In this document: positions 1 to 64,000 of the stretch, one piece after another
Numbering within the stretch: the first letter of the stretch is position 1
Layout: the number at the start of each line of letters is the position of its first letter
Origin: Pseudomonadota bacterium
GTDB taxonomy: Bacteria; Pseudomonadota; Gammaproteobacteria; Burkholderiales; JABEVD01
Direction of reading: 5' to 3'
Assembly: GCA_021802545.1 (NCBI GenBank)
Contig: JAJZRS010000006.1
Span: 9,308-73,307, forward strand
DNA: 64,000 nt
Position numbers and translations under genes: made by a program
Notes under the pieces: model-generated
The model's input: the letters and a program-made list of their open reading frames with translations, nothing else
Databases searched by the model: none
Told to the model about the DNA's origin: nothing

Positions 1-117
1 AACGTCCGCCGAAATACAGGCGCGCCTTCCCGCTTCCCTGGCCAGTTCGCCGGCGCGCAGGCTGTCGAGCCAGAACCAGGCGAGCAGGGCGAACAGGAAG
101 AGGAAAAAATAATCCAT
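1..117 (-). CDS. DUF3301-like small membrane protein, 5' part only (gene continues past the left edge)
   Basis: Reverse translation from the ATG at 117 gives MDYFFLFLFALLAWFWLDSLRAGELAREAGRRACISADV... This is a hydrophobic helix followed by W-x-DSLRA, a pattern I associate with DUF3301. An alternative ATG lies at 126. It is absent from the ORF track because there is no in-window stop. Confidence 0.45.
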   Translation of the reverse strand, partial: MDYFFLFLFALLAWFWLDSLRAGELAREAGRRACISADV

Positions 118-245
118 CGCTGCCATTCTACCATGCAATATTTTCTCCGGTTTGCGTCACCAAGCCGCAATATCCATCCCGTATATTTCTCCGGCTGCAG
201 ATTTCGAGCACATCGGAAGATTCCTATGCCGCTCCGCGCATTCCC

Positions 246-611
246 ATGAAACAATCAGCTCATGCCGATGTTCCTGAAAATGCATCAGGGTTATTCTGCA
301 GGTGCGTAAATTGGGAAAATTTTGACATGGACATCTTTCTTCAGCCCGGCGAGCTCTATTTCGGCGACAGCGATACCTGCATCAGGACGGTGCTCGGTTC
401 ATGCGTTTCGCTGACTTTCTGGCACCCGAAACTGCTGGGCGGCGGGAACATGTTCCCGAAGCTGAGCGCCGGAAAATACCACATCGGGCTGAACAACATC
501 AGGATGGCGCGCAAGCTCGTCGCTCAGCACGGCTTCAATTGCATGTCGGAGCATCTGGGCGGCACAGGGCACAGGCACGTGATCTTCGACATCGAAAGCG
601 GAAACGTCTGA
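246..611 (+). CDS. cheD: CheD-like protein, internally shortened (probably non-catalytic remnant)
   Basis: It has the CheD N-terminal block PGELYFG..IRTVLGSCVSLTF and the C-terminal block GGGNMF..IGLNNIRMARKLV..EHLGGTGHRHVIFDIESG. The central segment with GGxxH(F/V)MLP is absent. The product is only 121 aa. Confidence 0.5.
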   Translation: MKQSAHADVPENASGLFCRCVNWENFDMDIFLQPGELYFGDSDTCIRTVLGSCVSLTFWHPKLLGGGNMFPKLSAGKYHIGLNNIRMARKLVAQHGFNCMSEHLGGTGHRHVIFDIESGNV

Positions 612-716
612 GTGAAGCATGTCGAGATTGCACGCGAGGCCGACAGGCGCAAGGCTGCCACTGCCTGAGTCCACAGGCAAGACTAGAATGAAATGGCATA
701 CATCGAAAGGATGACG

Positions 717-1700
717 ATGAAAGCCATGATCCTCGATACACCGGGCATGCCCCTGAGGCTCGCCGAAATTCCGATCCCTGAGCCCCAAGAGAACGAAATA
801 TTGCTGAAGGTGCATGCCTGCGGCGTGTGCAGGACGGATCTTCACGTCACCGACGGCGAGCTCGAAAAACCTGCTCTTCCACTCATTCCCGGACACGAAA
901 TCATAGGAACGGTCGCTGAAGCAGGCGCGCATGCGTCCAGGTTCAGGATCGGGCAGAGAATAGGGGTGCCCTGGCTGGGAAAGACCTGCGGGCATTGCAG
1001 ATACTGCAGGAGCGGACGCGAGAACCTGTGCGATGATGCGAAATTCACGGGATATACCCTGAACGGCGGATATGCAGAATATGCGGTTGCGAACGAGAAC
1101 TACTGTTTCCCGATTCCGGACGCCTATCCTGATGCAGAGGCAGCGCCCTTGCTGTGCGCAGGGCTCATCGGCTACCGCGCGCTGCGCGCAGCGGGGGACG
1201 CCGAGAAAATCGGAATATACGGTTTCGGCGCCGCAGCCCACATCGTCGCCCAGGTGGCCAAATGGCAGGGAAGGAAGATCTACGCCTTCGCAAGGCCCGG
1301 GGATAGTGAGGCACGGAAATTCGCGATGGATCTGGGCGCGGTCTGGGCGGGTGATTCGGGTGAGGCGCCTCCGGATGAGCTTGATGCGGCGATCATCTTC
1401 GCTCCGGTGGGTTCCCTCGTTCCGGAAGCATTGAGAAACATTTCGAAGGGCGGAATTGCGGTCTGCGCAGGCATACACATGAGCGACATTCCGGGTTTTC
1501 CCTATTCGATTCTATGGGGGGAGAGGAGGCTTTGCTCGATCGCGAACCTGACCAGAGGCGACGGCGAGGAGTTCTTCGGGATCGCGCGTCAATCCGGCGT
1601 CAGGACGGAAATCGAGACGTTTCCTCTCGTCGATGCGAACGAAGCATTGAAGCGGCTGAAAGAGGGTAAAATCAGGGGAGCTGCAGTCCTCCTCGCGTGA
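717..1700 (+). CDS. Zinc-dependent alcohol dehydrogenase family (MDR) protein
   Basis: It has ACGVCRTDLH and PLIPGHEIIGTV zinc-ligand motifs, a structural-zinc cluster CGHCRYCRSGRENLC, and a GxGxxA Rossmann motif (IYGFGAAAH). The start was moved to ATG 717 (MKAMILD), which is preceded by AAAGGA. Confidence 0.85.
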   Translation: MKAMILDTPGMPLRLAEIPIPEPQENEILLKVHACGVCRTDLHVTDGELEKPALPLIPGHEIIGTVAEAGAHASRFRIGQRIGVPWLGKTCGHCRYCRSGRENLCDDAKFTGYTLNGGYAEYAVANENYCFPIPDAYPDAEAAPLLCAGLIGYRALRAAGDAEKIGIYGFGAAAHIVAQVAKWQGRKIYAFARPGDSEARKFAMDLGAVWAGDSGEAPPDELDAAIIFAPVGSLVPEALRNISKGGIAVCAGIHMSDIPGFPYSILWGERRLCSIANLTRGDGEEFFGIARQSGVRTEIETFPLVDANEALKRLKEGKIRGAAVLLA

Positions 1701-1731
1701 TGTACAATAGCGCTTTCACTTGGACAATGAA

Positions 1732-2028
1732 ATGGCGGATTCGATACCATTCAGGATAGACGGGGACGTCGTGGGGTTCACCGCGGTCGAAGTCAGGCCG
1801 ACAGGCCTGAATTTCTACGGCCCGAAGGGCTTCTTCAGCCCGGCGATGGTTTCCAAAAGCTTCGCCTATATCGACATCGCCGACATCGAGCTCGTCGTCA
1901 ACAAGTTCGGCGCGGACAACGTGACCATCCATTTCAAGGAGGCTTCGAAGCTTCCGTTCATCTTCCAGACCTACAAGGACGCGGGCCCGAGAATCGCTGC
2001 GGCAGTCAAGGCAGTGCTGCAGGACTGA
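1732..2028 (+). CDS. Hypothetical protein
   Basis: This is an intact ORF between two same-strand genes. I recognise no family. The start is uncertain (TTG 1720 or ATG 1732). Confidence 0.4.
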   Translation: MADSIPFRIDGDVVGFTAVEVRPTGLNFYGPKGFFSPAMVSKSFAYIDIADIELVVNKFGADNVTIHFKEASKLPFIFQTYKDAGPRIAAAVKAVLQD

Positions 2029-2104
2029 CGCCTCGCATGCATTTTGCTTGCTTCATCATGTTCAGCCTTTTTTGTCTGAAAAATGACAAGGCGATATTCC
2101 GGAT

Positions 2105-2968
2105 ATGACCATGAAGCATAGCGACGAACTGATCCAGACCCATCCTTCGCTCGGCATTTTCAGGCTGGCTGCGCTTTCCGCATGCAGCGACGGTGCGCTA
2201 GACGAAGAGACGCTGGAGAACATGTTCGAACAAGTGGAAAGCGGCGCGCTCGCCGGCCTGTCGCCGCTCGACGCCTGGGGGGAGATGCGGCCTGGCCTCA
2301 TGGCGCAGAAGCCTTCCAACATGCTGAGCGCACTTTATGCGTGCGGCGCGCTGCAGGAAGTGCTGCCCGAAGTGTCCGCGCTGTTCGGCGTTCCCCAGAT
2401 CGCGGACGATCCGCCCCAGGTCGATATCGGCCTTCATCTGCTGCGCGTGCTGGACCAGGCTGCATCGCACAATGCGCCGCTCTCGGTGCGCTTTTCGGCG
2501 CTCGTCATGAATGTCGGCAAATCGGATTCCCCGCCCGAGCATCTGCCCATCCATTACCGCCACGTCGAACGCGGCCGCCCCAGGATAGAATCGATCTGCA
2601 GGCGCTTCGCCCTGCCTGAAGACTGCCTCGATCTCGCGCTGCTTGCGCTCCAAGAATGCGAACGCGTGCACAGGGTGTCCGAGGTGCGCGCAGGTCCGAT
2701 AGCGGACATGCTGGAGCGGCTCGACGCGTTCGACAATAGAAAGCGCTTCGACCTATTGATGATGCTATGCGCATGCGATTTCCTGGCCTACGGAAAGCAG
2801 GCAAATTATCCCAAGTCAGCCCTGCTTTACGATACGCTGCATGCCTGCTCTGGCATCGACGGGAAGCGGATGGCGCAGGGTTTTCCGCAGGCGGAAGCCA
2901 GGGACGCGCTGCGCCAGGCGAGGGCTGCCGCCATCGCCAAAGCGCTGCGTTCGGAACGCTGGTCCTGA
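2105..2968 (+). CDS. CCA-adding-enzyme (tRNA nucleotidyltransferase) paralog lacking the polymerase head and with a degenerate HD motif
   Basis: It aligns by eye to the neck/body/HD-tail of E. coli Cca (LPEVSALFGVPQ..DIGLHLL..VRFSALV..LDLALLA..HRV..RFDLL). The N-terminal ~140-aa pol-beta domain is missing. The HD residues are replaced (PPQVDIGLH for WHPEIDTGIH; VMNVGK for CHDLGK). Confidence 0.65.
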   Translation: MTMKHSDELIQTHPSLGIFRLAALSACSDGALDEETLENMFEQVESGALAGLSPLDAWGEMRPGLMAQKPSNMLSALYACGALQEVLPEVSALFGVPQIADDPPQVDIGLHLLRVLDQAASHNAPLSVRFSALVMNVGKSDSPPEHLPIHYRHVERGRPRIESICRRFALPEDCLDLALLALQECERVHRVSEVRAGPIADMLERLDAFDNRKRFDLLMMLCACDFLAYGKQANYPKSALLYDTLHACSGIDGKRMAQGFPQAEARDALRQARAAAIAKALRSERWS

Positions 2969-2972
2969 GCGT

Positions 2973-3416
2973 TCAGTATTCCTTGTAGGGAAGGAACTTG
3001 CCGCTCATGACGATGTGCACGCGGTCTCCCTTCGGATCGGGTTCCCTGCTGATGTTCATCGAGAAATCGATGGCGCTCATGATGCCGTCGCCGAATTCCT
3101 CGTGTATCAGCTCCTTGATCGTGCTTCCGTACACGTTCACGAGTTCGTAGAGGCGGTAGATCAACGGATCGGTAGGCACAGCAGAGGGCAGAGATCCCTT
3201 GTAGGGGACTACCTGGAGCATCTCGACCGCCTCGTCGGGAAGCCCGAGCATCTCGCCCGCCTTTTCGGCCTGTTCTGAATTCAGGGTCATCTGCCCCAGC
3301 AAGGCGGCAGTCGTCCATTCCTTGCTTTTTCCGATGCCTTGCGCGAGCTCGGACCACTTGATTCGTTTCCTGTGCTTTGCGGCCAGGACGAGTTCCGTTG
3401 CTTCTTCACGAGTCAT
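2973..3416 (-). CDS. cynS: Cyanase (cyanate hydratase)
   Basis: There is full-length similarity to CynS (..KWSELAQGIGKSKEWTTAALLGQ..PYKGSLP..DPLIYRLYE..YG.TIKELIHEEFGDGIMSAIDF). The start was trimmed to MTREEATEL, giving 147 aa. Confidence 0.92.
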   Translation of the reverse strand: MTREEATELVLAAKHRKRIKWSELAQGIGKSKEWTTAALLGQMTLNSEQAEKAGEMLGLPDEAVEMLQVVPYKGSLPSAVPTDPLIYRLYELVNVYGSTIKELIHEEFGDGIMSAIDFSMNISREPDPKGDRVHIVMSGKFLPYKEY

Positions 3417-3468
3417 ATCTTTCTCCTGAAATCGGATTGCCGAAGAAAAGAACATAACATGGCTGAAT

Positions 3469-3715
3469 TCAGTTGTCCTTGCGGAACCTGTAGGCGATGG
3501 CCGAAATCACTGCGCCCTGAGGATCCTGGATCACGCAGAAACGGCCAACTTCCGGTATGTCGCGGGGAGGCACGATGATCTTTCCGCCGAGCTCCGCGCA
3601 TTTCGCTGCAATCGCATCCGCATCATCCGGTGTAGAACGCCTTGGCCGCTTCCACATCGGTCGTCATCAATTCGCACCAGCTGAAGAAACCTTGTTTCGT
3701 GAACCGTTCGTCCAT
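3469..3715 (-). pseudogene. VOC/glyoxalase-family gene with internal deletion and frameshift
   Basis: The ATG at 3715 has RBS AGGGAGA and gives [30 protein letters not shown] followed by a stop. The C-terminal VOC block [44 protein letters not shown] continues in another frame (track ORF 3469..3657). The middle of the domain is missing. Confidence 0.7.
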
Positions 3716-3833
3716 GCCGTTCTCCCTGTGATGTTTCCCTACAGTATAGGCGCCATGATGCGGATTGAACGGGGATCGCCTGATCGGGTGCTATGATGAT
3801 ATTCATGATCGATGCGCGGGATGGGAGGTATCC

Positions 3834-4379
3834 ATGGGCAAATGCATGCCGGTGTTCCTGTGGGCGAGCCTTTCCGCATCAGCGGCGGGGCCCGTCGTGA
3901 GCACGGCCATTTCGGGACAGGGCATTACGGTCGAAAGCTCGGTCTTCCTGCCTATCGAACCATGCCAGGCCTATTCGATGCTGAGCGACTACGCAGCGCT
4001 CCCGGAATTCATCCCGGGCCTGAAGGAAAGCAGGCCGGTGCGCCTCTCTCCCACCGAGGCCAGCGTTGTCCAGATCGGCGAAGTGCAGGTCTTCATTTTT
4101 ACCGTCAGGATGGAATCGAAGCTGGACATGAGGGAGACGCCGGGGAAGCGCATCACCTTCAGGCAGGTCAGCGGGGATTTCGCATCATACGGAGGGGAAT
4201 GGGATTTTCTCGGCGTTCAGGGTGGAACGCGCGTCAGCTATCGCGCGAGGATGACTTTCAAGCCCTATGTTCCGCTCACCCTTGCCAGGTCTGTGCTTGA
4301 CGAGGACGTCTTGAAGAAGTTCGAGGCGATAGAAAAAGAGGCGGCAAGGAAAGGCGGCTCCCTGTCATGTTCCGGGTAG
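3834..4379 (+). CDS. SRPBCC (START/polyketide-cyclase-like) family protein with signal peptide
   Basis: Start ATG 3834 follows GGGAGG. The N-terminus MGKCMPVFLWASLSASAAG is hydrophobic. The body resembles SRPBCC lipid-binding folds (..YSMLSDYAALPEFIPG..F.QVSGDF..YGGEW.F). Confidence 0.6.
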   Translation: MGKCMPVFLWASLSASAAGPVVSTAISGQGITVESSVFLPIEPCQAYSMLSDYAALPEFIPGLKESRPVRLSPTEASVVQIGEVQVFIFTVRMESKLDMRETPGKRITFRQVSGDFASYGGEWDFLGVQGGTRVSYRARMTFKPYVPLTLARSVLDEDVLKKFEAIEKEAARKGGSLSCSG

Positions 4380-4415
4380 CCTTTTGGTGCTATGATCCCG
4401 CCGAAAGGAGGAGAA

Positions 4416-5255
4416 ATGAATCACGTCGAAGACCTGCTCAAAAGCCTTTTCATCATGGCATCCCTCGTCGAGGCGAGAGACCCTTACACCGGCGGGCATC
4501 TCTGGCGCGTGGCCCAGTTCTCCCAGCTTCTCGCAGCCAAGGCGGGATTGCCGCCCAGAGACATCGCCAGGATAGCGCTCGGCGGTTTCCTGCACGACCT
4601 GGGCAAGATCGGGGTGCCGGATGCCATCCTCAACAAGCCTGACAGGCTGACCGATGAGGAATTCGAAGTGATCAAGACCCATCCTTCCGTCGGAGGCAGG
4701 CTCTTGTCGGGCCATCCGCTCGCTGAATTGGCCAGGGACGCCGTCCTTTCCCATCACGAGCGGCCGGACAGGCAGGGGTACCCCAATGGCCTTGGCGCGG
4801 ATGAAGTCTCGGTCGATGCGAAGATCGTGGGGATAGCAGACGCATTCGATGCCATGACGAGCACCCGTCCCTACCGGCGCGGGATGGCGCTTGAGGCCGC
4901 GCTTTCCATTATCGAAAAATGCCTGGGAACCCAGTTCGACCTGGAACTGGGGAAACTGTTCCTGTCCATGGGAAGGGAAGGGGGGCTCGACCATGTCGTC
5001 GGGCATTCCGACGCAGGCATCCCGCTCCAGGAATGCCCGGAATGCGGGCCGACCATCGTCATCAGGCGCGACCAGGAGAACGGCGATTTCGTCTATTGCA
5101 GGAAATGCGGCTACAAGACGACGGTGATCAGGGAGGACGGAACCTTTTCCATCGCAGAGACGGACGATCACGGCAATGCGGAAGAGCTCGAGCCTGAAGT
5201 CGATGTCGCCCTGATCGACGAGCTCGTCATGGAAGCGGCAAGCGTCATCGGCTGA
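4416..5255 (+). CDS. HD-GYP domain c-di-GMP phosphodiesterase with C-terminal CxxC..CxxC zinc ribbon
   Basis: Motifs are GGHLWRV, FLHDLGKIGVPD and HHERPDRQGYPNGL. The C-terminus is CPECGP..(16)..CRKCGY. RBS AAAGGAGGAG precedes ATG 4416. Confidence 0.85.
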   Translation: MNHVEDLLKSLFIMASLVEARDPYTGGHLWRVAQFSQLLAAKAGLPPRDIARIALGGFLHDLGKIGVPDAILNKPDRLTDEEFEVIKTHPSVGGRLLSGHPLAELARDAVLSHHERPDRQGYPNGLGADEVSVDAKIVGIADAFDAMTSTRPYRRGMALEAALSIIEKCLGTQFDLELGKLFLSMGREGGLDHVVGHSDAGIPLQECPECGPTIVIRRDQENGDFVYCRKCGYKTTVIREDGTFSIAETDDHGNAEELEPEVDVALIDELVMEAASVIG

Positions 5256-5256
5256 T

Positions 5257-6717
5257 TCAGGTCGATATTTCCGGGTGCTTTTCCCTGACGAGATTGTCGA
5301 TCAGGTCCATAACCTCGTTGCTCGCGGATTCCGCACCCTGCATGGCCGAAATGATCTTGTCGTGCATTGAGGTTTTCGTCTTCCACTCGCCTTCCATGGC
5401 ATCCAGCATGCCGCGCACGCAGCCATGCACCCTGCGGTGCGGCTCGAGCAGCTTCCCGTAGGAGGGGAGTTTTCCGAATTTCTGCTTGCCTTCGCCTTCG
5501 TTGTACCATTTTCCCAGGCGGCAGTTGTCGTGGTCGACGCTGACCGCCCGCAGGCTTTCATCGTCGGCATGGTCGATCACGACATAGGCGCGCTGCTTGT
5601 AGACCACGTGGTCGACCTTGACCAGGGACGCGAAACTCAGATCCTGGACGTAGTTCGCGTTCGTCATGGTCTGGGTGGCCGATGCATAGAAGCTGTTGAA
5701 TCCGGACTCCATCTGCCCGATGACGGACTGAGAGGCATCCGCGCTCTCCTTCATTTCCTCCGAATCGGTCAGCATGGAGGCTGCGTCTTTCTGCAGGGTC
5801 AGCATGATCTCGCCTATCGATTCGGAAGCATGCTTGGTGTTTTCGGCAAGCTTCCTCACTTCGTCGGCGACGACGGCGAATCCTCGGCCGGCTTCGCCGG
5901 CCCTGGCCGCTTCGATCGCTGCATTCAATGCGAGCAGGTTGGTCTGGTCGGCGATCGAATTGATCAGCTCGACAGCCTGGCTGATTTCTATGCTTCTCGC
6001 GTTGAGCCTCTCGATCGTGTCGCTCGCCCTGTGGATGCGCTCTGCGATGCCGTTGAGGCGCTCGACAGCTTCCTTCACCAGTTCCTTGCCCGTGTCGGCA
6101 TCGGCGCTGGTCTTGCTTGCAAGCTCCGTGACTTCTTCCATCTTGTTGGTGATGACCTTGAGGTCGTCCTGGCTCGAGGCGAGATTGCGCAGCAGATTGG
6201 AGGTGTTGAGATGGTGGGCGCGCGAGACGAGGCTGGACATCATGGCGTCTCTTTTCTGTTCGGCCATCCCGTCGAGCAGGACGTTCTGGTTCTCGAGCCC
6301 CTTCCTGAAGTCGCCGTGCAGGCCGACAGGCATGGTATGGCGGTAGAATTTCCCTTCCAGGTTGCTCCTGAAGGTGGTTTCCTGCTCCCTGAAGAAGGCG
6401 CCGAGCTGGTCGAGCATGTCGTTCAGGTCCCAGCATAGGCGCCCGATCTCGTTCTTGTCTGACACGCCGGTGATGCGGCTGTTGAAGCGCCCCTGGGCAA
6501 CCTCAGAGATCAGATTGTCCAGCTTGGGCAGGGGATCGAGCCAGCGCCTCACCATGATTCCGCCCGCCGCCGCCGCGATGGCAGTGACCAGGGGGAAGGC
6601 GATCAATATCGGGCTGAAGGCGTGAAAGGCGTAGGCGATGGGAAGTACCGGAAGGGTGAGGGCAGGGGCCGCCCAGAGCAGTCGAACGATGTTAGAGCGT
6701 ATGGATGAATTCGTCAT
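5257..6717 (-). CDS. Methyl-accepting chemotaxis protein: membrane hairpin-HAMP-MA domain-C-terminal CZB zinc-binding domain
   Basis: It has the highly conserved MA hairpin [38 protein letters not shown]. The N-terminal hydrophobic hairpin has no periplasmic domain. The C-terminal [10 protein letters not shown]...HRRVHGC is CZB-like. Confidence 0.9.
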
Positions 6718-7210
6718 AGCTCATTCCTTTTTGCGAAAGAATATCGAGGAGAAGCTTCGTGGAAGCGGCGATGGCGTCCTTTGCGCCTGCGCGCTGCTCT
6801 TCTTCGAGCATGATGCGGTAGACATCGCCCATGGTCTTGACGACGGCAGGATCGGGCTTCCTTCTCACCGAAAAGTAGCCGGTGATGTTGCCCTGATGGT
6901 CGAGCATGGGGGTGACATTGGCGAACACCCAGTAGAAGCTGCCGTCCTTTGCCAGGTTCTTGACGTATGCGCTGCATTCGTCGCCCGAGCTGATGACATC
7001 CCAAAGCAGCTTGAAAACGGCGCGCGGCATGTCGGGATGGCGGATGATGTTGTGCTGCGTGCCGAGCAGCTCTTCCTCGCTGTAGCCCGAGAATTCGATG
7101 AAAATTCGGTTCCCGTATGTGATCCTGCCTTTCAAGTCGGTCATCGAAACGATGAAATCGTTTTCGCGCATGACCTTCTCGACCCCCGTCGGTGATATCT
7201 TGTTCTTCAT
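6692..7210 (-). CDS. Stand-alone Aer-type PAS (FAD-type) sensor protein
   Basis: The segment [65 protein letters not shown] closely resembles the Aer PAS domain. It overlaps the MCP start by 26 nt. The start was set at ATG 7210. Confidence 0.85.
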
Positions 7211-7295
7211 GACCCCTCTTCCTGGAGTTGAATTCGGCATTTTTGCCTACTACAAGGATACCCTATTTTCGTCTAAAGAGTTAATATCATTATCT

Positions 7296-7709
7296 ATGTG
7301 GATACAGAAGGAAATCGGGCTTGAACCGAAGGCGAGGGGCTTTCATCTCGTCACCGGCGAGATACTCGGCGAGCTGCCCGAAATCGGGAATTTCAGGGTA
7401 GGCATGATGAATCTCTTCATCCTGCACACGTCTGCATCGCTCACGCTCAACGAGAACGCGGATCCCACGGTCAGGCGGGATTTCGAGACCTGTTTCGACA
7501 GGATTGTTCCTGAAGGGGACTATTTCCACAGCGACGAAGGGCTGGACGATCTGCCTGCGCACGTCAAGTCAAGCCTGCTCGGCTCAAGCGTCTACATTCC
7601 GATTTCGAACGGCAGGCTGAGGCTGGGCGCATGGCAGGGGATCTATCTGTGCGAGCACAGGAATCATGGAGGCACCCGCCGGATCGTCGTCACCCTGCAC
7701 GGGGAATAG
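7296..7709 (+). CDS. yjbQ: YjbQ/UPF0047 family (secondary thiamine-phosphate synthase) protein
   Basis: The sequence MWIQKEI.L..K.RGFHLVT.EI...LPE......G..NLFILHTSASLTLNENADP.VR.D....RIVPE...Y.H..EG.DD.PAHVKSSLLG.S..IPI..G.L.LG.WQGIYL.EHR is the typical family signature. The product is 137 aa. Confidence 0.85.
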   Translation: MWIQKEIGLEPKARGFHLVTGEILGELPEIGNFRVGMMNLFILHTSASLTLNENADPTVRRDFETCFDRIVPEGDYFHSDEGLDDLPAHVKSSLLGSSVYIPISNGRLRLGAWQGIYLCEHRNHGGTRRIVVTLHGE

Positions 7710-7711
7710 GC

Positions 7712-8284
7712 TCATCGCCAGGCGAGGATGTTCGGGGTCTTTCTCGAGGAAGGCTCTGTTTTCACGGCAGGATATCCGATCACGATCGGGGCGATCGCCT
7801 CGAATTCGGCTGGGATGCCGAGCTCCGTTTTTGAAAGGTTGATCGCATCGACTGAAGAGCCGATGACGCAGGTGCCGATCCCCATTGAGCAGGCGGCGAG
7901 CATCAGGTTCTCGGCGGCGAGCCAGCAGTCCGCTTCAGAGAAGGTCGAGGGCTTCGCGCAGATGACGATCAAGGTGCCAGCGCCGTGAAAGACGTCGAAA
8001 TCAGGATCGGAGAATGAAGCCGGCGCATGGTGAAGCTTTTCGAGGAAGAGCGGCTTTGCCCTGTCGGACAGCGCCTTCAGCAGCTCACGATCACTGACCA
8101 CGACGAAAGCCCAGGGTTCGAGATGCATGGCGCTAGGCGCCCTGACCGCTGCATCCAGCAGCCCTTCGACGGTTTTCCTGGAGATTTTCTCTTCCGAATA
8201 GCTTCTCACCGAAGCGCGAGAAAATATCGACTCGATCGCGCTGCTGTTGTTCGATGCCATGCACATGATTTCCTCCTGCTCCAT
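7712..8284 (-). CDS. Nitroreductase family protein
   Basis: It has R.SVRSY....I.......LLDAA.RAPSA...EPW.FVVV and a C-terminal G.G.C.IG pattern. The exact start is uncertain among three Met codons. Confidence 0.8.
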   Translation of the reverse strand: MEQEEIMCMASNNSSAIESIFSRASVRSYSEEKISRKTVEGLLDAAVRAPSAMHLEPWAFVVVSDRELLKALSDRAKPLFLEKLHHAPASFSDPDFDVFHGAGTLIVICAKPSTFSEADCWLAAENLMLAACSMGIGTCVIGSSVDAINLSKTELGIPAEFEAIAPIVIGYPAVKTEPSSRKTPNILAWR

Positions 8285-8302
8285 CTGAGGATAGCACAGA
8301 GG

Positions 8303-9388
8303 TCAGATTTCTTCTCTTGCGATGCGCAGCGCTTCCGGAACATGGATCGTGGAAGTCGGAAAGGCGACCTCAGCGCCGTGGGCGGACACGATGTCGATGA
8401 CCTTCAGCAGAACGTCCTCCTTGACCTCATGGTACTTGATCCATTCCGTCGTCTTCGTGAAGGTGTAGATGAAGAAATCCATGGAGGAAGGGGAGAACTT
8501 GTCGAAGGCGACGATGAGCGTCTGGCTCTGGTCGATTTCGTCGTGCTCCATCAGCATCTTCCTGACGTCGCGCACGATGGCGCGCATCTTGTCAGCATCG
8601 TCGTATCTCACCCCGATCGTTTCGTGGATACGCCTGTGCGACATGCGCGAAGGATTCTCGACGGCGATGGTGGTGAAGGTCGAATTGGGCAGGTAGAGGG
8701 GGCGCTTGTCGAACGTCCTGATGCGCGTGAGACGCCAGCCGATCTCCTCGACCGTTCCCTCGATGTGCCGGTCGGGAGAGCGTATCCAGTCGCCGACCGA
8801 GAAGGGGCGGTCGAGATGGATCATCAGGCCGCCGAAGAAATTGGCGAGCATGTCCTTCGCTGCGAAGCCGATCGCGATGCCGCCCACGCCGCCGAAGGCG
8901 AGCACGCCTGAAATGCTGAATCCGAGCGTCTCTAGGGCGACCAGGGTGGCCGAAATATTGATGGAAAGCCTGATCAGTTTGGCGATTGCGGCGATGGAAG
9001 CCTTGTCGTGGCTCTCGCCGAAGTTGTCCTCCGAGCGCTTGACGAAGCGGATGAGGAACCATGCGATGCAGAAGATCACTGAAACGTTGCGCAGCGGCTG
9101 GACGATTTCGAAGAGCGCGACATGCGTTTCGTGGCGAACGATGTCGACCGCGAGCGAAATACCGAGGATCCAGATGAGCAATGATACCGGGCTGCGCAAG
9201 GCGTCGACGAAAGAATCGTCCCAGGGATTGGGGGTGAGCTGGAGCTTTTCAAAGAGACGGTCGAGAATCTTTTTCGAAGCGAAATCGAGCAGGAGGGTCA
9301 GGAGGACGATGACGAAAATCTGCGCGGCAAGTCCCCACGAGCTCCCGAGCGATTCGAACCATACCCTGAATTTTTCGAAAGAAGACAT
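8303..9388 (-). CDS. Mechanosensitive ion channel (MscS family) protein
   Basis: It has N-terminal TM helices followed by GGVGGIAIGFAAKDMLANFFGGLMIHLDRPFSVGDWI....IEGTVEEIGWR.TRIRTFDKRP.Y.PNS.F. Confidence 0.9.
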   Translation of the reverse strand: MSSFEKFRVWFESLGSSWGLAAQIFVIVLLTLLLDFASKKILDRLFEKLQLTPNPWDDSFVDALRSPVSLLIWILGISLAVDIVRHETHVALFEIVQPLRNVSVIFCIAWFLIRFVKRSEDNFGESHDKASIAAIAKLIRLSINISATLVALETLGFSISGVLAFGGVGGIAIGFAAKDMLANFFGGLMIHLDRPFSVGDWIRSPDRHIEGTVEEIGWRLTRIRTFDKRPLYLPNSTFTTIAVENPSRMSHRRIHETIGVRYDDADKMRAIVRDVRKMLMEHDEIDQSQTLIVAFDKFSPSSMDFFIYTFTKTTEWIKYHEVKEDVLLKVIDIVSAHGAEVAFPTSTIHVPEALRIAREEI

Positions 9389-9524
9389 GAATGCTCCTGC
9401 TGCAAGACACGCAGCACTTTATCAAAAAATGCGCATCGCGTCGCCTGCGTCACGCTTAATAAAAAGGTAATACTGTACCTATAGAATGTGTCCAAAGCTC
9501 TCATACGCGCGCAAAGGAATACAC

Positions 9525-11381
9525 ATGAGCGACAGCCAGTCCGAGACGGAATGCGCAACTCTCAGCCTACAGGATATTCCCGTCATGAAGATCCTTTTCG
9601 AAAACGACATGCCGCAAGGCGGCGAGCTGGACCGCCTGGTCAAGTTCGACCTGCTCGACGAGATCATCGATAAGTGCGCGCTTTCCGCCGTATTCCAGCC
9701 CATCATCGACATGAAAACGGGCCTTGTCATGGGATACGAGGGGCTGATTCGGGGGCCATCCGACAGCCCGCTGCATGCGCCCATTGCGCTGTTGAGGACG
9801 GCCGAGTCCTGCGGCAGGCTTTTCGAGCTCGAGCGCCTTTGCAGGAAAGTGACCCTCGAGAGCTTCGTGAGGCAGAAGCTCAACGGACAGCTTTTCCTCA
9901 ACATCAGCCCGGAATGCCTGATGGAGCCGCTTTTCAAGGACGGCGAGACGCTCAGGCTGGTCAAGGAGCTTGGCATCAACCCCGACAGAATCATCATCGA
10001 ACTCACCGAAGCGCATCCGACCTACGACTACTGCCTGCTGAGGGATGCGGTCAACCATTACCGCGAGATGGGGTTCAGGGTGGCGATCGACGATTTGGGC
10101 GAGGGATTCTCGAATCTCAGGCTCTGGTCGGAGTTGCGGCCCGATTTCGTCAAGATCGACATGCATTTCATCCAGGGCATCAACCAGGACGCAGTGAAGC
10201 ACCAGTTCGTCAGATCGATCCAGCAGATTGCAGAGAAAACCGAAACGAGCGTCATCGCCGAAGGCATCGAGACCATGGCCGAGCTTGCCGTGATCAAGAA
10301 TCTCAATATTGCGCTCGGACAGGGCTACCTGATCGGCAGGCCGAACGCCAATCCGGTGATCGTGGCTACTCCCGAAATTTCGAGGGCCCTGACCAAATCC
10401 TCGGGCTTGAGGGGGCCGCTCAACAACAGCGCGACGGCGAAAAAAATTCTCAAGAAAGTGTCTCCCGTCACGCCGACCACGCGCAATCAGGACGTCTTCC
10501 AGATATTCACTGAAAACCCCGATCTTTATTCGCTCCCTGTCGTCGACAACATGATTCCCGTCGGGCTCCTGAAGCGGCATCATGTCATCGAGAATTTCGC
10601 GAAGCCGTTCGTGCACGAGCTTTTCGGCAAAAAGTTTTGTGCGACGATGATGGATCCTTCTCCCATGGTCATCGATCAGAACATGGGGTTGCACGATCTC
10701 AGCAACCTGATCGTCTCCTCGGGAAGGCACCATCTCCTGGACGGCTTCGTCATCACAGACCAGGGAAAATATGTCGGCATGGGAAGCGCGCACGACCTGA
10801 TGCGCGAAATCACCGAAATCCAGATCAACATCGCAAGATATGCGAATCCTTTGACCCAGCTGCCGGGGAATGTGCCGATCAACGAGCACATTGACATGCT
10901 GCTCGCTTCTGAAGTGCCGTTCTGCGCCTGCTATTGCGATCTGGACAATTTCAAGCCTTTCAACGACGTCTACGGCTACAGGCGCGGAGACGACATGATC
11001 CAGTTTTGCGGCGAGGTGCTGTCGGACATGTGCGATTTCGAGCGGGATTTCATCGGGCATATCGGCGGCGACGACTTCATCATCCTTTTCCAGAGCCAGG
11101 ACTGGCAAAAGAGATGCAGCGACGCGCTGGTCAATTTCGACGCCATGCGCATCCGCTTCTTCTCCGACGAGCACAGAAGGGATAAGGGATTCACCACGCA
11201 GGACAGGAGAGGCGAAAGGGAGTTCGTGCCGCTTACCAGCCTCTCGATCGGCGCTGTGCCGGTTCTGCCCGGCATGTACCACACACACCATGAAATCGCA
11301 GAGGCGGCCGCCGTGGCCAAGAAGCACGCGAAGAAAACATCGGGAAGCAGCCTCTTCGTCGAGAGGCGCAGAGCGTCCTAG
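9525..11381 (+). CDS. EAL - CBS pair - degenerate GGDEF (GGDDF) signalling protein
   Basis: EAL-domain motifs are FQPI..(E)GLIRG, ELTE, DDLGEGFSNL, KID and EGIE..QGYL.GRP. The middle is CBS-like. The C-terminus is YCDLDNFKPFND.YGY.RGD..I...IGHIGGDDFIILF. The start is ATG 9525 (MSDSQ). Confidence 0.85.
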   Translation: MSDSQSETECATLSLQDIPVMKILFENDMPQGGELDRLVKFDLLDEIIDKCALSAVFQPIIDMKTGLVMGYEGLIRGPSDSPLHAPIALLRTAESCGRLFELERLCRKVTLESFVRQKLNGQLFLNISPECLMEPLFKDGETLRLVKELGINPDRIIIELTEAHPTYDYCLLRDAVNHYREMGFRVAIDDLGEGFSNLRLWSELRPDFVKIDMHFIQGINQDAVKHQFVRSIQQIAEKTETSVIAEGIETMAELAVIKNLNIALGQGYLIGRPNANPVIVATPEISRALTKSSGLRGPLNNSATAKKILKKVSPVTPTTRNQDVFQIFTENPDLYSLPVVDNMIPVGLLKRHHVIENFAKPFVHELFGKKFCATMMDPSPMVIDQNMGLHDLSNLIVSSGRHHLLDGFVITDQGKYVGMGSAHDLMREITEIQINIARYANPLTQLPGNVPINEHIDMLLASEVPFCACYCDLDNFKPFNDVYGYRRGDDMIQFCGEVLSDMCDFERDFIGHIGGDDFIILFQSQDWQKRCSDALVNFDAMRIRFFSDEHRRDKGFTTQDRRGEREFVPLTSLSIGAVPVLPGMYHTHHEIAEAAAVAKKHAKKTSGSSLFVERRRAS

Positions 11382-12542
11382 TTACCAATCCTCTTTGGAA
11401 TCAGTCTCGAAGAAGTCCAGGTGCTCGGCGAGCGCAGGCTTGAGGGACTCGCGTTCGAGCGGCTGTTCGAATGGCGCTTCCATTTTCTTCCTGAAATACA
11501 GGAATGCGCCTGCGCCGATGCCGAGCAGGGCGAGGGCTGCCGCAAGCCAGATCCAGGGGAATGAACTGTCTGCTTTTTCGGCCTTTGCATTGGCGAGCAT
11601 CCTGTCCGCAATCGCGACCTTTCTTCTCAGGTCTGAAAGATTCGCTTCCAGCGTTTTGATCTGCGACTGGAGCTGAAGCAGCTGGACCGTCTGGCTGTCT
11701 GCCTTGGCCACCAGCTGCTCTTCGGTGCGGCTCATATCCACGGCAGCTTTCGGCCCAGGCGCCGCTTCCTGTTTCGGCGCTTCCGACACGATGGCGAGCC
11801 GGAAGGCCGGCTTTTCGACTTTTGGCTTGACTTCAGGAGGCTTGACCTCGGGCGCCTTCGGCTGAGGCGCATGGGCCTTGGCCGCCACCTTTGCTTCGGG
11901 CGCTTTCGGGCCGATGTAGGGAATGCGCAGCTTCGATCCGGCCTCGAGGTGGTTGGGAGAGAGCTCCGGGTTTTCCCTCAGCACGGAAGCGACGAAACGC
12001 CTTTGCGCCATGGTGCTGTAGGGATAGAAATCGTGAGCGATGCCGGACAAGGTATCGTTCTGCCTGACCGTGAGCAGCGTGCCTTCGAATTTCCTGGGCT
12101 GGACGACTTTTTCGGCAGGCTTCGCTTCGATGCGCCTGATCGGGTTGGCGGCAACGGGCGAAACAGGCGCGCTGACAGGATCGAGAAAGGCGGTGAACGC
12201 CTTCTCTACGGTGACGCTGCTGCATCGCAGCTTGAGCTTGAGCGAGACGATGGGTTCGTTGATTCTCTGCGCCGTCGAGATCTTGACGATGCGCGGGCCA
12301 GCCGTGCCGAGCACGTCGAGGCGCGCCGTCTTGATCTGGAACAGTCCGTCGCTGGAAGGAGATGGATCGAGCGCGACGCACGCGGCATCGATCGATTCGC
12401 CATTCGAAGGATTGATGGCGATCATGGCCCTGAACGGCTCGCCGAGATGGGAATCAACCTGCATTTCGCCGATTTCCATCGCGCAGGCGCAGCCTGAGTA
12501 GGCGAGGAGGAAGACGAGCGCTTTCAGTTTTGCCTGACGCAT
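11382..12542 (-). CDS. FimV/HubP-family N-terminal-domain protein (mini-FimV) with LysM-like motif, coiled coil and C-terminal TM anchor
   Basis: It has a signal-like N-terminus and the FimV N-domain IGEMQVDSHLGEPFRAMIAI. A LysM-like block follows (TVRQNDTLSGIA....ENPEL.PNHLEAGSKLRIP). The rest is a P/K/A-rich spacer, a coiled coil and the TM segment WIWLAAALALLGIGAGAFLYF. Confidence 0.75.
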   Translation of the reverse strand: MRQAKLKALVFLLAYSGCACAMEIGEMQVDSHLGEPFRAMIAINPSNGESIDAACVALDPSPSSDGLFQIKTARLDVLGTAGPRIVKISTAQRINEPIVSLKLKLRCSSVTVEKAFTAFLDPVSAPVSPVAANPIRRIEAKPAEKVVQPRKFEGTLLTVRQNDTLSGIAHDFYPYSTMAQRRFVASVLRENPELSPNHLEAGSKLRIPYIGPKAPEAKVAAKAHAPQPKAPEVKPPEVKPKVEKPAFRLAIVSEAPKQEAAPGPKAAVDMSRTEEQLVAKADSQTVQLLQLQSQIKTLEANLSDLRRKVAIADRMLANAKAEKADSSFPWIWLAAALALLGIGAGAFLYFRKKMEAPFEQPLERESLKPALAEHLDFFETDSKEDW

Positions 12543-12586
12543 GGATGCATGAGCGGGTAAGTTGTGTTTAAGTCGGACGCTGCGCC

Positions 12587-14215
12587 TCAGATCTTGAATC
12601 TCGATACCGATTCCTGGAGCTTGACGGCAAGCAGTTCCAGCTGATGGAGCGCCTGGGAAGTCTCGCCAATCGAGGTGGAATTCTCCTTCGCAAAGCCCGC
12701 GATCCTTTCGACGCTTTGCGCGATCTCGTGGCTCGCAGTGCTTTGCTCCTGCGTCGCGCTGACCATGGAACGGATCTTCTCGAGCGTGTTGAGCGCCCCT
12801 TCATTGATCTTGGCGAGCGATTCGGACGCTTCGTTCGTGAGCGAGACGCCCGTGGAAACTTCCCGGCTGCTCGTGTCCATGATGGAGACGGCATGCTCGA
12901 TTTCCTTGCAGAATTCCTCGATCATGCTGGCGATGTCGGTCGTCGCATTGCCTGTCCGCTCCGCGAGTTTCCTGACTTCGTCGGCCACGACGGCAAATCC
13001 TCTGCCCTGTTCGCCCGCCCTGGCCGCTTCGATGGCGGCGTTGAGCGCAAGCAGATTGGTTTGATCGGCGATTTCCTTGATGACCATGACGATCTTGCCG
13101 ATTTCGTTGGAACGGTGCTCGAGCGAGGAAATGAGCTGAGCCGATTCCTTGACGTAACCTGCGACCTTCGTCAGTTCTTCGGCCGCGTTGGTGGCGACCT
13201 TCTGCCCCGCCTTGGACAGCTCCCGCGCGGTATTGGCGATCTCTTCCGTGTCAGTTGCGCTCTGCGCGACTTCCCTGATCTTCGTGCTGATGCCTTCGAC
13301 GCTCATCGAAGTGGACATGGCAGCGGAACTCTGCTGATTGGAGCTTTCCGAAATCCTGGAAGCGGAGCTTGCAAGCTGGGTGGCCGATTGGGAGACATCG
13401 TCCGCATAGTCATGGACCTGCCGCACGATTTTCTGGAAGTTTTCGGCGAGCGCATTGAAGGCCTTCGCTGCCTGGCCGATCTCGTCATTGCTTTCGACCT
13501 CGACGCGCTGGGTGAGGTCGCTGTCCTGCTGCATGCGCATCATGACGGCCTGGAGGTTCTTTGCAGGCTTGATGATCGTGCGGATGAACCAGCCGATGAC
13601 GAAGAAAAGCAGCACCTGGAGGGCAAGCTGGCCGATCCAGAGTCCCATGTTCACCCGCTTGAGTCCCGCATAATCTTCGGACAGATCGAGCACGATGCTC
13701 GCTGCGCCGTTCGAGCTGCCGACTTTGACATGGTGGCACATCAGGCAGTTCGTTCCCCTGAAGTTGGTGCTTTCGATGAACGGGATCACCGCCCTCAAGG
13801 CGGGTTTTCCGTCAGGAAGCGTCGCCCGCTGGAAAATAGGTTTTTCGGAGGCGAGCGCCTGTCTGTCGATGTCGTCCCTGGCCTGCTCTTCGGGCAGACC
13901 CGGCCCGAACTGGTCGGATACCTGCTTGGCGCGGATGATCCTGAGTTCGGCAACGCCGTCGGAGTCGCCCATTTTCCTGACCATCAGCTTGCGATTGGCA
14001 GGATCGGAGATCATTCCGGTCACCATGAGCATGTTCATGCCGTTGAGCAGGCCGTCAGAGGATATCTGGGCGCGATGCTCGGCCTCCTTGAGCATCCTCT
14101 TCTCGAAATGGTCCATCGTCCATCGCTGAGATACCGCAAGCACGATGATCAAGAAGCCCTGTATCAGAATTTGCAGCTTGGCCTGGATACTCAGAGAGTT
14201 CCAAATTTTTTTCAT
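12587..14215 (-). CDS. Methyl-accepting chemotaxis protein with periplasmic DUF3365/Tll0287-like c-type-heme sensor domain
   Basis: A CLMCH heme-binding motif (nt 13733-13747) lies between TM1 and TM2. This is followed by HAMP and then the MA hairpin [37 protein letters not shown]. Confidence 0.88.
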
Positions 14216-14233
14216 GGTCCCTCCCCAGTGTTT

Positions 14234-16075
14234 TTATACTGGCTCAGCCACCCTTTTCGACTGCGTGAAAAGCGTGGACTTCGTCGCCGATTCCCCGGTA
14301 AGCAATTCTTCCATGTCGAGGATGAGGACGATTGAGCCGTCGCCTGAAAGGGTTGCGCCTGCAACGCCTTTCGGCTTGATCCCCTTGAGGGGCTTGATGA
14401 CAACATCTTCCCTGCCGACGAAATTGTTCACGGCCAGGATGAAGGATTTTCCGCCCGATTTCATGAGCACCCCGTAGACCGGCGGGGCATCCTGAGGCCA
14501 GTCGATCATTTCGGCAAGCGCCCTGATCGGGAGCACTTCGTCCCGCACGACCATGGTGGCGCGTCCCGATACCGATTGAACCTGTGCCGGATTGATCGGG
14601 ATGATTTCCCTGACCATGGCGAGCGGAACGGCAAATGACTGTTCGCTGACCTGTACGATCAGGACGGGAAGTATGGCGAGCGTGAGCGGCAGGTAGATCG
14701 AGAAAGTGGATCCCTTGCCCGGCATGGACGAGATTTCTATCCTGCCGTTGAGCTTCTGGATATTGGTCTTGACGACATCCATTCCGACGCCACGTCCGGA
14801 GACGTTGGAGATCTGATCCTTGGTCGAAAATCCTGGCATGAAGATGAGGCCGAGGCTCTGCTGCTCGTCCATGCTGTTGATCGCTTCCTCGTCGGCGATG
14901 CCTTTTTCGAGCGCCTTGCGCCTCAGCGCGGCTGCATTCATCCCGCGGCCGTCGTCCGAGATCTCGATGACGATATGGTCTCCGGCCTGAACAGCCGAGA
15001 GCTTGACGATGCATTTTTCAGGTTTTCCTGCGAGAACCCGCTCCTCGGGGGTTTCGATGCCGTGATCGACGGCATTCCTGATGAGATGCACCAGCGGATC
15101 GGAGAGCTCCTCGATCATGGTCTTGTCGAGTTCGGTTTCCTCGCCGGAAATTTCGAGTTCCATTTCCTTGCCGAGCTGCCTTGCCAGATCGCGCGCCATT
15201 CTCGGGTATTTCTGGAACAGGCGGCCGACAGGCTGCATCCTGGTCTTCATGACCGCATTTTGCAATACGCCGACAAGCAGATCGAGTTCGTTGACGGCTT
15301 CGTCCAGGTCCCTCAGAGTCTGCTGATCATTCTTGCCCTGAAGTATGTTGTTTCTGAGGCAGTTCAGGCGGTTCTTCGTCAGCCCGATCTCGCCCGACAA
15401 GTTGAGCACCTGGTCGAGCCTGGCCGTGTCGATCCTGATCGTGGTTTCCTTCTCGGCGGCGCCCTTGTCCGAATCGCGCCGCGGTGCCTTGGGCGCTTCC
15501 GCTTCGCGCCTTGGGGGCTTGGGCGCCTCAACCCGAGGCTCGGCCGGTTTTGAAGGCTGGGAGACGGCAGGCACGCCGCTGACGCCCTGGTAGAGCGCTG
15601 CCCAGTCTGGTCCTCCGGAAGCGGGAGCTGCTGCAGGCGCTGGCGTTTCAACCTTCGGGGCGGCAGAAGAGGCAGGTGGGGCTTCACCCTTGACGATGGC
15701 CGAGAGCGTGGCGAGCAGCGCAGGATCGGCCGGCTCGGGCTGGGAAAAACGGGAGAGCGAGCTGAACATGTCGCGCACGATGCCGGTGGCCGCGAAAATC
15801 GCGTCCATGATGGCCGGCGTCATCGCCAGTTCGCCGTTCCTCAGCTTGTCGAACAGGTTCTCGGTGAGATGGCAGAGCTTCACCATTTCATTGGCATTGA
15901 GGAAACCCGCGCCACCCTTGATGGTGTGGAAATTCCTGAAGATGTCGTTGAGCAGCTTCTTGTCGCTCGGATCCCTTTCAAGGTCGACGAGCTTGTTGTC
16001 GACATCGGACAACAGATCGCCAGCTTCTTGCAGAAAATCCTGCAGCATTTCCTCGTTGCCAGCAAAGTCGTTCAT
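14234..16075 (-). CDS. cheA: Chemotaxis histidine kinase CheA (no recognisable P2 domain)
   Basis: Domains seen are Hpt P1 (FRNFHTIKGGAGF), P3 (TIRIDTARLD.V.NL.GE), HATPase N/G boxes (HLIRNAVDHGIE, DDGRGM, GFSTK, SGRGVGMDVV) and a CheW-like P5. Residues ~115-215 form an Ala/Pro-rich linker. Confidence 0.95.
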   Translation of the reverse strand: MNDFAGNEEMLQDFLQEAGDLLSDVDNKLVDLERDPSDKKLLNDIFRNFHTIKGGAGFLNANEMVKLCHLTENLFDKLRNGELAMTPAIMDAIFAATGIVRDMFSSLSRFSQPEPADPALLATLSAIVKGEAPPASSAAPKVETPAPAAAPASGGPDWAALYQGVSGVPAVSQPSKPAEPRVEAPKPPRREAEAPKAPRRDSDKGAAEKETTIRIDTARLDQVLNLSGEIGLTKNRLNCLRNNILQGKNDQQTLRDLDEAVNELDLLVGVLQNAVMKTRMQPVGRLFQKYPRMARDLARQLGKEMELEISGEETELDKTMIEELSDPLVHLIRNAVDHGIETPEERVLAGKPEKCIVKLSAVQAGDHIVIEISDDGRGMNAAALRRKALEKGIADEEAINSMDEQQSLGLIFMPGFSTKDQISNVSGRGVGMDVVKTNIQKLNGRIEISSMPGKGSTFSIYLPLTLAILPVLIVQVSEQSFAVPLAMVREIIPINPAQVQSVSGRATMVVRDEVLPIRALAEMIDWPQDAPPVYGVLMKSGGKSFILAVNNFVGREDVVIKPLKGIKPKGVAGATLSGDGSIVLILDMEELLTGESATKSTLFTQSKRVAEPV

Positions 16076-16085
16076 TTTATTCCCC

Positions 16086-16889
16086 TCAGAAGCCCAGGCT
16101 TTCCAGAAGTTCGTCCACCTGCGCCTGGTTGGTCACGACATCGACTCTTCCATCCGCCTTGATCACAGGGCCGTTCATCAGTCCATCAGGAACATCTTCC
16201 TTTTTGGGCATGTTTTCGATCAACAATCCGATGAGCTGCGATTCTACAGACCTGACGATGTCCACCACCTTCTTGATGACCTGTCCTGTCAGATCCTGGA
16301 AATCCTGGGCCATCATGATTTCCGTCAGCTGGGCATTGGTGGCCTTCACCTGGCCGGGCACATCGCCGAGATAATCGCGGGTCTTCACAGCCAGCGACTT
16401 GAATTCCTCGACGGAAAGCTTGTTGTCGAACGCCTTCTGCCATTCTTCGGAAAGCGCACTGGCGCGATCGCCTATTTTTTCCTGGAGGGGCCTTGCGAGC
16501 TCGATGGAATTCAGCACGCGTTCGGCTGCCTGCTGGGTCAGATTGGCGATGTAGGCGAGCCTGTCGTTCGCATCCGGTACCGAATTGACGACCTTCTCGA
16601 TGGATTTGTCATAACCGAGTTCGCGTAGCGCATTGTAGAGCGTGCGCGTGAGCTGCCCGACCTGCGCGAAAACAGGCGCGGTGTCCTCGCCGCTTTTCTG
16701 CACGGCGGCCATTTCCTGGTGCTGCTGTGAGACGGAGTCGAACAGCGCTTCCAGATCAGCCGAATCCTGCTCTGCCGGCTTCTCTTCCTCAGGTGCGGGT
16801 TGGACTTGTGGAGTAGAAGCTTCCGCGTTTCCGGCCTGTACGATCGAATCGAACAGCGCTTCCAGGTCTTCGGAGTCTTCCATTGTCAA
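16086..16889 (-). CDS. cheZ: CheY-P phosphatase CheZ
   Basis: It has the catalytic block [16 protein letters not shown] and the C-terminal CheY-binding peptide [17 protein letters not shown] 4-nt overlap with the cheY stop is present. Confidence 0.92.
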
Positions 16890-17275
16890 ATCCCCATCGT
16901 CTTGAAAATCTTGTTCAATTTCTCGTCCAGAACTGCAGCCGTGAAAGGCTTGACGATATAGCCATTCGCGCCTGATTGGGCCGCCTCGATGATGTTTTCC
17001 TTCTTGGCTTCAGCGGTCACCATCAAAACTGGAAGGTGCTTGAGCGTGGGTTCCTTCCTGATCGACCTCAAAAGCTCGATGCCGCTCATGTTGGGCATGT
17101 TCCAGTCGGATACGACGAACTCGAATCCGCCGCCTTGCAGTTTTTTCAGGGCATCCAGCCCGTCCTCGGCTTCGGTCACGTTGGGAAAGCCAAGTTCTTT
17201 CAGAAGATTGCGGATGATTCTGCGCATCGTCGAAAAATCGTCGACCACCAGAATTTTCAGATCGGCCTTCGCCAT
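16886..17275 (-). CDS. cheY: Chemotaxis response regulator CheY
   Basis: It is a 129-aa single REC domain, [12 protein letters not shown]...[12 protein letters not shown]...R......[15 protein letters not shown]...GA.GY.VKPFT. Confidence 0.95.
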
Positions 17276-17349
17276 AAAGTCTCCATGATCAACCCGTTGC
17301 GCGCCTGCGCAAAATGGGGATTATTCCGAATAAGGGTGTCTTTGGTCAA

Positions 17350-18282
17350 TTATCTTTCCAGATACTGCCGCATCGTTTCGGCCAGGACCGCAGGATTGAA
17401 TTTCGCGACATAGTCGTCCACGCCGACCGTTTTTCCCATCGCCCTGTTCGCTTCAGAAGAAAGCGAAGAGTGCATGATGACCGGAATGCCCGAAAAGCGC
17501 TGGTCCGATTTGATGTTGCGGGTCAGGACATAGCCGTCCATTTCGGGCATCTCGGCATCGACCAAAATCAGCCTGAGCCTGTCGTGCAGCGGCCCTTCCT
17601 TTTCGAGCGCTGCGAGGCCCTGGAGCTTGTCCCAGGCCTCCCTGCCGTTGTTTGCCTGATAGTATTTGACGCCAAGCTTGTCGAGCACCTGGGTGATCTC
17701 CTTGCGGGCGACCATGGAGTCGTCCGCGAAAAAGATCGTTGCTTCGCCGTCCGTCTGCACAGGCGTCACGCTGGGAATGTCCGGCTCGCCGAATGCCTGC
17801 ACGAGGATCTGCTCGACGTCGAGAACCGAAACGAGCCTGCCGTCTTCGAGTTCGGTGACCGAAGTGATGAGGCCTTCGTTTCCCGTCAGCATGGTTTCGG
17901 GAGACTTCATTTTTTCCCAGTCGACGCGGATGATCCGGTCGACGCTTTCCACCAGAAAGCCCTGCGTCTGGCGGCTGTACTCGGTCACCATCATGGTTTC
18001 TCCGACGCCCCGCCTGTCGATATTGAGAAAACTGGCCAGGTTGAGGACAGGGATGATGTTGCCCCTGAGCGAGATGATCCCGACCACGCCCGTGTGCATG
18101 TTGGGCGTTTTGGTGATCGGCGGGGTTTTCGTCACTTCCCTGATCTTGAACACGTTGATGCCGAAGATTTCGTTCGTGCCGAGCGAGAACAGCAGGATTT
18201 CCATCTTGTTCGACCCTGCCAGGGTGGTGCGCGCGTCGATGCTCGCCAGAAGTGTGGTGTCTTGATTGTTGCCGAATTCCAT
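17350..18282 (-). CDS. cheV: CheV (CheW-like domain + receiver domain), copy 2
   Basis: The N-terminal CheW-like domain is LFSLG..EIFGINVFK.REV. The C-terminal REC is FFADDS...R.......D.EMPEMDGY.LT..IK. Confidence 0.9.
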   Translation of the reverse strand: MEFGNNQDTTLLASIDARTTLAGSNKMEILLFSLGTNEIFGINVFKIREVTKTPPITKTPNMHTGVVGIISLRGNIIPVLNLASFLNIDRRGVGETMMVTEYSRQTQGFLVESVDRIIRVDWEKMKSPETMLTGNEGLITSVTELEDGRLVSVLDVEQILVQAFGEPDIPSVTPVQTDGEATIFFADDSMVARKEITQVLDKLGVKYYQANNGREAWDKLQGLAALEKEGPLHDRLRLILVDAEMPEMDGYVLTRNIKSDQRFSGIPVIMHSSLSSEANRAMGKTVGVDDYVAKFNPAVLAETMRQYLER

Positions 18283-18292
18283 CTTGTTTCTC

Positions 18293-19231
18293 CTACGCGA
18301 GCCTGCGCTTCAAGGCGGCTGCAAGCTTGTGGGGCTCGAATTTGGATACGTATTCGTCCACGCCGACAGATTGTCCAAGCTGCTGGTTCGATGTGCCGGA
18401 TAGGGAGGAGTGCATGATGACGGGGATGCCGGCGAAGCGGTGATCGCTCTTGATCATCTTGGTCAGGAGATAGCCGTCCATTTCAGGCATTTCGACGTCG
18501 GTGAGGACCAGCTGGATGAGATCCTTCACCTGCGTGTGGGTTGCTTCGGCGCGGTTCGCGAGATTTTGCAATTCGTCCCAGGCTTGCTTGCCGTTCACGG
18601 CGCTCATGTACTCGACCCCCATCGCCTTGAGGGTGGACTCGATCTGATGCCTGGCCACCGAGGAATCATCCGCGAAAAAGATCGTGCGCTTGGAATTCAA
18701 CGGTTCGATGCCCACGAAAAGGTGGCTGTCGTCGAACCGGCTGGTTTCGGAGAGGATCTTTTCGACGTCGAGCAGCATGACGAGGCGGCCGTCATCGAGT
18801 TCGGTCACGGCAGTGACGAGGCCGCCCATTCTTGCCGTCAGCATTTCCGGCGGAACGCGCATGGCCGACCAGTCGAGCCTGAGGATGATGTCGACCCCTT
18901 CGACCAGAAACCCCTGGGTATGGCCGTTGTATTCGGTGACGATCAGGATTTCTGGCTTTTTTTCCGTCTGGATGCCTGCGTATTTGGCGATGTCGACGAC
19001 CGGGACGAGGACGCCTCTCAGGCTCACCATGCCCTCGACGGCCTCAGGCATGTCCGGAGCGCGGGTGATTGCGGGAGCGCGCATCACTTCCCGAACCTTG
19101 AACACGTTGATGCCGAAGCATTCGTTTCTCCCGCTTCTGAGATCCGTTCCCAGGGAAAACAGCAGAATCTCAAGCTTGTTCGTGCCCGCAAGTTTTGTGC
19201 GCGCATCGATATTTTTCAGTAGTTCGGACAT
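18293..19231 (-). CDS. cheV: CheV (CheW-like domain + receiver domain), copy 1
   Basis: It has the same architecture as the neighbouring cheV and is clearly paralogous (LEILLFSLG..FGINVFKVREV..; FFADDSSVAR..TDVEMPEMDGYLLT). Confidence 0.9.
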   Translation of the reverse strand: MSELLKNIDARTKLAGTNKLEILLFSLGTDLRSGRNECFGINVFKVREVMRAPAITRAPDMPEAVEGMVSLRGVLVPVVDIAKYAGIQTEKKPEILIVTEYNGHTQGFLVEGVDIILRLDWSAMRVPPEMLTARMGGLVTAVTELDDGRLVMLLDVEKILSETSRFDDSHLFVGIEPLNSKRTIFFADDSSVARHQIESTLKAMGVEYMSAVNGKQAWDELQNLANRAEATHTQVKDLIQLVLTDVEMPEMDGYLLTKMIKSDHRFAGIPVIMHSSLSGTSNQQLGQSVGVDEYVSKFEPHKLAAALKRRLA

Positions 19232-19293
19232 GCCGACCGCCTTTTATTTGATTTCAATACGGATCTGCGATGCGTTTATGTCCAGTCGATGCA

Positions 19294-19461
19294 TCAGCAT
19301 TGCTGTAAAGCATACATTTTGCGAAGAAAAGCGTCTACATCGGCGTCATTAAAATCCATCGGTTTTTCATGCGGCTTTTCATGCGAGACGCGATCCGGAG
19401 GAAGTTCTTCGCACTCTTCAATCTGCCATTCCAGCGATTCCATGCACATCATTTTGACCAT
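19294..19461 (-). CDS. Small acidic protein (55 aa), unannotated first ORF of the che operon
   Basis: Hand translation gives MVKMMCMESLEWQIEECEELPPDRVSHEKPHEKPMDFNDADVDAFLRKMYALQQC followed by a stop. GGGAGG lies 5 nt upstream of the ATG. It sits between the candidate sigma28 promoter and cheV and is below the 60-aa cutoff of the ORF track. Confidence 0.45.
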   Translation of the reverse strand: MVKMMCMESLEWQIEECEELPPDRVSHEKPHEKPMDFNDADVDAFLRKMYALQQC

Positions 19462-19491
19462 GATCGCCTCCCAGTCTGGACTATACCCATT

Positions 19492-19518
19492 ATAACGGAT
19501 TAATGGCGAAAAAGTTTA
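19492..19518 (-). promoter_or_regulatory. Candidate sigma28 (FliA)-type promoter for the che operon
   Basis: The minus strand reads TAAACTTT-N11-TCCGTTAT against the E. coli consensus TAAAGTTT-N11-GCCGATAA (7/8 and 5/8 matches). A TATAAT (19489-19494) overlaps it. It lies ~25 nt upstream of the small-ORF RBS. Confidence 0.4.
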
Positions 19519-19543
19519 GATGCGATTTGAAGTTAGCTATAAT
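19515..19543 (+). promoter_or_regulatory. Candidate sigma70 promoter for the GT-B-like gene
   Basis: TTTAGA, a 17-nt spacer and a perfect TATAAT (19538-19543) lie 25 nt upstream of ATG 19569. Confidence 0.4.
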
Positions 19544-19568
19544 CCGCCATTCCGTCGGACACCTGATC

Positions 19569-20618
19569 ATGAAAATCCTCCTCGATATCTCCTCGCACGG
19601 CTTTGGCCATATCGCCCAGACCGCGCCCATCGTCAACGGCCTGAACCGGCCGGATTTCGAATGGACTGTTCGCTCAGGCGCGCAACATGAAATCCTGAAG
19701 AGAAAGCTGGATTTTCCATTCGAGTGGATTTCGGAGGCTACGGATATCGGGATGGCGATGAAAAATGCGATCGACGTGGACGTCATTGCCACGGAAAAAG
19801 CCTATGCTTTTCTTCATCGCGACTGGGAAGCCAAGGTCGAGAAGGAAGCGCAATGGATATCTTCTTTCGACCTGGTATTGTCTAACGTATCCTATTTGCC
19901 GTTGAAGGCCGCGCATCTGGCCGGCGTCCCGGGTGCCGCCTTCTGCTCGCTCAACTGGGCGGACCTTTACTGGCACTACTGCAAGCTCAGCCAGGGGGCC
20001 GAAAAGATCCACGAGCAGATCCTCGACGCCTACCGCAGCGCTCAATTCTTCAGGATCACGCCTGCCATGCCGATGCCTGATCTCGAACAGGCGATAGCGA
20101 TCGGCCCGATCGCAGCCATCGGCGCCAACAGGCGTGATGAGATCAGGCGCATGCTGGGAGTCAAGCCCGGCGTCAAAATAGGGCTGATCTCGATGGGCGG
20201 GCTGCCTTTTCCCATTCCTTTCGAAAAATGGCCGGATCCGGAAAATATCCACTGGATCGTGCCGACGGATACGGGCCGCTCCGGCATGACCGCATACACG
20301 AAGCTTGCCATGCCCTTTTCAGACCTCGCAGCGTCAGCCGATGTGCTGGTGACGAAGCCCGGCTACGGGAGCTTTGTCGAAGCGGCCGCAGCCGGCATTC
20401 CCGTGCTCTACGTGCCGAGGGGAGATTGGCCGGAGGAGGAGTATCTGACGGGCTGGCTGAAGGAGAACGGCAGGTGCCTCAATTTGGACAGGGCGTCTTT
20501 CGAATCAGGAAAGCTGGAAGATGCCTTGGATGCGCTGCTTTCCCAGCCCGAGAAACCCGTTCCTCAAATGAGCGGGGCAGCCGATGCGGTTTCCCGCATC
20601 GGCGCGCTCATCACTTGA
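19569..20618 (+). CDS. GT-B-fold glycosyltransferase-like protein (family unassigned)
   Basis: The N-terminus ILLDISSHGFGHIAQTAPI and the C-terminus ADVLVTKPGYGSFVEAAAAGIPVLYVPR resemble the MurG/MGT-type nucleotide-sugar binding half. The start is ATG 19569. Confidence 0.55.
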   Translation: MKILLDISSHGFGHIAQTAPIVNGLNRPDFEWTVRSGAQHEILKRKLDFPFEWISEATDIGMAMKNAIDVDVIATEKAYAFLHRDWEAKVEKEAQWISSFDLVLSNVSYLPLKAAHLAGVPGAAFCSLNWADLYWHYCKLSQGAEKIHEQILDAYRSAQFFRITPAMPMPDLEQAIAIGPIAAIGANRRDEIRRMLGVKPGVKIGLISMGGLPFPIPFEKWPDPENIHWIVPTDTGRSGMTAYTKLAMPFSDLAASADVLVTKPGYGSFVEAAAAGIPVLYVPRGDWPEEEYLTGWLKENGRCLNLDRASFESGKLEDALDALLSQPEKPVPQMSGAADAVSRIGALIT

Positions 20619-20931
20619 ACACGACCTTGGTGACAATGCCGTGCTCGAAGACGATCGTCGCAAACTGGTCCTGTTTTCCCGTCGCAGGATCGAAGGTGAG
20701 GTTTTTGTACACCCACAGGATGCCGAGCTGCTCCGCATAATCGTTGTCGAGGTAGGGCTTGCCGAATTTGGCCATGACGACGCTGTCCGGTTTGCCCATG
20801 ACGGATTTGGTGAATTCATCCCTGGAAACGGGCTTGTGCGCGACCACAGGGGAAGGCGCTTGCCTGGGCTGATCGCATCCGGAAAGCCCGAATAGACCGA
20901 AGAGCGCAAATGCGAGTAGGAGTTTGTTCAT
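20611..20931 (-). CDS. Small lipoprotein
   Basis: MNKLLLAFALFGLFGLSGC has a lipobox (LSGC). The product is 106 aa. The start was trimmed to ATG 20931. Confidence 0.65.
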   Translation of the reverse strand: MNKLLLAFALFGLFGLSGCDQPRQAPSPVVAHKPVSRDEFTKSVMGKPDSVVMAKFGKPYLDNDYAEQLGILWVYKNLTFDPATGKQDQFATIVFEHGIVTKVVFK

Positions 20932-20960
20932 GATGCAGCCCGATTCCTTTTGAAGCCCCA

Positions 20961-21800
20961 TTATACATCGGCCCCGAACAGATTGAGCAGTCCGTCGAGG
21001 CCGACGTGGTTGAATGCGTAAGTGGCTTTTTCCCTGACGACAGGCTTTGCATGGTAGGCGATGCTGATTCCGGCCTCATGCAACATCTTGAGGTCGTTCG
21101 CGCCGTCGCCGATGGCGATCACCGCCTCCCTCGATAGGGCGAGCTTTTCCCTCACGCTGTTCAGCCAGTCTGCCTTGCCCTGGGCGTCGACGATCTTGCC
21201 GAGCACCTTTCCTGTCAGTTTTCCGTCGATGATTTCAAGCGTGTTCGATGCGGTATAGTCGAGCCCGAGCCTGCCCTTCAGCCTGTCGGTGAAGAAGGTG
21301 AATCCGCCCGAGACGAGCAGCGTCTTGACGCCGTTCGCCTTCAATGCGTCCAGCATTTTTTCTGCGCCCGGGCTCAGCCTCAGGCGCTCTTCGTAGACGC
21401 GCGCCAATGCCGATTCTTCGAGCCCCTCGAGCAGGCCGACCCGGCGCTTCAGGCTTTCCGAAAAGTCGATCTCGCCGCGCATGGCCGATTCGGTGATGGC
21501 GGCGACCGCGGGTTTGATGCCGAGCATGTCCGCGATTTCGTCGATGCATTCGATCGTGATCAGCGTGGAATCCATGTCCATGACGACCAGCCCGAAATCA
21601 GAAAGCTTCAATGATTCGTCGACCTGTGCGAAATCGATGCCAGATTCAGCGCAAAGAATGGGAATTTCAGGGGAGTTTTTCGCACCTCTCAGCCTGTACG
21701 CCTGCTCTCCGATGCGCTCGAACGCATTTGCATTGGCAACCATGACGAACTTCTCGAGCGTCTCCTCGCTGAGTTCTTTTCCATGAAGAATCAGGTTCAT
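20961..21800 (-). CDS. serB: Phosphoserine phosphatase SerB
   Basis: HAD motifs are VVMDMDSTLI..ECIDE, LVSGGF and IAIGDGANDL.ML..AG..IA. ATG 21800 overlaps the upstream stop (ATGA). An alternative ATG lies at 21809. Confidence 0.88.
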   Translation of the reverse strand: MNLILHGKELSEETLEKFVMVANANAFERIGEQAYRLRGAKNSPEIPILCAESGIDFAQVDESLKLSDFGLVVMDMDSTLITIECIDEIADMLGIKPAVAAITESAMRGEIDFSESLKRRVGLLEGLEESALARVYEERLRLSPGAEKMLDALKANGVKTLLVSGGFTFFTDRLKGRLGLDYTASNTLEIIDGKLTGKVLGKIVDAQGKADWLNSVREKLALSREAVIAIGDGANDLKMLHEAGISIAYHAKPVVREKATYAFNHVGLDGLLNLFGADV

Positions 21801-22552
21801 GCTTTCCATTTCTCCAGAAGTTCGACGTCAACGAAATCCTTTCCGAAAGCGTCACCCGCCATCAACCTGAATGGCGCGTCAGGTTCGCCGAGATCGGATA
21901 CGACGGCGACCGCGCCGCTGAAATCCTGATTCTGCGTGTAATCGGACACGGTGACCACGGTCTTCACGCCCGAGGCGAGGCTGGAACGCAGCCCGTTTTC
22001 GGAGTCTTCCACGGCGATGCATGCCTCGGATACTAAGCCAAGCTTGTCCATCGCCCAGAAATAGATATCGGGAGCGGGTTTCTTCTGGGGCACGATGTCG
22101 CCTGCCGCGATGAGGTCGAACCAGCTCACCGCATCCTTGTCCAGGCTGCATTGCAGCAAGGTGGTGACGTTCTCCGGGGTCGTCGTCGTGACCACGGCAA
22201 GCTTCAATCCCTTGTCCATGGCCTCCTGAATGAGCCTTCTTGCGCCGGGGCGCATCGGAATCGCGCCTGATTCGAGTATCTCCTTGTAGAAAGAGGTCTT
22301 TTCCTTGTGCAGCTGGATGACGAGATCGTCGAAATCGGAAGGTTTCACATAGTCCTGCCTGTAATTTTCCACGTAATGCCTGATGCGTTCCTTTCCGCCG
22401 GTGACCTCGAGCAGCTTGCCGTAAAGCGCGACGTCCCATCCCCAATCGAGGCCGAATTTTTCGAATGCCTGGTTGAAGGCTATCCTGTGTCCGTCACGCT
22501 CGGTATCGGCGAGCGTGCCGTCCACATCGAAAAGAATGGCCGTAAGACTCAT
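21797..22552 (-). CDS. HAD-family phosphatase (CbbY-like)
   Basis: The protein reads MSLTAILFDVDGTLADTERDGHR.AFN.AF...GL.W.W....Y..LL.V.GGKER...Y with ..VTT.....; ED S.NG. The start ATG overlaps the mfd stop (ATGA). The longer track ORF N-terminus is non-coding read-through. Confidence 0.82.
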   Translation of the reverse strand: MSLTAILFDVDGTLADTERDGHRIAFNQAFEKFGLDWGWDVALYGKLLEVTGGKERIRHYVENYRQDYVKPSDFDDLVIQLHKEKTSFYKEILESGAIPMRPGARRLIQEAMDKGLKLAVVTTTTPENVTTLLQCSLDKDAVSWFDLIAAGDIVPQKKPAPDIYFWAMDKLGLVSEACIAVEDSENGLRSSLASGVKTVVTVSDYTQNQDFSGAVAVVSDLGEPDAPFRLMAGDAFGKDFVDVELLEKWKA

Positions 22553-25500
22553 GTTTTCTCCTGCAAAAAATTGAACAATGACTTGATTTTCTTGATCCTG
22601 CTCTCCACGTCCTGGAAGCTGCCCTCGGCCTTTAGCTTGTCCTGTCCGGAAAGCTTGATGCCGCGCTCGCTCGCAACCAGAAGGATGATCCTTTCCGGAT
22701 CGATCGGCGGCTTGGGCACGAATTGCAGGACGATCGCCGATTCGCTCGCGTCGATCTTGAGGACGCCGAGCGATTTTCCATGAATTCTGAGCCGGTGTGA
22801 ATCGACAAGCGCTCTCGCAGGGGCAGGGAGCAGGCCGAAGCGATCCACCAGTTCCTGGTAGAGCGCGTCGATTTCCTCGTCGCTTTCGCAGCTGGCCAGC
22901 CGCTTGTACAGGACGAGGCGTTCGTGGATGCCTTCGCAATATTCCTGGGGAAGGAGGGCGGGCGTGTGCAGGTTGATTTCGGTGGTGACGCCGAGGGGGT
23001 TCGCGAGATCGGGCTCGACGCCCTGCTTGAGCGAATTCACGGCGGCTTCGAGCATCGAGTTGTAGAGCGCGAAACCGATCTTCTGCATCTCGCCGCTCTG
23101 GGATTCTCCCAGAAGCTCTCCGGCGCCCCTGATTTCAAGATCGTGCATGGCAAGATAGAAGCCTGCGCCCAGTTCTCCCATGTGCTTGATCGCATCCAGC
23201 CTTTTTTTCGCCTGGGCGGACAGCGCTTCATCGCCAGGCGTCAGAAGATAGGCGTAGGCCTGATGATGGGACCGGCCTATCCTGCCGCGCAGCTGATGGA
23301 GCTGGGCGAGGCCGAAGCGGTCTGCCCTGTCGATCAGGATGGTGTTTGCGGTCGGCACGTCGATTCCCGTTTCGATGATGGTGGTGCAGAGCAGCACATT
23401 GAAGCGCTGGTGGTAGAAGTCCCGCATGACGCGCTCGAGCTCCCGCTCGGGCATCTGCCCATGGGCGATTTCGATGCGCGCCTCCGGCAGCAGCTTTTTC
23501 AGCTTTTCATGGACAGCATCGATGGTTTCGATCTGGTTGTGCAGGAAATAGATCTGTCCGCCCCGCTTCAATTCGCGTGAACAGGCTTCCCTGACGATGC
23601 CGTCGCTGTAGCTGCAGACGAAGGTCTTGATGGCCAGCCGCCTGGCAGGCGCCGTCGCAATCATCGAGAAGTCGCGCAATCCTTCGAGCGACATGGCAAG
23701 CGTTCTCGGAATGGGGGTGGCGGTAAGCGTCAAGACGTCGATTTCCGCCCGCAAGGATTTGATTTTTTCCTTGTGACGCACCCCGAAACGGTGCTCCTCG
23801 TCGATGATGACGAGGCCGAGTTCCTTGAAGGAAACGTCGTTCTGGAGCAGCTTGTGCGTGCCGATGACGATGTCGATTTTTCCAGCCGCAAGTCCTTTCA
23901 GGGCGTCCTGCTGCTCCTTTCCCGAGCGGAAACGCGAAAGCTCTGCGACCTTGACCGGCCATTGCGCGAAGCGCGCGGAAAAATTCTGGTAATGCTGTTC
24001 CGCGAGCAGGGTTGTCGGAACGAGGACGGCAACCTGTTTCCCGCCCATGACGGCGATGAAGGCGGCGCGCAGCGCGACTTCGGTCTTGCCGAATCCGACG
24101 TCTCCGCAGATGAGGCGATCCATGGGCTTGTCCGAGCACATGTCGGCCTCGACCGCGCCGATTGCAGCAAGCTGGTCGGGCGTTTCATCGAAACCGAATC
24201 CATCCGCGAAAGCATCCAGGTCGTGCTGGCTGCAGGCGAAGCGGTGGCCCTTGCGCAGCGCGCGCTGGGCATAAAGGTTGAGCAGTTCGGCTGCCGTGTC
24301 GCGCACCTGCTCGAGCGCTTTGCGCTTCGCCTTTTCCCAGTGCCCGCTGCCGAGCTTGTAGAGCGGCGCCTGTTCGGACCCGCTGTAACGGCTGATCAGG
24401 TGGAGCTGGGAAACCGGGACATAGAGCTTGTCGTCGTCCGCATAACCCAGCATCAGGAATTCCGTTTCGCCGTCGCCGAGATCGAGCGTGACAAGCCCGA
24501 GATACCTTCCCACGCCATGCTGCTCATGCACGACAGGGTCACCTGTGTTGATCTCGGAGAGGTCGCGCAGCACATTGTCCGAAATCGATTTTCTCGGCCG
24601 GTCAACCTTGTTCCTCGCATGATTCGCATAGAGTTCCGTTTCTGTGACGACGGCGATTTTTTCGTCAAGAAGCGAAAAGCCGGTCAGCACGGGGCCCCAG
24701 CCGAGCATGAAGCGTTCGTTTCTCGACAGGAATTCGGAGAAGGATTCGCAGGGGACGGGATCGAGCCCGTATTCCCTGAAGTAATCCAGCATGATCTCGC
24801 GCCGTCCCAGGCTCTCTGCAAGCACCAGCACCCTGCCTTCGAATCCGTCCAGGTACGATTCGAGATGGGCAAGCGGGTTCTCGGCCCTTCTTTCGACCTG
24901 GACGGCAGGCAGAGGCGCGCTTTTCATCGCCTGCTCGCCCTCATCGTGCATCTCGAGGCGCTTGAACCGGGTTATGCCGGAAAAGAAAGCGTCGAAAGTG
25001 AGGAACATGTCCTCTGGGGGAAGCACGGGATGCAGCTTGTCCCCCTTGATGAGCGCATGGCGCGACTTCGTTTCTCGCCAGAAATTCTCGATCGATTTTC
25101 TGACGTCACCGTGCAGGCAAAGGGTCGCATCGTCAGGCAGATAATCGAAAATCGTCGCCGACTTTTCGAAAAACAGCGGCAGATAGTATTCGATTCCGGC
25201 AGGCGCAAGACCGTTGCTGACATCCTTGTAAAGCCTTGTCTTGGATGGGTCTCCTTCGAATTTTTCCCTGAAGTTGCGGCGGAACAGGCTCCTTCCTTCA
25301 TCGTCCATGGGAAATTCGCGCGCCGGAAGCAGCTTGATCTGCTTCACGGGATAGATGCTGCGCTGCGTGTCGACATCGAACGTCCTGATGTTGTCGATTT
25401 CGTTGTCGAAAAGGTCGATCCGGTAGGGAAGGGGGCTGCCCATCGGGAAAAGGTCGATAAGCCCTCCCCTGAAGCTGTATTCTCCAGGGCTCACGACCTG

Positions 25501-25926
25501 GCTCACGTGAGAATAGCCCGCGATCGCCAGCTGATGCCTCAGCTGACTCGGGTCGATGGTTTTCTTCTGCTCAAGAAAAAAGGTATAGGCCGCGAGGAAT
25601 TCGACAGGAGGCAGTTGATAGAGGACGGTGGTCGTCGGCACGACGACCACGTTCAGCTCCCGCTTCATTATCCTGTACAGAGTGGACAGGCGTTCCGAGA
25701 CCAGATCCTGGTGCGGCGAGAAGCTGTCGTAAGGCAGTGTTTCCCAGTCCGGGAAGAGCCCGACCTCGAGTTCGGGGTGAAAATAGCGGATCTCCTCGAA
25801 CAGGCGCTGTGCATCGAGTGCTTTTTCGGCGACGACGACAAGCGGCTTTGCGGCAACTTTCGAAAGGAAAAGGGCGTCGCTCGATCCTGCCGGGACGGCG
25901 TATCTGGCTTTAACTGCTGGTGGCAT
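22549..25926 (-). CDS. mfd: Transcription-repair coupling factor Mfd
   Basis: It is 1125 aa. Motifs include the RNAP-interacting domain, helicase motifs (LICGDVGFGKTEVALRAAF, DEEHRFGV, TATPIPRTL) and the TRG motif (LHQLRGRIGRS). Confidence 0.97.
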   Translation of the reverse strand: MPPAVKARYAVPAGSSDALFLSKVAAKPLVVVAEKALDAQRLFEEIRYFHPELEVGLFPDWETLPYDSFSPHQDLVSERLSTLYRIMKRELNVVVVPTTTVLYQLPPVEFLAAYTFFLEQKKTIDPSQLRHQLAIAGYSHVSQVVSPGEYSFRGGLIDLFPMGSPLPYRIDLFDNEIDNIRTFDVDTQRSIYPVKQIKLLPAREFPMDDEGRSLFRRNFREKFEGDPSKTRLYKDVSNGLAPAGIEYYLPLFFEKSATIFDYLPDDATLCLHGDVRKSIENFWRETKSRHALIKGDKLHPVLPPEDMFLTFDAFFSGITRFKRLEMHDEGEQAMKSAPLPAVQVERRAENPLAHLESYLDGFEGRVLVLAESLGRREIMLDYFREYGLDPVPCESFSEFLSRNERFMLGWGPVLTGFSLLDEKIAVVTETELYANHARNKVDRPRKSISDNVLRDLSEINTGDPVVHEQHGVGRYLGLVTLDLGDGETEFLMLGYADDDKLYVPVSQLHLISRYSGSEQAPLYKLGSGHWEKAKRKALEQVRDTAAELLNLYAQRALRKGHRFACSQHDLDAFADGFGFDETPDQLAAIGAVEADMCSDKPMDRLICGDVGFGKTEVALRAAFIAVMGGKQVAVLVPTTLLAEQHYQNFSARFAQWPVKVAELSRFRSGKEQQDALKGLAAGKIDIVIGTHKLLQNDVSFKELGLVIIDEEHRFGVRHKEKIKSLRAEIDVLTLTATPIPRTLAMSLEGLRDFSMIATAPARRLAIKTFVCSYSDGIVREACSRELKRGGQIYFLHNQIETIDAVHEKLKKLLPEARIEIAHGQMPERELERVMRDFYHQRFNVLLCTTIIETGIDVPTANTILIDRADRFGLAQLHQLRGRIGRSHHQAYAYLLTPGDEALSAQAKKRLDAIKHMGELGAGFYLAMHDLEIRGAGELLGESQSGEMQKIGFALYNSMLEAAVNSLKQGVEPDLANPLGVTTEINLHTPALLPQEYCEGIHERLVLYKRLASCESDEEIDALYQELVDRFGLLPAPARALVDSHRLRIHGKSLGVLKIDASESAIVLQFVPKPPIDPERIILLVASERGIKLSGQDKLKAEGSFQDVESRIKKIKSLFNFLQEKT

Positions 25927-26016
25927 GGCTGCAATGCGGATTTTGACTGCGATGCATCATTCCGCGGGTAAATTGGTTTATTATAAAATATTTCGGCACT
26001 CTGGCGTTACCCGATT

Positions 26017-26502
26017 ATGGATACCAATGTCATTCTCACCTTCGTCGGCATAGCCGCGGCAATTGCCGCGGCCGTCTATCTGGGAGGCTCCAGGCTGATC
26101 GGGAAGAAGCCGGGTCAAGGCGGCGATCTGAAGCGGGTCGAGGACGTCACGAAGGCCTATTTCAGGGAAAGCGACGTCGAAGCCAAGGTGAATTGCGTCA
26201 TCGTCGAAGGCAAGGGACTGGTTGCGCTGATCGAGGTCGATCCCCAGGTGAGGTTCAGGAGTTCCTACATCATCGAGCAGACCTTGCGCGAGCAGATCCA
26301 GCGGCTCACCGGGAATAGTCTTGTGCAGGTTTTCTGGCGTTTTCCCATGATTGAAAAACTTGCCGATGCCACGAATGCCGGTCCTGCCTTTGTTGCTGCG
26401 AAGGGGAAGGCCGTCGATCCCCATTACGACATCGGAGAGGTTTCCTGGGAGGAATACGAGCGTGCGATGAAAGGCGAGCCGGTCAGCCAAGATATTGGCT
26501 GA
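26017..26502 (+). CDS. Hypothetical membrane-anchored protein
   Basis: It has an N-terminal TM helix (VILTFVGIAAAIAAAVYLGG). I recognise no family. Confidence 0.45.
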   Translation: MDTNVILTFVGIAAAIAAAVYLGGSRLIGKKPGQGGDLKRVEDVTKAYFRESDVEAKVNCVIVEGKGLVALIEVDPQVRFRSSYIIEQTLREQIQRLTGNSLVQVFWRFPMIEKLADATNAGPAFVAAKGKAVDPHYDIGEVSWEEYERAMKGEPVSQDIG

Positions 26503-27109
26503 ACCAGTTGCGCGCATCGATCGCAACCTGCTCCAGTTTTCCCGGCTCCTCGAAGAGGTGAGTTGCACCAGGGATGATCTTCATTTCCTTTTCACAGGCA
26601 AGAGATGCGAACGCGCGTCTGTTGAGCTCGATGACGACATCGTCGTTCCCGCCGACGATCAGGAGGGTGGGGGACGACACCTTGCCGAGTTCCTGAATGC
26701 TTGCCAGATCGGGACGGCCGCCCCGGCTGACGACGGCATGGATGGTTTTTCCGAGCCTGGCTGCGGCCTTCAGCGCGGCTGCAGCCCCGGTGCTTGCCCC
26801 GAAATAGCCGATTTTCAGATCCTTCGTCCGCTCGTCACGCTGCAGCCAGCCGGTCGCGTCCTGTAGACGCTCGGCGAGCAGCATGATGTCGAAACGCATA
26901 TCGTAATCGAGATCTTCCTCGCGGGTCAGCAGGTCGATGAGCAGGGTTGCGATGCCTGCATCGTTGAGGGTTTTCGCGACGTAGTTGTTGCGCGGACTGA
27001 ATCTGCTGCTGCCGCTGCCATGGGCGAACAGGACGATGCCCTTCGCGCCATGAGGCAGAACGAGTGTGCCCTCCAGGTCTGCATTACGCGCATTGACGAT
27101 GACGTCCAT
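26483..27109 (-). CDS. Dienelactone-hydrolase-type alpha/beta hydrolase
   Basis: It has GIVLFAHGSGSSR.SPRN and the nucleophile elbow GYFGASTGAAAAL. The start lies 2 nt downstream of the radical-SAM gene stop. Confidence 0.75.
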   Translation of the reverse strand: MDVIVNARNADLEGTLVLPHGAKGIVLFAHGSGSSRFSPRNNYVAKTLNDAGIATLLIDLLTREEDLDYDMRFDIMLLAERLQDATGWLQRDERTKDLKIGYFGASTGAAAALKAAARLGKTIHAVVSRGGRPDLASIQELGKVSSPTLLIVGGNDDVVIELNRRAFASLACEKEMKIIPGATHLFEEPGKLEQVAIDARNWFSQYLG

Positions 27110-27110
27110 T

Positions 27111-28178
27111 TCATCCCCCTATCCTGACCGGAATCCGTTTTCTGCCGAATCCGCCCGGCGTCTCGTCGAACCGGCCGGCGACCTCCGTTCCGCAATCCGG
27201 GCATCTTCCATCAGCCGTCGTGCGGTATTCGACGAGTTCATGCCAGTCGCGCACGATGAGGCTTGTCCTGCAGGATGGACAGGAAGTCGTTCCGCCCGAC
27301 CTGTCGTGAACGTTTCCAGTATAGACGTATTTCAGGCCGGCATCCTTCGCGATCCTGCGCGCTTTCTCGAGCGTCTCGTGAGGCGTTCCGGGAATGTCCT
27401 GGAGTTTGTACTCTGGATGGAATGCGGTGAAATGGATCGGGACTTCCGCGCCCAGATTTTCCAGGATCCATGCGCACATGGCCGAGAGCTCTTCGGCAGA
27501 ATCGTTCATGCCGGGGATCAGGAGCGTGGTGATCTCGAACCAGACATCGGTTTCGCGCTTGAGATAGATCAGGGTATCCAGGACGGGCTCTAGATGCGCG
27601 CCGGTCAGCTTGAAATAGAATTCATCCGTGAAGGCCTTGAGGTCGACATTGGCGGCGTCCATTTTCGAATAGAAATCACGCCTCGCCTCGTCGTGCATGT
27701 AGCCCGCCGTCACTGCGACCGTCTTGACGCCATGTTCGTGGCAGGCATCGGCGACGTCCATCGCGTATTCGGCGAAGATGACCGGATCGTTGTAGGTGAA
27801 GGCGACGCTTTTGCAGCCGGACCGCTTTGCCGCGACGGCGATCGCTTCCGGGGAAGCCTGGTCCATCAGGCGGTCCATGCTCGATGACTTGCTGATGTCC
27901 CAGTTCTGGCAGAATTTGCAGGCGAGATTGCATCCTGCCGTGCCGAAGGAGAGCACGCTCGATCCGGGATGGAAATGGTTGAGCGGCTTCTTTTCGATGG
28001 GATCGATGCAGAATCCGGAAGACCGGCCGTAGGTGGTGAGGATCATCCTGCCATCCTGATGCTGCCTGACGAAGCAGGCGCCGCGCTGACCTTCCCGAAG
28101 CCTGCAATCGCGCGGGCAAAGGTCGCACTGGATGCGCCCGTCTTCGATTTTGTGCCAATAGCGGCCTATTCCTTCCAT
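27111..28178 (-). CDS. AmmeMemoRadiSam system radical SAM enzyme
   Basis: It has a CNLACKFCQNW CxxxCxxC cluster, the N-terminal Cys motif CDLCPRDCRL and the C-terminal CPSC...CPDCG. It is adjacent to AMMECR1 and Memo genes. Confidence 0.88.
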   Translation of the reverse strand: MEGIGRYWHKIEDGRIQCDLCPRDCRLREGQRGACFVRQHQDGRMILTTYGRSSGFCIDPIEKKPLNHFHPGSSVLSFGTAGCNLACKFCQNWDISKSSSMDRLMDQASPEAIAVAAKRSGCKSVAFTYNDPVIFAEYAMDVADACHEHGVKTVAVTAGYMHDEARRDFYSKMDAANVDLKAFTDEFYFKLTGAHLEPVLDTLIYLKRETDVWFEITTLLIPGMNDSAEELSAMCAWILENLGAEVPIHFTAFHPEYKLQDIPGTPHETLEKARRIAKDAGLKYVYTGNVHDRSGGTTSCPSCRTSLIVRDWHELVEYRTTADGRCPDCGTEVAGRFDETPGGFGRKRIPVRIGG

Positions 28179-28699
28179 TTGTCGACCCCGTACCTGAAAA
28201 GCTGCACTTCATCGGACCAGAAGCCTGCGGGCAATCCGGCCTTGCGCTTCAAATGGGAGAGAAATTCGGCGGGTTCCGGCAGGCTTTCCCAGACCTGGGG
28301 AAGAAAGGTGCTGCGCCTCCCCAAGCATTCGAAAATGACGCCGTCGATTCCGGGGCGGAGGGAAGAGAGCGCATCCGTTTCATCCGCAAAATGCATTCTG
28401 GCAGGCTGCGAGAGGAGGGAAACTTCGATCTTCACAGAAGGCCATTCTGCAACGGAGAGCGGCATGAATCTTGGGTCGGAGAAGGCTGCAGAGAGGGCAT
28501 TCTGCCGCGCATCGGCGTGAATGGGGCGATATGCTTCAAGCGTGCCTATGCATCCCCTGAGTTCTCCGCCCATGGTCAGCGTGACGAATGTCGCGCCCCA
28601 TGCTTCGAATTCGGGAGGAAGGTCGGGATCGGGACAATCGATGCCAAGCCCCCTGGAAATCGATGCGCGCGCGATTTTCAAAAGCGATTCGCCGTTCAA
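28166..28699 (-). CDS. AmmeMemoRadiSam system protein A (AMMECR1 domain)
   Basis: It reads GATFVTL...GELRGCIGTLEA.RP......NA..AAF.DPRF.PL. I propose a TTG start at 28699 preceded by GGGGAGG and overlapping the upstream stop (TTGA). The longer track ORF N-terminus is rejected. Confidence 0.82.
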   Translation of the reverse strand: MNGESLLKIARASISRGLGIDCPDPDLPPEFEAWGATFVTLTMGGELRGCIGTLEAYRPIHADARQNALSAAFSDPRFMPLSVAEWPSVKIEVSLLSQPARMHFADETDALSSLRPGIDGVIFECLGRRSTFLPQVWESLPEPAEFLSHLKRKAGLPAGFWSDEVQLFRYGVDKWKE

Positions 28700-29481
28700 G
28701 CCGCCTCCCCGAAAGTGAAGGAGGCATAGCCCACCACGCGCCTCTTGTCCCCGGCCGTGTCCCCGGAATTTTTGATGTCGACGAGCCTGGGCGCAAGTTT
28801 TCTGCGCTTCGCTGAAATCAGCAGGCCGTTGACCGGTGTTGCGCCGCATGCCTGCTCGTGATCGATCGAAGGATCGAGCGCCATGATCGCATCCGCAGTG
28901 ATCCTGTCGATTTTGACCGCCTTGTCGTAATCATGGAAATGCGAAAGGTCGGAGCTTGCCAGAACGAGCGTTCCCGGCTCGCCCAGGAACATGTCGATGA
29001 CTTCGGAAACGGCGGCGGGATCCGCATCGCCTACCAGGAGCGGGATCAGGGTGAAATTTCCGAGGACATGCTGAAGAAAGGGAAGCTGGACTTCGAGCGC
29101 ATGCTCGAGCCGGTGCGCTTCCACGCTTTCGATGAAGCCTTCCCGGCGCGCAAGTTCATTGCAGACAGGGTCCAGCGGAACGCATCCGAGCGGCGTTTCG
29201 AAGTGCGTTGCGCAAGGCAATGCGATTCCCCTGAACCAGAGGCGGTGGGCCGGTCCCAGCAGGACGATCTTGTCGAATTTGCGTCCTCTGAGCTTCGTAT
29301 AGGCAGCTCCGGCCACCGCGCCGGAATAGATATAGCCGGCGTGCGGCACGATCATGGCGAGCGGATCGCCATGACCTTCTGGGGTCAATGCGTCGACTGC
29401 CGATTCGAGATCTCTCCCGTCCGAAGGGTAGAAGGAACCGGCGCAGGCTGCAGGTCTGATTTGTGGCATGAGATTCCTCAA
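28696..29481 (-). CDS. AmmeMemoRadiSam system protein B (Memo-like)
   Basis: It reads RPAA.AGSFYP...L......L.........A.IVPHAGY.YSG..A...Y.........V.LGP.H with DLSH.H and GA. Confidence 0.85.
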   Translation of the reverse strand: MRNLMPQIRPAACAGSFYPSDGRDLESAVDALTPEGHGDPLAMIVPHAGYIYSGAVAGAAYTKLRGRKFDKIVLLGPAHRLWFRGIALPCATHFETPLGCVPLDPVCNELARREGFIESVEAHRLEHALEVQLPFLQHVLGNFTLIPLLVGDADPAAVSEVIDMFLGEPGTLVLASSDLSHFHDYDKAVKIDRITADAIMALDPSIDHEQACGATPVNGLLISAKRRKLAPRLVDIKNSGDTAGDKRRVVGYASFTFGEAA

Positions 29482-29493
29482 TGGTTTCGCGAT

Positions 29494-29548
29494 TTGACAG
29501 CATTTTCTAGAATAAATTCAATCGCAATGCGGTTTTACTCCATTGCGA
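29494..29548 (+). promoter_or_regulatory. Candidate promoter (TTGACA-17-TTCAAT) followed by an 8-bp-stem inverted repeat
   Basis: TTGACA lies at 29494-29499 and TTCAAT at 29517-29522. The inverted repeat TCGCAATG/CATTGCGA lies at 29522-29529 and 29541-29548, upstream of the 1414-aa sensor gene. Confidence 0.3.
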
Positions 29549-29587
29549 ACTGAAGTATGATATGGGGATGGAGAGTAGCCAAATCAA

Positions 29588-32500
29588 ATGACCGACATCC
29601 GTGAAGCGCTGCAAGAATCGTCGGACAGCGAGGCGATCTTCCGGACCGTCATCGAATCCACTCCCTTTCCCATTGCACTCAAAGACAAGGAAGGGCGAAT
29701 CGTCTATCTCAATAGCGCCTTCATCAGGACGATAGGTTACACGCTTCTAGACATTCCCGATTTGGCGACTTTTCATATGCTCGCCTATCCGGATAGCGCC
29801 TATCGGCAGAAGGTGACCGAGGATTGGCAGAAGAATCTGGATGCGGCCATCGGAACAGGAGCCCCCTCCGCTCCGACGGAAGCCGACATCGTCTGCAAAG
29901 ACGGCCGGGTCAGGACATTCGACGTGAGCACAGCTTTTCTCGGCAATCATTTCGAAGGCGCGTATCTTATCGCTCTGTACGACGTCACGGAAAGAAGGCG
30001 GCTCGAAGAAGGGATACGTTTTCAGCAATTCGGGCTCGACCATGCGGGGGAGGAGATCCTCTGGATTGGATGCGACGGCCGCATTCTGGAAGCGAACGAA
30101 ACGGCCTGCCTGAAGCTCGGTTATACGAAGGAGGAGCTGTGCGCGCTGACTGTCGGTGACATCGATCCCCAGTTTCCCTTCGAGCAAGCATGGGGCGCGC
30201 ACTGGCAGCAGCTCAAGCAAAGCAAAGTGCTGCGCCTCGAATCCCAGCAGCAGCGCAAGGACGGGAAGATTTTTCCGATCGAGGTGGTGGCCAACTATTT
30301 CGAGTACGGCGGGAGCGAATACAATTGCGCGCTGGTGCGCGACATATCCGACCTCAAGATTTCGGAGGAAAGAAACCGCGTCCTCGTGGAGATGGCGCCA
30401 GAGGCGATCACCGTGCTCGATGTGGATATGAACCGCTTCGTCGATGCCAATGCCAATGCAGAGCGCCTTTACGGCTGCAGCAAGGAAGAATTGCTGAAGC
30501 ATTCCCCGTTCGACTTCTATCCCCCCGATCAGCCCGATGGCCGCTCCATACAGGAATCCATCGATGCTCACAAGGCGCTTGCGCTTGCCGGAGAGGAGGT
30601 GGTGTTCGAGCGCATCGTGAGAAATTGCCAGGGCAGGCTCGTTCCGTGCGAGGTACGCCTCGTCAAGCTGCCTTCGATAGAGCGCAGGCTGATCCGCGCC
30701 AGCATCATCGATATCACGGGCAGGAAGAATGCGGAAGCCAGAATCGAACGCCTCAGCAAGCTTTACAAGGCGCTCAGCGAAATCAACCAGGCCATCGTGC
30801 GCATGGACGAGGAGGCGGAGCTTTTTCCGCTGGTGTGCAGGATGGCGGTGGATTTCGGCGGCGTGAAAATGGCCTGGATAGGCCAGCTTGGCGCAGAGAA
30901 CAGGATCTTGCCCAGCGTGCGTTACGGCAGCGGCATCGAGTACCTGGAAGGCATCGTCATTTCCTCGGACGAGAGCGTGCCCGAAGGGCGCGGGCCGACC
31001 GCCATCGCTTTCAGGGAGAACCGCGGTGTCGTGGTCAACGATTTTGCGTCGAGCGGCATGACCCAGCCCTGGAAAGCGCGGGCCGAGCGCTTCGGACTCA
31101 TGGCGAGCGCGACTTTCCCGATTCCAAAAGGCGGCAAGCCTTTTGCCGTGCTGACCGTCTACCATGACAGCCGAAATGCATTCGACGCCGAAATGATCGA
31201 TCTGCTCGACGAGATGGCGAGGGACATATCCTTTGCGCTGGACAGTTTCGACAGGGAGCGCGAAAGGGCGCTGTCGAAGGAAGAGCTGGCGGCCAGCGAG
31301 CGCCATTTCAGGGCCTATTTCGAACGCGCCATGGTGGGCATGGCTGCGACGAGCACGGAGAAGGGGTGGATCGAAGTCAACGATGCGCTGTGCAACATGC
31401 TCGGCTATTCCAGGCAGGAGCTGGCCGGCATGACTTGGGCGGAGCTCACGCACAAGGATGATCTGGCCGAAAACGAGTCGCTCTTCAACCGGATATTGCG
31501 CAATGAGATAGACGGGTACGTGTTCGACAAGCGATTCATACGCAAGGACGGCTCGCTGCTCTACGTGCACATTGCGATCAGGGCGGTGAGGAAGGCCGAC
31601 GGATCCCTCGACTACACCGTGGCGATCGTCGAGGACGTCAGCAGGAGAAAGCATGCCGAGGGCAGGGAGAGGCTGAGAAACCGGGCGCTCGAATTGCTTG
31701 CAAAGGGGACGCCGCTCGACGAGATCATGGAATTCGTGGTGAAGGGCGTCGAGGATGAAAATCCTTCCATGATCTGCACCATTTTGCTTCTGGACAAGGA
31801 AGGGAAGCATCTTCTGAAGGGGGCGGCTCCCAGCCTGCCCGCATTTTACAGCGAAGCCATCCATGGGGCCGAGATCGGGCCGGAAGCAGGCTCTTGCGGC
31901 ACGGCCGCCTATCTCGCGCGGCGGGTCGTCGTCGAGGATATCGCCACGCATCCCTATTGGAAAAACTACCGCGAGCTCGCAGCGCGGGCGAACGTCGCCT
32001 CATGCTGGTCGGAGCCGATTTTCGGTTCGTCCGGAAAGGTGCTCGGCACCTTCGCCGTGTACAGAAAGACGCCGAGCGCACCCGGGGAAAACGATCTTGC
32101 GCTCATCGAAAGCATGGCCAGCCTCATCGGCATCGCCATCGAGCGCAAGCGCATCGAGGACGAACTGCAGCTTGCCTCCATGGTATACAACCATACGGGC
32201 GAGGCAACCATGGTCACGGACGAGCAGAACAGCATCATCGCAGTCAATCCGGCATTCACGCACATCACGGGCTACAGCCAGGACGAGGTGCTGGGAAAGA
32301 ATCCGAAAATACTGAGTTCGGGCAAGCATGACAGCGATTTCTACAAGGTCATGTGGGAAGAAATCAGGACTTCGGGAATGTGGCAGGGCGAAATATGGAA
32401 CAGGAAGAAGAACGGCGAAATCTATCCCGAATGGCTGACCATCAATACAATCCATGATCGGGAAGGTCAGCTGCATCGCCATGTCGCGTTCTTTTCCGAC

Positions 32501-33832
32501 ATCACCGACAAGGTGAGAAGCGATGAGCTGATCTGGCGCCAGGCCAACTTCGATCTGCTCACAAGCCTGCCCAACAGGCGGATGTTCTACGACAGGCTCG
32601 AACAGGAGATCAAGAAATCGAACAGGAGCGGATTGCCGCTCGCGCTGCTCTTCATCGACCTCGATCGCTTCAAGGAAGTCAACGATACGCTCGGCCACCA
32701 GAAGGGAGACATCCTGCTCGTCGAGGCGGCGCGCCGCATCGTTGCCTGCGTGCGCGAATCGGACACGGTTTCGCGCCTGGGAGGAGACGAATTCACCGTC
32801 ATTCTGTCCGAGCTTGCCGACACGGACCATGTCGAGACGATCGCCCAGCACATCATTTCGAGTCTCGTCGAGCCTTTCGTTCTCGAAAGCGAAATCGCCT
32901 ACGTTTCGGCAAGCATAGGCATCACCTTCTATCCGAACGATGCTCGCGACGTCGAGCAGCTTCTGCGGAATGCCGATCAGGCCATGTATGTTGCGAAGGA
33001 TACGGGGCGGAACCGGTTCTCCTATTTCACCCGAACGCTGCAGGAGAAAGCGCAGTCGAGAGTGAGAATGCTCAACGACCTGCGCGGCGCGCTGGGCTCG
33101 AACCAGTTCGAGCTCCATTTCCAGCCCATCGTCGATCTTTCCACCGGATTGGCCAGAAAGGCCGAGGCGCTGCTGCGCTGGCGCCATCCCGACAGGGGAA
33201 TGGTCAGCCCGCTGGAATTCATATCCCTTGCCGAGGAAACAGGGCTGATCATCGACATCGGGGATTGGGTTTTCAGGGAAGCTGCCCGCTGGGCGGGCCG
33301 CTGGACAGCGCTTTGCGGCGGCAATTTCCAGATCAGCGTGAACGAATCGCCGGTGCAGTTCCAGAACGAATCGAAAAACATCGACGCCTGGCTGGACCAC
33401 CTGGAAGCGCTCGGCATTTCAGGGCAGAACATCGTCATCGAGATCACGGAGGGGCTGCTGCTCAATGCCGATTCCGGCGTCACCGACAAGCTGATCCATT
33501 TCAGGGATGCGGGAATAGGCGTGGCTATCGACGATTTCGGCACGGGGTATTCCGCCTTGTCATATCTCAAGAAATTCGACATCGATTTTCTGAAGATCGA
33601 CCAGTCCTTCATCCGCGATCTTTCGACCGATCCGAGCGACATGGCGCTGGCGGAGGCGATCATCGTCATGGCGCACAAGCTCGATCTGAAGGTCATTGCA
33701 GAGGGGGTCGAGACGAGCGAACAGCAGCGCCTGCTGCAGATGGCGGGATGCGACTTCGCCCAGGGTTATCTTTTTTCGAAGCCGCTTCCCCCCGATGAAT
33801 TCGAGGCATTTCTGGAGGCTTGGGTCCCATGA
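29588..33832 (+). CDS. Multi-PAS / GAF / GAF / PAS - GGDEF - EAL signalling protein (1414 aa)
   Basis: It has several PAS S-box repeats, two GAF-like blocks, intact GGDEF ([10 protein letters not shown]) and intact EAL ([32 protein letters not shown]). Confidence 0.92.
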
Positions 33833-34509
33833 CGAAGCTTTATGCGCTTGTTCCCGCAGCCGGAACGGGTTCGCGCATGGGGGAAGGCATTCCCAAGCAA
33901 TACAGGATGCTTGCAGGAAAACCCATGATCCGGCATGCGCTTGAGGCATTCTGTTCTCATCCCGCCATCGAGCGCGCCTATGTCGTTTTGGCCGAGGACG
34001 ATGCGCATTGGGGAACATTCGACTGGTCGCCTCTTTCTGAAAAACTCGCCGTCCTCCATTGCGGAGGGCAGACGAGGGCGGCGAGCGTCTACAACGGGCT
34101 CGAGCGCATGGGAGCTGGTGACGATGACTGGGTGATGGTGCACGATGCGGCCAGGCCCTGCATCGACAGGAATTCTCTGGACAGGCTGGTCACCGAACTC
34201 AGCGATGACGAGGTGGGCGGGCTGCTCGCGCTGCCCGTCGCCGATACGCTGAAAATGGACGACGGCGGAAGAAGAGTATCCAGAACGGTTCCCAGGGAGG
34301 GGCTTTGGCAGGCACAGACACCGCAGATGTTCCGCAAAAAGCGGCTTCTTGAGGCATTGAGGCTCGCCCCTGACAGGACGGACGAAGCCGGTGCGGTTGA
34401 AGCGCTGGGGCTTTGCCCGAAACTCGTTCCGGGCGACCCGAGGAATTTCAAGGTGACCTATCCGGGAGACATTGCATTGGCTGAAACGATATTGAGGGAA
34501 AGAGAATGA
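33829..34509 (+). CDS. ispD: 2-C-methyl-D-erythritol 4-phosphate cytidylyltransferase IspD
   Basis: It reads [18 protein letters not shown]...PKQY. ATG 33829 overlaps the sensor gene stop (ATGA). Confidence 0.92.
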
Positions 34510-34979
34510 GGATAGGACAGGGTTACGACGTGCATGCGCTCGTTCCGGGGAGAAGGCTGGTCATCGGCGGCGTCGAAATTCCCTTTGACAAGGGTCTCCT
34601 GGGACATTCGGATGCGGACGTGCTGCTTCACGCGATATGCGATGCGCTGATCGGCGCAGCAGCGCTCGGCGACATCGGCAGGCATTTTCCGGATACGGAC
34701 AAGCATTTCGAGAACGTGGACAGCAGGATACTCCTGCGCCGCGTCGGCAAGCTCCTCGAGGATTCAGGGTTCAGAATCGTCAATATCGACGCCACGATCG
34801 TGGCCCAGGCGCCGAAAATGGCACCCCATATTCCGCTCATGGTCGAGCGCATCGCAGAGGACCTGCGCATTCCCGCCCGCGACGTCAACGTCAAGGCGAA
34901 AACCACGGAGCGTCTCGGCTTTGCAGGCAGAGGGGAAGGCATGGCCGCCGAAGCGGTAGCCCTCATCGAAAACGCCTGA
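34506..34979 (+). CDS. ispF: 2-C-methyl-D-erythritol 2,4-cyclodiphosphate synthase IspF
   Basis: It reads [21 protein letters not shown]...[19 protein letters not shown]...GDIG..FPDTD. Confidence 0.95.
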
Positions 34980-35488
34980 TGCGCGTATTCTTTGCCGTCT
35001 GGCCGGACGAGCCCTCGCTGATACGGCTGGAAGAAGCAGGCAGCAGGCTTTTCGCAGCCTGCGGCGGGAAGAGGACGAGAAGGGAATCGATCCATCTCAC
35101 CCTGGCCTTCGTCGGTGAAATCGAGGAAGGCGAGCTTGGCAAGCTGAAGGAAGCAGCGTGCAGGGTGTCGGCAAGCGCTTTCGAGATCGTGCTGGACAAG
35201 CTGGGCTACTGGAAGCACAACAAAATCGCCTGGGCGGGATGCATGCAGGTCCAGAGGCCGCTTCTCGAACTCGTCTCCTTGCTCGAGGCGGAGCTGAAAG
35301 CGTCAAACGTTGCGCTCGATGCGCGCCCCTATGTTCCCCATGTCACGCTGCTGAGAAAAGCCGAGCGTCCGGAAACCATTCCCGACATTCCCGACATTTC
35401 ATGGGCCGTTTCCGAATTCACCCTGACGGCGTCATCGCCTTCCGGTTACCAGAATCTGGCCAGCTGGCCGCTAAAGGTAGATGCATGA
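34979..35488 (+). CDS. thpR: RNA 2',3'-cyclic phosphodiesterase ThpR (2H phosphoesterase / LigT)
   Basis: It has two HxT motifs (HLTLAF, HVTLLR). The start ATG overlaps the ispF stop. The product is 169 aa. Confidence 0.85.
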   Translation: MRVFFAVWPDEPSLIRLEEAGSRLFAACGGKRTRRESIHLTLAFVGEIEEGELGKLKEAACRVSASAFEIVLDKLGYWKHNKIAWAGCMQVQRPLLELVSLLEAELKASNVALDARPYVPHVTLLRKAERPETIPDIPDISWAVSEFTLTASSPSGYQNLASWPLKVDA

Positions 35489-35911
35489 CTCGAGATGCCC
35501 GGCCAGGGCTCTCTCGTCGAGCTTGGTGTAATCCTTCTCGAAATGGTCGGACATCATGCCCATCAGCGCCTGAGAAGCATTGTTCTTGATGAGGCCCATG
35601 AACTGGGGCGGGGCGATCAGGATCAGCCGCTGGAATTCGTTTCCAGTCCTGCCCTGTTCGAGTTCCCTGGCGAGCTTCAATGCGAATTGCTGAGCCTCGT
35701 TCTGTTTGGGGTCGGTAGGCGGCACGTAGGAACCATGCCCGTTTCCTGCGCTCCTGTTGTGTCCTGGCCTGTCCGAGACCAGATCGGAGGCTTTTTCCCG
35801 GCTCGCGCCATGCTCGTATTCCCTGAGTTTCTCGAGGCCGCGCTTGGGGCCATTGTTCATGTAAAGATTGGCTGAGCTTGCATTGGCGACGAGGATCCAC
35901 GTCGTGGTCAT
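35471..35911 (-). CDS. Host-attachment-protein family (Host_attach) protein
   Basis: The N-terminus MTTTWILVANASSANLY is characteristic, and the protein has a central Gly/His-rich segment. RBS AAAGGAGAAAA precedes ATG 35911. Confidence 0.7.
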   Translation of the reverse strand: MTTTWILVANASSANLYMNNGPKRGLEKLREYEHGASREKASDLVSDRPGHNRSAGNGHGSYVPPTDPKQNEAQQFALKLARELEQGRTGNEFQRLILIAPPQFMGLIKNNASQALMGMMSDHFEKDYTKLDERALAGHLESCIYL

Positions 35912-35984
35912 GATTTTCTCCTTTTGAAACGAGGCGGGCAACTTCACAATTCCATTATAATACAGGCTTCATGGAGTCCAGGTT

Positions 35985-36650
35985 TTGAACATACTCGCTT
36001 TCGATACGTCCAATGAATACTGCTCGCTCGCTCTTTTGAGGGAGGGGCATATCGCCGTGCGCGAGACTCTGGCCGGCCAGAATCATTCCGAGATGATCCT
36101 CGCCATGCTCGAGGATGTGCTGCAAGAGGAGGGGATGCCGATGAGCGAAATCGATGGCATCGCTTTCGGCGCAGGCCCTGGCTCCTTCACCGGGCTCAGG
36201 ATCGCCTGCGGCGTGGCTCAGGGGCTTGCATTCGGATCGGATATACCGGTTGCCGGAATCGGAACGCTTCACGCCATGGCGTCAAGCATGGAAGGCGAAA
36301 GAATAGTCGCCTGCCTGGATGCGAGAATGGGCGAAATCTACCATGCGGCATTCGAACGGATTGATGGGAAACTCGTCTGCGTCAGCGAGCCCGGACTCTA
36401 CCGGCCCCATGAAGTGCCCCTGCTCGATGGAGCGGGCTGGTCAGGCTGCGGGAACGGATTTTCTGTGGATGGCCTGCTCGATCGCTATCGGGGATGCATG
36501 GCCAGGGTGGACGAAAAAGTGCGCCCGCATGCGCGGGAAATCGCTTGTCTGGCATTGGAGGAATTTGAAAGCGCTCGCGGGACGGATGCCGCGCTGGCCG
36601 CCCCGCTCTATGTCAGAAACAAGGTGGCGCTGAAGGAGTCAGAGCGTTGA
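35985..36650 (+). CDS. tsaB: tRNA t6A biosynthesis protein TsaB (YeaZ)
   Basis: It reads MNILAFDTS.E.CS.AL with GPGSFTGLRI....AQGLA. Confidence 0.9.
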   Translation: MNILAFDTSNEYCSLALLREGHIAVRETLAGQNHSEMILAMLEDVLQEEGMPMSEIDGIAFGAGPGSFTGLRIACGVAQGLAFGSDIPVAGIGTLHAMASSMEGERIVACLDARMGEIYHAAFERIDGKLVCVSEPGLYRPHEVPLLDGAGWSGCGNGFSVDGLLDRYRGCMARVDEKVRPHAREIACLALEEFESARGTDAALAAPLYVRNKVALKESER

Positions 36651-37096
36651 GTTTCGATCTGTCCTTTCGCCCGATGGGATTCGATGACCTCAACAGGGTG
36701 ATGGAGATCGAGAATGCAGTCTACGAATTTCCATGGACGCGCGGCAATTTCGCGGACTCGATCGAAGCAAATTACCATTGCGTCGTCATGGAAAGCGGGA
36801 CATTTCTTGCGGGGTACGGCGTGATGCTGCTGGCGGCAGGCGAGGCCAATCTGCTCAACTTGAGCGTGGCGAAGAACTGGCAAGGAATGGGCATGGGCAG
36901 GAAACTGCTCGATCATTTCGTCGGCATGGCGAAAGCGCAAGGGGCGAGTGCCTTCTATCTCGAGGCGAGGCTTTCGAACAACGTTGCTATCGGCCTTTAT
37001 TCGAGTTCCGGCTTCATTGAGCTTTGCGTCAGGCCCAACTATTATCCTTCGGCTCAAGGGCGCGAAGATGCAGTCATGATGAGGAAGATGCTTTGA
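36647..37096 (+). CDS. rimI: Ribosomal-protein-alanine N-acetyltransferase RimI
   Basis: It has a GNAT fold with a Q/RxxGxG/A motif ([11 protein letters not shown]). It overlaps the tsaB stop, which is the canonical tsaB-rimI pairing. Confidence 0.85.
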
Positions 37097-37116
37097 AGGA
37101 AGCTGCGCTCGAAGAA

Positions 37117-37743
37117 ATGGGGCTCCTCCCCGTCTGGAAAAGGCGGGTCTTTGAGGAGAAGAAGCTTGAGGAGGCGGTCTCAGGCCTCATGGGATGGGAT
37201 GAAATCCGTACCGCGATCGAATCCTGCACGGCCTGTCCGCTGTCGAAGGGGCGGAACAAGGTCGTGGTCGGCGTCGGCAACAGGCAGGCGGACTGGCTCT
37301 TCATCGGCGAGGCTCCTGGGGCGGAAGAGGACATCAAGGGAGAGCCCTTCGTCGGCCAGGCTGGAAAGCTGCTCGACAACATGCTGTCCTCGATCGGGCT
37401 GTCCAGGCAAAGCAATGTCTATATCGCCAATACGGTCAAATGCAGGCCGCCCGGCAACAGGAACCCGGAGCCCTCGGAGATGGCGGCCTGCCGCCCGTAT
37501 CTCGTGAGGCAGATCGAGCTCATCGAACCCAAACTGATCGTGGTCATGGGCCGGGTCGCCGCACAATCCGTCCTGGATTCAGAGGCGTCGATTTCCGCTT
37601 TGCGGGGGAAGGTCCATGCCTTCGGAAAAATTCCCGCCATCGTCACCTACCATCCGGCCTATCTTCTGAGGAATCCTTCGGACAAGGCGAAAGCCTGGGA
37701 AGACCTCCGCTTCGCATTGAAAACGATGGAGCCGCTCAGGTAG
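37117..37743 (+). CDS. Uracil-DNA glycosylase, family 4
   Basis: It reads C.AC.L...R...V.G.G...[25 protein letters not shown] with HPAYLLR. The start is either ATG 37117 or a TTG at 37093 overlapping the rimI stop. Confidence 0.85.
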
Positions 37744-38908
37744 TGCTGGCGAGGTATTTGCGGGAAAATCCGTAGATGAGCGCCATCGACGTGCTGATGA
37801 AGACGCCGAACAGGACGATGATCCAGTCGATGTTCACTTCCCATTTGACCATGCCCGTATAGAAGCCGAGCAGGAGCAGTATTCCGATGTTCTCGTTGAA
37901 ATTCTGCACGGCGATGGAGTGACCCGCACCCATCAGCACATGTCCCCTGTGCTGCAGCAGGGCGTTCAGCGGGACCACGAAGAAGCCGCCGAGCGCGCCG
38001 ATGAAGAAGAGCGCGACCGAGGCGATCTGCCAGTTCGTCATGAAGCTGATCGAAATCACGAGCAATCCCATCATGACCCCGGCAGGAAGCGATCTGGCCG
38101 ACTGCTCGAGCTTGATGAAGCGCGCAGCCATAAGAGAGCCCACTGCGATGCCGAAGGCCACGATGGCCATCAGATAGCCCGCTTGCTTCTCGGAGAAGCT
38201 GAGCACCTGGCCGGACCAGCTGATGACGACGAACTGCAGGGTTGCGCCCGCGCCCCAGAAAAGCGTCGTCACGGACAGGGAAACCTTGCCTTCCTTGTCC
38301 TTCCAGAGCAGCTTGAAGACATGCCAGAAATCGTGCAGGGCGAAGGCCAGCGTCTTCTTCGGCATCCTGTGGTCGATCGGGACATGGGGAATGAACAGGT
38401 TGAAGACGGCCGCTATCGCGTAGAAACCGATGATCATCTTGATGGCAAAGTAGGGATCGACGGCGGAAAGCACGCCCCCGACGATGAAGCCGATGATGAT
38501 CGCAACGACCGTCGATCCTTCCATCCATCCGTTCGCCGTGACGAGCATGCTGGGCGGCAGTATTTCCGTCAGGATGCCGTATTTTGCAGGCGAATAGGCT
38601 GCGGCGCCAATGCCGACGATGCCGTATGCGTAAAGCGGGGGCATGCCGAAGAGCATCGTCCCGCAGCCGAGCAGCTTGATCGTGTTGCTGGCGAGCATGA
38701 CGCGTCCCTTCGGATAGGCGTCTGCAAAGATGCCGACGAAGGGGGCGAGCAGAATGTAGGAAAAGACAAAGAATTCCCTGAGGAGCGGTTCGTGCCATTC
38801 AGGCGCAGCCAGGAGCTTGAGCAGGGCGATGGCGGCAAAAAGCAGAGCATTGTCGGCGAGCGCTGAGAAAAACTGGGCTGAAAGTATGATGTAGAAACTG
38901 CGCTTCAT
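37736..38908 (-). CDS. lplT: Lysophospholipid transporter LplT (MFS)
   Basis: It has the N-terminus ILSAQFFSALADNALLFAAIALL and about 12 predicted TM segments. It sits next to alr, as in many proteobacteria. Confidence 0.8.
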   Translation of the reverse strand: MKRSFYIILSAQFFSALADNALLFAAIALLKLLAAPEWHEPLLREFFVFSYILLAPFVGIFADAYPKGRVMLASNTIKLLGCGTMLFGMPPLYAYGIVGIGAAAYSPAKYGILTEILPPSMLVTANGWMEGSTVVAIIIGFIVGGVLSAVDPYFAIKMIIGFYAIAAVFNLFIPHVPIDHRMPKKTLAFALHDFWHVFKLLWKDKEGKVSLSVTTLFWGAGATLQFVVISWSGQVLSFSEKQAGYLMAIVAFGIAVGSLMAARFIKLEQSARSLPAGVMMGLLVISISFMTNWQIASVALFFIGALGGFFVVPLNALLQHRGHVLMGAGHSIAVQNFNENIGILLLLGFYTGMVKWEVNIDWIIVLFGVFISTSMALIYGFSRKYLASTT

Positions 38909-39012
38909 CTGATCTGTTTTCGTTGTGGTTCGGATTTATACCATGAAAGAAGCGGGCTGCGAAGAGATGCAGCTACACGGCAATCCGGATTTGTGGTTGA
39001 ATTACGGTATCT

Positions 39013-40074
39013 ATGAGCAGACCCATCCAAGCCAGAATCAACCTCGACGCGCTTTCTGAAAATCTTGCCCGGGTCAGGCGCTATGCGCCGGGATCGAAAG
39101 TGCTTTCAGTGATCAAAGCCAATGCATACGGACACGGACTCATCCGGACGGCGGGCGCGCTTTCCGCATCCGACGGCTTCGCGCTGCTCGATCTCGAGGA
39201 TGCGGTGCGGCTCAGGCAGGCGGGGTTCGGTCAGAAGATCGTGCTATTGGAAGGCTGCTTCTCAAGCGATGAGCTTCATGCGGCTTCACGTTATTCAATC
39301 GATATCGTCGTCCATTGCGTTGAGCAGATCGACATGCTCGAGCATGCTCAGCTCGAACAGAAAATCGGCGTTTTCGCGAAATGCAACACCGGCATGAACA
39401 GGCTTGGCTTTTCCCCTTCCGAATTTCCGGATGCGGTATCGAGGCTGGAGAAAAACGCCAATGTCTCGGACATCGTTCTGATGACCCATTTCTACGGCGC
39501 GGACGGCAATGAAGGGGTGACCGGGCAGATGGAGGTTTTCGGGAAGTTCAAGCTGAACCATCCCCGCAGCCTCGCCAATTCTGCAGCGCTGATCCGCTAT
39601 CCCGAGACGCGCGGTGAATGGGTGAGGCCAGGGATCATGCTCTACGGTTCTTCCCCTTTTTCAGAGACGAGCACGCAAGGCCTGGGACTGAAGCCCGTCA
39701 TGACGCTCATCTCCCGCATCATTGCCGTCCAGGAAATCAGGGCAGGGGATGGCGTGGGCTACGGGCCGATCTTCAGAGCCGGGCAGGACATGCGCATCGG
39801 CATCGTCGCATGCGGTTATGCGGACGGTTTTCCGCGCCATGCGCCGAACGGGACGCCGGTGCTCGTTCAAGGAAGAAGGACAGCGACCGTCGGGCGGGTT
39901 TCGATGGACATGCTCTTTGTCGACATTTCAAATATCCGGGATGCGGGAATCGGTTCGGAGGTCGTGCTGTGGGGCGAGGGGAACCCCGTGGAGCAGGTGG
40001 CGCAAGCCTGCGGGACGATCAGCTACGAGCTCCTCTGCGCGGTCGCGCCCAGGGTTCCCGTTTCATATTGCTGA
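39013..40074 (+). CDS. alr: Alanine racemase
   Basis: It has the PLP-lysine motif VIKANAYGHG and the C-terminal block SMDM..VD. Confidence 0.92.
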   Translation: MSRPIQARINLDALSENLARVRRYAPGSKVLSVIKANAYGHGLIRTAGALSASDGFALLDLEDAVRLRQAGFGQKIVLLEGCFSSDELHAASRYSIDIVVHCVEQIDMLEHAQLEQKIGVFAKCNTGMNRLGFSPSEFPDAVSRLEKNANVSDIVLMTHFYGADGNEGVTGQMEVFGKFKLNHPRSLANSAALIRYPETRGEWVRPGIMLYGSSPFSETSTQGLGLKPVMTLISRIIAVQEIRAGDGVGYGPIFRAGQDMRIGIVACGYADGFPRHAPNGTPVLVQGRRTATVGRVSMDMLFVDISNIRDAGIGSEVVLWGEGNPVEQVAQACGTISYELLCAVAPRVPVSYC

Positions 40075-40075
40075 C

Positions 40076-41422
40076 ATGGCCAAGCAGAAAACAGCCTACA
40101 CCTGTACCGAATGCGGCGGATCGAGCCCGAAATGGCAGGGGCAATGTCCCCAATGCGGGGCATGGAACACGCTCGTCGAAACCGTCCTGGAGCCCGCATC
40201 ACGGTTCTCTGCGCTTTCCCAGACGAGCTCGATCAGGCGCCTCTCGGAGGTCGAAGCGGCCGATTTTCCGCGTTATCCGACGGGCATCGCTGAATTCGAC
40301 AGGGTGCTGGGCGGGGGGCTGGTCGAAGGCGGCGTGGTGCTGATCGGAGGAGATCCCGGCATCGGAAAATCGACGCTGCTGCTCCAGGCGCTCTGCCTCA
40401 TGAGCGCTTCGATGCGGGTGCTCTACGTGAGCGGGGAGGAGTCCGCGCAGCAGATCGCGCTCAGGGCGAAAAGGCTGCAGGTCGATGCGGGCTCGGTCGA
40501 AATCCTCGCCGAGATCCAGCTCGACAAAATACAGGGCGCGCTGCTTTCCCATCAGCCGAGGATCGCGGTGATCGACTCGATCCAGACGCTCTATTCGGAT
40601 GCGCTGAGTTCGGCGCCGGGTTCGGTTGCTCAGGTGAGGGAATGCGCGGCCCAGCTCACCCGGCTTGCAAAGCAATCCGGCATCACCGTCGTCCTGGTCG
40701 GACATGTCACGAAGGAGGGCGCAATCGCGGGCCCGAGAGTGCTCGAGCATATCGTCGATTCCGTGCTTTATTTCGAGGGAGATACCCATTCGAGCTTCAG
40801 GCTGGTGCGGGCGTTCAAGAACCGCTTCGGCGCGGTCAACGAAATCGGCGTCTTCGCCATGACGGACAAGGGGCTGCGCGAGGTGAGCAACCCTTCTGCC
40901 CTTTTTCTTTCACAGCATGAAAAGGACGTGGCGGGCTCGTGCGTGATGGTGACGCAGGAAGGAACGAGGCCGCTGCTCGTCGAGATCCAGGCGCTCGTCG
41001 ACGAGGCGCATGCGCCCAATCCGAGGCGGCTTTGCGTGGGACTCGACCAGAACAGGCTGGCGATGCTGCTCGCCGTGCTGCATCGCCATGCGGGGATCGC
41101 CTGCTTCGACCAGGACGTATTCGTCAATGCCGTGGGCGGGGTCAGGATCATCGAGCCCGCATCCGACCTTGCGGTGCTGCTGGCGATCGTATCCAGCCTG
41201 AAGAACAGGGCACTGCCAAGGGAACTCGTGGTATTCGGCGAAATCGGGTTGGCAGGGGAAATCCGCCCCGTCCAGCGGGGGCAGGAGCGCCTCAAGGAAG
41301 CGGCCAAGCTCGGGTTTTCGCGCGCCATCATACCCAGGTCGAACAGGCCGAAGGGCGGGATCGCCGGCATGGAAATCATCGCGGTCGACCGTCTGATCGA
41401 TGCGATCGATCATTGCCGCTAG
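40076..41422 (+). CDS. radA: DNA repair protein RadA
   Basis: It has the zinc finger CTECGGSSPKWQGQCPQCGAWNT, Walker A GGDPGIGKST, the KNRFG motif and a Lon-like C-terminus. The longer track ORF N-terminus is rejected. Confidence 0.95.
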   Translation: MAKQKTAYTCTECGGSSPKWQGQCPQCGAWNTLVETVLEPASRFSALSQTSSIRRLSEVEAADFPRYPTGIAEFDRVLGGGLVEGGVVLIGGDPGIGKSTLLLQALCLMSASMRVLYVSGEESAQQIALRAKRLQVDAGSVEILAEIQLDKIQGALLSHQPRIAVIDSIQTLYSDALSSAPGSVAQVRECAAQLTRLAKQSGITVVLVGHVTKEGAIAGPRVLEHIVDSVLYFEGDTHSSFRLVRAFKNRFGAVNEIGVFAMTDKGLREVSNPSALFLSQHEKDVAGSCVMVTQEGTRPLLVEIQALVDEAHAPNPRRLCVGLDQNRLAMLLAVLHRHAGIACFDQDVFVNAVGGVRIIEPASDLAVLLAIVSSLKNRALPRELVVFGEIGLAGEIRPVQRGQERLKEAAKLGFSRAIIPRSNRPKGGIAGMEIIAVDRLIDAIDHCR

Positions 41423-43126
41423 CTACCAGGGCGGGCCGGAAGAAAACCCGAGCGTCTCGATCGCGTCCACGTAAAGCAGGAAGAAATTCACCAGGATCGA
41501 GACGGCGGCCGTGAGCTTCCACGCAGCCAGCCTGTTCCTGCTTGCCAGCGGGGTTTTTCTTGGCGGAGAAATTCTCGCGTCCTCGCCGCGCTCGAGTTCG
41601 AGCAGGAGTTCCTCGGGCATTTCGAAACGCCTGGCAGGATCTTGCGCAACCGACTTCATCAGGATGTTCTCGAACCATGCGGGAATGTCGGGCCGGTATT
41701 TCGTCGGCAGGACGGGATCGGCAAACGAAGGAAATTTTCCGTCTGCTATTTCTCCGTACGGATATTGCTCCGTCAGAAGAAAATAGAGTGTGACGCCCAG
41801 CGCATAGAGATCGCTCTGGATTCCTGCTTCTTCCCCGGCAAAGAGTTCCGGCGCCCTGTAGTTCGGGCTGCCTGAAAATTGAATGTTTTCCATCGCAGGT
41901 GAAGAAGCCGATCCAAGATCCAGGATGCGCACTTTCCCGTCCTTGCCGAGATGCAGGTTCTCCGGTCTGATGTCGCGGTGAACGATGTCGAGGCGATGGA
42001 TCGCCCCCAAACCCTTCGCGATCTTCATGCCGATCTGGGCCACCTCGTTCACGCTGAAGTGATGCCTATCCTCGATCATGGAGGCCAAGGTCTTGCCTTC
42101 GTGCCAAGTCGACAGGATATAGAGAAAATGGCGATTTTCGGGCGTGACATACTGGGGAAGATTGCTCGACACCGCTCTCTTGCCGAGCCATTCCTCCATC
42201 ATGAGGTTGTTTCTCGCCTGATCGTCCAGGACGAATTCAGGACTCAGCGTCCTGAGCACCAGGACGCGCTCGCCGGATGCTTCCTTCACCTTGTAGGCGA
42301 GCTTCTTTCCCGCTGCGTGAAGCACGTCGAGCACTTCGTAATTGTCCACTTTCTGCCCCTTGACGAGCATGGGCGGCAGGGGAAGGCAAGACCCTTCGAG
42401 CAGCATGTCCCGCAGGTTGCCTTCGGCCACTTCCTCGATTCTCAATACCTGGGCGGTGATGTTGCCTTCGCTCCCCGCTTTCAGGGCTTCATCGATCATG
42501 ATTTGTGCGGCTTCTTCCGGATCGGTATGCTTCATCAGCAGGTCCTGCATCCTTTTTTGCCCGAGCGCTTCCCATGCACCGTCGGATGCGAGCAGGAAGA
42601 TGTCCCCTGGATTCAGCTCGCCTTCCGAATAATCGACGACGAGATGGAGATCCAGTCCTACGGCGCGCTTCAGCACGTGCTTCCCTGCGTCTTCCCTGAC
42701 ATGGTCGCGCGTGAGGAGCTGGAGCTCGTTTCCTCTCAGCCTGTAGATTCTCGTGTCGCCGACATGAGCGATGGCATAGCGGTTGCCGCGCAAGACGAGC
42801 AGGCTGAGCGTGCTCGCCATGCTCGCGAATTCCCGATGGGCGGCGCCCTGGGCGAGCAGCCATCTGTTGGCCGAGGCGAGCAGTTTGCCGAGGGCATGCG
42901 GGATGTCCCAGGTCTCGGGCGTGTCGTAATAGTCGCTCAGCACGCTGAGCACGGCATATTCCGCAGCCTCTCTCCCGCCGGCGTTGCCTATGCCGTCAGC
43001 GACAGCGGCAACGATTCCCTTGCTGGCAAGAAGCTCTCCTTCAGGCGCGACGAGTCCGAAGAAATCCTCGTTTTTTTCCTTTACTCCGGCATCGCTGACT
43101 GCGCCGAATGCAATTCTCAGCGGCAT
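41423..43126 (-). CDS. Bifunctional PP2C phosphatase / Ser-Thr protein kinase with C-terminal TM anchor
   Basis: The N-terminus is PP2C (SD.G..KE.NED.F, VADG.G, LASDG). The Hanks kinase core follows (VHRDIRPENL, DLGSA, APE). A C-terminal hydrophobic helix is present. RBS AAGGGGAAAA precedes ATG 43126. Confidence 0.85.
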   Translation of the reverse strand: MPLRIAFGAVSDAGVKEKNEDFFGLVAPEGELLASKGIVAAVADGIGNAGGREAAEYAVLSVLSDYYDTPETWDIPHALGKLLASANRWLLAQGAAHREFASMASTLSLLVLRGNRYAIAHVGDTRIYRLRGNELQLLTRDHVREDAGKHVLKRAVGLDLHLVVDYSEGELNPGDIFLLASDGAWEALGQKRMQDLLMKHTDPEEAAQIMIDEALKAGSEGNITAQVLRIEEVAEGNLRDMLLEGSCLPLPPMLVKGQKVDNYEVLDVLHAAGKKLAYKVKEASGERVLVLRTLSPEFVLDDQARNNLMMEEWLGKRAVSSNLPQYVTPENRHFLYILSTWHEGKTLASMIEDRHHFSVNEVAQIGMKIAKGLGAIHRLDIVHRDIRPENLHLGKDGKVRILDLGSASSPAMENIQFSGSPNYRAPELFAGEEAGIQSDLYALGVTLYFLLTEQYPYGEIADGKFPSFADPVLPTKYRPDIPAWFENILMKSVAQDPARRFEMPEELLLELERGEDARISPPRKTPLASRNRLAAWKLTAAVSILVNFFLLYVDAIETLGFSSGPPW

Positions 43127-43364
43127 GATTTTCCCCTTGTCGAAAATGGCGAACTTTCTGTTCAGATTCGACAAAGCAACTAGCATGCCAAAAAATAACG
43201 ATTGATTATAAAAAGAATTTTATACGCGGGCAGGAAATTGTGCACCGAAAGGGTGCAAAATCAGATCGGCATTCATGCCGTTGAACCGGCAGCCTCCTGG
43301 AGACGCTATCGCCATTGTTGCTTTATTGTGTCAAACTGACCCTAAAAATCTATAAGGAGGGGAC

Positions 43365-43949
43365 GTGAGCGAACTTGATCATGAAGGCTACGAACAACTC
43401 GGTCATCTGGTGCGCCAGCTTCACGGCACGCTGAAGGAATTGGGCTGCGAGGAATCCATGCAGAAGATCGCGAGCGATCTTCCCGATACCCAGGACAGGC
43501 TCAATTATGTCGTCCAGATGACGGAACAGGCTGCGCAGCGCGTGCTTGAATCCGTCGAGAAGGCGATTCCCATCCAGACCGAACTCGAAGCCCAGGCTGC
43601 ATCCCTGTCCAACGAACTGAAAAACGCAAAAGATCCCGCCAGCCTCTCCGGAAAAGTGCAGGATTTTCTGGACAGCATTCCGAAATTCGCAAGCGAAACG
43701 TCATCTCATCTGACAGACATCCTGATGGCGCAGGATTTCCAGGATCTCACCGGCCAGGTGATCAAGAAGGTCACGCGGCTCGCTCAGGAAATGGAGCATC
43801 AGCTCGTCAACATCCTGCTCATCAGCAGGGGAGATTCTCGCAGCGAAGAAGGCCTGATGAACGGCCCCGTTGTGAAAAACGAAGGGCGAAGCGACATCGT
43901 CACGAACCAGCTCGAGGTCGACGACCTGTTGAGCAGCATGGGTTTCTGA
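43365..43949 (+). CDS. cheZ: Short CheZ paralog (orphan)
   Basis: The GTG start follows AAGGAGGGG. It shares [16 protein letters not shown] and the C-terminal VTNQLEVDDLLSSMGF with the che-operon CheZ. It lacks that protein's acidic N-terminal extension. Confidence 0.85.
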   Translation: MSELDHEGYEQLGHLVRQLHGTLKELGCEESMQKIASDLPDTQDRLNYVVQMTEQAAQRVLESVEKAIPIQTELEAQAASLSNELKNAKDPASLSGKVQDFLDSIPKFASETSSHLTDILMAQDFQDLTGQVIKKVTRLAQEMEHQLVNILLISRGDSRSEEGLMNGPVVKNEGRSDIVTNQLEVDDLLSSMGF

Positions 43950-44079
43950 GGATTTTGTATCGTATTTAAAACGATACGAAGGCCCGCCCGCGGGTTTTTG
44001 AAGCTGCCGGCGATTTTTCCAAGGATTGCGGTAAATCCCCTCAATCTGCTGTATTAAATGAAATATTTCGTCTTTCCTG

Positions 44080-44111
44080 TTGACATTCGTATGGAAAATG
44101 GCAATATTGCC
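44080..44111 (+). promoter_or_regulatory. Candidate sigma70 promoter with overlapping 12-bp perfect palindrome
   Basis: TTGACA (44080-44085), a 17-nt spacer and AATATT are present. GGCAATATTGCC (44100-44111) is a perfect palindrome spanning the -10 element, 24 nt upstream of ATG 44135. Confidence 0.4.
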
Positions 44112-44134
44112 AAAAACATTACGAAGGGGGCGAA

Positions 44135-44422
44135 ATGAGCAGCAGGAACGTCGTGATCACCAGCGCGGGGTTGAGGGCGCTTCAGGACCATGCCATGACC
44201 CGGGTGGCGAATCAGGTGCTCTGGCATCTGGTCAACGAACTGCCTCCGAACGGAGAAATCGTCTCGAAAGCTGCGCTCGAGGAGAAGCTTTCGATCACGC
44301 GTCCCCAGCTCAGCAACACGATCAAGTTTTTATGCCAGGCGGGTTTCCTGGCGCGCGGCGCCCGCCACGGGCTTTCCTACCATTACAAGCCCAATCCGGT
44401 CTTCTTCCGCATTCTGGCCTAG
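44135..44422 (+). CDS. Small winged-helix (MarR-like) DNA-binding protein
   Basis: It is 95 aa. The segment SKAALEEKLSITRPQLSNTIKFLCQAGFLAR resembles HTH + wing. RBS GAAGGGGG is present. Confidence 0.45.
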   Translation: MSSRNVVITSAGLRALQDHAMTRVANQVLWHLVNELPPNGEIVSKAALEEKLSITRPQLSNTIKFLCQAGFLARGARHGLSYHYKPNPVFFRILA

Positions 44423-44694
44423 GCGTCGGCAAGCACTTCGAAATCCCCGGCAGGATATTCGGATGCATCGAGCACCTCGATTTTTTCCACCCTGGACAAG
44501 GGCGGTCCGATCCTGGCCCAATCGAGCATGAGCTCGATTGCCTCGGGCGCGCCGCACAGATACGCCTCGACGGTGCCGTCGCGCCTGTTCCTGACCCAGC
44601 CGGAAAGACCGATCCTGAAGGCTTCGTCCTGCATGGAACTGCGGTAGTTCACGCCCTGGACCTTTCCGTATATTCTCGTCATTTTGGCGGCCAT
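44419..44694 (-). CDS. acyP: Acylphosphatase
   Basis: It reads YGKVQGVNYRSS....A...GLSGWVRNRRDGTVE and is 91 aa. Confidence 0.88.
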   Translation of the reverse strand: MAAKMTRIYGKVQGVNYRSSMQDEAFRIGLSGWVRNRRDGTVEAYLCGAPEAIELMLDWARIGPPLSRVEKIEVLDASEYPAGDFEVLADA

Positions 44695-44745
44695 GGTCCT
44701 TTATAACCGATTCGTTCGGATTCTTCAATGCGGTATAGTCATGCC

Positions 44746-45378
44746 ATGAAAACCACCATGTGCTTCATCAGACACGGCGAGACTGACTGGAACGTCGAGA
44801 AGCGGATACAGGGCCAGACCGACATTCCGCTCAACGAAACAGGAAGGCGGCAGGCGCTCGCGATGGCCTTCAATGCTGCGCATCACGAATTCTCGGGGAT
44901 TTACAGTTCCGATCTCTCGCGAGCGCTGGAGACTGCGAAGATGCTCGCGCAAAGGCGCGATCTCGAAGTGTCCTCTTGGGATGCGCTGAAGGAGCGGCAT
45001 TACGGGATATTCCAGGGAATCACGGGCGAGGAGGGAAAAATCCGCTATCCAGAGGCCTATTCGAAATACAGCGCGAGGGAGTCAGGATACGATTTCGAAA
45101 CCGGAGAGAGCCTCGATGCATTCGAGAAAAGGGTGGTCGATGCGGTCGAACAACTGCGGCATCGTCACAAAGGCGAAACGATCGCGGTGGTGAGTCATGC
45201 CGGTTTTCTCGACATCGTCTACAGGCGGTCGACCGGCAGGGCGCTCTCGGCCCAGCGGGACTTCAAGATTCCCAATTGCGCCCTCAACTGGTTCAGCTTC
45301 GACGAGCACGGCTGGCATCTCGACAGGTGGGACGACCATCACCATCTTTCGACCGTGCTGACGGAATCCGCCGAATGA
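44746..45378 (+). CDS. Histidine phosphatase family (phosphoglycerate-mutase-like) protein
   Basis: It has FIRHGETDWN and a downstream SH.G motif (VVSHAGF). Confidence 0.85.
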   Translation: MKTTMCFIRHGETDWNVEKRIQGQTDIPLNETGRRQALAMAFNAAHHEFSGIYSSDLSRALETAKMLAQRRDLEVSSWDALKERHYGIFQGITGEEGKIRYPEAYSKYSARESGYDFETGESLDAFEKRVVDAVEQLRHRHKGETIAVVSHAGFLDIVYRRSTGRALSAQRDFKIPNCALNWFSFDEHGWHLDRWDDHHHLSTVLTESAE

Positions 45379-45409
45379 AATGGCAGAAAAAAATGGCTGG
45401 CCTGAAGGA

Positions 45410-45877
45410 TCAAAACCACCTTCCCGTTTTCAACTTGTATTCGAGATAGGGCTTGCCGAATTTTACCTCGAGGTATTTCTCTTCCTTCAGAATCACCCCG
45501 TAGTGCATGAGAAAAATGAGGGGAAACAGGAATGAGAGCGGCCAGAAGCTGTTCAGAAGCAAGCCAGCCCCGACGTAGAGCATCGTCATGGCAAGATAGA
45601 TCGGGTTTCGGCTGATTCTGAAAGGGCCGCCTGTTGCAAGCGCCATCGAGCTTTTCCTCGGGTCTGCGCTCGTGCCCATCCTTTTCATCGTGACGAAGGA
45701 CCAGCGCGCGATAAAGGCGCCGGATGCGGCGAGAAGGAACCCGAGCACCTGGAGCATGTGCGGGGCATCCAGGAGCGGCCAGGGAAATAACAGGTTCAGG
45801 GCAGCGCCTGACGCGAGCGATCCGAGATAAAGCAGGGGAGGGGGGGCGATGACTCCCGCCGTGTCGGAATTTTCCAT
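45410..45877 (-). CDS. Isoprenylcysteine carboxyl methyltransferase (ICMT/PEMT) family membrane protein
   Basis: It has multiple TM helices and GPFRISRNPIYLAM......EE..L...FG..Y..Y. Confidence 0.75.
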   Translation of the reverse strand: MENSDTAGVIAPPPLLYLGSLASGAALNLLFPWPLLDAPHMLQVLGFLLAASGAFIARWSFVTMKRMGTSADPRKSSMALATGGPFRISRNPIYLAMTMLYVGAGLLLNSFWPLSFLFPLIFLMHYGVILKEEKYLEVKFGKPYLEYKLKTGRWF

Positions 45878-45883
45878 CGTTCC

Positions 45884-46198
45884 CTAGACCGGGACGACTG
45901 CAATGAGATCGTCGCCGTATTTCGCGATCAGATCGTCTTCGTCGGGCTCCCTGCCGAAGACCACGAGCTCGCAATGCGGGCCTTTCGTCACCACCCATGC
46001 GACATAGGCATATCCGTCCCTGTAGGCCTCCGACTTGATGTGTTCGATCGCATTCTTCATCGTCGAACAGGCTGGGCATGCGATTTCCTTGATGACATGC
46101 TCGCCGGTAGATTTCAGGCAGGGCGGGGTTTCGCCTTCTTCGAGCGCATGGGACTTCATGCAGGGCAGCTCAGACAATGCCCATTTCCGCTCATCCAT
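45884..46198 (-). CDS. Hypothetical Cys-rich protein (104 aa)
   Basis: This intact ORF lies 6 nt upstream of the ICMT-family gene on the same strand. It contains CxxC (CPAC) plus further Cys/His residues. I recognise no family. Confidence 0.4.
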   Translation of the reverse strand: MDERKWALSELPCMKSHALEEGETPPCLKSTGEHVIKEIACPACSTMKNAIEHIKSEAYRDGYAYVAWVVTKGPHCELVVFGREPDEDDLIAKYGDDLIAVVPV

Positions 46199-46251
46199 GT
46201 CCGCTCCGCAGTCGAAAACTCCAGTTTAGCGTATTTCTTCCTGATGCGCGC

Positions 46252-46280
46252 TTGACACTGGAAAGTCACTTGAACATAAT
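46252..46280 (+). promoter_or_regulatory. Near-consensus sigma70 promoter
   Basis: TTGACA (46252-46257), a 17-nt spacer and CATAAT (46275-46280) lie ~88 nt upstream of the small ORF at 46369. Confidence 0.5.
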
Positions 46281-46368
46281 AAACCGCACCACAGACATGG
46301 ATATATAACCATGCCATTGGTAATGTTAACGCGTAGAAATTCAATATACTTCATAAGGGAGGTTTGGA

Positions 46369-46467
46369 ATGGATATGTCGGCATACTGGCATTTTGGAAT
46401 CATCTGGGCAGTGGTTGCAGGGTTTTTCATTCTCAGCACCTGTTATCTCAAGAACAAGCAGGGCTGA
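46369..46467 (+). CDS. 32-aa hydrophobic peptide (type-I-toxin-like or small membrane protein)
   Basis: Hand translation gives MDMSAYWHFGIIWAVVAGFFILSTCYLKNKQG followed by a stop. AAGGGAGG lies 6 nt upstream of the ATG. It is bracketed by a promoter and a terminator and is below the ORF-track length cutoff. Confidence 0.55.
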   Translation: MDMSAYWHFGIIWAVVAGFFILSTCYLKNKQG

Positions 46468-46501
46468 CCTCCGGCGGGCCGACCGGCCTGCCGCATTGAA
46501 A

Positions 46502-46529
46502 AGGGCTGCGATGATTCGCAGCCCTTTTT
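46502..46529 (+). terminator. Rho-independent terminator
   Basis: The hairpin is GGGCTGCG-ATGATT-CGCAGCCC followed by TTTTT. Confidence 0.75.
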
Positions 46530-46688
46530 CATTTGGTGCGGATTTTGGGGCTTTCAGGTGCGCAATTTGCTTGCCTGCCGGGAATACCTTTAAGAAGGGC
46601 ATTCCTGTCGTGTTTCCTACATTCCGTTTCACCATTCCTGCGATTTCCGGGAGAACCTTTTTCCGCTGCGGCAAGGCATTGCGGGAGA

Positions 46689-47210
46689 ATGAACATGCAT
46701 GACGCATGGAAAAAAGAAGAATGGGTCATCTGGAACGGCTATTACGGCATCGTCACGGTGGGGACGCTGGGCAGGATAGAGGTGAATGAGGAGGGCAGAA
46801 GCGCATGGATGGATCTGCCCTACGACATGCTGGGGCCGTTCAAGCTGGACGAGCTCGAGTCGCACGGCAGGATCGAATTCGCCGCCTGCATCGTCATGTC
46901 GCGCAAAAGATGGCATGAAGACCAGGATGAGCTTCGCAGGGAATCCCTGGAAAAGCGCAGGGCTGCCCAGGCGCGCATGAACGATGAATTCTCGAACTTC
47001 TTCGGCGGGCATGGCGGCAAGCGCAAGTCATTCGACGAGAAGCAGCATCGGGAGGCACTGAATCTGCCGCTTGATGGGAAGCTCGATCCTTCCCAGATCA
47101 AGGCCGCTTTCAGGAGGCTCGCCCAGAAGGTCCATCCTGACATGGGAGGGACGGACGAAGCCTTCGTGCGCATCACGGAAGCGCGCAACGCGCTGCTCGA
47201 ATGGTCCTGA
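46689..47210 (+). CDS. J-domain (DnaJ-like) protein with C-terminal J domain
   Basis: The C-terminal LDPSQIKAAFRRLAQKVHPDMGG...F..I.EA...L carries the HPD motif. The start ATG 46689 follows GCGGGAG. The upstream part of the track ORF is rejected. Confidence 0.7.
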   Translation: MNMHDAWKKEEWVIWNGYYGIVTVGTLGRIEVNEEGRSAWMDLPYDMLGPFKLDELESHGRIEFAACIVMSRKRWHEDQDELRRESLEKRRAAQARMNDEFSNFFGGHGGKRKSFDEKQHREALNLPLDGKLDPSQIKAAFRRLAQKVHPDMGGTDEAFVRITEARNALLEWS

Positions 47211-47212
47211 AA

Positions 47213-47247
47213 ACCGGCAGCTCATAAGCCGATTCTGCCGGTTTTTT
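47213..47247 (+). terminator. Rho-independent terminator
   Basis: The hairpin ACCGGCAG..(14 nt)..CTGCCGGT followed by TTTTTT lies immediately after the J-domain gene stop. Confidence 0.7.
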
Positions 47248-47275
47248 CATGGTGCTGAACAGCCCTTTCCAGCAA

Positions 47276-47326
47276 GCGATAAAGCAGGCGATAAAGATTG
47301 AATTATCAACTCCGTTTCGGCATACT
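47276..47326 (+). promoter_or_regulatory. Tandem 9-nt direct repeats abutting a candidate promoter
   Basis: GCGATAAAG occurs at 47276-47284 and 47288-47296. TTGAAT (47298-47303), a 17-nt spacer and CATACT (47321-47326) follow. A CA-rich leader and the RBS AAGGGG lie downstream, before GTG 47375. Confidence 0.35.
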
Positions 47327-47374
47327 GGACAAAAGCAAAAGCAACAAAACAACAATTAAGTAAGGGGTTTTGCC

Positions 47375-49390
47375 GTGCATGAGACGTACAACAATTGGCT
47401 CAATGCCGAGCTTTCGGCTGCGCCTTTCGAACGCCAATCGCAAGACCCGAATCAGCTGCGAAATTCCCTGCTCCGTTTTCCGGCCGGAAGTCGAATCCAG
47501 AACTTCGCCAACTTTGCGTCCGCCATCGTCAAATCGGCCGGCCTGGCGCTTGCGCTCGCCGGCTGCGCAGCGCAAACCCACAACTTCATCGGGAGCGCAG
47601 ATCAATCGCAGCATGGGCAACAGCCCTTCGCGAACATGGTGGGCAAGCTCGATCCGAATCCGCCAAAGGGTGCATCGGAATCGCAGGTAAAGGCTGCAGA
47701 GGCAGTGCGCTTCATAGAGCAAGCGAAGCTGGCGGAAGCGAGCAAAACGATCAATGCCGCCTTGCAGCTGGACGATCGCAATTCCTATCTGCATTTCCTC
47801 AACGGGTTCATTTACCAGCTGCAGGCCAGGCAGGGCGATGCGCAAAAGAACATGATGGCCATCGAGGGGTACCGCCTGGCGCTGCGGCTTGATCCGGGCA
47901 ACTGGATCGCGCAGGAGTTCCTGGGACTGGCTTACATGGACATGAAACAGTTCGCGCAGGCAAAGGAGCAGTTCACGCAAGTGCTGCTCATGTCCCCCGA
48001 CAGCAAGGTCGCCATGAACGGGTTGATGCTCGCCTCCTATCTGACGGGTGATGTGGGCACGGCCTGCGCCATGGCCGATCAGTTCAGGCGGCACGCAGCG
48101 GCGCTCCCGCCCGAGTTCATCCGGTCGAGCGTTTCCGTGTACGCCTCATGCGGCGAATTCGGGAAGGCTGACCGCATGCGGGACGAGTTGGGCAAGCTCT
48201 CCACCGATCCCGATCTCGTTGCGGGAGTGAACCGTCGCCTATCTCAATGGAAGGATTACTACGGCGGGCGTCTCGAGCAAGTTGCGGATGCGTTTTCGAT
48301 AGTGAGCCGGCCGGCGCAGGACAAGAGCGAACTGCCTGCCGCACCACCGATGCCTGCCCCGACCCAGCCTGCTGCGCCATCAGAGCAGCCCCCTTCGCCC
48401 GTCGACCGCGCGCCTCAACCGGAAGGCAATCATGGCATGGTCCTGGTCGATGTGGTGATGCTGTCCACGCTGGAAACGATCACCACGTCCACAGGCGTCA
48501 ACCTGCTCAACGCGTTGACGCTACAGCTCGGCTCCGCGACGGCACCCGCATTTTCCAAAACCTTCAGCGGCTCCTTCGACGGGACGACGAACACTTCCAA
48601 CACGCAAATCACCCGGGCGGTGACGATCCCGGCGCTCTCTTATTCCCTGAACATCGCCAATGCGGTAAACAACGTGAACGAGGTGCTGGCAAGGCCAACG
48701 CTTGCCGCGATAGAAGGGCAGCCCTCCGAGTTTTTCGCTGGCAGCAATCTCAGCGCTGGCGTGCTTTCGACCACCACCCTGGGCAGCCCTTCGGTTGTTC
48801 CGGTGGACAAGCGGTTTGGCGTGCAGCTCGCAATCACGCCATCCTTCGAACCGAATGGAATGATCAAGCTGAAGGTCAACGCAAAGCGCACTTTCCTGAA
48901 TGCAACGCCGAACACAGGCAATTTTGCCTACCAGTACGACATCGACGAGACCTCGACCGACGCGAACGTGGTGATGAGGATGGGCGATACGCTGGTCCTC
49001 AGCGGCCTGAGCGAGAAGGAGACCACAAGCTCACGCAACGGCGTGCCGGTGCTGCAGGATGTGCCCATCGTCCAGTATCTCTTTTCAACGAAGCGCGACA
49101 TCGACTATCAGCGCTCGGTGCTGATACTGATCACGCCGCGCGCGCCTGTCTACGCCGACAAGGCCGAGCCGAGCCCAACCGGCCGCACGAGCGAAAGCCT
49201 GAAAGCCCTGCGCAGGAGAATGGGCTTTTCCGGCGCAATGCCTTCCAACATCGATTCCATCGTGAACCACATGAAAACAACTGATTTCTACAGGCAGTTC
49301 CGGCAAACGGACGTCGTCATGGAAAAATGGGATCGCAGCCGCACGACTGCGGATCGGCTGCGCCAGGCGCTCGATTTTCTCTACTACTGA
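47375..49390 (+). CDS. TPR-repeat lipoprotein fused to a secretin (type II/III secretion system family) C-terminal domain
   Basis: It has a lipobox LALAGC (Cys codon 47564-47566) and TPR-like repeats (residues ~100-290). A Pro-rich linker leads to the secretin core (MVLVDVVMLS..., GVPVLQDVPIVQYLFS...SVLILITPR). GTG start 47375 has an RBS, but the signal peptide is unusually far from it. Confidence 0.75.
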   Translation: MHETYNNWLNAELSAAPFERQSQDPNQLRNSLLRFPAGSRIQNFANFASAIVKSAGLALALAGCAAQTHNFIGSADQSQHGQQPFANMVGKLDPNPPKGASESQVKAAEAVRFIEQAKLAEASKTINAALQLDDRNSYLHFLNGFIYQLQARQGDAQKNMMAIEGYRLALRLDPGNWIAQEFLGLAYMDMKQFAQAKEQFTQVLLMSPDSKVAMNGLMLASYLTGDVGTACAMADQFRRHAAALPPEFIRSSVSVYASCGEFGKADRMRDELGKLSTDPDLVAGVNRRLSQWKDYYGGRLEQVADAFSIVSRPAQDKSELPAAPPMPAPTQPAAPSEQPPSPVDRAPQPEGNHGMVLVDVVMLSTLETITTSTGVNLLNALTLQLGSATAPAFSKTFSGSFDGTTNTSNTQITRAVTIPALSYSLNIANAVNNVNEVLARPTLAAIEGQPSEFFAGSNLSAGVLSTTTLGSPSVVPVDKRFGVQLAITPSFEPNGMIKLKVNAKRTFLNATPNTGNFAYQYDIDETSTDANVVMRMGDTLVLSGLSEKETTSSRNGVPVLQDVPIVQYLFSTKRDIDYQRSVLILITPRAPVYADKAEPSPTGRTSESLKALRRRMGFSGAMPSNIDSIVNHMKTTDFYRQFRQTDVVMEKWDRSRTTADRLRQALDFLYY

Positions 49391-49434
49391 CAACTGACGC
49401 GCCAATCGCATACCGTTAAAAAAGAGGGGAATGA

Positions 49435-52134
49435 ATGAAGATCCGAACAGCATGCCTGGCCGCATTGTTCAATCTGGCCTTGCTCGCCACGCCGATGGCC
49501 CATGCGGACACATCGAGTTCCAAGGCGCCAATCAGCGACAACCTGAAGAAGATACTCTCCCTGATACCGGTACCCGGCATCAAGGGGGCGATGAACGGCC
49601 TGGTCGACGGGCTGAAGAAAGGTCAAAACGGCGGCTACGCCGCGAAAGCGACCGCGAACGGCGTGCCGCTGCAGCTTTATTTCTTCGGCAGCGGCGTGAG
49701 CCAGGCGGCCCTGCTGGTGGTGGACCACGAGATCGATGTGCCGCCCGTCTTCAACAACAAAGCATGGAAAAAACTGGCGGGCGCAAAGCTTTCAGGCACC
49801 ATCTTTTCCTTTTCAACGACAGACTTCGCACTGGATGTGAGCCAGATGCCGGCCGACTTCAGGCAAGTCGTCGCTCGCGACTACTTCAACGTGAGCTCGC
49901 TCAATTTCTCAAGCGGCGCCCAGGTCGCGGCCAGGATTGCGCTGGGCGGCGACATGAAGAAGGTCGTCGAGCAGGACCTGCATTTCACCGTGAAAGATTT
50001 CACGCTGCGCGCAGGCGTCGTTGTGCCGGTTCCGACCGATGCTGCCGGCAGCGCATCGCTCGTTGCATCGATGCTGGCTGACCTGAAGAATGTGGACAAG
50101 ACGCTGAAGGACCAGCCTGACTTTTTCGTCGAGTTCCAGCCGGCTCCGGGTACCCGCATCCAAGCTCCGCTCGGCATGAGCCAGCTGGTGCTCACGGACG
50201 CGACGATTTCGCTCACCGGCCATCTCGTGCTCGGCTTCCGGGGCAACATGTTCGTGCCGAGCGGAAAGAAATTCATCACCTTCTTCAATACGCCCCTGAC
50301 CCCGGCGGGGGTCATGGATTTCGGGGACTTCGAGTTCGGCATGGCTGCCCAGACCGCCACGCTGAGGGAGTTGGCCGAGTTGAGCCTGTGCCTGAACCCC
50401 GCGAGCCCCAAAGTGCCTGGCGGCAGCTTCATCAAGGGCATCGGCACATACAGGAACCAGCTCAATGCGCTGCTGAAGCCCCTGTCGGTGTTCGAGATCG
50501 AGAATCCCAACCAGGTCGGGGAATACGAGTTCGGCAACAAGAACAAGCCTTTCCCTCCCAAGAGCGCGTTCAACATACTCGTGCTCGGCCCGCTCGCCAG
50601 CTCGACAGATTCCAACGGCCAATCGCTCTCCGGACCGTATCTCCAGGCCCTCGGCAACGTGAGCGTGCTGAAGCAGAAGATGGGCAGCTTCAGGCTCACG
50701 GTGGGCCAGACCGGGCTGCACGGCTGGGTCGCGTCGGGACTCAATCTCAAGATGGGGCCGCTCGGCAGGCAGAACATCAGCATGCGGGCGAGCGCAGACA
50801 TCACCCAGGACAAGCAGCTGATGCTCGTGCATGGCGATCTGCTGGGCCGCAAGCTTGACGTGAGCATGGACGCCAACAGCCTCTCCATCGACAGCCCTGC
50901 GACCTGCGCCACGCCATTCGAGCTCGAAGAGCATCTCGACTTCCAGTCCGTGGCCACCCCGGATCTCTCGGCCCTGCTCGACAATCTACCCGGCGTGAAC
51001 GTCGACCCGTCGAAACTCGCCGGCTGCGTCGGAGCCGACCTGAAGAGCGCGTACCAGTGGGTGGCCGGCACCGGCAGCTCCCTCGGGGGATATACTGCGA
51101 ACCAGGCCAATCAGCAGCTGAAGAACATTGCCGATCAGGAAGCTGCAGCAGCGAAGGCCGCCCAGGATGCGTACAATGCCGCGAAGGATGCGGCCCGTCA
51201 GAAGGCGAACCAGGCAACGAACGATGCCATGAACGCCTTCAGGGATGCCGGCAACGCATTCAGGAAGCTGGGGGGCAAGAAGCACAAGCACCACAGCGGC
51301 CCCGATCCGAGATTCGCTGAGTCGGTTTTCAACTGGAGTTACTACTACGACCACAATCCCGATCTCGTCAAGGCTGGGGTCGACCTGGCGACGCATTGGC
51401 GGGACCATGGCTTCCAGGAGGGAAGGCAGGGCAGCCTCGAATTCAACGCCAGGTATTACCTCAGCCGTTATCCTGACGTGCAGCAGCAGTGCGGAAGCGA
51501 TTTGCTGTGCGCAACCAAGCATTGGCTATTCGGCGGCGGCATCGACCAGGGCCGTCAGGGCAGCCCCGATTTCAACGTCTATGACTACCTCAACCGGTAT
51601 CCTGACCTGCAGCAGGCATTCGGCCGGGACAATTATGCCGATGCGCTGGATCACTGGATCAATCATGGCCACGAAGAAGGACGCGACGGCAGCCCGGCTT
51701 CGTCCTACGCCGGCCCGGTTTCGGCGCCGGTGATCGCGGGAGGCGGCAGAGGCAACGACTGGAGCGATGCCGACGTGTGCGCGGGCTCGTTTGTGTCCGC
51801 AATCCACATGCGCTCGGCCCGCAACATCGATGGCATTGAATTCGGCTACGCCGGCCGCGGCTGGGCGCCCCCCCGCGGCTATACGGGGGGCAATCCCACA
51901 GCAGACGTGTATCTCGGGCCTGGCGAATATATCGTCAGGGTGGACTATGGCGGCCTCAATCCCATCGATTACCTGAAGTTCACGAGCAACCTCGGAAAAG
52001 TCTACGGGCCTTACGGATCGGGAAGTCCCGCGGGCAGTTACGAGGTGACGCCTGGGGAGAAGCTGGGCTGTGTGTCGGGGCGCGACGACAAGCACATCGA
52101 ACGACTCATCTTTTCTTCGACCGGGCCCCACTGA
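49435..52134 (+). CDS. Large secreted mosaic protein: unknown N-domain, Ala/Gln coiled segment, 3 short repeats, C-terminal jacalin-like lectin domain
   Basis: It has a Sec signal MKIRTACLAALFNLALLATPMAHA. A three-fold repeat Y..(R)YPD(L/V)QQ..G......H(W)...G..EGR.GS is present. The C-terminus GGG.GNDW....I..I......IDGIEFGY......G..GG......L.PGEYI..V......I..L.F.SN.G...GP.G resembles jacalin-type lectins. Confidence 0.7.
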   Translation: MKIRTACLAALFNLALLATPMAHADTSSSKAPISDNLKKILSLIPVPGIKGAMNGLVDGLKKGQNGGYAAKATANGVPLQLYFFGSGVSQAALLVVDHEIDVPPVFNNKAWKKLAGAKLSGTIFSFSTTDFALDVSQMPADFRQVVARDYFNVSSLNFSSGAQVAARIALGGDMKKVVEQDLHFTVKDFTLRAGVVVPVPTDAAGSASLVASMLADLKNVDKTLKDQPDFFVEFQPAPGTRIQAPLGMSQLVLTDATISLTGHLVLGFRGNMFVPSGKKFITFFNTPLTPAGVMDFGDFEFGMAAQTATLRELAELSLCLNPASPKVPGGSFIKGIGTYRNQLNALLKPLSVFEIENPNQVGEYEFGNKNKPFPPKSAFNILVLGPLASSTDSNGQSLSGPYLQALGNVSVLKQKMGSFRLTVGQTGLHGWVASGLNLKMGPLGRQNISMRASADITQDKQLMLVHGDLLGRKLDVSMDANSLSIDSPATCATPFELEEHLDFQSVATPDLSALLDNLPGVNVDPSKLAGCVGADLKSAYQWVAGTGSSLGGYTANQANQQLKNIADQEAAAAKAAQDAYNAAKDAARQKANQATNDAMNAFRDAGNAFRKLGGKKHKHHSGPDPRFAESVFNWSYYYDHNPDLVKAGVDLATHWRDHGFQEGRQGSLEFNARYYLSRYPDVQQQCGSDLLCATKHWLFGGGIDQGRQGSPDFNVYDYLNRYPDLQQAFGRDNYADALDHWINHGHEEGRDGSPASSYAGPVSAPVIAGGGRGNDWSDADVCAGSFVSAIHMRSARNIDGIEFGYAGRGWAPPRGYTGGNPTADVYLGPGEYIVRVDYGGLNPIDYLKFTSNLGKVYGPYGSGSPAGSYEVTPGEKLGCVSGRDDKHIERLIFSSTGPH

Positions 52135-52160
52135 CCAGAATGTGATTCCTGGAAAGCAGC

Positions 52161-52194
52161 AAGGGGTTGATCGGAAGATCAACCCCTTGTTTTA
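52161..52194 (+). terminator. Rho-independent terminator
   Basis: The hairpin AAGGGGTTGATC-GGAA-GATCAACCCCTT is followed by GTTTTAT. Confidence 0.7.
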
Positions 52195-52215
52195 TCTGGC
52201 TCCCCGACCTGGACT
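52195..52215 (-). repeat. tRNA-Asn 3'-end fragment A (att-like direct repeat)
   Basis: TCTGGCTCCCCGACCTGGACT is identical over 21 nt to 61344-61364 (tRNA 3' end plus 2 flanking nt). Confidence 0.8.
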
Positions 52216-52364
52216 GGTTGGCGATTAAACGGCCGGCATCCGAATCGTGCAACCGGCGCTTGCGCGCAACATCCCGTTCCAAGACGGCCGGAAGATTCGC
52301 TGCAATTTACAGCGCTGCAATCGCTGGGGTACGATGAATCCATTTGCAATTTGGAAAATTTCAC

Positions 52365-55262
52365 ATGACGACATCGGGTGAAAGGTTCTCGGACTCCCTA
52401 CCCGACATGGGTTCTCTCGTGCAAGGTTTGTTGGGCGAATCGGACAAGCTTTTGCTTGGATTGCTGAATAATGAGCTGATCGGCATCTATGTTATTCAGA
52501 ACAACCAGTTCCGCTATGTGAACTCGCGTTTCGCAGCGATGTTCGGGTACACGCAGGAAGAACTTTGCTGCGGAATGGGCCCGCTCGATTTAACCGTTCC
52601 GGAATACCGGCTGCTGGCCAGTCAAGAAATTGAGAGGCGTATCCAGAACGAAGCCAAGAGCAGCCACTATTCCTTCGAAAGCTTGCACAAGGATGGCAGC
52701 AGGCTTCATATAGAAGTGTTCGGCTGCCGCACCGAACTGGATGGGCGGCCGGCAATCATTGGCATGCTGATCGACAACACCGAACGTCGCAAGGCCGAAC
52801 TTGAAGTGAAGGAGCAGCTTCATTTCACCGCACAACTGATAGATGCCATCCCCAACCCCATCTTCTACAAGGATGAGCATGGCCGTTATCTGGGCTGCAA
52901 TAGTGCCTTCGAGCAGATGATCGGATGCCGGCGCGATGAAATATTGGGAAAAACAGTCTACGAACTTTCACCCAGGGAGCTTGCGGATGTCTATTATGCA
53001 GCCGACAAGTCATTGTTCGACAACCCGGGTATCCAGCGCTACGAAGCCACTGTCAGGTCCGGCGGCGGCGAACATAGGGACGTGTTGTTCAATAAAGCCA
53101 CCTTCAACAAATCCGACGATAGCCTGGGCGGTTTGGTGGGCATCATACTCGACATTACCGAACGCAAGCATATGGAAAATGCGTTGATGCAGCGCGAGCG
53201 GGAATATCGCACCCTGGTGGAAAACACGCACGATGTCGTGGTGCGATTCGACAGTGATTGCCGCCGCATCTACGTAAACAAAGCCTGGGAACGGGTCAAT
53301 GGCGTTCCTGCATCAGTGGTGCTCGGCAAATCCCCGAAAGAGGCTTCTGTCACCGTAAAATCGATTGCAGGGGATTATGAAAGGGTGGTGCGTGAGGTCA
53401 TTGCAAGCGGGCAGCCCGGCAAGCTGGATTTGACGTGGCGCAGCGAGGAAGGCGAGTTGTTTTGCTTTGCGATGACTGCAATTCCGGAATTCGACAGCAG
53501 CGGCAAGCCAATCACGGTATTGACAGTGGGGCGCGACATCACCAATCGCAAGCGGATGGAGGAAGAATTGGCTGCCCGCGAACAGGAGTGGCGTACCCTG
53601 GTTGAAAACTCCCCTGACACCATTGCCCGTTACGACCGCGATTGCCGGCGCATTTACGTCAATCCTGCATTTTGTGCGTTGACCGAAGGCGGCGCTGATG
53701 CGCTGCTGAACAAGAAGCCTTCAGAGTATCCCGGTGGGGCAATTTCTGTCAGTTACGAGGCCAACATCCGGGAAGTATTTGCGACCGGGAAGGATGCGGA
53801 GTTCGAATTGAACTGGAAAGACAAGACGGGCAACGAACTATGCAGCATCATTCGCCTGACGCCGGAAAAGGATCTGTCAGGCAAGGTGGTGACGGTCATG
53901 GGAGTGGGGCACGACATCTCCGAGCTGAACATGCAGCGCAAGGCAATCCATCAGATGGCGTTCTACGACATGTTGACCCAGCTTCCCAATCGGCGGCTTT
54001 TTCTGGACAGGCTGCAGCACGCATTGAATTCCAGCGCCCGCACCGGTCAGCACGGTTCGCTGCTGTTCCTGGATCTGGATAATTTCAAGACGCTCAACGA
54101 TTCGCTCGGCCATGATATCGGAGACATGTTGCTGCAACAGGTTGCGCAGAAGCTGACAACCTGCGTGCGCGAGTGCGACACCGTGGCGCGCATCGGCGGC
54201 GACGAGTTCGTCATCATCATGGAGAGCCTCAGCAAGGATCCCTTCGAAGCAGCTGCACAAACCGAAACGGTCGCAGAGAAGATACTGTTGTCCTTGAATT
54301 CCCCTTATCGCCTCGACAAGCATGAAGTCAGCACATCCTCCAGCATCGGAATCACCCTGTTCAGCAGTCACGAGCAGAAAATAGAGGAGCTGTGCAAACA
54401 GGCTGATATCGCCATGTACCAGGCCAAAAACACGGGCCGCAACAGCCACCGGTTTTTTGATCCGAAAATGCAGGATGCCGTCAACGCCCGCGTTGCATTA
54501 GGGAGCGAATTACGCAAGGCGATCGAAAATGGCGAGTTTCAGCTTCACTATCAAATTCAGGTTGATCGATCGGGCAGCCCCACGGGAGCCGAGGCGCTGA
54601 TCCGCTGGATTCATCCCGAGCGCGGCGTCGTATCCCCTGCGCAATTTATCCACCTTGCCGAAGAAACCGGCCTGATGCTGCCCATCGGGCAATGGGTTCT
54701 GGAGACGGCATGCGCGCAATTGCGGAAATGGCAGGAGAATGCGCTTACAAGAAACATTGTTCTGGCGGTGAACGTCAGCGCAAAACAGTTCCATCAGCCC
54801 AATTTCGTCGATCAGGTTCGGGAAGCGGTGCGGCGCCATGCCGTCAAGCCGGATCTGCTCAAACTGGAGCTGACAGAAAGCTTCTTTCTGGAGAACATCC
54901 AGGACGCGATCGCCACCATGAATACATTGAAGGAGATCCGCATCCAGTTCTCCCTGGACGACTTCGGCACCGGCTATTCTTCGCTGCAATACCTCAAGCG
55001 GCTGCCGCTTGACCAACTCAAGATCGACCAGTCGTTTGTACGCGACATTGCGGTCGACAGCAGCGACAAGGCGATCGTGAGCACCGTCATCGCGATGGCG
55101 CAAAGCATGAATCTCGATGTCATCGCCGAAGGGGTGGAAACTGAAAACCAGCTGCAATTTCTCCAGGAAAAGGGATGCAACCAATATCAGGGATACTTCT
55201 TCGGAAAACCAGTGCCGATCGAACAGTTCGAAGCATCATTAATACAGGCTTCCCGATCTTGA
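52365..55262 (+). CDS. Multi-PAS - GGDEF - EAL signalling protein
   Basis: It has four PAS-like blocks, GGDEF intact (ARIGGDEFVI) and EAL intact ([36 protein letters not shown]). ATG 52365 is preferred over the TTG at 52344. Confidence 0.9.
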   Translation: MTTSGERFSDSLPDMGSLVQGLLGESDKLLLGLLNNELIGIYVIQNNQFRYVNSRFAAMFGYTQEELCCGMGPLDLTVPEYRLLASQEIERRIQNEAKSSHYSFESLHKDGSRLHIEVFGCRTELDGRPAIIGMLIDNTERRKAELEVKEQLHFTAQLIDAIPNPIFYKDEHGRYLGCNSAFEQMIGCRRDEILGKTVYELSPRELADVYYAADKSLFDNPGIQRYEATVRSGGGEHRDVLFNKATFNKSDDSLGGLVGIILDITERKHMENALMQREREYRTLVENTHDVVVRFDSDCRRIYVNKAWERVNGVPASVVLGKSPKEASVTVKSIAGDYERVVREVIASGQPGKLDLTWRSEEGELFCFAMTAIPEFDSSGKPITVLTVGRDITNRKRMEEELAAREQEWRTLVENSPDTIARYDRDCRRIYVNPAFCALTEGGADALLNKKPSEYPGGAISVSYEANIREVFATGKDAEFELNWKDKTGNELCSIIRLTPEKDLSGKVVTVMGVGHDISELNMQRKAIHQMAFYDMLTQLPNRRLFLDRLQHALNSSARTGQHGSLLFLDLDNFKTLNDSLGHDIGDMLLQQVAQKLTTCVRECDTVARIGGDEFVIIMESLSKDPFEAAAQTETVAEKILLSLNSPYRLDKHEVSTSSSIGITLFSSHEQKIEELCKQADIAMYQAKNTGRNSHRFFDPKMQDAVNARVALGSELRKAIENGEFQLHYQIQVDRSGSPTGAEALIRWIHPERGVVSPAQFIHLAEETGLMLPIGQWVLETACAQLRKWQENALTRNIVLAVNVSAKQFHQPNFVDQVREAVRRHAVKPDLLKLELTESFFLENIQDAIATMNTLKEIRIQFSLDDFGTGYSSLQYLKRLPLDQLKIDQSFVRDIAVDSSDKAIVSTVIAMAQSMNLDVIAEGVETENQLQFLQEKGCNQYQGYFFGKPVPIEQFEASLIQASRS

Positions 55263-55292
55263 CTCGAACCGGGGGCTGAGGATTGACAGTCC
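55247..55292 (-). repeat. tRNA-Asn 3'-half fragment B (degenerate)
   Basis: A hand alignment to the tRNA 3' end through the anticodon arm gives 39 matches over 47 tRNA positions with one gap. It includes GACTCGAACC and GATTGACAGTCC (GATTAACAGTCC in the tRNA). Confidence 0.7.
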
Positions 55293-55724
55293 TATCAGTC
55301 GATCCAGTATTTATGCGGGTTTGAGGCCAACCGTGGCTCCGTGAAATCTAAATGCCCCTTTGTTTTTCAACCCTTTGTTGACTGTGCGGAGCGGCTGAAA
55401 TGTGTCCAATTCCGCTGTTCGCTTCGCCATGGGTTAACCGGCAGCTATCAGAATCGAGCCGACACACAATATGCCAACTCATTGGCAATGCCTCGGTCAA
55501 AGCATCCGGTCGCGGATTATTGCCAACCTTTTCAAGCCAGGCAATTGATAGGGGATATCGCACTAGCTCAAAAGTGGCTCTACCCGTACCTAGGCAAAAG
55601 AATGGTGATGACACCATCAAATAGCATTCCTACAGTTTCACAATTTGATGATCTCCTGTAGAGTCTGAAAGACGTTATTTCAACAAGCTCGAAACTGCCC
55701 ATCAAATTGGAGCGTTTGCCGCTA

Positions 55725-58616
55725 ATGAAATTCAAACCACATATGTGGGTCATTGTCTTAATCCTCCTCTCCACTTGTACGCAGGCAGCCGTCCTGCGCG
55801 TCGTAACCGATGACAATTATCCCCCATACCTTTATCGCAACCCTGAAGGCAAAATCCAGGGTTACGAAGTCGACATATGGAAGTTGTGGGAGCAGAAAAC
55901 CGGCATCAAAGTAGATCTCATGGCGACGCAATGGGCGGATGCGCAACGCAGGCTGCTGGATGGAAAAGCTGATGTCATTGACATGATATTTCGTACACCT
56001 GAACGAGAAATTCTCTATGACTTTTCAAAACCTTATGTGAAGCAATCGGTGGCTATATATGTGGATGCGTCGATTTCGGGAATACATAATATTGACGACC
56101 TGAAAGGTTTTCAGATCGGCGTCGAAGCGGGCGATGCATGCGTCGAAAAACTACATGATTCGGGGGTGCTCGATCTGCGCCTTTACGATAATTATTCCGA
56201 CATGATTGAGAGTGCATCGCGGCAACAGATCAAGATGTTTTGCCTGGACGAAAAACCAGCTAATTACTACCTTTACAAACTCAACCTCTATGAAAAATTC
56301 AACAAGGCATTCGTGCTCTATCAGGCCTCCTTTCACCAGGCCGTGAAAAAAGGAAATTCTGCGGAATTGCGGCTTGTCGAGCAGGGAATGCAAGAAATCA
56401 CTTCCCAGGAAAAGGATGCGTTGAAAAAGAAATGGTATGGCGAAGCCTATCCTCAATTCAAGCATTCAAAAATTCTCGCCGAACTTTTGACCGGCTTGAT
56501 TTTGCTGCTCGCGGCGTCGATGGTATGGCTAAAATCGCTGCGCAGCGCTGTACGATCAAGGACGTCAGAATTGGAGCAGGAACGCGCTCAGCTTCGCACG
56601 CTGGTCGAAAGCAGTCCGGACTTGATCTGGTTGAAAAACGAGGAAGGGGTCTATCTGACATGCAATCAAAAGGCAGCGCTGATGCTCGGCAAGACTCCTC
56701 AGGAAGTCATCGGCAAGACAGATGCTGATTTGATGGATCAGAATATTGCAGACCAACTCAGGAAAGACGATCTGCGAGCGATTCAATCCGGCCAGCTGGT
56801 TTCGGTTGAAGAATGGATGCCTGCCACAGATGGAACCCCCCGCTTGCTTGAGACAGTCAAGTTGCCAATCAGGGGATCAGCGGGAAATTTCATAGGCGTG
56901 CTTGGGGTAGCGCGCGACATCACGGAGCGCCGATCAAACGAGCGTGCATTGGCAAATCAAGCCAGTATGCTCAAGGAAATGAGCGGTTTGGCTCACATCG
57001 GAGCTTGGGAATTCGATCCGGTCACGGGAGACGGGACTTGGACAGAAGAGGTGGCGCTGATCCACGAGGTTGACACGACGGCCTCTACCAACATGTCCTT
57101 TGGTATGAGCTTCTATATTGGGGAGAGCCGGAAAGCCATTGAACAGGCAGTCGATGCCGCAATAACGAGCGGGGCCCCCTACGACCTGGAGCTTGAAATG
57201 GTCACAGCCAAGGGAAATCGCAAGTGGGTTCGTACCATCTGCCATCCTTTGATTGAAGAAGGGAAGGTGATACGGATTCGCGGGACGATTCAGGACATTA
57301 CTGAGCGAAAGCGTGTCGAGGCGCAAGTCGAACACTTGGCATTCCATGATCAGCTGACGAGGCTTCCCAATCGCAGATTGTTCCGCGACCGTCTCGAGCA
57401 GGACATGAAGCGCGTGATTAGAGACAAATCCTCTCTTGCGCTGCTGTTCATTGACCTGGACCGATTCAAGGAAGTGAACGATACGCTGGGGCATGACAAG
57501 GGCGACATTCTCCTTGTCGAGGCAGCAAGGCGGATCAGGCAACATGTGCGGGATTCGGACACCATCGCTCGACTCGGGGGGGATGAATTTGCCATCATTC
57601 TGCCTGACTATGGAGAGACATCGAACATCGATCGAGTTGTGAGGGAAGTGCTGCAAGCCCTCGAAATGCCGTTCGACTTGGGGGACAGGAATGTCGGCCA
57701 CATTTCCGGCAGCATCGGTATCGCCCTCTATCCCCACGAGGCCGAGAGCATCGATGATCTGTTGAGGCACGCTGATCAGGCAATGTATGCAGCAAAAAGT
57801 TCTGGAGCAAACCGTTTCAGCTATTTCACGCGGAAAATGCAGGATGAAGCTCGCAATAAGGTGTGTCTGACCAACGAACTTCGCCATGCACTGGAACTGA
57901 ATCAGCTCGAAGTGTATTTCCAGCCTATCGTGGATACCCGAAGCAGCGAAATCGTCAAGGCAGAGGCATTGCTGCGTTGGCATCATCCTGAACGTGGAGA
58001 CATCAGCCCTGTCATTTTTATTCCACTGGCAGAGGAGTCGGGGCTGATTCTGGAGATTGGCGATTGGGTGTTCAAGGAAGCCTTGAGAAACATCGCAACA
58101 TGGCAGAAAAATACCGGGAAACTGCTTCAGGTCAGCGTGAACAAGTCATCTGCACAATTCATGCGGGAAGATAAGCCACGCTGGCGGGAAAGTTACCTCA
58201 GATCGGGGCTGCCCGAGCACGTCGTCACGGTTGAAATTACCGAAAGCTTGTTGTTGTCCGATTCTGAAAGGGTAAGAAGTTCATTTGATTTTTTTAAGGA
58301 ACATGGCATCGAGCTGTCAATCGATGATTTCGGAACTGGTTTTTCAGCCCTTTCATACCTGCACCGCTTCGATGTCGATTACCTGAAAGTAGACAAGTCT
58401 TTCGTGCAGAAGATGACGACAGACGCCTCCAGCAGGGCATTGACCGAGGCAATCATCATCATGGCGCACAAGCTCAACATCAAGACGATCGCCGAAGGCG
58501 TTGAAACAGAAGAGCAGCGCGATCTGCTTAAAGCATTCGGCTGCGACTACCTGCAAGGTTTCCTTTTTTCCAAACCCGTTCCTGCGAGCGAATTCGAAAA
58601 AATGATTTGTGGATGA
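55725..58616 (+). CDS. Periplasmic SBP(family 3)-TM-PAS-PAS-GGDEF-EAL signalling protein
   Basis: The N-terminal solute-binding domain reads LRVVTDDNYPPYLYRNPEGKIQGYEVDIW. A TM helix and two PAS domains follow. GGDEF is intact (ARLGGDEFAI) and EAL is intact (AEALLRWHHP, EITE, DDFGTGFS, KVDKSF, EGVE, QG). ATG 55725 is preferred over the TTG at 55707. Confidence 0.9.
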   Translation: MKFKPHMWVIVLILLSTCTQAAVLRVVTDDNYPPYLYRNPEGKIQGYEVDIWKLWEQKTGIKVDLMATQWADAQRRLLDGKADVIDMIFRTPEREILYDFSKPYVKQSVAIYVDASISGIHNIDDLKGFQIGVEAGDACVEKLHDSGVLDLRLYDNYSDMIESASRQQIKMFCLDEKPANYYLYKLNLYEKFNKAFVLYQASFHQAVKKGNSAELRLVEQGMQEITSQEKDALKKKWYGEAYPQFKHSKILAELLTGLILLLAASMVWLKSLRSAVRSRTSELEQERAQLRTLVESSPDLIWLKNEEGVYLTCNQKAALMLGKTPQEVIGKTDADLMDQNIADQLRKDDLRAIQSGQLVSVEEWMPATDGTPRLLETVKLPIRGSAGNFIGVLGVARDITERRSNERALANQASMLKEMSGLAHIGAWEFDPVTGDGTWTEEVALIHEVDTTASTNMSFGMSFYIGESRKAIEQAVDAAITSGAPYDLELEMVTAKGNRKWVRTICHPLIEEGKVIRIRGTIQDITERKRVEAQVEHLAFHDQLTRLPNRRLFRDRLEQDMKRVIRDKSSLALLFIDLDRFKEVNDTLGHDKGDILLVEAARRIRQHVRDSDTIARLGGDEFAIILPDYGETSNIDRVVREVLQALEMPFDLGDRNVGHISGSIGIALYPHEAESIDDLLRHADQAMYAAKSSGANRFSYFTRKMQDEARNKVCLTNELRHALELNQLEVYFQPIVDTRSSEIVKAEALLRWHHPERGDISPVIFIPLAEESGLILEIGDWVFKEALRNIATWQKNTGKLLQVSVNKSSAQFMREDKPRWRESYLRSGLPEHVVTVEITESLLLSDSERVRSSFDFFKEHGIELSIDDFGTGFSALSYLHRFDVDYLKVDKSFVQKMTTDASSRALTEAIIIMAHKLNIKTIAEGVETEEQRDLLKAFGCDYLQGFLFSKPVPASEFEKMICG

Positions 58617-58716
58617 ACCAATGAAAACATCTGTTTTCTGATCTCAACTGTCAATTGCAATGTAGTTGGGGATCCTCTAACTGCTTTTCACGAGTTGCGG
58701 ATCGGGGTGAAACGAA

Positions 58717-58751
58717 AAAGGCGTGCAAATCATGCAAGCCTTTGTTTTATT
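58717..58751 (+). terminator. Rho-independent terminator (one mismatch in stem)
   Basis: The hairpin AAAGGCGTGCA-AATCA-TGCAAGCCTTT is followed by GTTTTATT. Confidence 0.55.
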
Positions 58752-58780
58752 TGGCTCCCCGACCTGGACTCGTGACCTGC
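58752..58780 (-). repeat. tRNA-Asn 3'-end fragment C (att-like direct repeat)
   Basis: TGGCTCCCCGACCTGGACTCG (21 nt) is identical to 61346-61366. GACCTGC follows, matching the tRNA after a 7-nt deletion. Confidence 0.8.
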
Positions 58781-58798
58781 CCCCAAAAGGGATACCTG

Positions 58799-58837
58799 AT
58801 GCAAGCCTTTGTTTTATTCGGCTCACCAACTTGAATG
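58799..58837 (-). repeat. Degenerate duplicate of terminator tail + tRNA fragment (67-bp offset from fragment C)
   Basis: ATGCAAGCCTTTGTTTTATT (58799-58818) is identical to 58732-58751. The following 19 nt match fragment C at 12 positions. Confidence 0.65.
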
Positions 58838-58892
58838 AATCAGTGTAACTGGATTTATACCATCGCAATTTGAATATGGTGTGCCTTGAGTT

Positions 58893-59204
58893 TTATTTGT
58901 CAGCAGCATACGTTGAATTTATTTTGGCATTAAATTCTTCTAGTGCCATTGATATAGGTTTTTCATTCTCAGCCAAACCCTTCAACGTGTTTTGACAAAA
59001 TTCGATTAGCGTAGATGTCGGGACAGTTACCTGAAAATTGATTTTACGTAGTTCCTTGCCAGACTTTTCATCTAGCCCAACGGTTGTTTGGATCTGTATC
59101 TTTGATACAGGAATACCAATCATAGCTGATAGCCCATCAGCATAAACTTGAGCAGCAGATGCCATAGACTCAGGTATTACAGAAACGATAGGGGGAGTGC
59201 TCAT
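58893..59204 (-). CDS. Hypothetical protein (103 aa), third gene of the AT-rich operon
   Basis: This intact ORF has a start that overlaps the upstream stop by 4 nt (ATGA). I recognise no family. The composition is strongly AT-rich compared with the rest of the window. Confidence 0.55.
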   Translation of the reverse strand: MSTPPIVSVIPESMASAAQVYADGLSAMIGIPVSKIQIQTTVGLDEKSGKELRKINFQVTVPTSTLIEFCQNTLKGLAENEKPISMALEEFNAKINSTYAADK

Positions 59205-59797
59205 CTCTTTATCCTTGTTGAGTTGTTATCTAGATAGTGTCTTTCATGTGTTGCTACACTCAATTCTGTCATGCTTCCACTTTCTGCAGAGGCTATCGGC
59301 AGTAACTCAATGTTTGTTCTAATGGAGAATGGTGACATAACAGAAATATAGAAAGGTTTATGGTTTCCATTAGTAATATCTTGCGCTACTTCATATGCTG
59401 ATTGCACATGCAATATCGGGAATGTGGTTGTTACTGTTTGAGTCGCATGAGGCGCATCCTTCCAATATGATGTACGTTCCTCAGTTATCTTTCGCGCTGA
59501 AATCACAGGCTCCATACCCATGCCGAGCAAAAGGTCGCTCACGGTATCTATAGTCCAATTGCCGGGTGATCCTAGCCAACGAGTGATTTGTTCAGGTTTT
59601 CGTTTAATTTTTCTAGCAAGTTTTGCACGACTCGTTTTGCCTGCGCGCTCTTGAGCTGCAAATTCCCTTAGCACAAGTTCGTGGAGTTTATTGCTAAAAC
59701 GTCCACGAAAATATGCCAACATTACAGTTGGAATCTCTTTGCCACTTTCTTCAGGCTCAGACGAGGTAGGTATTTGATATACAGGCTGGGTAGTCAT
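59201..59797 (-). CDS. HTH (XRE-like) protein with ~110-aa C-terminal domain of unknown function
   Basis: The segment TSRAKLARKIKRKPEQITRWLGSPGNWTIDTVSDLLLGMGME looks like an XRE-type helix-turn-helix. AGGAG precedes the ATG-ATG pair at 59800/59797. It overlaps the upstream gene by ~41 nt. Confidence 0.55.
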   Translation of the reverse strand: MTTQPVYQIPTSSEPEESGKEIPTVMLAYFRGRFSNKLHELVLREFAAQERAGKTSRAKLARKIKRKPEQITRWLGSPGNWTIDTVSDLLLGMGMEPVISARKITEERTSYWKDAPHATQTVTTTFPILHVQSAYEVAQDITNGNHKPFYISVMSPFSIRTNIELLPIASAESGSMTELSVATHERHYLDNNSTRIKR

Positions 59798-60299
59798 CAT
59801 CGTCTCCTGATGATTTAGGTTCGTAGGTTGGGAGTAGTTTTTTCCACTCCGTTTTGCAGCCGACAATTGCATCCCTCCATGCTCTATCTGTAGGGCCTCC
59901 CAGGTCAGTTCTGTGCCACCAATTCAAAGCGATAAACACATCTCTATCAGCAAATCTTCCCAGTACTCGGATACTAGGCTTCGGGTCTCTGCTTCTAATT
60001 TCCCATACTTCCTCGCGAAATCGAAACAACTGCCTCATGTATGCGTTCTTGCCCCCAAGTAGAGGATGTTCTGCTATTGGAATTATCCCGCCTTGCATAA
60101 ACCGATCGAAATCGGCGCGCAGATAACCACATCGCTCTTCCCATTCTTCGTTATGCCATGGCCCAACAAGAAGAGAATAGATTTCCTCATTAACGTACAT
60201 CTGTCGAGGACTTGCTCCTTCGTCTGGCGCCATTATCGGTTGCAACAAATGAAGTCGCCCCTCTTGTACTCTATTTGTAATTTCAGCTGAAATTGACAT
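59757..60299 (-). CDS. Hypothetical protein (180 aa), possible RelE/Gp49-like toxin core with N-terminal extension
   Basis: The segment EVWEIRSRDPKPSIRVLGRFADRDVFIALNWWHR resembles the '..W E(L/I)R....yR(V/I)ly.f....vv.L..f.K' core of RelE/HigB/Gp49 toxins, but the similarity is weak. ATG 60299 is preferred over the TTG at 60308. Confidence 0.5.
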   Translation of the reverse strand: MSISAEITNRVQEGRLHLLQPIMAPDEGASPRQMYVNEEIYSLLVGPWHNEEWEERCGYLRADFDRFMQGGIIPIAEHPLLGGKNAYMRQLFRFREEVWEIRSRDPKPSIRVLGRFADRDVFIALNWWHRTDLGGPTDRAWRDAIVGCKTEWKKLLPTYEPKSSGDDDDYPACISNTYLV

Positions 60300-60521
60300 A
60301 TAAGTCAATATGTATGTTCGACATATGAATCAATATATTCGTTCTCGAATAGAATCAGTATCTCCCGTCTAAGTAACACGGGGGGCTACAAATACATTCC
60401 CAGCAAATCTATCCTCTTTCCCCTGTTCTGACAATGATCTAGACACATTCCATTTACGCAGCCGAGCACCGCACAGTAAGACAAAGGGGAAGTGAACGCT
60501 GGAGCGTAGGCGCCGAGAAAT

Positions 60522-60917
60522 CTAGCGGGGAGTTTCCTGCATGAACAACGAGCGCATGGAGCGAACGAATTCCTGCGCCTCCAGCACTGATCTGGCAGCA
60601 TCTTCGGGTTCAACGGAGTCACCTTTGTAATCGGCGATGAGACGAAGTTCCTCCGCCCGATTAAGCGCTTTTCCAAGTTCTATCGGCACGCGCTTCGTCT
60701 TGACGAGATTCAGGCTGAATGCGGTGATCAGGCCGTTGTGCGTTCTGGCGATTTCGGGTTGAACATTGGAACGCGATGTCAGCAAGGCTGCCCGGGCAGC
60801 GTCGAACATGGCGTAGTATGCCCGGTTGCAGGCGCCGTCGACATCCCCAGCTTCCAGCAGCAGTTTTGCGGACACAACTGCCTGGTCCGCTTTTGCCATC
60901 AAATCAGCGGCGTTCAC
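60522..60917 (-). CDS. HEPN domain protein (toxin of a HEPN/MNT pair)
   Basis: It is a helical protein with ..A...L.......D.A.NRAYYAMF.AA.A.L and ...THNGL..F. The GTG start overlaps the MNT gene stop (GTGA). Confidence 0.75.
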   Translation of the reverse strand: MNAADLMAKADQAVVSAKLLLEAGDVDGACNRAYYAMFDAARAALLTSRSNVQPEIARTHNGLITAFSLNLVKTKRVPIELGKALNRAEELRLIADYKGDSVEPEDAARSVLEAQEFVRSMRSLFMQETPR

Positions 60918-61261
60918 AGCCGAATGCCGTCACGGTCTATGTTTGCGAGCAGGCGGGGATTGGAATATGCATCCGGATGTACCCATTCCTGTTCCCAGAT
61001 CGGAAGGGGCTGGATGCGGATACCGGTTTCCAGAAGCACTTCATAGGCCAGGTCGCCCATGTCAAGCTTGGTCGACACGAAATTGCCGGGCTGCCCACGC
61101 AGGAGGACGGCCACGTCCGCATCGCTGTCTGGGCGGTGGGCTTTTCTTGCCCGGCTGCCGAAGAGGATGGCACCGGCGAAATCATAGCGATCCGAGACCA
61201 TTGCGATGAAGGAGCGGGTCGCGTTGATGGTTTCTGCGTCGATGTCAGCGAGAGAGCCCAT
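60914..61261 (-). CDS. Nucleotidyltransferase (MNT) domain protein (antitoxin of a HEPN/MNT pair)
   Basis: It has the LFGSRARKAHRPDSDADVAVLL GS-x10-DxD pol-beta signature. ATG 61261 is preferred over the TTG at 61297. Confidence 0.75.
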   Translation of the reverse strand: MGSLADIDAETINATRSFIAMVSDRYDFAGAILFGSRARKAHRPDSDADVAVLLRGQPGNFVSTKLDMGDLAYEVLLETGIRIQPLPIWEQEWVHPDAYSNPRLLANIDRDGIRL

Positions 61262-61268
61262 GCGTATA

Positions 61269-61297
61269 AGAATAGTAAGAGACTTTAGGAGTGTCAA
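61269..61297 (-). promoter_or_regulatory. Candidate promoter giving a (near-)leaderless MNT/HEPN transcript
   Basis: The minus strand has TTGACA (61297-61292), a 17-nt spacer and TATTCT (61274-61269). The ATG at 61261 lies only 7 nt downstream of the -10 element and has no SD sequence. Confidence 0.35.
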
Positions 61298-61302
61298 TGA
61301 AT

Positions 61303-61329
61303 CAAAAAAGCCCGGTCAGTAACCGGGCT
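61303..61329 (-). terminator. Rho-independent terminator of tRNA-Asn
   Basis: On the minus strand, the hairpin AGCCCGGT-TACTG-ACCGGGCT is followed by TTTTTT, 17 nt after the tRNA CCA end. Confidence 0.75.
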
Positions 61330-61345
61330 TTTCCTTCATCGATTC

Positions 61346-61421
61346 TGGCTCCCCGACCTGGACTCGAACCAGGGACCTGCGGATTAACAGTCCGTCGCTC
61401 TACCGACTGAGCTATCAGGGA
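61346..61421 (-). tRNA. tRNA-Asn (anticodon GTT)
   Basis: The 76-nt sequence is TCCCTGATAGCTCAGTCGGTAGAGCGACGGACTGTTAATCCGCAGGTCCCTGGTTCGAGTCCAGGTCGGGGAGCCA. It folds as a cloverleaf by eye with a 7-bp acceptor stem, anticodon loop CTGTTAA and an encoded CCA. It is very similar to E. coli tRNA-Asn. Confidence 0.95.
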
Positions 61422-61457
61422 ATAGAAGAAGAATTTTAAAGGTTGGCGCCTTTCAGG

Positions 61458-62654
61458 TCAAGACCCGAGCGCGTCTGCTATCCTGGAAAGCGCCTTCTCG
61501 AGGTTCTCCATCGAGGTCGCGAATGAAAGCCTCATGTAGCCTTCCAGCCCGAAAGCGGAACCCGGCACGACCGCAACCCCCGCCTTTTCCAGCAGGTATT
61601 CGCAGAAGGCGATGTCGGTGGCTTCATTGATGATGCCCTGTTCGTGCAGATTGGCGATCGCTTCCCTGGAATCCGCAAAGGCGTAGAATGCGCCGCCCGC
61701 GTGCAGGCATTTGAGGCCCGGAATCGAATTGAGCTTCTTCACCACATAGACGTGCCGCTTCCTGAATGCGTCCAGCATGGGCAGGATGCAGGACTGGTCG
61801 CCGTTGAGGGCGGCTTCGGCCGCGACCTGCGAAATCGAGGTCGGGTTAGAGGTGCTCTGCGACTGCACGTTCTCCATCGCCGTGATGAGCTCCGCGGGTC
61901 CCGCGCAATAGCCGATCCGCCATCCCGTCATCGAATAGGCCTTGGAAACCCCGTTCAGCACCATCGTCCTGCCGTAAAGATCGGGACAGGCGTTCAATAT
62001 GTTGACGAATTTCTTTCCCTGAAGGTTGATGTGCTCGTACATGTCGTCCGTTGCGATCAGCACCTGCGGATGGCGCCTCAAGACTTCCCCGAGCGCTTCC
62101 AGCTCCTCGAGGGAATAGACTGCGCCGCTCGGGTTGCTCGGGCTGTTGATCACGACCATCCTGGTTTTTGGCGTGATCGCAGCTTCCAGCTGCTTCGGGG
62201 TGATCCTGAATCCCTGCTCGATGCCTGCCTCGACGATCGCGGGCTTGCCTCCGGCGATCACGACGATGTCCGGATAGGAGACCCAGTAGGGGGCGGGAAT
62301 GACGACTTCGTCGCCTTCGTCTATGGCTGCAAGCGCGAGATTGAAAAAGCTCTGCTTGCCCCCACATGAAACGAGGATCTGCTTCGCTTCGTATTCGAGG
62401 CCGTTGTCGCGCATGAATTTCTCGATGATCGCGCGCTTGAGGCTCGGCGTTCCGCCGACCGCGGTATACTTGGTGAATCCGCTCTCGATCGCAGCGATGG
62501 CTGCATCCTTGATGTGCCTTGGCGTGTCGAAATCGGGTTCACCCGCCCCCAGGCCGATGATGTCGCGTCCTTCCGCCTTGAGCTTCGCAGCTCTTGCGGT
62601 GACGGCGAGTGTGGGGGAGGGTTTGATGGCCTGGACGCGAGTCGAAAGTTTCAC
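61458..62654 (-). CDS. Class I PLP-dependent aminotransferase (aspartate/prephenate aminotransferase type)
   Basis: It reads [31 protein letters not shown] and the PLP-Lys motif [13 protein letters not shown]. The GTG start 62654 ([15 protein letters not shown]) is preceded by TAGGGAA. The longer track N-terminus is rejected. Confidence 0.88.
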
Positions 62655-62702
62655 TTTGTTCCCTATGTTAGAATTGCCCTTTGTTGCAGTCGAATTATAC
62701 CG

Positions 62703-64000
62703 ATGATCGTCACTTTCCCCAATAGCGCATACCGCCTTCATCAGCCTTTCGAGCCTTCGGGAGACCAGCCGGAGGCGATAGGCAAGCTCGTGGCGGGAAT
62801 CGCATCGGGAATGCGTTTCCAGACCCTGCTCGGCGTGACCGGATCTGGCAAGACCTACACCATGGCGAACGTCATCGCGAGACTGGGAAGGCCGGCCATC
62901 GTCATGGCGCCGAACAAGACGCTCGCAGCCCAGCTCTATTCAGAGATGAGGGAGTTCCTGCCGGAGAACGCGGTCGAATATTTCGTCTCCTATTACGACT
63001 ATTACCAGCCGGAGGCTTACGTCCCGTCAAGAGACCTCTTCATCGAGAAGGATTCATCGATCAACGAGCATATCGAGCAGATGAGGCTGTCAGCGACGAA
63101 ATCCCTTCTGGAGCGGCCGGACTGCGTGATCGTCGCGACCGTCTCCTCCATCTACGGCATCGGCGACCCGGTCGACTACCACGGCATGATTCTCCATCTG
63201 AGGGAGAACGAGGAAATCTCCCAGAAGGATGCGGTGAAGCGCCTGGTCGCGATGCAGTACGAGCGCAACGACATGGAATTCAAGCGCGGCGTTTTCAGGG
63301 TGAGGGGAGACATCCTCGACATCTTCCCGGCAGAAAGCGGGGAGCTCGCGCTCAGGGTCTCCATGTTCGACGATACTGTCGAATCGCTCTCGCTTTTCGA
63401 CCCGCTCACCGGGCACGTGAAGCAGAAGGTTGCGCGCTATACCGTCTATCCTTCGAGCCATTACGTCACCCCGAGGAGCACCACATTGCGCGCGATCGAG
63501 ACGATCAAGACGGAATTGCGCGAGCGGATCTCCTTCTTCCAGCGCGAACACAAGCTGGTGGAAGCGCAAAGGATAGAGCAGAGGACCCGTTTCGACCTGG
63601 AGATGCTCAACGAGCTCGGATTCTGCAAGGGGATCGAGAACTATTCGAGGCACCTCTCCGGAAGAAATCAGGGCGAGCCGCCGCCAACCCTGATCGACTA
63701 TCTTCCGCCGGATGCAATCATGATCATCGACGAGAGCCATGTCACCATTCCGCAGATCGGCGCGATGTACAAGGGGGACAGGTCGAGGAAGGAGAATCTC
63801 GTCGAATACGGCTTCAGGCTCCCTTCGGCCCTCGACAACAGGCCGCTCAAGTTCGAGGAATTCGAGCACGTGATGCGGCAGACCGTATTCGTTTCCGCGA
63901 CCCCATCGACCTACGAGGCCGAGCACCAGCAGCAGGTGGTCGAGCAGGTGATCAGGCCGACGGGGCTCGTCGATCCCAAGGTCGAGGTGAGGCCGGCCTC
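62703..64000 (+). CDS. uvrB: Excinuclease ABC subunit UvrB (5' part; continues past the right edge)
   Basis: Hand translation from ATG 62703 gives [58 protein letters not shown]...[15 protein letters not shown]...[19 protein letters not shown]. It is absent from the ORF track because it has no in-window stop. Confidence 0.95.

What the first reader, a model, noticed from the sequence alone, without database searches (positions are those of the whole stretch)
5257..7210. Aer-like aerotaxis receptor split into two translationally coupled genes and capped with a CZB domain
Gene 6692-7210 encodes a stand-alone PAS domain with the Aer-type FAD-PAS signature ([20 protein letters not shown]) plus a linker about the length of the Aer F1 linker. 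It ends 26 nt inside the next gene. That gene starts exactly at a membrane hairpin and continues through HAMP and the MA domain to a C-terminal chemoreceptor zinc-binding domain ([13 protein letters not shown]). In the MCP frame a TGA lies two codons upstream of its ATG, and AAGGA precedes the ATG. The split therefore looks designed rather than caused by a recent frameshift. A non-covalent PAS/HAMP pair combined with a zinc, HOCl or c-di-GMP-linked CZB output is an unusual dual-input receptor.
Basis: partly seen in the sequence, partly recalled or inferred. Interest (0 to 1): 0.55.

Follow-up and report, generated by a model that had tools for sequence, protein, structure and literature searches.

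The report
Two-gene flavin aerotaxis receptor with zinc domain
This is a real and strongly conserved two-protein version of the bacterial oxygen/energy-seeking receptor Aer, whose membrane half also carries a zinc-binding sensor domain, but the same design has already been catalogued in other bacteria, so it is a new member of a known kind and not a new kind of receptor.

Summary
On the minus strand, a 172-aa stand-alone PAS gene (6692-7210) ends 26 nt inside a 486-aa chemoreceptor gene (5257-6717). The chemoreceptor has a membrane hairpin, HAMP (probably a di-HAMP), a signalling domain and a C-terminal CZB zinc-binding domain.

The PAS protein's best solved-structure match is E. coli Aer PAS (8DIK, E=3e-29). 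It keeps every FAD-contact residue reported for CetB2.

The split is not a frameshift:
- More than 120 chemoreceptor clusters and 120 PAS clusters are all unfused.
- Every relative whose upstream DNA was available, down to about 38% identity, has the same gene pair.
- Most of these keep the 26-nt overlap. One has a 48-nt spacer with stops in all three frames.

This is a CetB/CetA-type bipartite energy-taxis receptor. The class was established in Campylobacter jejuni and in Magnetospirillum gryphiswaldense, where cetB and cetA also overlap. The supplement of the Magnetospirillum paper already lists CZB-bearing CetA paralogues (CetA1, CetA3), so "unusual" is overstated.

No one has tested what CZB does in such a receptor. 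A cheV-cheV-cheY-cheZ-cheA-mcp cluster lies about 6 kb away. Translational coupling is plausible but unproven.

Verdict: new member of a known kind, modest interest.

The parts
6692..7210 (-). cetB-like gene: a 172-aa stand-alone Aer-type PAS protein (stop codon TAA at 6692-6694)
   Evidence: ORF. Pfam PAS_3/PAS E=1e-14. Best PDB match is E. coli Aer PAS 8DIK, E=3e-29, 43% identity over 115 residues. The 120 best homologues are nearly all 172-173 aa and none is fused.
6866..7159 (-). PAS fold (residues about 18-115) with the FAD-pocket residues H53 N54 R57 H58 D60 F66 W70 N85 V99 R116
   Evidence: Seven of the eight CetB2-equivalent FAD residues are invariant in alignment A2 and V99 is V or I. 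They correspond to the FAD-contact residues of CetB2: H54 N55 R58 F67 W71 N86 V100 R117 (PMC12442639 section 2.5).
6695..6865 (-). Conserved C-terminal tail of the PAS protein (residues 116-172), about the length of the Aer F1 linker
   Evidence: Many tail positions are invariant or nearly invariant in A2 (Y131 M134 L135 E136 E138 A146 S150 K161 G162 Y165). A role in docking to the transducer is inference.
6692..6717 (-). 26-nt dual-coding overlap: the PAS C-terminus ...SYDEFIHTL* over the MCP N-terminus MTNSSIRS
   Evidence: The same 26-nt overlap occurs in L081, L082-84, L087, L088, L090 and L091. It is 23 nt in L086.
6725..6729 (-). Shine-Dalgarno-like AAGGA, 7 nt upstream of the MCP ATG and inside the PAS gene
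   Evidence: Read directly from the sequence. Function is inferred.
5257..6717 (-). cetA-like gene: a 486-aa transducer (stop codon at 5257-5259)
   Evidence: ORF. Pfam HAMP + MCPsignal + CZB. More than 120 homologous clusters of 484-492 aa share this architecture and none has a PAS domain.
6547..6690 (-). Membrane helical hairpin (residues about 10-57) with no periplasmic domain
   Evidence: Kyte-Doolittle windows above 1.6 centred on residues 19-48. AF2 helices 6-30 and 36-60.
6403..6555 (-). HAMP domain 1 (residues 55-105)
   Evidence: Pfam HAMP E=1e-5, 26.1 bits against a cut-off of 25. AF2 shows helix 62-74, a loop, then a helix from 90.
6247..6402 (-). Probable second HAMP (residues about 106-157), forming a di-HAMP unit with the first
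   Evidence: Residues about 66-157 match 5-17 tandem repeats in 1000-2500-aa proteins. Those proteins are poly-HAMP arrays of alternating HAMP and HAMP_2. AF2 shows a helix to 120, a loop 121-135, then a helix from 136. Residues 100-175 alone have no Pfam hit, so this part is inferred.
5611..6246 (-). Methyl-accepting signalling coiled coil (residues about 158-369), with the hairpin-tip motif [13 protein letters not shown] at residue 275
   Evidence: Pfam MCPsignal E=3e-34. PDB sequence hits to Tm1143, Tsr and Aer signalling domains. Residues 255-292 are invariant in A1.
5260..5610 (-). C-terminal CZB (chemoreceptor zinc-binding) domain. Pfam core is residues 370-435 (5413-5610). Zinc ligands are H370, C399, H427 and H431.
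   Evidence: Pfam CZB 49.9 bits against a cut-off of 29.4. Motif match. All four ligands invariant in A1. AF2 gives a helical bundle over 370-480 with pLDDT 85-94.

Best explanation
The locus encodes a CetB/CetA-type bipartite energy- or aerotaxis receptor. The 172-aa PAS protein (CetB-like) is predicted to bind FAD non-covalently and to report the redox state of the respiratory chain or cytoplasm. It is predicted to dock, one PAS per transducer subunit, on the membrane-proximal HAMP region of the 486-aa transducer (CetA-like). That transducer is anchored by a helical hairpin and has no periplasmic sensor. The conformational signal would pass through a (di-)HAMP into a short methyl-accepting coiled coil. 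This coil controls a CheA kinase through CheW or CheV adaptors, and a cheV-cheV-cheY-cheZ-cheA-mcp cluster lies about 6 kb away. The transducer's C-terminus folds back as a CZB four-helix bundle with a 3His/1Cys zinc site. By analogy with TlpD and McpA, CZB gives a second cytoplasmic input (zinc availability, oxidants or redox) and sits next to the PAS docking region. The two genes are expressed from one operon, with the transducer start codon 26 nt inside the PAS gene, which probably keeps the two proteins co-produced. What is shown here: gene structure, domain content, conservation of cofactor and zinc-ligand residues, and conservation of the split and overlap. What is inferred: FAD and zinc binding, the PAS-HAMP contact, signal integration, translational coupling, and which CheA is used.
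For: Domain architecture. PAS most similar to E. coli Aer PAS (8DIK, E=3e-29). FAD-contact residues conserved. CZB ligands invariant. Split conserved: the 120 best MCP clusters (56-86% identity) have no PAS and the 120 best PAS clusters are nearly all 172-173 aa and unfused. A PAS gene lies directly upstream in every relative whose upstream DNA was available, down to about 38% identity: L081, L082-84, L085, L086, L087, L090, L091 and L001. Three junction types occur (26/23-nt overlap, 1-nt gap, 48-nt spacer with stops in all frames). Experimental precedent: C. jejuni CetA/CetB are co-transcribed, CetA has a helical hairpin, and CetB is peripheral and CetA-dependent (PMC2628428). In M. gryphiswaldense, cetB2 and cetA2 overlap, their products interact, CetB2 binds FAD, and AF2 models give 1:1 stoichiometry (PMC12442639). 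In that paper's AF2 models, the CZB of CetA1 and CetA3 lies adjacent to bound CetB (supplement). In the TlpD structure the C-terminal CZBs straddle the N-terminal MA helices (bioRxiv 10.64898/2026.01.16.699579). Che genes are in the window.
Against: No biochemical data exist for this protein pair. The PAS-transducer complex could not be modelled because no multimer tool was available. No significant RNA structure or promoter-like site supports coupling or defines the operon. Per Herz et al. (PMC12442639 section 2.1) no single MCP deletion, including those of the bipartite systems, severely impaired swim-halo formation and only the cetBA2 deletion gave a conspicuous phenotype, so the physiological weight of CZB-bearing pairs is unknown.
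Confidence: 0.78

Rival explanations
1. A single Aer gene was broken by a recent 1-nt frameshift or a sequencing error, making this a pseudogene or an artefact.
For: The two reading frames differ by +1. Together the two products recreate the Aer domain order.
Against: No fused form appears among the 120 best MCP clusters or the 120 best PAS clusters. The same two-gene arrangement is found in independent assemblies down to about 38% identity. Ferrovum has a 48-nt spacer with stops in all three frames. The MCP has its own ATG and Shine-Dalgarno-like sequence. The PAS C-terminus and the MCP N-terminus are each conserved as ends.
Confidence: 0.01
2. A programmed +1 ribosomal frameshift inside the 26-nt overlap makes some full-length fused Aer-like protein alongside the two separate products.
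For: The overlap length and its nucleotide sequence are strikingly conserved. The MCP frame is +1 relative to the PAS frame.
Against: No recognisable +1 slippery or stall motif is present at CUC-UAA-C (read from the sequence; this is my own judgement). Dual coding alone explains the nucleotide conservation. The Ferrovum and Methylicorpusculum relatives have no overlap, and Ferrovum has stops in all frames between the genes. Bipartite CetB/CetA proteins function as separate polypeptides (PMC2628428, PMC12442639).
Confidence: 0.02
3. The PAS protein and the MCP are merely neighbours. The PAS protein signals to something else, such as the c-di-GMP enzymes that often flank the pair, and the MCP senses only through CZB.
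For: GGDEF, EAL or HD-GYP genes flank the pair in the window and in L081, L085, L086 and L090. M. gryphiswaldense has an orphan CetB5 next to a CheY (PMC12442639 section 2.2).
Against: Strict adjacency, same strand and usually a 26-nt overlap across wide divergence. The transducer has a HAMP but no other input for it. The flanking genes are not conserved in Gallionella/Sideroxydans-type loci. These genomes are rich in c-di-GMP genes in any case.
Confidence: 0.05
4. The CZB domain is not a second sensory input. It is a structural, array-organising or localisation module, or a constitutive zinc-stabilised cap.
For: The TlpD C-terminus is required for polar localisation (PMC13001251 abstract; also discussed). 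About a third of the N-terminal-module relatives lack a detectable CZB (27 of 79), which shows the core works without it.
Against: All four zinc ligands, including the redox-reactive Cys, are invariant. In TlpD, McpA and DgcZ, CZB acts as a ligand- and oxidant-responsive regulator (PMC8262984; bioRxiv 10.64898/2026.07.03.735341).
Confidence: 0.14

Closest known systems
Magnetospirillum gryphiswaldense CetB3/CetA3 (MSR1_19630/MSR1_19620), and CetB1/CetA1
   Same: A stand-alone PAS protein of about 173 aa is encoded just ahead of a 2-TM transducer annotated MCPsignal + CZB + HAMP. The cetB and cetA genes overlap, with cetB first. AF2 models place CZB next to bound CetB (supplement of PMC12442639).
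   Different: CetA3 is longer (562 aa, class 44H) than the 486-aa protein here, whose coiled coil is shorter (about 28H by my length estimate, not formally classified). CetA1 also carries PilZ. The host is an alphaproteobacterium, whereas this one is betaproteobacterial. Sequence relatedness was not measured. Neither CZB-bearing pair has been characterised functionally.
M. gryphiswaldense CetB2/CetA2 and Campylobacter jejuni CetB/CetA (Tlp9/Aer2)
   Same: Bipartite Aer-like energy or aerotaxis receptors: a PAS(FAD) protein plus a hairpin-HAMP-MA transducer, co-transcribed, with interaction and FAD binding shown experimentally (PMC12442639, PMC2628428). The FAD-pocket residues are conserved here.
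   Different: Neither has a CZB domain. In C. jejuni the gene order is cetA then cetB with a 17-bp gap, and the CZB receptor (Tlp6) is a separate soluble protein (PMC9665402).
Escherichia coli Aer
   Same: It is the best structural-sequence match of the PAS protein (8DIK, E=3e-29, 43% identity), with the identical HNxxRHPDMP and YWV motifs. It shares the same overall domain order: PAS, linker, membrane hairpin, HAMP, MA.
   Different: Aer is one polypeptide and has no CZB. Only its MA region matches the transducer significantly.
Helicobacter pylori TlpD and Salmonella McpA (CZB chemoreceptors)
   Same: A C-terminal CZB with 3His/1Cys zinc ligands follows the MA hairpin. They are implicated in redox, oxidant, zinc and O2 taxis (PMC8262984; bioRxiv 10.64898/2026.01.16.699579 and 10.64898/2026.07.03.735341).
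   Different: TlpD and McpA are soluble and have no HAMP or membrane hairpin. Neither has a partner FAD-PAS protein.
Poly-HAMP / di-HAMP arrays (such as those of Pseudomonas aeruginosa Aer2; this example is from my own knowledge)
   Same: Residues about 66-157 align repeatedly to the roughly 90-aa HAMP + HAMP_2 units of poly-HAMP proteins.
   Different: Only one such unit is present here, and its second half does not reach Pfam significance on its own.

Membership tests
CetB/CetA-type bipartite energy-taxis receptor | The PAS sensor and the transducer are separate polypeptides encoded by adjacent co-oriented genes | tested here: met
   Conserved in every relative whose upstream DNA was available.
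CetB/CetA-type bipartite energy-taxis receptor | The transducer has an N-terminal two-helix membrane hairpin with no periplasmic ligand-binding domain, followed by HAMP and the MCP signalling domain | tested here: met
   Hydropathy, AF2 helices, Pfam HAMP and MCPsignal.
CetB/CetA-type bipartite energy-taxis receptor | The PAS protein is of the Aer/FAD type, with the FAD-contact residues conserved | tested here: met
   8DIK is the best PDB hit. H53 N54 R57 F66 W70 N85 R116 are invariant and V99 is V or I, matched against the CetB2 residue list.
CetB/CetA-type bipartite energy-taxis receptor | The PAS protein actually binds FAD | not testable with these tools
   Needs purified protein (UV/vis, LC-MS).
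CetB/CetA-type bipartite energy-taxis receptor | The PAS protein physically binds the transducer's HAMP region | not testable with these tools
   No multimer prediction or experiment was available. Supported only by precedent (PMC12442639, PMC2628428).
CetB/CetA-type bipartite energy-taxis receptor | The CetA-family HAMP signature residues defined by Elliott et al. 2009 | not tested
   The paper (PMC2612422) is not held and no reference CetA sequence was available.
Aer (single-chain aerotaxis receptor) | The PAS domain is covalently joined through the F1 linker to the membrane hairpin-HAMP-MA in one polypeptide | tested here: not met
   There are two ORFs in different frames, with a stop in the MCP frame upstream of its ATG. 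No fused relatives were found.
CZB domain (PF13682) | Profile match above the curated threshold | tested here: met
   49.9 bits against a gathering score of 29.4, E=4e-13, residues 370-435.
CZB domain (PF13682) | 3His/1Cys zinc-ligand motif Hxx[WFYL]...Cx[LFMVI]Gx[WFLVI]...HxxxH (the motif is recalled from Draper et al. 2011, my own knowledge) | tested here: met
   H370, C399, H427 and H431 match the pattern and are invariant in A1.
CZB domain (PF13682) | Binds zinc and responds to zinc or oxidants | not testable with these tools
   Needs metal analysis and mutants.
TlpD/McpA-type soluble CZB chemoreceptor | A cytoplasmic receptor without transmembrane segments | tested here: not met
   A membrane hairpin is present at residues about 10-57.
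di-HAMP / poly-HAMP unit | Two concatenated HAMP domains (HAMP + HAMP_2) | tested here: inconclusive
   Repeated phmmer matches of residues 66-157 to poly-HAMP proteins, and helix-loop-helix twice in AF2. However, the second half alone has no Pfam hit.

The most novel reading that the evidence does not exclude
In this receptor the trans-acting FAD-PAS protein and the cis CZB zinc/thiol sensor may sit side by side at the membrane-proximal end of the same coiled coil. They could then act as one integrated two-channel redox sensor: respiratory-chain redox through FAD, and cytoplasmic oxidant or zinc status through CZB. The CZB state would gate or bias PAS-to-HAMP signalling. The rigidly conserved 26-nt overlap would enforce co-production of the two subunits. 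Such a device could be a main way that gradient-dwelling, microaerophilic Gallionellaceae-type betaproteobacteria hold position at oxic-anoxic interfaces.
Probability: 0.25. Interest if true: 0.5.

Novelty: new member of a known kind. Interest (0 to 1): 0.27.

Why it matters
Bipartite Aer-like receptors and CZB chemoreceptors have each been studied separately as redox and oxygen sensors. What CZB does when it is built into a CetA-type transducer has not been tested anywhere. This family is abundant and tightly conserved in environmental betaproteobacteria, including relatives of iron oxidisers that live in steep O2 gradients. It is therefore a natural system for asking how two intracellular redox inputs are combined in one chemoreceptor. 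It also offers a clean, conserved case of a 26-nt dual-coding gene overlap for testing co-translation control. For annotation, the finding shows that the pair should be named a CetB/CetA-like bipartite receptor, not a broken aer gene.

Tried and rejected
Only L001 (Methylicorpusculum) was useful. L002 and L005 turned out to be periplasmic-domain MCP-CZB proteins with no PAS neighbour.
2. The structure search of the AF2 monomer against the PDB returned only generic MCP coiled coils and gave no CZB-specific insight.
3. Elliott et al. 2009 (CetA HAMP signature) and Draper et al. 2011 (CZB definition) are not held. The HAMP signature could therefore not be checked, and the CZB motif is quoted from memory.
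4. Folding the junction as RNA gave no more structure than shuffled sequence (z=-0.08), so there is no evidence that ribosomes must melt a masked Shine-Dalgarno sequence.
5. The promoter scan found no sigma-70-like site in 5000-7500, and the terminator-like hits were within the chance expectation.
6. P0249's contig was too short to show the upstream gene.
7. The frameshift-pseudogene and programmed-frameshift readings were considered and rejected (see the rival explanations).
8. Pfam on residues 100-175 alone gave no HAMP hit, so the di-HAMP call rests on indirect evidence.
Full report
**What is in the sequence**

On the minus strand, an ORF at 6692-7240 encodes a PAS protein. The ATG at 7210 gives a 172-aa product and is preceded by AGGAAGAGG.

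A second ORF at 5257-6717 encodes a 486-aa chemoreceptor. Its ATG (6717) lies 26 nt before the last base of the PAS stop codon (TAA, 6694-6692), and its frame is +1 relative to the PAS frame. In the MCP frame a TGA lies two codons before the ATG, and AAGGA (6729-6725) sits 7 nt upstream.

Pfam gives the following:
- The PAS protein hits PAS_3 and PAS at E=1e-14.
- The receptor hits HAMP at 55-105 (E=1e-5), MCPsignal at 232-364 (E=3e-34) and CZB at 370-435 (E=4e-13, 49.9 bits against a cut-off of 29.4).

Residues about 10-57 of the receptor are hydrophobic. AlphaFold2 (mean pLDDT 81) models them as two helices, 6-30 and 36-60. This is a membrane hairpin with no periplasmic domain.

**The PAS protein is Aer/CetB-like**

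Its best match among solved structures is the E. coli Aer PAS domain (8DIK, E=3e-29), followed by full-length Aer. Identity is 43% over 115 aligned residues.

Herz et al. list the FAD-contact residues of M. gryphiswaldense CetB2 as H54, N55, R58, F67, W71, N86, V100 and R117, and they showed F67, W71 and N86 to be essential (PMC12442639 section 2.5). The equivalent residues here are H53, N54, R57, F66, W70, N85, V99 and R116. All are invariant in an alignment of 20 relatives, except V99, which is V or I.

The roughly 55-residue tail after the PAS fold is also strongly conserved. It may be a functional docking element. That role is inference.

**The transducer**

The four CZB zinc ligands are H370, C399, H427 and H431. 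They fit the published motif, which I recall from memory, and the match was found. All four are invariant in 22 homologues.

I searched the N-terminal 175 residues against 1.8 billion representative proteins. This gave 900 hits at E<=1e-3 and 174 at E<=1e-10. Among 78 representatives of 440-560 aa plus the query itself, 78 of 79 have MCPsignal, 52 of 79 have CZB and none has PAS.

The same search matched residues about 66-157 to 5-17 tandem repeats in proteins of 1000-2500 aa. Pfam shows that these are poly-HAMP arrays of alternating HAMP and HAMP_2. The AF2 pattern is helix 62-74, loop, helix 90-120, loop 121-135, then a helix from 136. Taken together, this indicates that the "HAMP" is probably a di-HAMP unit. 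The second half alone gives no Pfam hit, so this remains an inference.

About 213 residues separate the end of the di-HAMP from the start of CZB. This implies a short signalling coiled coil, roughly 28 heptads by my estimate. It has not been formally classified.

**Is the split real and conserved?**

Yes. The 120 best MCP clusters (56-86% identity) come mainly from Burkholderiales, Nitrosomonadales, Gallionellaceae, Sideroxydans, Gallionella and Ferrovum MAGs. They are 466-503 aa long (mostly 484-492) and carry MCPsignal + CZB, with or without a detected HAMP and with no PAS. The 120 best PAS clusters (73-98% identity) are nearly all 172-173 aa (range 159-177) and none is fused.

Genomic context was retrieved for relatives at decreasing identity:

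| Locus | Relative and identity | Junction |
|---|---|---|
| L088 | the same contig family as the window | 26-nt overlap |
| L081 | 68% | 26-nt overlap |
| L086 | 63% | 23-nt overlap |
| L082-84 | 58% | 26-nt overlap |
| L087 | Gallionella, 56% | 26-nt overlap |
| L085 | Ferrovum, 59% | 48-nt spacer |
| L090 | about 44% | 26-nt overlap |
| L091 | about 39% | 26-nt overlap |
| L001 | Methylicorpusculum (gammaproteobacterial methanotroph), 38% | 1-nt gap |

In every case a PAS gene lies immediately upstream on the same strand.

The overlapping junctions read ...KG(M/L/V)SY(D/E)E(F/L)(I/V)xxx* over M(T/K)N(S/W/L)S(I/L).... The Ferrovum spacer has stop codons in all three frames. This excludes a sequencing error, a recent frameshift, and any obligatory read-through fusion.

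**What it is**

This is the CetB/CetA type of bipartite energy-taxis receptor. The precedents are:
- In C. jejuni the Aer domains are divided between CetB (PAS) and CetA (hairpin, HAMP, signalling domain). [quoted passage not shown]
- Such pairs had been found in 55 species by 2009 (Elliott et al. 2009, as cited in PMC2886117).
- In M. gryphiswaldense, cetB2 and cetA2 are overlapping genes. The proteins interact, CetB2 binds FAD (midpoint potential -274 mV), and the pair mediates an oxygen-repellent response (PMC12442639).

The supplement of that paper settles the novelty question. It records that CetA1 (MCPsignal-CZB-PilZ) and CetA3 (562 aa, 2 TM, MCPsignal-CZB-HAMP) carry CZB domains and are paired with CetB1 and CetB3 (175 and 173 aa). 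Three of the four cetBA operons consist of overlapping genes with cetB first. AF2 models place the CZB adjacent to the receptor-bound CetB.

It has not been studied functionally: the characterised pair, CetBA2, lacks CZB. A 2026 aerotaxis review treats bipartite receptors without mentioning CZB (PMC13401364). The only held paper that contains both "CZB" and "CetB" describes them as separate receptors of C. jejuni (PMC9665402).

**Likely mechanism**

Shown here: the gene structure, the domain content, the conserved cofactor and metal ligands, and the conserved pairing.

Inferred by homology and precedent: the PAS protein binds FAD and tracks electron-transport or cytoplasmic redox state. It docks 1:1 on the HAMP region of the transducer dimer. 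The signal passes through the (di-)HAMP to the coiled-coil tip and modulates CheA.

The TlpD crystal structure shows C-terminal CZB bundles straddling the N-terminal helices of the signalling domain. Here that would put CZB just below the HAMPs, beside the PAS docking site, which agrees with the Magnetospirillum AF2 models. CZB domains respond to zinc and to oxidants through the ligand cysteine (PMC8262984). They have recently been proposed to report external redox and O2 through the labile zinc pool (bioRxiv 10.64898/2026.07.03.735341). A dual-input redox receptor is therefore a reasonable reading, but how the two inputs are integrated is untested.

A plausible output pathway lies in the same window, all on the minus strand:
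- CheV (18293-19231) and a second CheV (17350-18282)
- CheY (16886-17275)
- CheZ (16086-16889)
- CheA (14234-16075)
- a conventional MCP (12587-14215)

**Translational coupling**

The overlap, the internal Shine-Dalgarno-like sequence, and the remarkable conservation of the 26-nt arrangement are all consistent with coupled or co-ordinated translation. There is no direct evidence for it. The junction RNA folds no better than shuffled sequence (z=-0.08). Relatives with a spacer (Ferrovum) or a 1-nt gap (Methylicorpusculum) show that the overlap is not essential. The nucleotide conservation is what dual coding alone would produce.

**Verdict**

It is overstated on rarity, and it mislabels CZB as an output. 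This locus is a new member of a known and already catalogued kind. It belongs to a large, well-conserved betaproteobacterial subfamily, which may include a di-HAMP. Interest is modest. The open question is what a CZB domain contributes inside a bipartite FAD-PAS receptor.

Noticed in passing
window 12587-19231 (minus strand): A chemotaxis gene cluster: two CheV (CheW-REC; 18293-19231 and 17350-18282), CheY (16886-17275), CheZ (16086-16889), CheA (14234-16075) and a HAMP-MCP with a large N-terminal region (12587-14215). It is followed by a FimV_N-domain protein (11382-12542). This is a likely signalling partner of the receptor pair.
   Followed up: partly
window 4392-5255 (+): A convergent HD_5/HD (HD-GYP-type) protein with a C-terminal LysW-like zinc ribbon. 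Its stop codon ends 1 nt from the MCP stop codon (5255 against 5257), which leaves no room for a terminator between the two genes.
   Followed up: no
window 9486-11381; L081 1696-3450 and 5533-6459; L085 5568-7382 and 1-841; L086 5543-9455; L090 1952-3166: Genes for c-di-GMP turnover or related sensing (EAL-CBS-GGDEF, EAL-GGDEF, GGDEF-hemerythrin, PAS-GAF-GGDEF, EAL-HDOD) repeatedly flank the PAS/MCP-CZB pair in several lineages. They do not do so in the Gallionella/Sideroxydans-type loci (L082-84, L087). This may simply reflect genomes rich in such genes.
   Followed up: partly
L082-L084 7586-8029: A stand-alone 147-aa CZB-only protein is encoded about 2 kb downstream of the pair in a Gallionellaceae-type locus.
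   Followed up: no
P0246, P0250, P0252, P0254 and similar proteins: Giant poly-HAMP proteins of 1000-2500 aa, with up to 18 HAMP and 18 HAMP_2 domains. Some end in GAF-HisKA-HATPase-REC. They are the best non-MCP relatives of residues 66-157 of the transducer.
   Followed up: partly
window 29588-33832, 52344-55262, 55707-58616 (+): Three very large multi-PAS(/GAF)-GGDEF-EAL proteins lie in one 64-kb window (1414, 972 and 969 aa). The last has an N-terminal SBP_bac_3 periplasmic binding domain.
   Followed up: no
window 41423-43186 (-): A single ORF combines a PP2C phosphatase domain with a Ser/Thr protein kinase domain.
   Followed up: no
window 47375-52134 (+): A secretin with a TPR (47375-49390) is followed by an 899-aa protein whose only Pfam hit is a C-terminal jacalin-like lectin domain (49435-52134).
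   Followed up: no
window 7211-7295: Only about 85 nt separate the divergent starts of the PAS gene and a YjbQ/UPF0047 gene (a 137-aa product by the gene call in L088). No sigma-70-like promoter match was found there.
   Followed up: partly
window 2105-2968 (+): A 287-aa ORF with no Pfam family at E<=1e-5. Whether it is a real gene was not examined.
   Followed up: no
window 61346-61421 (-): tRNA-Asn (GTT) is the only Rfam or ARAGORN RNA gene in the window.
   Followed up: yes

Follow-up and report, generated by a model that had tools for sequence, protein, structure and literature searches.

The closest described systems to the protein reported here are the polar landmarks FimV and HubP. A role of FimV/HubP proteins in chemotaxis-array placement, on which the initial annotation of this locus relied, is established in the literature (PMC12918733; bioRxiv 10.1101/2025.10.27.684771). 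In Vibrio and Shewanella, the polar landmark HubP spans the membrane once and is anchored by LysM; it has no Ig-like domain, and its very long cytoplasmic region consists of acidic repeats and a FimV domain. It has been implicated in array placement at the flagellated pole via ParC, a ParA-like ATPase, and ParP, a CheW-like adaptor (PMC12918733; see also PMC8789113). The FimV proteins of Pseudomonas (PaFimV, 919 aa; PpFimV, 911 aa) are oriented N-out/C-in and carry an acidic cytoplasmic region of ~500 aa together with a TPR 'FimV domain'. Their genes are found in a housekeeping/pilus setting. PpFimV is required for placement of the chemotaxis system, and its own polar placement requires both the LysM and the Ig-like domain (PMC12918733). 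Spreading was unimpaired when the C-terminal TPR 'FimV domain' of PpFimV was removed, which implicates the periplasmic or the acidic part (PMC12918733). Short segments of the disordered cytoplasmic region of FimV have been modelled in contact with ParC and with the CheW-like domain of ParP (bioRxiv 10.1101/2025.10.27.684771). In P. aeruginosa, the periplasmic fragment FimV(1-507) is functional in trans with a cytoplasmic fragment, and the periplasmic region also acts independently, e.g., in secretin assembly.

Here we describe mini-FimV, a natural form of FimV of which only the periplasmic module and a single short acidic motif remain and whose gene lies in a che operon. Its gene was found in a window of 64 kb, the whole stretch of DNA that was analysed. 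Mini-FimV resembles HubP in its LysM-containing single-pass layout and shares with Pseudomonas FimV the orientation and the domain order of the outer half (periplasmic part 22–327 and TM helix 328–350 in mini-FimV vs. 25–387 and 388–408 in PpFimV), whereas it lacks the long cytoplasmic regions of both. ParC and ParP, for which the same outcome is proposed, i.e., polar retention of the flagellar chemotaxis array, are unrelated to it: both proteins are cytoplasmic, and no genes for them were present in the che operon. We found no paper that reports a che operon with a FimV-like gene.

The chemotaxis operon and its last gene

The operon lies on the minus strand in the order small ORF-cheV-cheV-cheY-cheZ-cheA-mcp-mini-FimV. 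At its head, a conserved small acidic ORF of 55 aa (19294..19461) is immediately preceded by -10-like TATAAT/TATAGT boxes, and the same position is occupied by ORFs of 51–59 aa in the related loci L001, L002, and L013. The first cheV copy (18293..19231) encodes the Pfam domains CheW and Response_reg; the second (17350..18282) is an ORF matching the 309–311-aa CheW+REC gene of L001 and L002. They are followed by cheY (16886..17275; NF007901, 222.9 bits), cheZ (16086..16889; NF008368, 287.8 bits), cheA (14234..16075; Hpt, dimerisation, ATPase, and CheW-like domains), and an MCP gene (12587..14215; 542 aa). The periplasmic sensor of this MCP contains a CxxCH motif (CLMCH), and HAMP and MCP signalling domains come after the sensor. 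No Pfam family matched the sensor part.

The mini-FimV gene (11382..12542, minus strand; 386 aa plus stop) starts with ATG, and a longer reading frame is impossible because of an in-frame TAA upstream. It follows the MCP gene on the same strand after 44 nt (12543..12586), as the initial annotation had stated. No sigma-70-like promoter or terminator-like match was detected in this gap. In the window, L002, and L009 alike, scanning the gap for promoters and terminators yielded no more than was expected from shuffled sequence. A sigma-28 or sigma-54 consensus was not found in the 44-nt gap by eye, nor was a clear Shine-Dalgarno sequence visible before mini-FimV; the fold of the gap is weak (-4.1 kcal/mol). 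By its position, mini-FimV is the last, 3'-terminal gene of the operon. In more distant family members, the gap is 49–91 nt long, and in one of them it contains a weak hairpin, no commoner than in shuffled sequence, so an internal promoter or attenuator may still be present.

Downstream, a convergent gene on the plus strand (9486..11381) encodes an EAL-CBS-GGDEF protein, in which the GGDEF motif is degenerate (GGDDF). Its stop codon abuts that of mini-FimV, and the arrangement is the same in all related loci. With the two stop codons adjacent, there is no room for a FimV-coding remnant downstream of mini-FimV; since the two genes are convergent, they are separate transcripts. No second FimV-like ORF was found within the window. 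An unusually large number of c-di-GMP genes was seen in the window.

Architecture of mini-FimV

The hydropathy profile of mini-FimV has two peaks only, at residues 1–21 and 328–350, and the predicted topology is N-periplasmic/C-cytoplasmic. All features described below lie on the minus strand. The first peak, centred at residue 15, belongs to a signal peptide (residues 1–21; 12480..12542) with an AxA cleavage site (between ACA and M), and A-x-A is kept in the family alignment. A lipoprotein reading of the sequence 'YSGC' was rejected: the Cys of 'SGC' is missing in half of the family, and mini-FimV is thus a non-lipoprotein. The second peak represents a single TM helix (residues 328–350; 11493..11561; AF2 helix 330–354), followed on the cytoplasmic side by RKK. 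The full-chain AF2 model has low confidence (pLDDT 59.5, pTM 0.31), and its usable parts are the two domains and the helices. A Foldseek search of this model against PDB returned generic Ig folds only, none at E ≤ 1e-3.

The periplasmic part begins with an Ig-like FimV_N domain (residues 23–122; 12177..12476), matched by Pfam PF25800 with 44.2 bits (cut-off 27; E = 2.2e-11). PF25800 corresponds to the 'GLB' domain of Pseudomonas FimV. The profile search therefore confirmed the FimV N-terminal domain claimed from the bare sequence. AF2 predicted a beta-sandwich for this region with pLDDT of about 78–88, and two cysteines, C55 and C107, were invariant in both alignments, A1 and A2. A LysM-like module of the peptidoglycan-binding type follows (residues 157–208; 11919..12074), for which peptidoglycan binding is putative. 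The Pfam LysM match to residues 158–208 (20.4 bits, E = 5e-4) was 0.5 bit below the cut-off of 20.9, which relatives pass with 24–41 bits in the same alignment columns. The module is the best-conserved block of the family alignment, and AF2 predicted a beta-alpha-alpha-beta arrangement for residues 156–206 (pLDDT about 70–83). The LysM-like motif noted initially is supported. When the A1 family profile, rather than the single window protein, was compared with PDB sequences, only a weak and non-significant LysM match (Kbp, E = 0.22) was obtained.

Between the LysM-like module and the membrane, there is a P/A/K-rich low-complexity spacer (residues 210–268; 11739..11915) with 14 A, 12 P, and 10 K among 59 residues, pLDDT below 50, and a length that varies within the family. 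It is followed by a heptad coiled coil (residues 270–323; 11574..11735), modelled by AF2 as a single long helix, with a clean a/d register and L/I/V/M at 10 of the 16 a/d positions. The coiled coil is conserved in full-length FimV-like relatives.

The acidic cytoplasmic tail (residues 351–386; 11385..11492) comprises 36 aa with a net charge of -4. The earlier description of a spacer, a coiled coil, one TM helix, and a '~40-aa acidic' tail was thus fair. The tail contains the motif L-[AI]-[ED]-x-L-D-[FY]-F-[ED]-x-[DN]-[ST] (residues 371–382; nt 11397–11432; alignment A1), and its LD[F/Y]FE part is conserved across the mini-FimV family along with the protein length. This sequence falls in the motif class [LIVM][DE][FY]. 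Among 114 full-length relatives, members of this class were counted 131 times in the cytoplasmic part, compared to 56 ± 6.8 times after shuffling, i.e., a 2.3-fold enrichment (z about 11). An HMM of the mini-FimV tail found no significant match in the full-length relatives, so that only the enrichment of this coarser motif class holds. The acidic cytoplasmic region of hundreds of residues is missing from mini-FimV; of 172 analysed proteins, comprising the mini-FimV family, short FimV-like families, and full-length relatives, 114 have more than 150 residues after the predicted TM helix. No TPR or FimV C-terminal match was found in mini-FimV with Pfam and NCBIfam, and a TPR 'FimV domain' is not possible in a tail of only 36 residues. 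With the NCBIfam model TIGR03505 (FimV_core), mini-FimV scored 14.2 bits, far below the cut-off of 43.45, which the closest full-length relatives do not reach either (18.7–33 bits); the model is therefore insensitive for the whole clade.

Relatives and genomic distribution

The closest full-length FimV-like protein is P0015 (678 aa), annotated as 'pilus assembly protein FimV' in Burkholderiales-type MAGs. Residues 24–351 of mini-FimV are collinear with it up to its TM helix (32% identity, E = 9e-38). PF25800 and LysM are carried by both proteins, and the Ig-like domain, LysM, spacer, coiled coil, and TM helix are common to them. Unlike mini-FimV, P0015 continues past the TM helix for ~300 cytoplasmic residues with TPR-like and acidic LDF/LEF-type motifs, and its gene is located in a DUF4124/fimV/rnfH-smpB setting near pilS/pilR rather than in a che operon. 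An exact-sequence look-up placed P0015 and mini-FimVs in one metagenome sample (ERZ27237461) and in shared MAG studies, but in different listed assemblies. In an exhaustive profile search, full-length proteins of 580–930 aa matched profile positions of about 17–380. Mini-FimV is very probably a truncated FimV-family periplasmic module. It is predicted to be a bitopic inner-membrane protein and represents the periplasmic and TM half of a FimV/HubP-type landmark.

The same truncated architecture of ~400 aa was found in other short FimV-like families, which share 23–27% identity with mini-FimV and have tails without the acidic LD[FY]FE. In P0039, P0047, and P0162–P0167, the tail is basic ('...RNSxF'); in P0041, P0063, and P0076, it is shorter than 10 aa. 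Long-contig context was available for only one member of these families, from a Sulfuricella MAG; its gene stands alone, flanked by mpl and a gene for an RNB-family ribonuclease.

Among 5.8 billion proteins, the mini-FimV family comprises 13 clusters at 90% identity and three representatives at 50% identity. Every member is in the same che-operon setting, and gene order is identical in all of the 10+ independent contigs with family members (42–100% identity), while the genes past the convergent EAL-CBS-GGDEF gene differ between loci. The dN/dS of mini-FimV was 0.21–0.24 (non-saturated pairs). Judged from these sequence data, mini-FimV is a real gene under purifying selection, and it is a clade-specific truncated FimV paralogue of a narrow clade of uncultured Burkholderiales-type bacteria. 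All carriers belong to uncultured MAG lineages, among them GCA_027321055.1 (with the window), GCA_027438635.1, GCA_027444725.1, JAJZRP01, JAKBJU01, JAJZQY01, and JAJZVB01.

The carrier genomes are closely related (CheY 91–96%, CheA 82–95%, and MCP 81–92% identity), and unrelated upstream HAD genes are positionally conserved among them as well. The co-occurrence of mcp and the fimV-like gene is therefore of little independent weight, and none with che genes was found beyond close relatives. The cheV-cheV-cheY-cheZ-cheA operons of sister lineages with enough downstream sequence had no FimV-like gene (0 of 21), and none was present among 80 cheZ loci (680 kb), so the che operon works elsewhere without it. 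The proposed conservation of the mcp-fimV-like pairing was thus upheld in every relative found, but all of these are close relatives, and the pairing does not extend to the sister operons. Most of the 21 sister operons continue into flhBAFG; they lead directly into flhB-flhA-flhF-flhG-fliA, which identifies cheVVYZA as a chemotaxis core of polar flagellates.

Possible role in anchoring of the chemotaxis array

All evidence for the function of mini-FimV comes from the position of its gene, which suggests, tentatively, a task in placing or anchoring the chemotaxis array, and the earlier proposal of a 'dedicated anchoring factor' is plausible. As the best explanation, and one with a probability somewhat short of even, we propose that this che-operon protein is fixed to the wall at the pole or septum and retains the chemoreceptor array. 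Mini-FimV would be co-transcribed with the che genes, and its LysM and Ig-like domains, both of which are needed by P. putida FimV, would fix it to the polar or septal cell wall. The array would be retained or stabilised there either by periplasmic or membrane contacts of mini-FimV with the receptor or by the tail motif, which would bind another adaptor or the CheW-like domain of CheV or CheA-P5. Mini-FimV could thus supplement or bypass the FimV/HubP-ParC-ParP-CheA route. A more specific version, a minimal anchor free of ParC and ParP and acting from the periplasm, is distinctly unlikely as it stands: the wall-bound LysM/Ig part and the coiled-coil stalk would dock the heme-type MCP and hence the whole CheV/CheA lattice to peptidoglycan at the pole, and LD[F/Y]FE would be a client-binding remnant.

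Mini-FimV could also be a peptidoglycan-binding landmark of the envelope or the pole in general, or an accessory of type IV pili, maybe the periplasmic half of a functionally 'split' FimV; its position after the MCP gene would then be a clade-specific accident, without a particular role in chemotaxis. We consider this rather unlikely. Family members are named 'type IV pilus assembly protein FimV' by NCBI and JGI, and a general role is also consistent with the independent functions and the activity in trans of the P. aeruginosa FimV periplasmic region. Neither the other short FimV families nor P0015 and the likewise close full-length relative P0127 are che-linked, the sister che operons do without a FimV-like gene, and the synteny comes from closely related genomes only. 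However, mini-FimV is packed tightly at the 3' end of the operon, after a gap without a promoter or terminator match, and its linkage to the che genes persists where the DNA past EAL-CBS-GGDEF is rearranged. Moreover, there are no pilus genes within 10 kb of it, and the sole secretin gene of the window is 35 kb away. Another idea, that of a decaying 5' remnant of a full-length fimV, draws on the fact that mini-FimV ends shortly past the TM helix, where full-length relatives go on. This pseudogene reading is effectively refuted by the dN/dS values and by the length, stop position, and tail motif, which are conserved down to 42% identity.

Two further readings link mini-FimV to one of its neighbours. 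An accessory for a single receptor, in which the Ig-like domain binds the CxxCH sensor of the MCP and acts as a co-receptor, stabiliser, or wall tether, is quite improbable. In its favour, periplasmic domains are present in both proteins, protein binding is a common function of Ig-like domains (PMC12918733), and the MCP and mini-FimV genes appear jointly, as an addition specific to the clade, at the 3' end of the cheVVYZA core. Yet homologous heme-type MCPs (43–58% identity in the sensor domain) are located near sister operons without a FimV-like neighbour, and the search with the sensor domain, which returned mostly fragments, also revealed it fused to PAS, histidine-kinase, and GGDEF outputs. 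We regard as very improbable a partnership with the convergent EAL-CBS-GGDEF protein, in which mini-FimV would tether a c-di-GMP phosphodiesterase to the pole near the array and the flagellar motor. The convergent arrangement, and hence separate transcription, argues against it, as does an orthologue (58% identity) of the EAL-CBS-GGDEF gene near a sister che operon without a FimV-like gene. Binding of the diguanylate cyclase DgcP to FimV in P. aeruginosa (PMC7033161) offers a precedent, although the known contact is made via the FimV cytoplasmic region, which is almost absent from mini-FimV. The two genes lie stop-to-stop in every locus, EAL-CBS-GGDEF being the last gene of the conserved block, and the abundance of c-di-GMP genes in the window also fits this partnership.

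Which part of the large FimV/HubP proteins places arrays is a question for which the work on P. putida favours the periplasmic or acidic parts over the TPR hub. If array positioning is the function of mini-FimV, it defines a minimal landmark together with a small testable interaction motif; if it is not, mini-FimV shows that the periplasmic module of FimV can serve the envelope in other ways on its own. Should the anchor free of ParC and ParP prove true, the periplasmic half of FimV/HubP would be sufficient to position a chemoreceptor array.

Reading frame, domains and relatives of the mini-FimV protein

The mini-FimV ORF (11382–12542, reverse strand) encodes 386 aa, and its start codon is separated by 44 nt from the end of the MCP gene (12587–14215, same strand); this confirmed the length and spacing reported in the initial annotation. 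A longer reading frame is impossible because an in-frame TAA lies upstream of the start codon. Only two hydropathy peaks were detected, a predicted signal peptide (residues 1–21, with an AxA site) and a predicted TM helix (residues 328–350, directly followed by RKK). Between them, FimV_N (PF25800) was recognized at residues 23–122 (Pfam, 44.2 bits vs. a cut-off of 27, E = 2.2e-11) and LysM at residues 158–208 (20.4 bits vs. a cut-off of 20.9, E = 5e-4). These are followed by a P/A/K-rich spacer (residues 210–268; A14, P12, and K10 in 59 residues) and a coiled coil (residues 270–323), a single long helix with a clean heptad a/d register and L/I/V/M at 10 of 16 a/d positions. The predicted cytoplasmic tail (residues 351–386) has 36 aa and a net charge of −4. 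The AF2 model based on the family alignment was weak overall (pLDDT 59.5); its confident parts were an Ig-like beta-sandwich at residues 23–119 (pLDDT about 80–88) and a beta-alpha-alpha-beta LysM-type unit at residues 156–206 (about 70–83). Foldseek comparison of the model with the PDB returned generic Ig folds and nothing more specific. The protein had been described as a FimV N-domain, LysM-like motif, spacer, coiled coil, TM helix and short acidic tail; Pfam, hydropathy and AF2 bear this out, and the proposed FimV-family match was recovered by profile search.

A word-indexed search of 5.8 billion proteins yielded 13 clusters only of the mini-FimV family, all with PF25800 and 386–417 aa in length. 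In an exhaustive HMMER search of 1.84 billion representatives, the family proper comprised three representatives scoring at least 446 bits. The next matches, from 171 bits downward, were full-length FimV-like proteins (580–930 aa); these match profile positions about 17–380, i.e., the entire periplasmic part and the TM helix. The best of them, P0015 (678 aa), was 32% identical by BLASTP (residues 24–351 vs. 31–372, E = 9e-38) and occurred in the same samples as mini-FimVs, in different assemblies. Since the match is collinear and P0015 extends farther into the cytoplasm by about 300 residues, which include TPR-like and acidic segments, mini-FimV very probably represents the periplasmic and TM half of a FimV-family protein. 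NCBIfam FimV_core gave 14.2 bits, far below its cut-off of 43.45, and the closest full-length relatives likewise scored below it. Mini-FimV is classed as a shortened variant within the FimV family rather than as an orthologue of FimV/HubP. The FimV name itself has already been given by automated pipelines (NCBI and JGI), which label family members 'type IV pilus assembly protein FimV' and assign them to Burkholderiales.

Mini-FimV is under purifying selection (dN/dS 0.21–0.24 for unsaturated pairs). Down to 42% identity, family members keep its length, its stop position and the tail motif L-[AI]-[ED]-x-L-D-[FY]-F-[ED]-x-[DN]-[ST], to which a terminal W is often added. With these conserved traits and dN/dS values, the reading of the gene as a mere fragment was rejected; a pseudogene, rejected as well, is extremely improbable.

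At least two further short, 'periplasm-only' FimV families of about 400 aa were found (P0039, P0047, P0162–P0167, P0041, P0063, and P0076 over both), one with a conserved basic tail ending ...RNS[STL]F ('...RNSxF') and the other with tails of <10 aa. Shortened FimV modules are therefore a recurrent, undescribed theme. The closest full-length FimV relatives were not che-linked, and the short-family member for which a long contig was at hand, a basic-tail protein from a Sulfuricella MAG (loci L016–L018, gene at 10001–11221), stands alone between an RNB-family ribonuclease gene and mpl.

The che operon in close relatives and sister lineages

The operon (11382–19461, reverse strand) is headed by a small acidic ORF of 55 aa (MVKMMCMESLEWQIEECEELPPDRVSHEKPHEKPMDFNDADVDAFLRKMYALQQC; 19294–19461) with a good Shine-Dalgarno and −10-like boxes upstream. 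It has no Pfam family, and its position is also filled by 51–59-aa ORFs in three related loci (L001, L002, and L013); its 'DVDAFL' segment may resemble CheY-binding peptides. Two cheV genes (18293–19231 and 17350–18282), cheY (16886–17275), cheZ (16086–16889), cheA (14234–16075), and the MCP and mini-FimV genes follow, but cheW, cheR, and cheB are absent from the operon. A scan of the 44-nt gap matched no sigma-70-like or terminator-like site. The N-terminus of CheZ carries the acidic motif (E)DLEALFDS in duplicate (CheZ alignment A3). The EDLEALFD pattern together with [ED]IMMAQD matched >540 cheZ loci in metagenomes; judged by these matches, (E)DLEALFDS occurs widely at the CheZ N-terminus within this group.

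The periplasmic sensor of the operon MCP (about 160 aa, single CxxCH, CLMCH) had no Pfam match. In Gallionella/Gallionellaceae-type MAGs, homologous domains are joined to outputs of the PAS, histidine-kinase, and GGDEF types, and the domain resembles a c-type-heme sensor module that is as yet uncharacterised. A second MCP (486 aa) is of the cytoplasmic type and has a CZB zinc-binding domain at its C-terminus; it is preceded by a protein consisting of PAS alone (182 aa), and the pair (5257–7240, reverse strand) is kept in L001.

Every contig with a family member showed the order cheV-cheV-cheY-cheZ-cheA-mcp-miniFimV, followed by a convergent EAL-CBS-GGDEF gene (9486–11381, forward strand; GGDEF degenerate, GGDDF). 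In all related loci the two stop codons abut, leaving no space for terminators, and the convergent transcripts must therefore overlap. Farther on, the neighbours vary (MscS, AI-2E transporter, or hemerythrin). Identities to the window proteins in seven related loci (L001, L002, L005, L006, L008, L009, and L013) were 91–96% for CheY, 87–96% for CheV, 82–95% for CheA, 81–92% for the MCP, and 68–91% for unrelated upstream HAD hydrolases, also syntenic; with 42–76%, mini-FimV has evolved much faster than any other gene in the conserved block.

A scan of metagenome contigs with the CheZ alignment gave 80 sister loci (CheZ 45–63% identical, 680 kb in total). Family profiles detected no FimV-like ORF in them, and positive controls were recovered. 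In 21 sister loci, cheA was covered together with no less than 2.5 kb of downstream sequence, and the full cheV-cheV-cheY-cheZ-cheA order was seen in at least 19 of these. About half of the 21 run directly into flhB-flhA-flhF-flhG-fliA (Pfam-verified in L084 and L029), and this gene order therefore marks cheV-cheV-cheY-cheZ-cheA as the core chemotaxis operon of polar flagellates; in L038, L053, and L055 a second mcp-cheY-cheA cluster follows. By the same comparison, the heme-type MCP and mini-FimV are a clade-specific 3' addition to the core operon. The pairing, whose conservation in relatives was initially suggested as a check, holds in gene order for all carrier contigs and is absent from the sister operons; it is real but carries little independent weight because the carrier genomes are close relatives. 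The cheVVYZA/flhB junction of sister lineages (L084, L029, L047, and others) is replaced here by mcp and mini-FimV.

Elsewhere in the window, three more large PAS/GAF-GGDEF-EAL proteins are encoded (29588–33832, 52344–55262, and 55707–58616, forward strand; 1414, 972, and 969 aa), and the last begins with an SBP_bac_3 domain. Counting the EAL-CBS-GGDEF gene, the 64 kb contain four c-di-GMP genes. The sole secretin of the window (671 aa, TPR-containing), 35 kb away from mini-FimV, precedes an 899-aa protein whose C-terminal domain is a jacalin-like lectin (47375–52134, forward strand). A PP2C phosphatase is fused to a Ser/Thr protein kinase (41423–43186, reverse strand; 587 aa). Region 58001–61421, in which a low-GC stretch (0.447 at 58–60 kb vs. 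about 0.58 elsewhere) lies beside a tRNA gene (61349–61421, reverse strand), may be an integrated element.

Possible function of mini-FimV

In P. putida, FimV is required for placement of the chemotaxis system and binds peptidoglycan via LysM; its polar placement needs LysM and the upstream Ig-like domain (PMC12918733). Loss of the C-terminal TPR domain leaves spreading unreduced, and the authors thus see the periplasmic or acidic part as responsible for placing the array (PMC12918733). FimV recruits ParC, then ParP and CheA, and AF3 models place short stretches of its disordered cytoplasmic region on ParC and the ParP CheW-like domain (bioRxiv 10.1101/2025.10.27.684771). In P. aeruginosa, a periplasmic FimV(1–507) fragment works in trans with a cytoplasmic one. 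Mini-FimV is homologous to the outer half of FimV and is predicted to work like it. It would be co-expressed with the che genes, its LysM and Ig-like domains would attach it to the polar or septal wall, and there it would hold the chemoreceptor array, either by touching the receptor in the periplasm or membrane or by means of the tail motif. Among 114 full-length relatives, the cytoplasmic parts were 2.3-fold enriched in [LIVM][DE][FY] motifs (131 observed vs. 56 ± 6.8 shuffled) and LD[FY] occurred 39 times (vs. 11.4 ± 3.1), clustered toward the C-terminus; exactly one motif of the [LIVM][DE][FY] class is kept in the mini-FimV tail. The tail HMM gave no significant match, which counts against a role of the motif. 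We propose array positioning as a tentative function.

We consider a role as a general landmark or as an accessory of the envelope or pilus, with the che location a historical accident, rather unlikely. An accessory dedicated to the heme-type MCP, its immediate neighbour, is improbable: one or two homologues of this MCP (sensor domain 43–58% identical) lie upstream of several sister cheVVYZA operons, each lacking a FimV-like gene. The same absence was seen in the sister operon (L062) with an EAL-CBS-GGDEF orthologue downstream (58% identical), and a role in tethering this c-di-GMP enzyme, encoded next to mini-FimV, at the pole, drawn by analogy with FimV-DgcP (PMC7033161), would be quite improbable.

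In full-text literature searches, no paper was found that describes a FimV-like gene within a che operon. As for the positioning role, if the periplasmic module were sufficient for array placement, mini-FimV would be considerably more interesting.

Follow-up and report, generated by a model that had tools for sequence, protein, structure and literature searches.

Organization of the locus

The window, by which we mean the whole 64-kb stretch of DNA analysed here, contains a gap of 496 nt between a gene for a 104-aa protein (start 46198, minus strand) and one for a J-domain protein (start 46695); a gene-poor gap of about 490 nt had been described in the original prediction. The 104-aa gene is divergent from the unit considered here and heads an operon with a PEMT-like methyltransferase. 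The following features were recognized within the gap:

46252–46280, plus strand: sigma-70 promoter, TTGACA (46252–46257), 17-nt spacer, CATAAT (46275–46280), consensus score 11/12
46288–46321, plus strand: 5'-terminal mRNA stem-loop, ACCA..CAUGG-loop-CCAUG..UGGU, from the predicted fold
46330–46380, plus strand: nearly invariant leader segment with a three-tier hairpin (CGCGUA/UAUG.CG, AUUC/GAAU, ACUUC/GAGGU), from conservation and fold
46343–46370, minus strand: weak promoter-like site, ATTCCA-16-TATATT, 8/12, from a relaxed promoter scan, a candidate only
46355–46362, plus strand: Shine-Dalgarno sequence AAGGGAGG, followed by TTTGGA (6 nt) and the ATG at 46369
46369–46467, plus strand: open reading frame of 32 codons and a stop, encoding MDMSAYWHFGIIWAVVAGFFILSTCYLKNKQG
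46473–46492, plus strand: GC-rich hairpin GGCGGGCC-GACC-GGCCUGCC, with no U tract, immediately 3' of the stop codon, from sequence and fold
46499–46529, plus strand: intrinsic terminator with a 13-bp perfect stem, a 4-nt loop and T5, from an inverted-repeat search and fold

The near-consensus promoter, the very strong Shine-Dalgarno sequence with its 6-nt spacer and the hairpin with a T5 terminator are thus all present as predicted. Apart from this promoter, no sigma-70 match in the window, on either strand, reaches 11/12. From the position of the promoter, transcription presumably starts near 46287–46288, giving a 5' untranslated region of approximately 81–82 nt; the leader of some 88 nt proposed originally is correct when counted from the last base of the -10 box up to the ATG, but would be too long for the 5' untranslated region itself. 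With 47% G+C as a whole and 39% in its leader, the unit is richer in A+T than the DNA around it, the window having 57% G+C.

The arms of the terminator (46499–46511 and 46516–46528) are 13 nt each and 100% complementary, the T5 occupying 46525–46529. It is symmetric, with an A-run on its 5' side. A pattern scan for terminators did not return this hairpin among its matches, presumably because four of its T's are counted inside the stem. The other GC-rich hairpin, at 46473–46492, had not been separated from it in the original prediction. An 11-nt inverted repeat around the transcript (46281–46291 and 46534–46544) was discarded: it lies outside the terminator and is not conserved.

The 104-aa protein (45884–46198, minus strand) contains cysteine, has no Pfam domain and belongs to a tiny family, with 8 clusters in 5.8 billion proteins; a gene for a PEMT/ICMT-like membrane methyltransferase usually comes next after it. 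A candidate promoter for this divergent operon (TATCCA-16-TATTAT, 8/12, 46276–46304, minus strand) has a -10 box overlapping that of the mini-ORF and is conserved in two relatives, L085 and L086; were it real, the two divergent promoters would compete. On the other side of the unit, a sigma-54-type -24/-12 element (A-GGTGC-GCAAT-TTGC-T, 46556–46571) lies approximately 125–140 nt 5' of the J-domain gene. The motif TGGTGCGC(A/T)ATTTGC(A/T) recurs in 28 of 81 related loci, spread over many proteobacterial orders, at 100–215 nt 5' of the J gene. The J-domain protein, itself widely conserved, therefore looks sigma-54 dependent.

Relatives and distribution of the unit

Four variants besides that of the window were found, all in uncultured proteobacteria, with peptide identities of 78%, 75% and 55% and one partial sequence. 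Four of the five variants fall in one clade and the fifth, L087, is distant. Their peptides, detected by sequence similarity, lie at:

L085, 2678–2776
L086, 2584–2682
L087, 3040–3132
L095, partial

A HMMER search of 1.84 billion representative proteins returned only two credible homologues, P0121 (75% identical, 32 aa) and P0123 (55% identical), the latter called as 43 aa though its true start is probably at MAAYW, which would give 30 aa. A profile search of 5.8 billion proteins recovered the three known clusters again, the window's own included. L085 (78%, uncalled) and L095 (partial) came from look-ups guided by the neighbouring genes. The frame was originally thought to have escaped gene calling, which does not hold for public gene calls: 8 metagenomic contigs carry a called gene for exactly this peptide, all of them in a single context with identical neighbours.

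The peptide had no match in the named families of NCBIfam, in PADLOC or in PDB. Pfam models cover the Hok/Gef, Ldr, Fst, TisB and Ibs toxins. Searched against Pfam at E <= 1, the peptide gave a single chance match, to Adeno_E3_CR2 (0.32), and none to a toxin family. In PHROGs the window peptide was without a match and P0123 had one at chance level (E 0.28). The best Rfam matches were terminator look-alikes of at most 18.5 bits against thresholds of at least 37, and the leader had no Rfam match at all. Plasmids searched by tblastn and blastn yielded chance matches only. Scans of metagenome and viral contig collections with degenerate patterns, based on the peptide or on the promoter and leader, gave zero hits; these zeros are weak evidence because the metagenome collection evidently lacks even the JGI contigs which bear the unit. 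The peptide family is tiny and unnamed, while its kind, a small single-TM peptide and candidate type I toxin, is well known.

All variants retain the -35 and -10 boxes, the 5' stem-loop, the Shine-Dalgarno sequence, the frame and a terminator (from the alignment and L095). The -35 box is TTGACA in 5 of 5; as -10 box the four close variants have CATAAT and L087 has GATAAT. In L087 AGGAGG, 5 nt ahead of the ATG, is the counterpart of the Shine-Dalgarno sequence. The terminator at 46499–46529 is conserved in L085 and L086, which also retain the hairpin at 46473–46492 with one-sided changes; in the alignment the latter coincides with the only terminator hairpin that L087 has. When the window is compared with L087, similarity extends from the -35 box to the terminator and no further, and among the relatives in general homology ends at the terminator. 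At least three arrangements of neighbouring genes surround the unit:

Window and L085: 104-aa gene, unit, J-domain gene
L086: 104-aa gene, unit, Pvc16/sheath cluster
L087: 678-aa gene, unit, convergent HamA-like gene

None of the neighbouring genes recurs in all five contexts, and a partner may be encoded elsewhere. The window, L086 and L095 have the PEMT-like enzyme, whereas L085 and L087 lack it. By tblastn the unit is absent beside 104-aa homologues at 68–73% identity (L088–L094), and its site is filled by a co-directional gene of 122 aa in L096, a locus which has an 86% homologue and shares its sample of origin with L095. Among 80 GTDB genomes, the region 5' of the J gene likewise contained no homologue of the peptide; the 'LVTCYL' match found there in L004 and L005 is no homologue of the ORF. 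These differing contexts, together with its absence beside homologous neighbours, mark the unit as an accessory, patchy block which belongs to neither of the adjoining operons. The proposal of a self-contained promoter, leader, ORF and terminator is supported by the conservation of its parts, and not of the DNA outside, in the relatives. As far as sequence comparison goes, the unit is confirmed as a genuine, patchily distributed small membrane-peptide module.

Several observations concern the wider neighbourhood. In L085 the terminator palindrome of the unit recurs in the opposite orientation just 3' of the J gene (3526–3558, 97% identical), and a looser copy lies at 58710–58743 of the window (region 58706–58745). 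Both copies are followed by TGGCTCCCCGACC, a string resembling a tRNA 3' end or an att site, which is repeated in the variant form GGCTCACCAAC at approximately 58810–58830. The segment between 47.2 and 58.7 kb, encoding a TPR-secretin, an 899-aa jacalin-domain protein and a 969-aa protein, may be an insertion relative to L085. A 17-nt exact match on the same strand links 46421–46437 (codons 18–23 of the mini-ORF) with 58957–58973 (E = 0.005 within the window), inside a 103-aa minus-strand ORF (58893–59204) whose mRNA would be complementary to that of the mini-ORF; as the 17-mer is not fully retained in L085 or L086, the match is probably due to chance. At 3162–5265 of L087 a HamA_HO-like gene lies tail-to-tail with the unit, sharing its symmetric terminator; the next gene encodes at least 432 aa and could form a Hachiman-type defence pair with the HamA_HO-like gene.

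The open reading frame and its product

The product has a single predicted TM helix, an acidic N-terminus and a basic C-terminal tail (YLKNKQG). Its best 15-residue stretch has 11 residues from the set I/V/L/F/C/M/A, the threshold for type I toxin candidates being 10 (PMC2887945). Between the window and L087 there are 31 differences in 90 nucleotides (34%) with zero indels and equal length from YW to the stop, unlike both untranslated regions, which carry indels.

dN/dS was 0.15–0.27 against L087 (NG86) and 0.4–0.86 among the close variants, where very few sites are available. When the same number of substitutions was placed at random, the probability of an open frame with at least 16 of 30 identical residues was 0.0026, and only 0.05% of trials also retained the hydrophobicity of the core (p = 0.0005 for all three jointly). 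Changes within the close clade are concentrated in codons 12–20, and every one exchanges one hydrophobic residue for another. Judged from these comparisons, the frame is under protein-level selection, and the 32-codon ORF with one TM helix and a basic tail has held up to both conservation and coding-selection tests.

Residues D2, M3, Y6, W7, F9, G10, I11, W13, A17, I21, L22, C25, N29, K30 and G32 are invariant in the four full-length peptides, and the variable residues of the TM segment share one side of the helical wheel (p = 0.0085). A TM helix which packs through one specific face, its outer end acidic and its inner tail basic, would fit this pattern.

Overlapping frames of 62 and 112 aa were rejected as artefacts. 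So was the public call of a 105-aa gene in L085 (2459–2776), which overlaps the 104-aa gene on the opposite strand; it is an upstream extension of the mini-ORF frame, opened by a TAA-to-CAA change in the leader.

The leader RNA

The 5' stem-loop begins 1–2 nt past the presumed transcription start and is present in 5 of 5 variants. In-register pairing was found in 80% of cells, against 17–45% with the partner slid (five sequences). Covariation was not significant with this number of sequences, the observed score being reached in 95 of 500 shuffles.

Further downstream, the predicted hairpin at 46330–46380 pairs ACUUC with the GAGGU of the Shine-Dalgarno sequence and also takes up parts of both AUGs. 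Its energy is modest (-10.9 kcal/mol), 6 of 200 shuffles folding equally well, and the mean unpaired probability of the ribosome binding site in the window clade is 0.38–0.42. Conservation of this segment among the window, L085 and L086 is extreme: the 39 nt preceding the ATG contain one variable column, and the 72 nt from 46330 to codon 11 contain three against approximately 41% expected (P ~6e-13 under a rough neutral model); pS of the neighbouring genes in the three close genomes is 0.27–0.37. The leader is constrained as RNA. Substitutions in L085 and L095 are confined to the apical loop of the hairpin; loop positions are invariant too, which structure alone leaves unexplained. In L087 the leader has deletions and no comparable fold was found, so that gating by the hairpin would be specific to the clade of the window and not a trait of the family. 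Pairing of the Shine-Dalgarno sequence with a CCUCC 3' of the stop, as in the minimum free energy fold of the window, was rejected, since neither L085 nor L086 conserves the CCUCC.

Search for an antitoxin RNA

What defines a type I system, besides the toxin, is an antisense or otherwise base-pairing RNA antitoxin encoded in cis or next to it. No minus-strand promoter of 9/12 or better occurs in 45500–47300. The weak site at 46343–46370 would give a transcript of approximately 60 nt antisense to the 5' leader; sites of 8/12 are, however, at noise level, several being expected per locus by chance. L087 has such a site near its start codon, at a position not equivalent to that in the window. A second copy of the unit was not found in the window by tblastn or blastn, and complementarity to the unit elsewhere in the window was nowhere significant. 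The flanking spaces of 54 nt and approximately 25 nt leave no room for a separate sRNA gene.

Comparison with known systems

Criteria for candidate type I toxin proteins (PMC2887945) and the general architecture of such systems (PMC8594479, PMC8309996) have been described. Like the type I toxins Ldr/Fst, TisB and ZorO, the peptide is shorter than 60 aa and has one TM helix with a polar or basic C-terminus. The unit also resembles them in being monocistronic and separate from its neighbours, with its own promoter and terminator, in its long structured 5' untranslated region, in which the ribosome binding site may be partly sequestered, and in its narrow, patchy distribution. It differs from them in several respects: no antitoxin RNA was found, the window contains no tandem or multiple copies, and at E <= 1 the search returned none of the Pfam toxin families. 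Tandem or multiple copies are frequent, though not obligatory, in type I systems.

YohP of Escherichia coli is a stand-alone membrane peptide of 27 aa which depolarises the membrane and for which the abstract names no antitoxin (PMC12719787). The peptide described here is likewise stand-alone, single-TM and of approximately 30 aa, and an effect at the level of the membrane is plausible for it; sequence similarity to YohP was not detected.

Small membrane regulators have been reviewed (PMC12648545), and the structure of one of them, AcrZ, with AcrB is available (PMC7267776). The peptide resembles AcrZ, MgtS and KdpF in size, in its single TM helix and in a helix face suited to helix-helix packing. 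At 32 aa it is within the limit of about 50 aa for small regulatory membrane proteins, with one TM helix and a frame under protein selection. Unlike these regulators it has no conserved partner gene or operon, lies in a variable context and is covered by no Pfam or NCBIfam model.

AzuCR/AzuC and SgrS/SgrT are dual-function sRNAs which encode small proteins. The present transcript, of approximately 240 nt with a small ORF and non-coding sequence under strong nucleotide constraint, is comparable; in contrast to them its constrained leader is clade-specific, and the peptide is conserved more widely.

Possible function

Our preferred reading, to which we assign a probability of roughly 0.45, is that of a dose-dependent membrane-active peptide, resembling type I toxins or YohP, encoded by a gated 'orphan' toxin-like module. 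We lean this way because the architecture is type I-like, because the unit is distributed patchily, as a module, and because it lies where accessory or defence gene clusters meet other genes. The promoter would give a monocistronic mRNA of approximately 243 nt, its 5' end capped by the stem-loop as a stabiliser. In the clade of the window the Shine-Dalgarno sequence and both AUGs may be kept in the conserved hairpin, so that even abundant mRNA would yield little peptide unless the hairpin opens, perhaps in response to temperature, a protein or a yet-unseen RNA. The peptide would then be inserted in the inner membrane as a single helix, its acidic N-terminus facing outwards and its KNKQG tail inwards, and might act through its conserved face (Y6, G10, W13, A17, I21, C25), either associating with itself or binding a different membrane protein.

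That face would suit a benign, partner-binding regulator equally well. Such a regulator or accessory subunit of the AcrZ, MgtS, KdpF or CydX type would tune a larger membrane protein and be non-toxic at physiological levels, the leader providing condition-specific translational control. The single TM helix with a conserved small/aromatic face and a variable lipid-facing side is what one would expect of it, as is a single-copy unit with no antisense partner found, and most of the many small membrane proteins in this size range are regulators (PMC12648545). Against it, none of the five contexts has a constant neighbouring membrane protein, the module-like distribution and the near-consensus, constitutive-type promoter are less typical, and no named family matches. 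We hold this explanation to be a serious contender, about equally likely as that of a type I toxin, itself plausible. The original prediction had named both a type I toxin and a regulatory membrane peptide as options; the small TM peptide common to both stands, an antitoxin RNA was not found, and the evidence separates neither from the other.

The remaining explanations are less probable. A classical type I toxin-antitoxin locus would have a cis-antisense RNA initiated at 46343–46370 on the minus strand, running across the complement of the leader and ending at the complement of the 5' stem-loop and a U-rich stretch over the -10 box. The candidate promoter does lie within the invariant leader, such an RNA might account for the loop invariance which structure does not explain, and the L087 site is near a start codon as well; yet an 8/12 score is that of noise, the positions differ between the two clades, the stem of the putative terminator is AT-rich with its U tract 4 nt off, and there is no tandem duplication, all of which makes the arrangement doubtful. 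We consider it improbable that the transcript is a regulatory or dual-function RNA, like AzuCR or SgrS, which base-pairs through the invariant leader with the ORF secondary or incidental to it. The leader and both ends of the ORF are more conserved than neighbouring synonymous sites, and pS in the ORF (0.15–0.19) is below that of the flanking genes, but the strong, optimally spaced Shine-Dalgarno sequence is retained in both clades, frame, length and hydrophobicity survive 34% divergence to a degree rarely matched by the random-mutation trials, and the invariant leader is neither conserved in L087 nor matched in Rfam. Finally, the ORF and terminator precede the J gene in the same orientation in the window and in L085, and might be taken for a leader peptide and attenuator. 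This we reject, since the downstream gene is unrelated in L086 and convergent in L087, and the J gene has its own sigma-54-type element 3' of the terminator, conserved in relatives which lack the unit; moreover, no alternative antiterminator fold is apparent.

At present the value of the finding lies in a well-supported small gene annotation, with no new kind of biology. It is rather unlikely, though conceivable, that the peptide is the founding member of a new family of type I or antitoxin-less 'orphan' toxins in uncultured proteobacteria. If it were, a 250-bp promoter-to-terminator module would be moving, or persisting alone, at the junctions of variable islands, such as the J-domain/secretin/jacalin cluster, the contractile-injection cluster and the Hachiman-like defence genes, where it would stabilise the islands or act in the response to stress or phage; gating would be by the invariant hairpin over the ribosome binding site and possibly by a short cis-antisense RNA from 46343–46370. 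Outside model organisms, the annotation of small membrane peptides and of type I toxins is very incomplete. If validated, the unit would offer a tractable example of how such peptides stay silent and of whether adjacent accessory islands gain stability from them.
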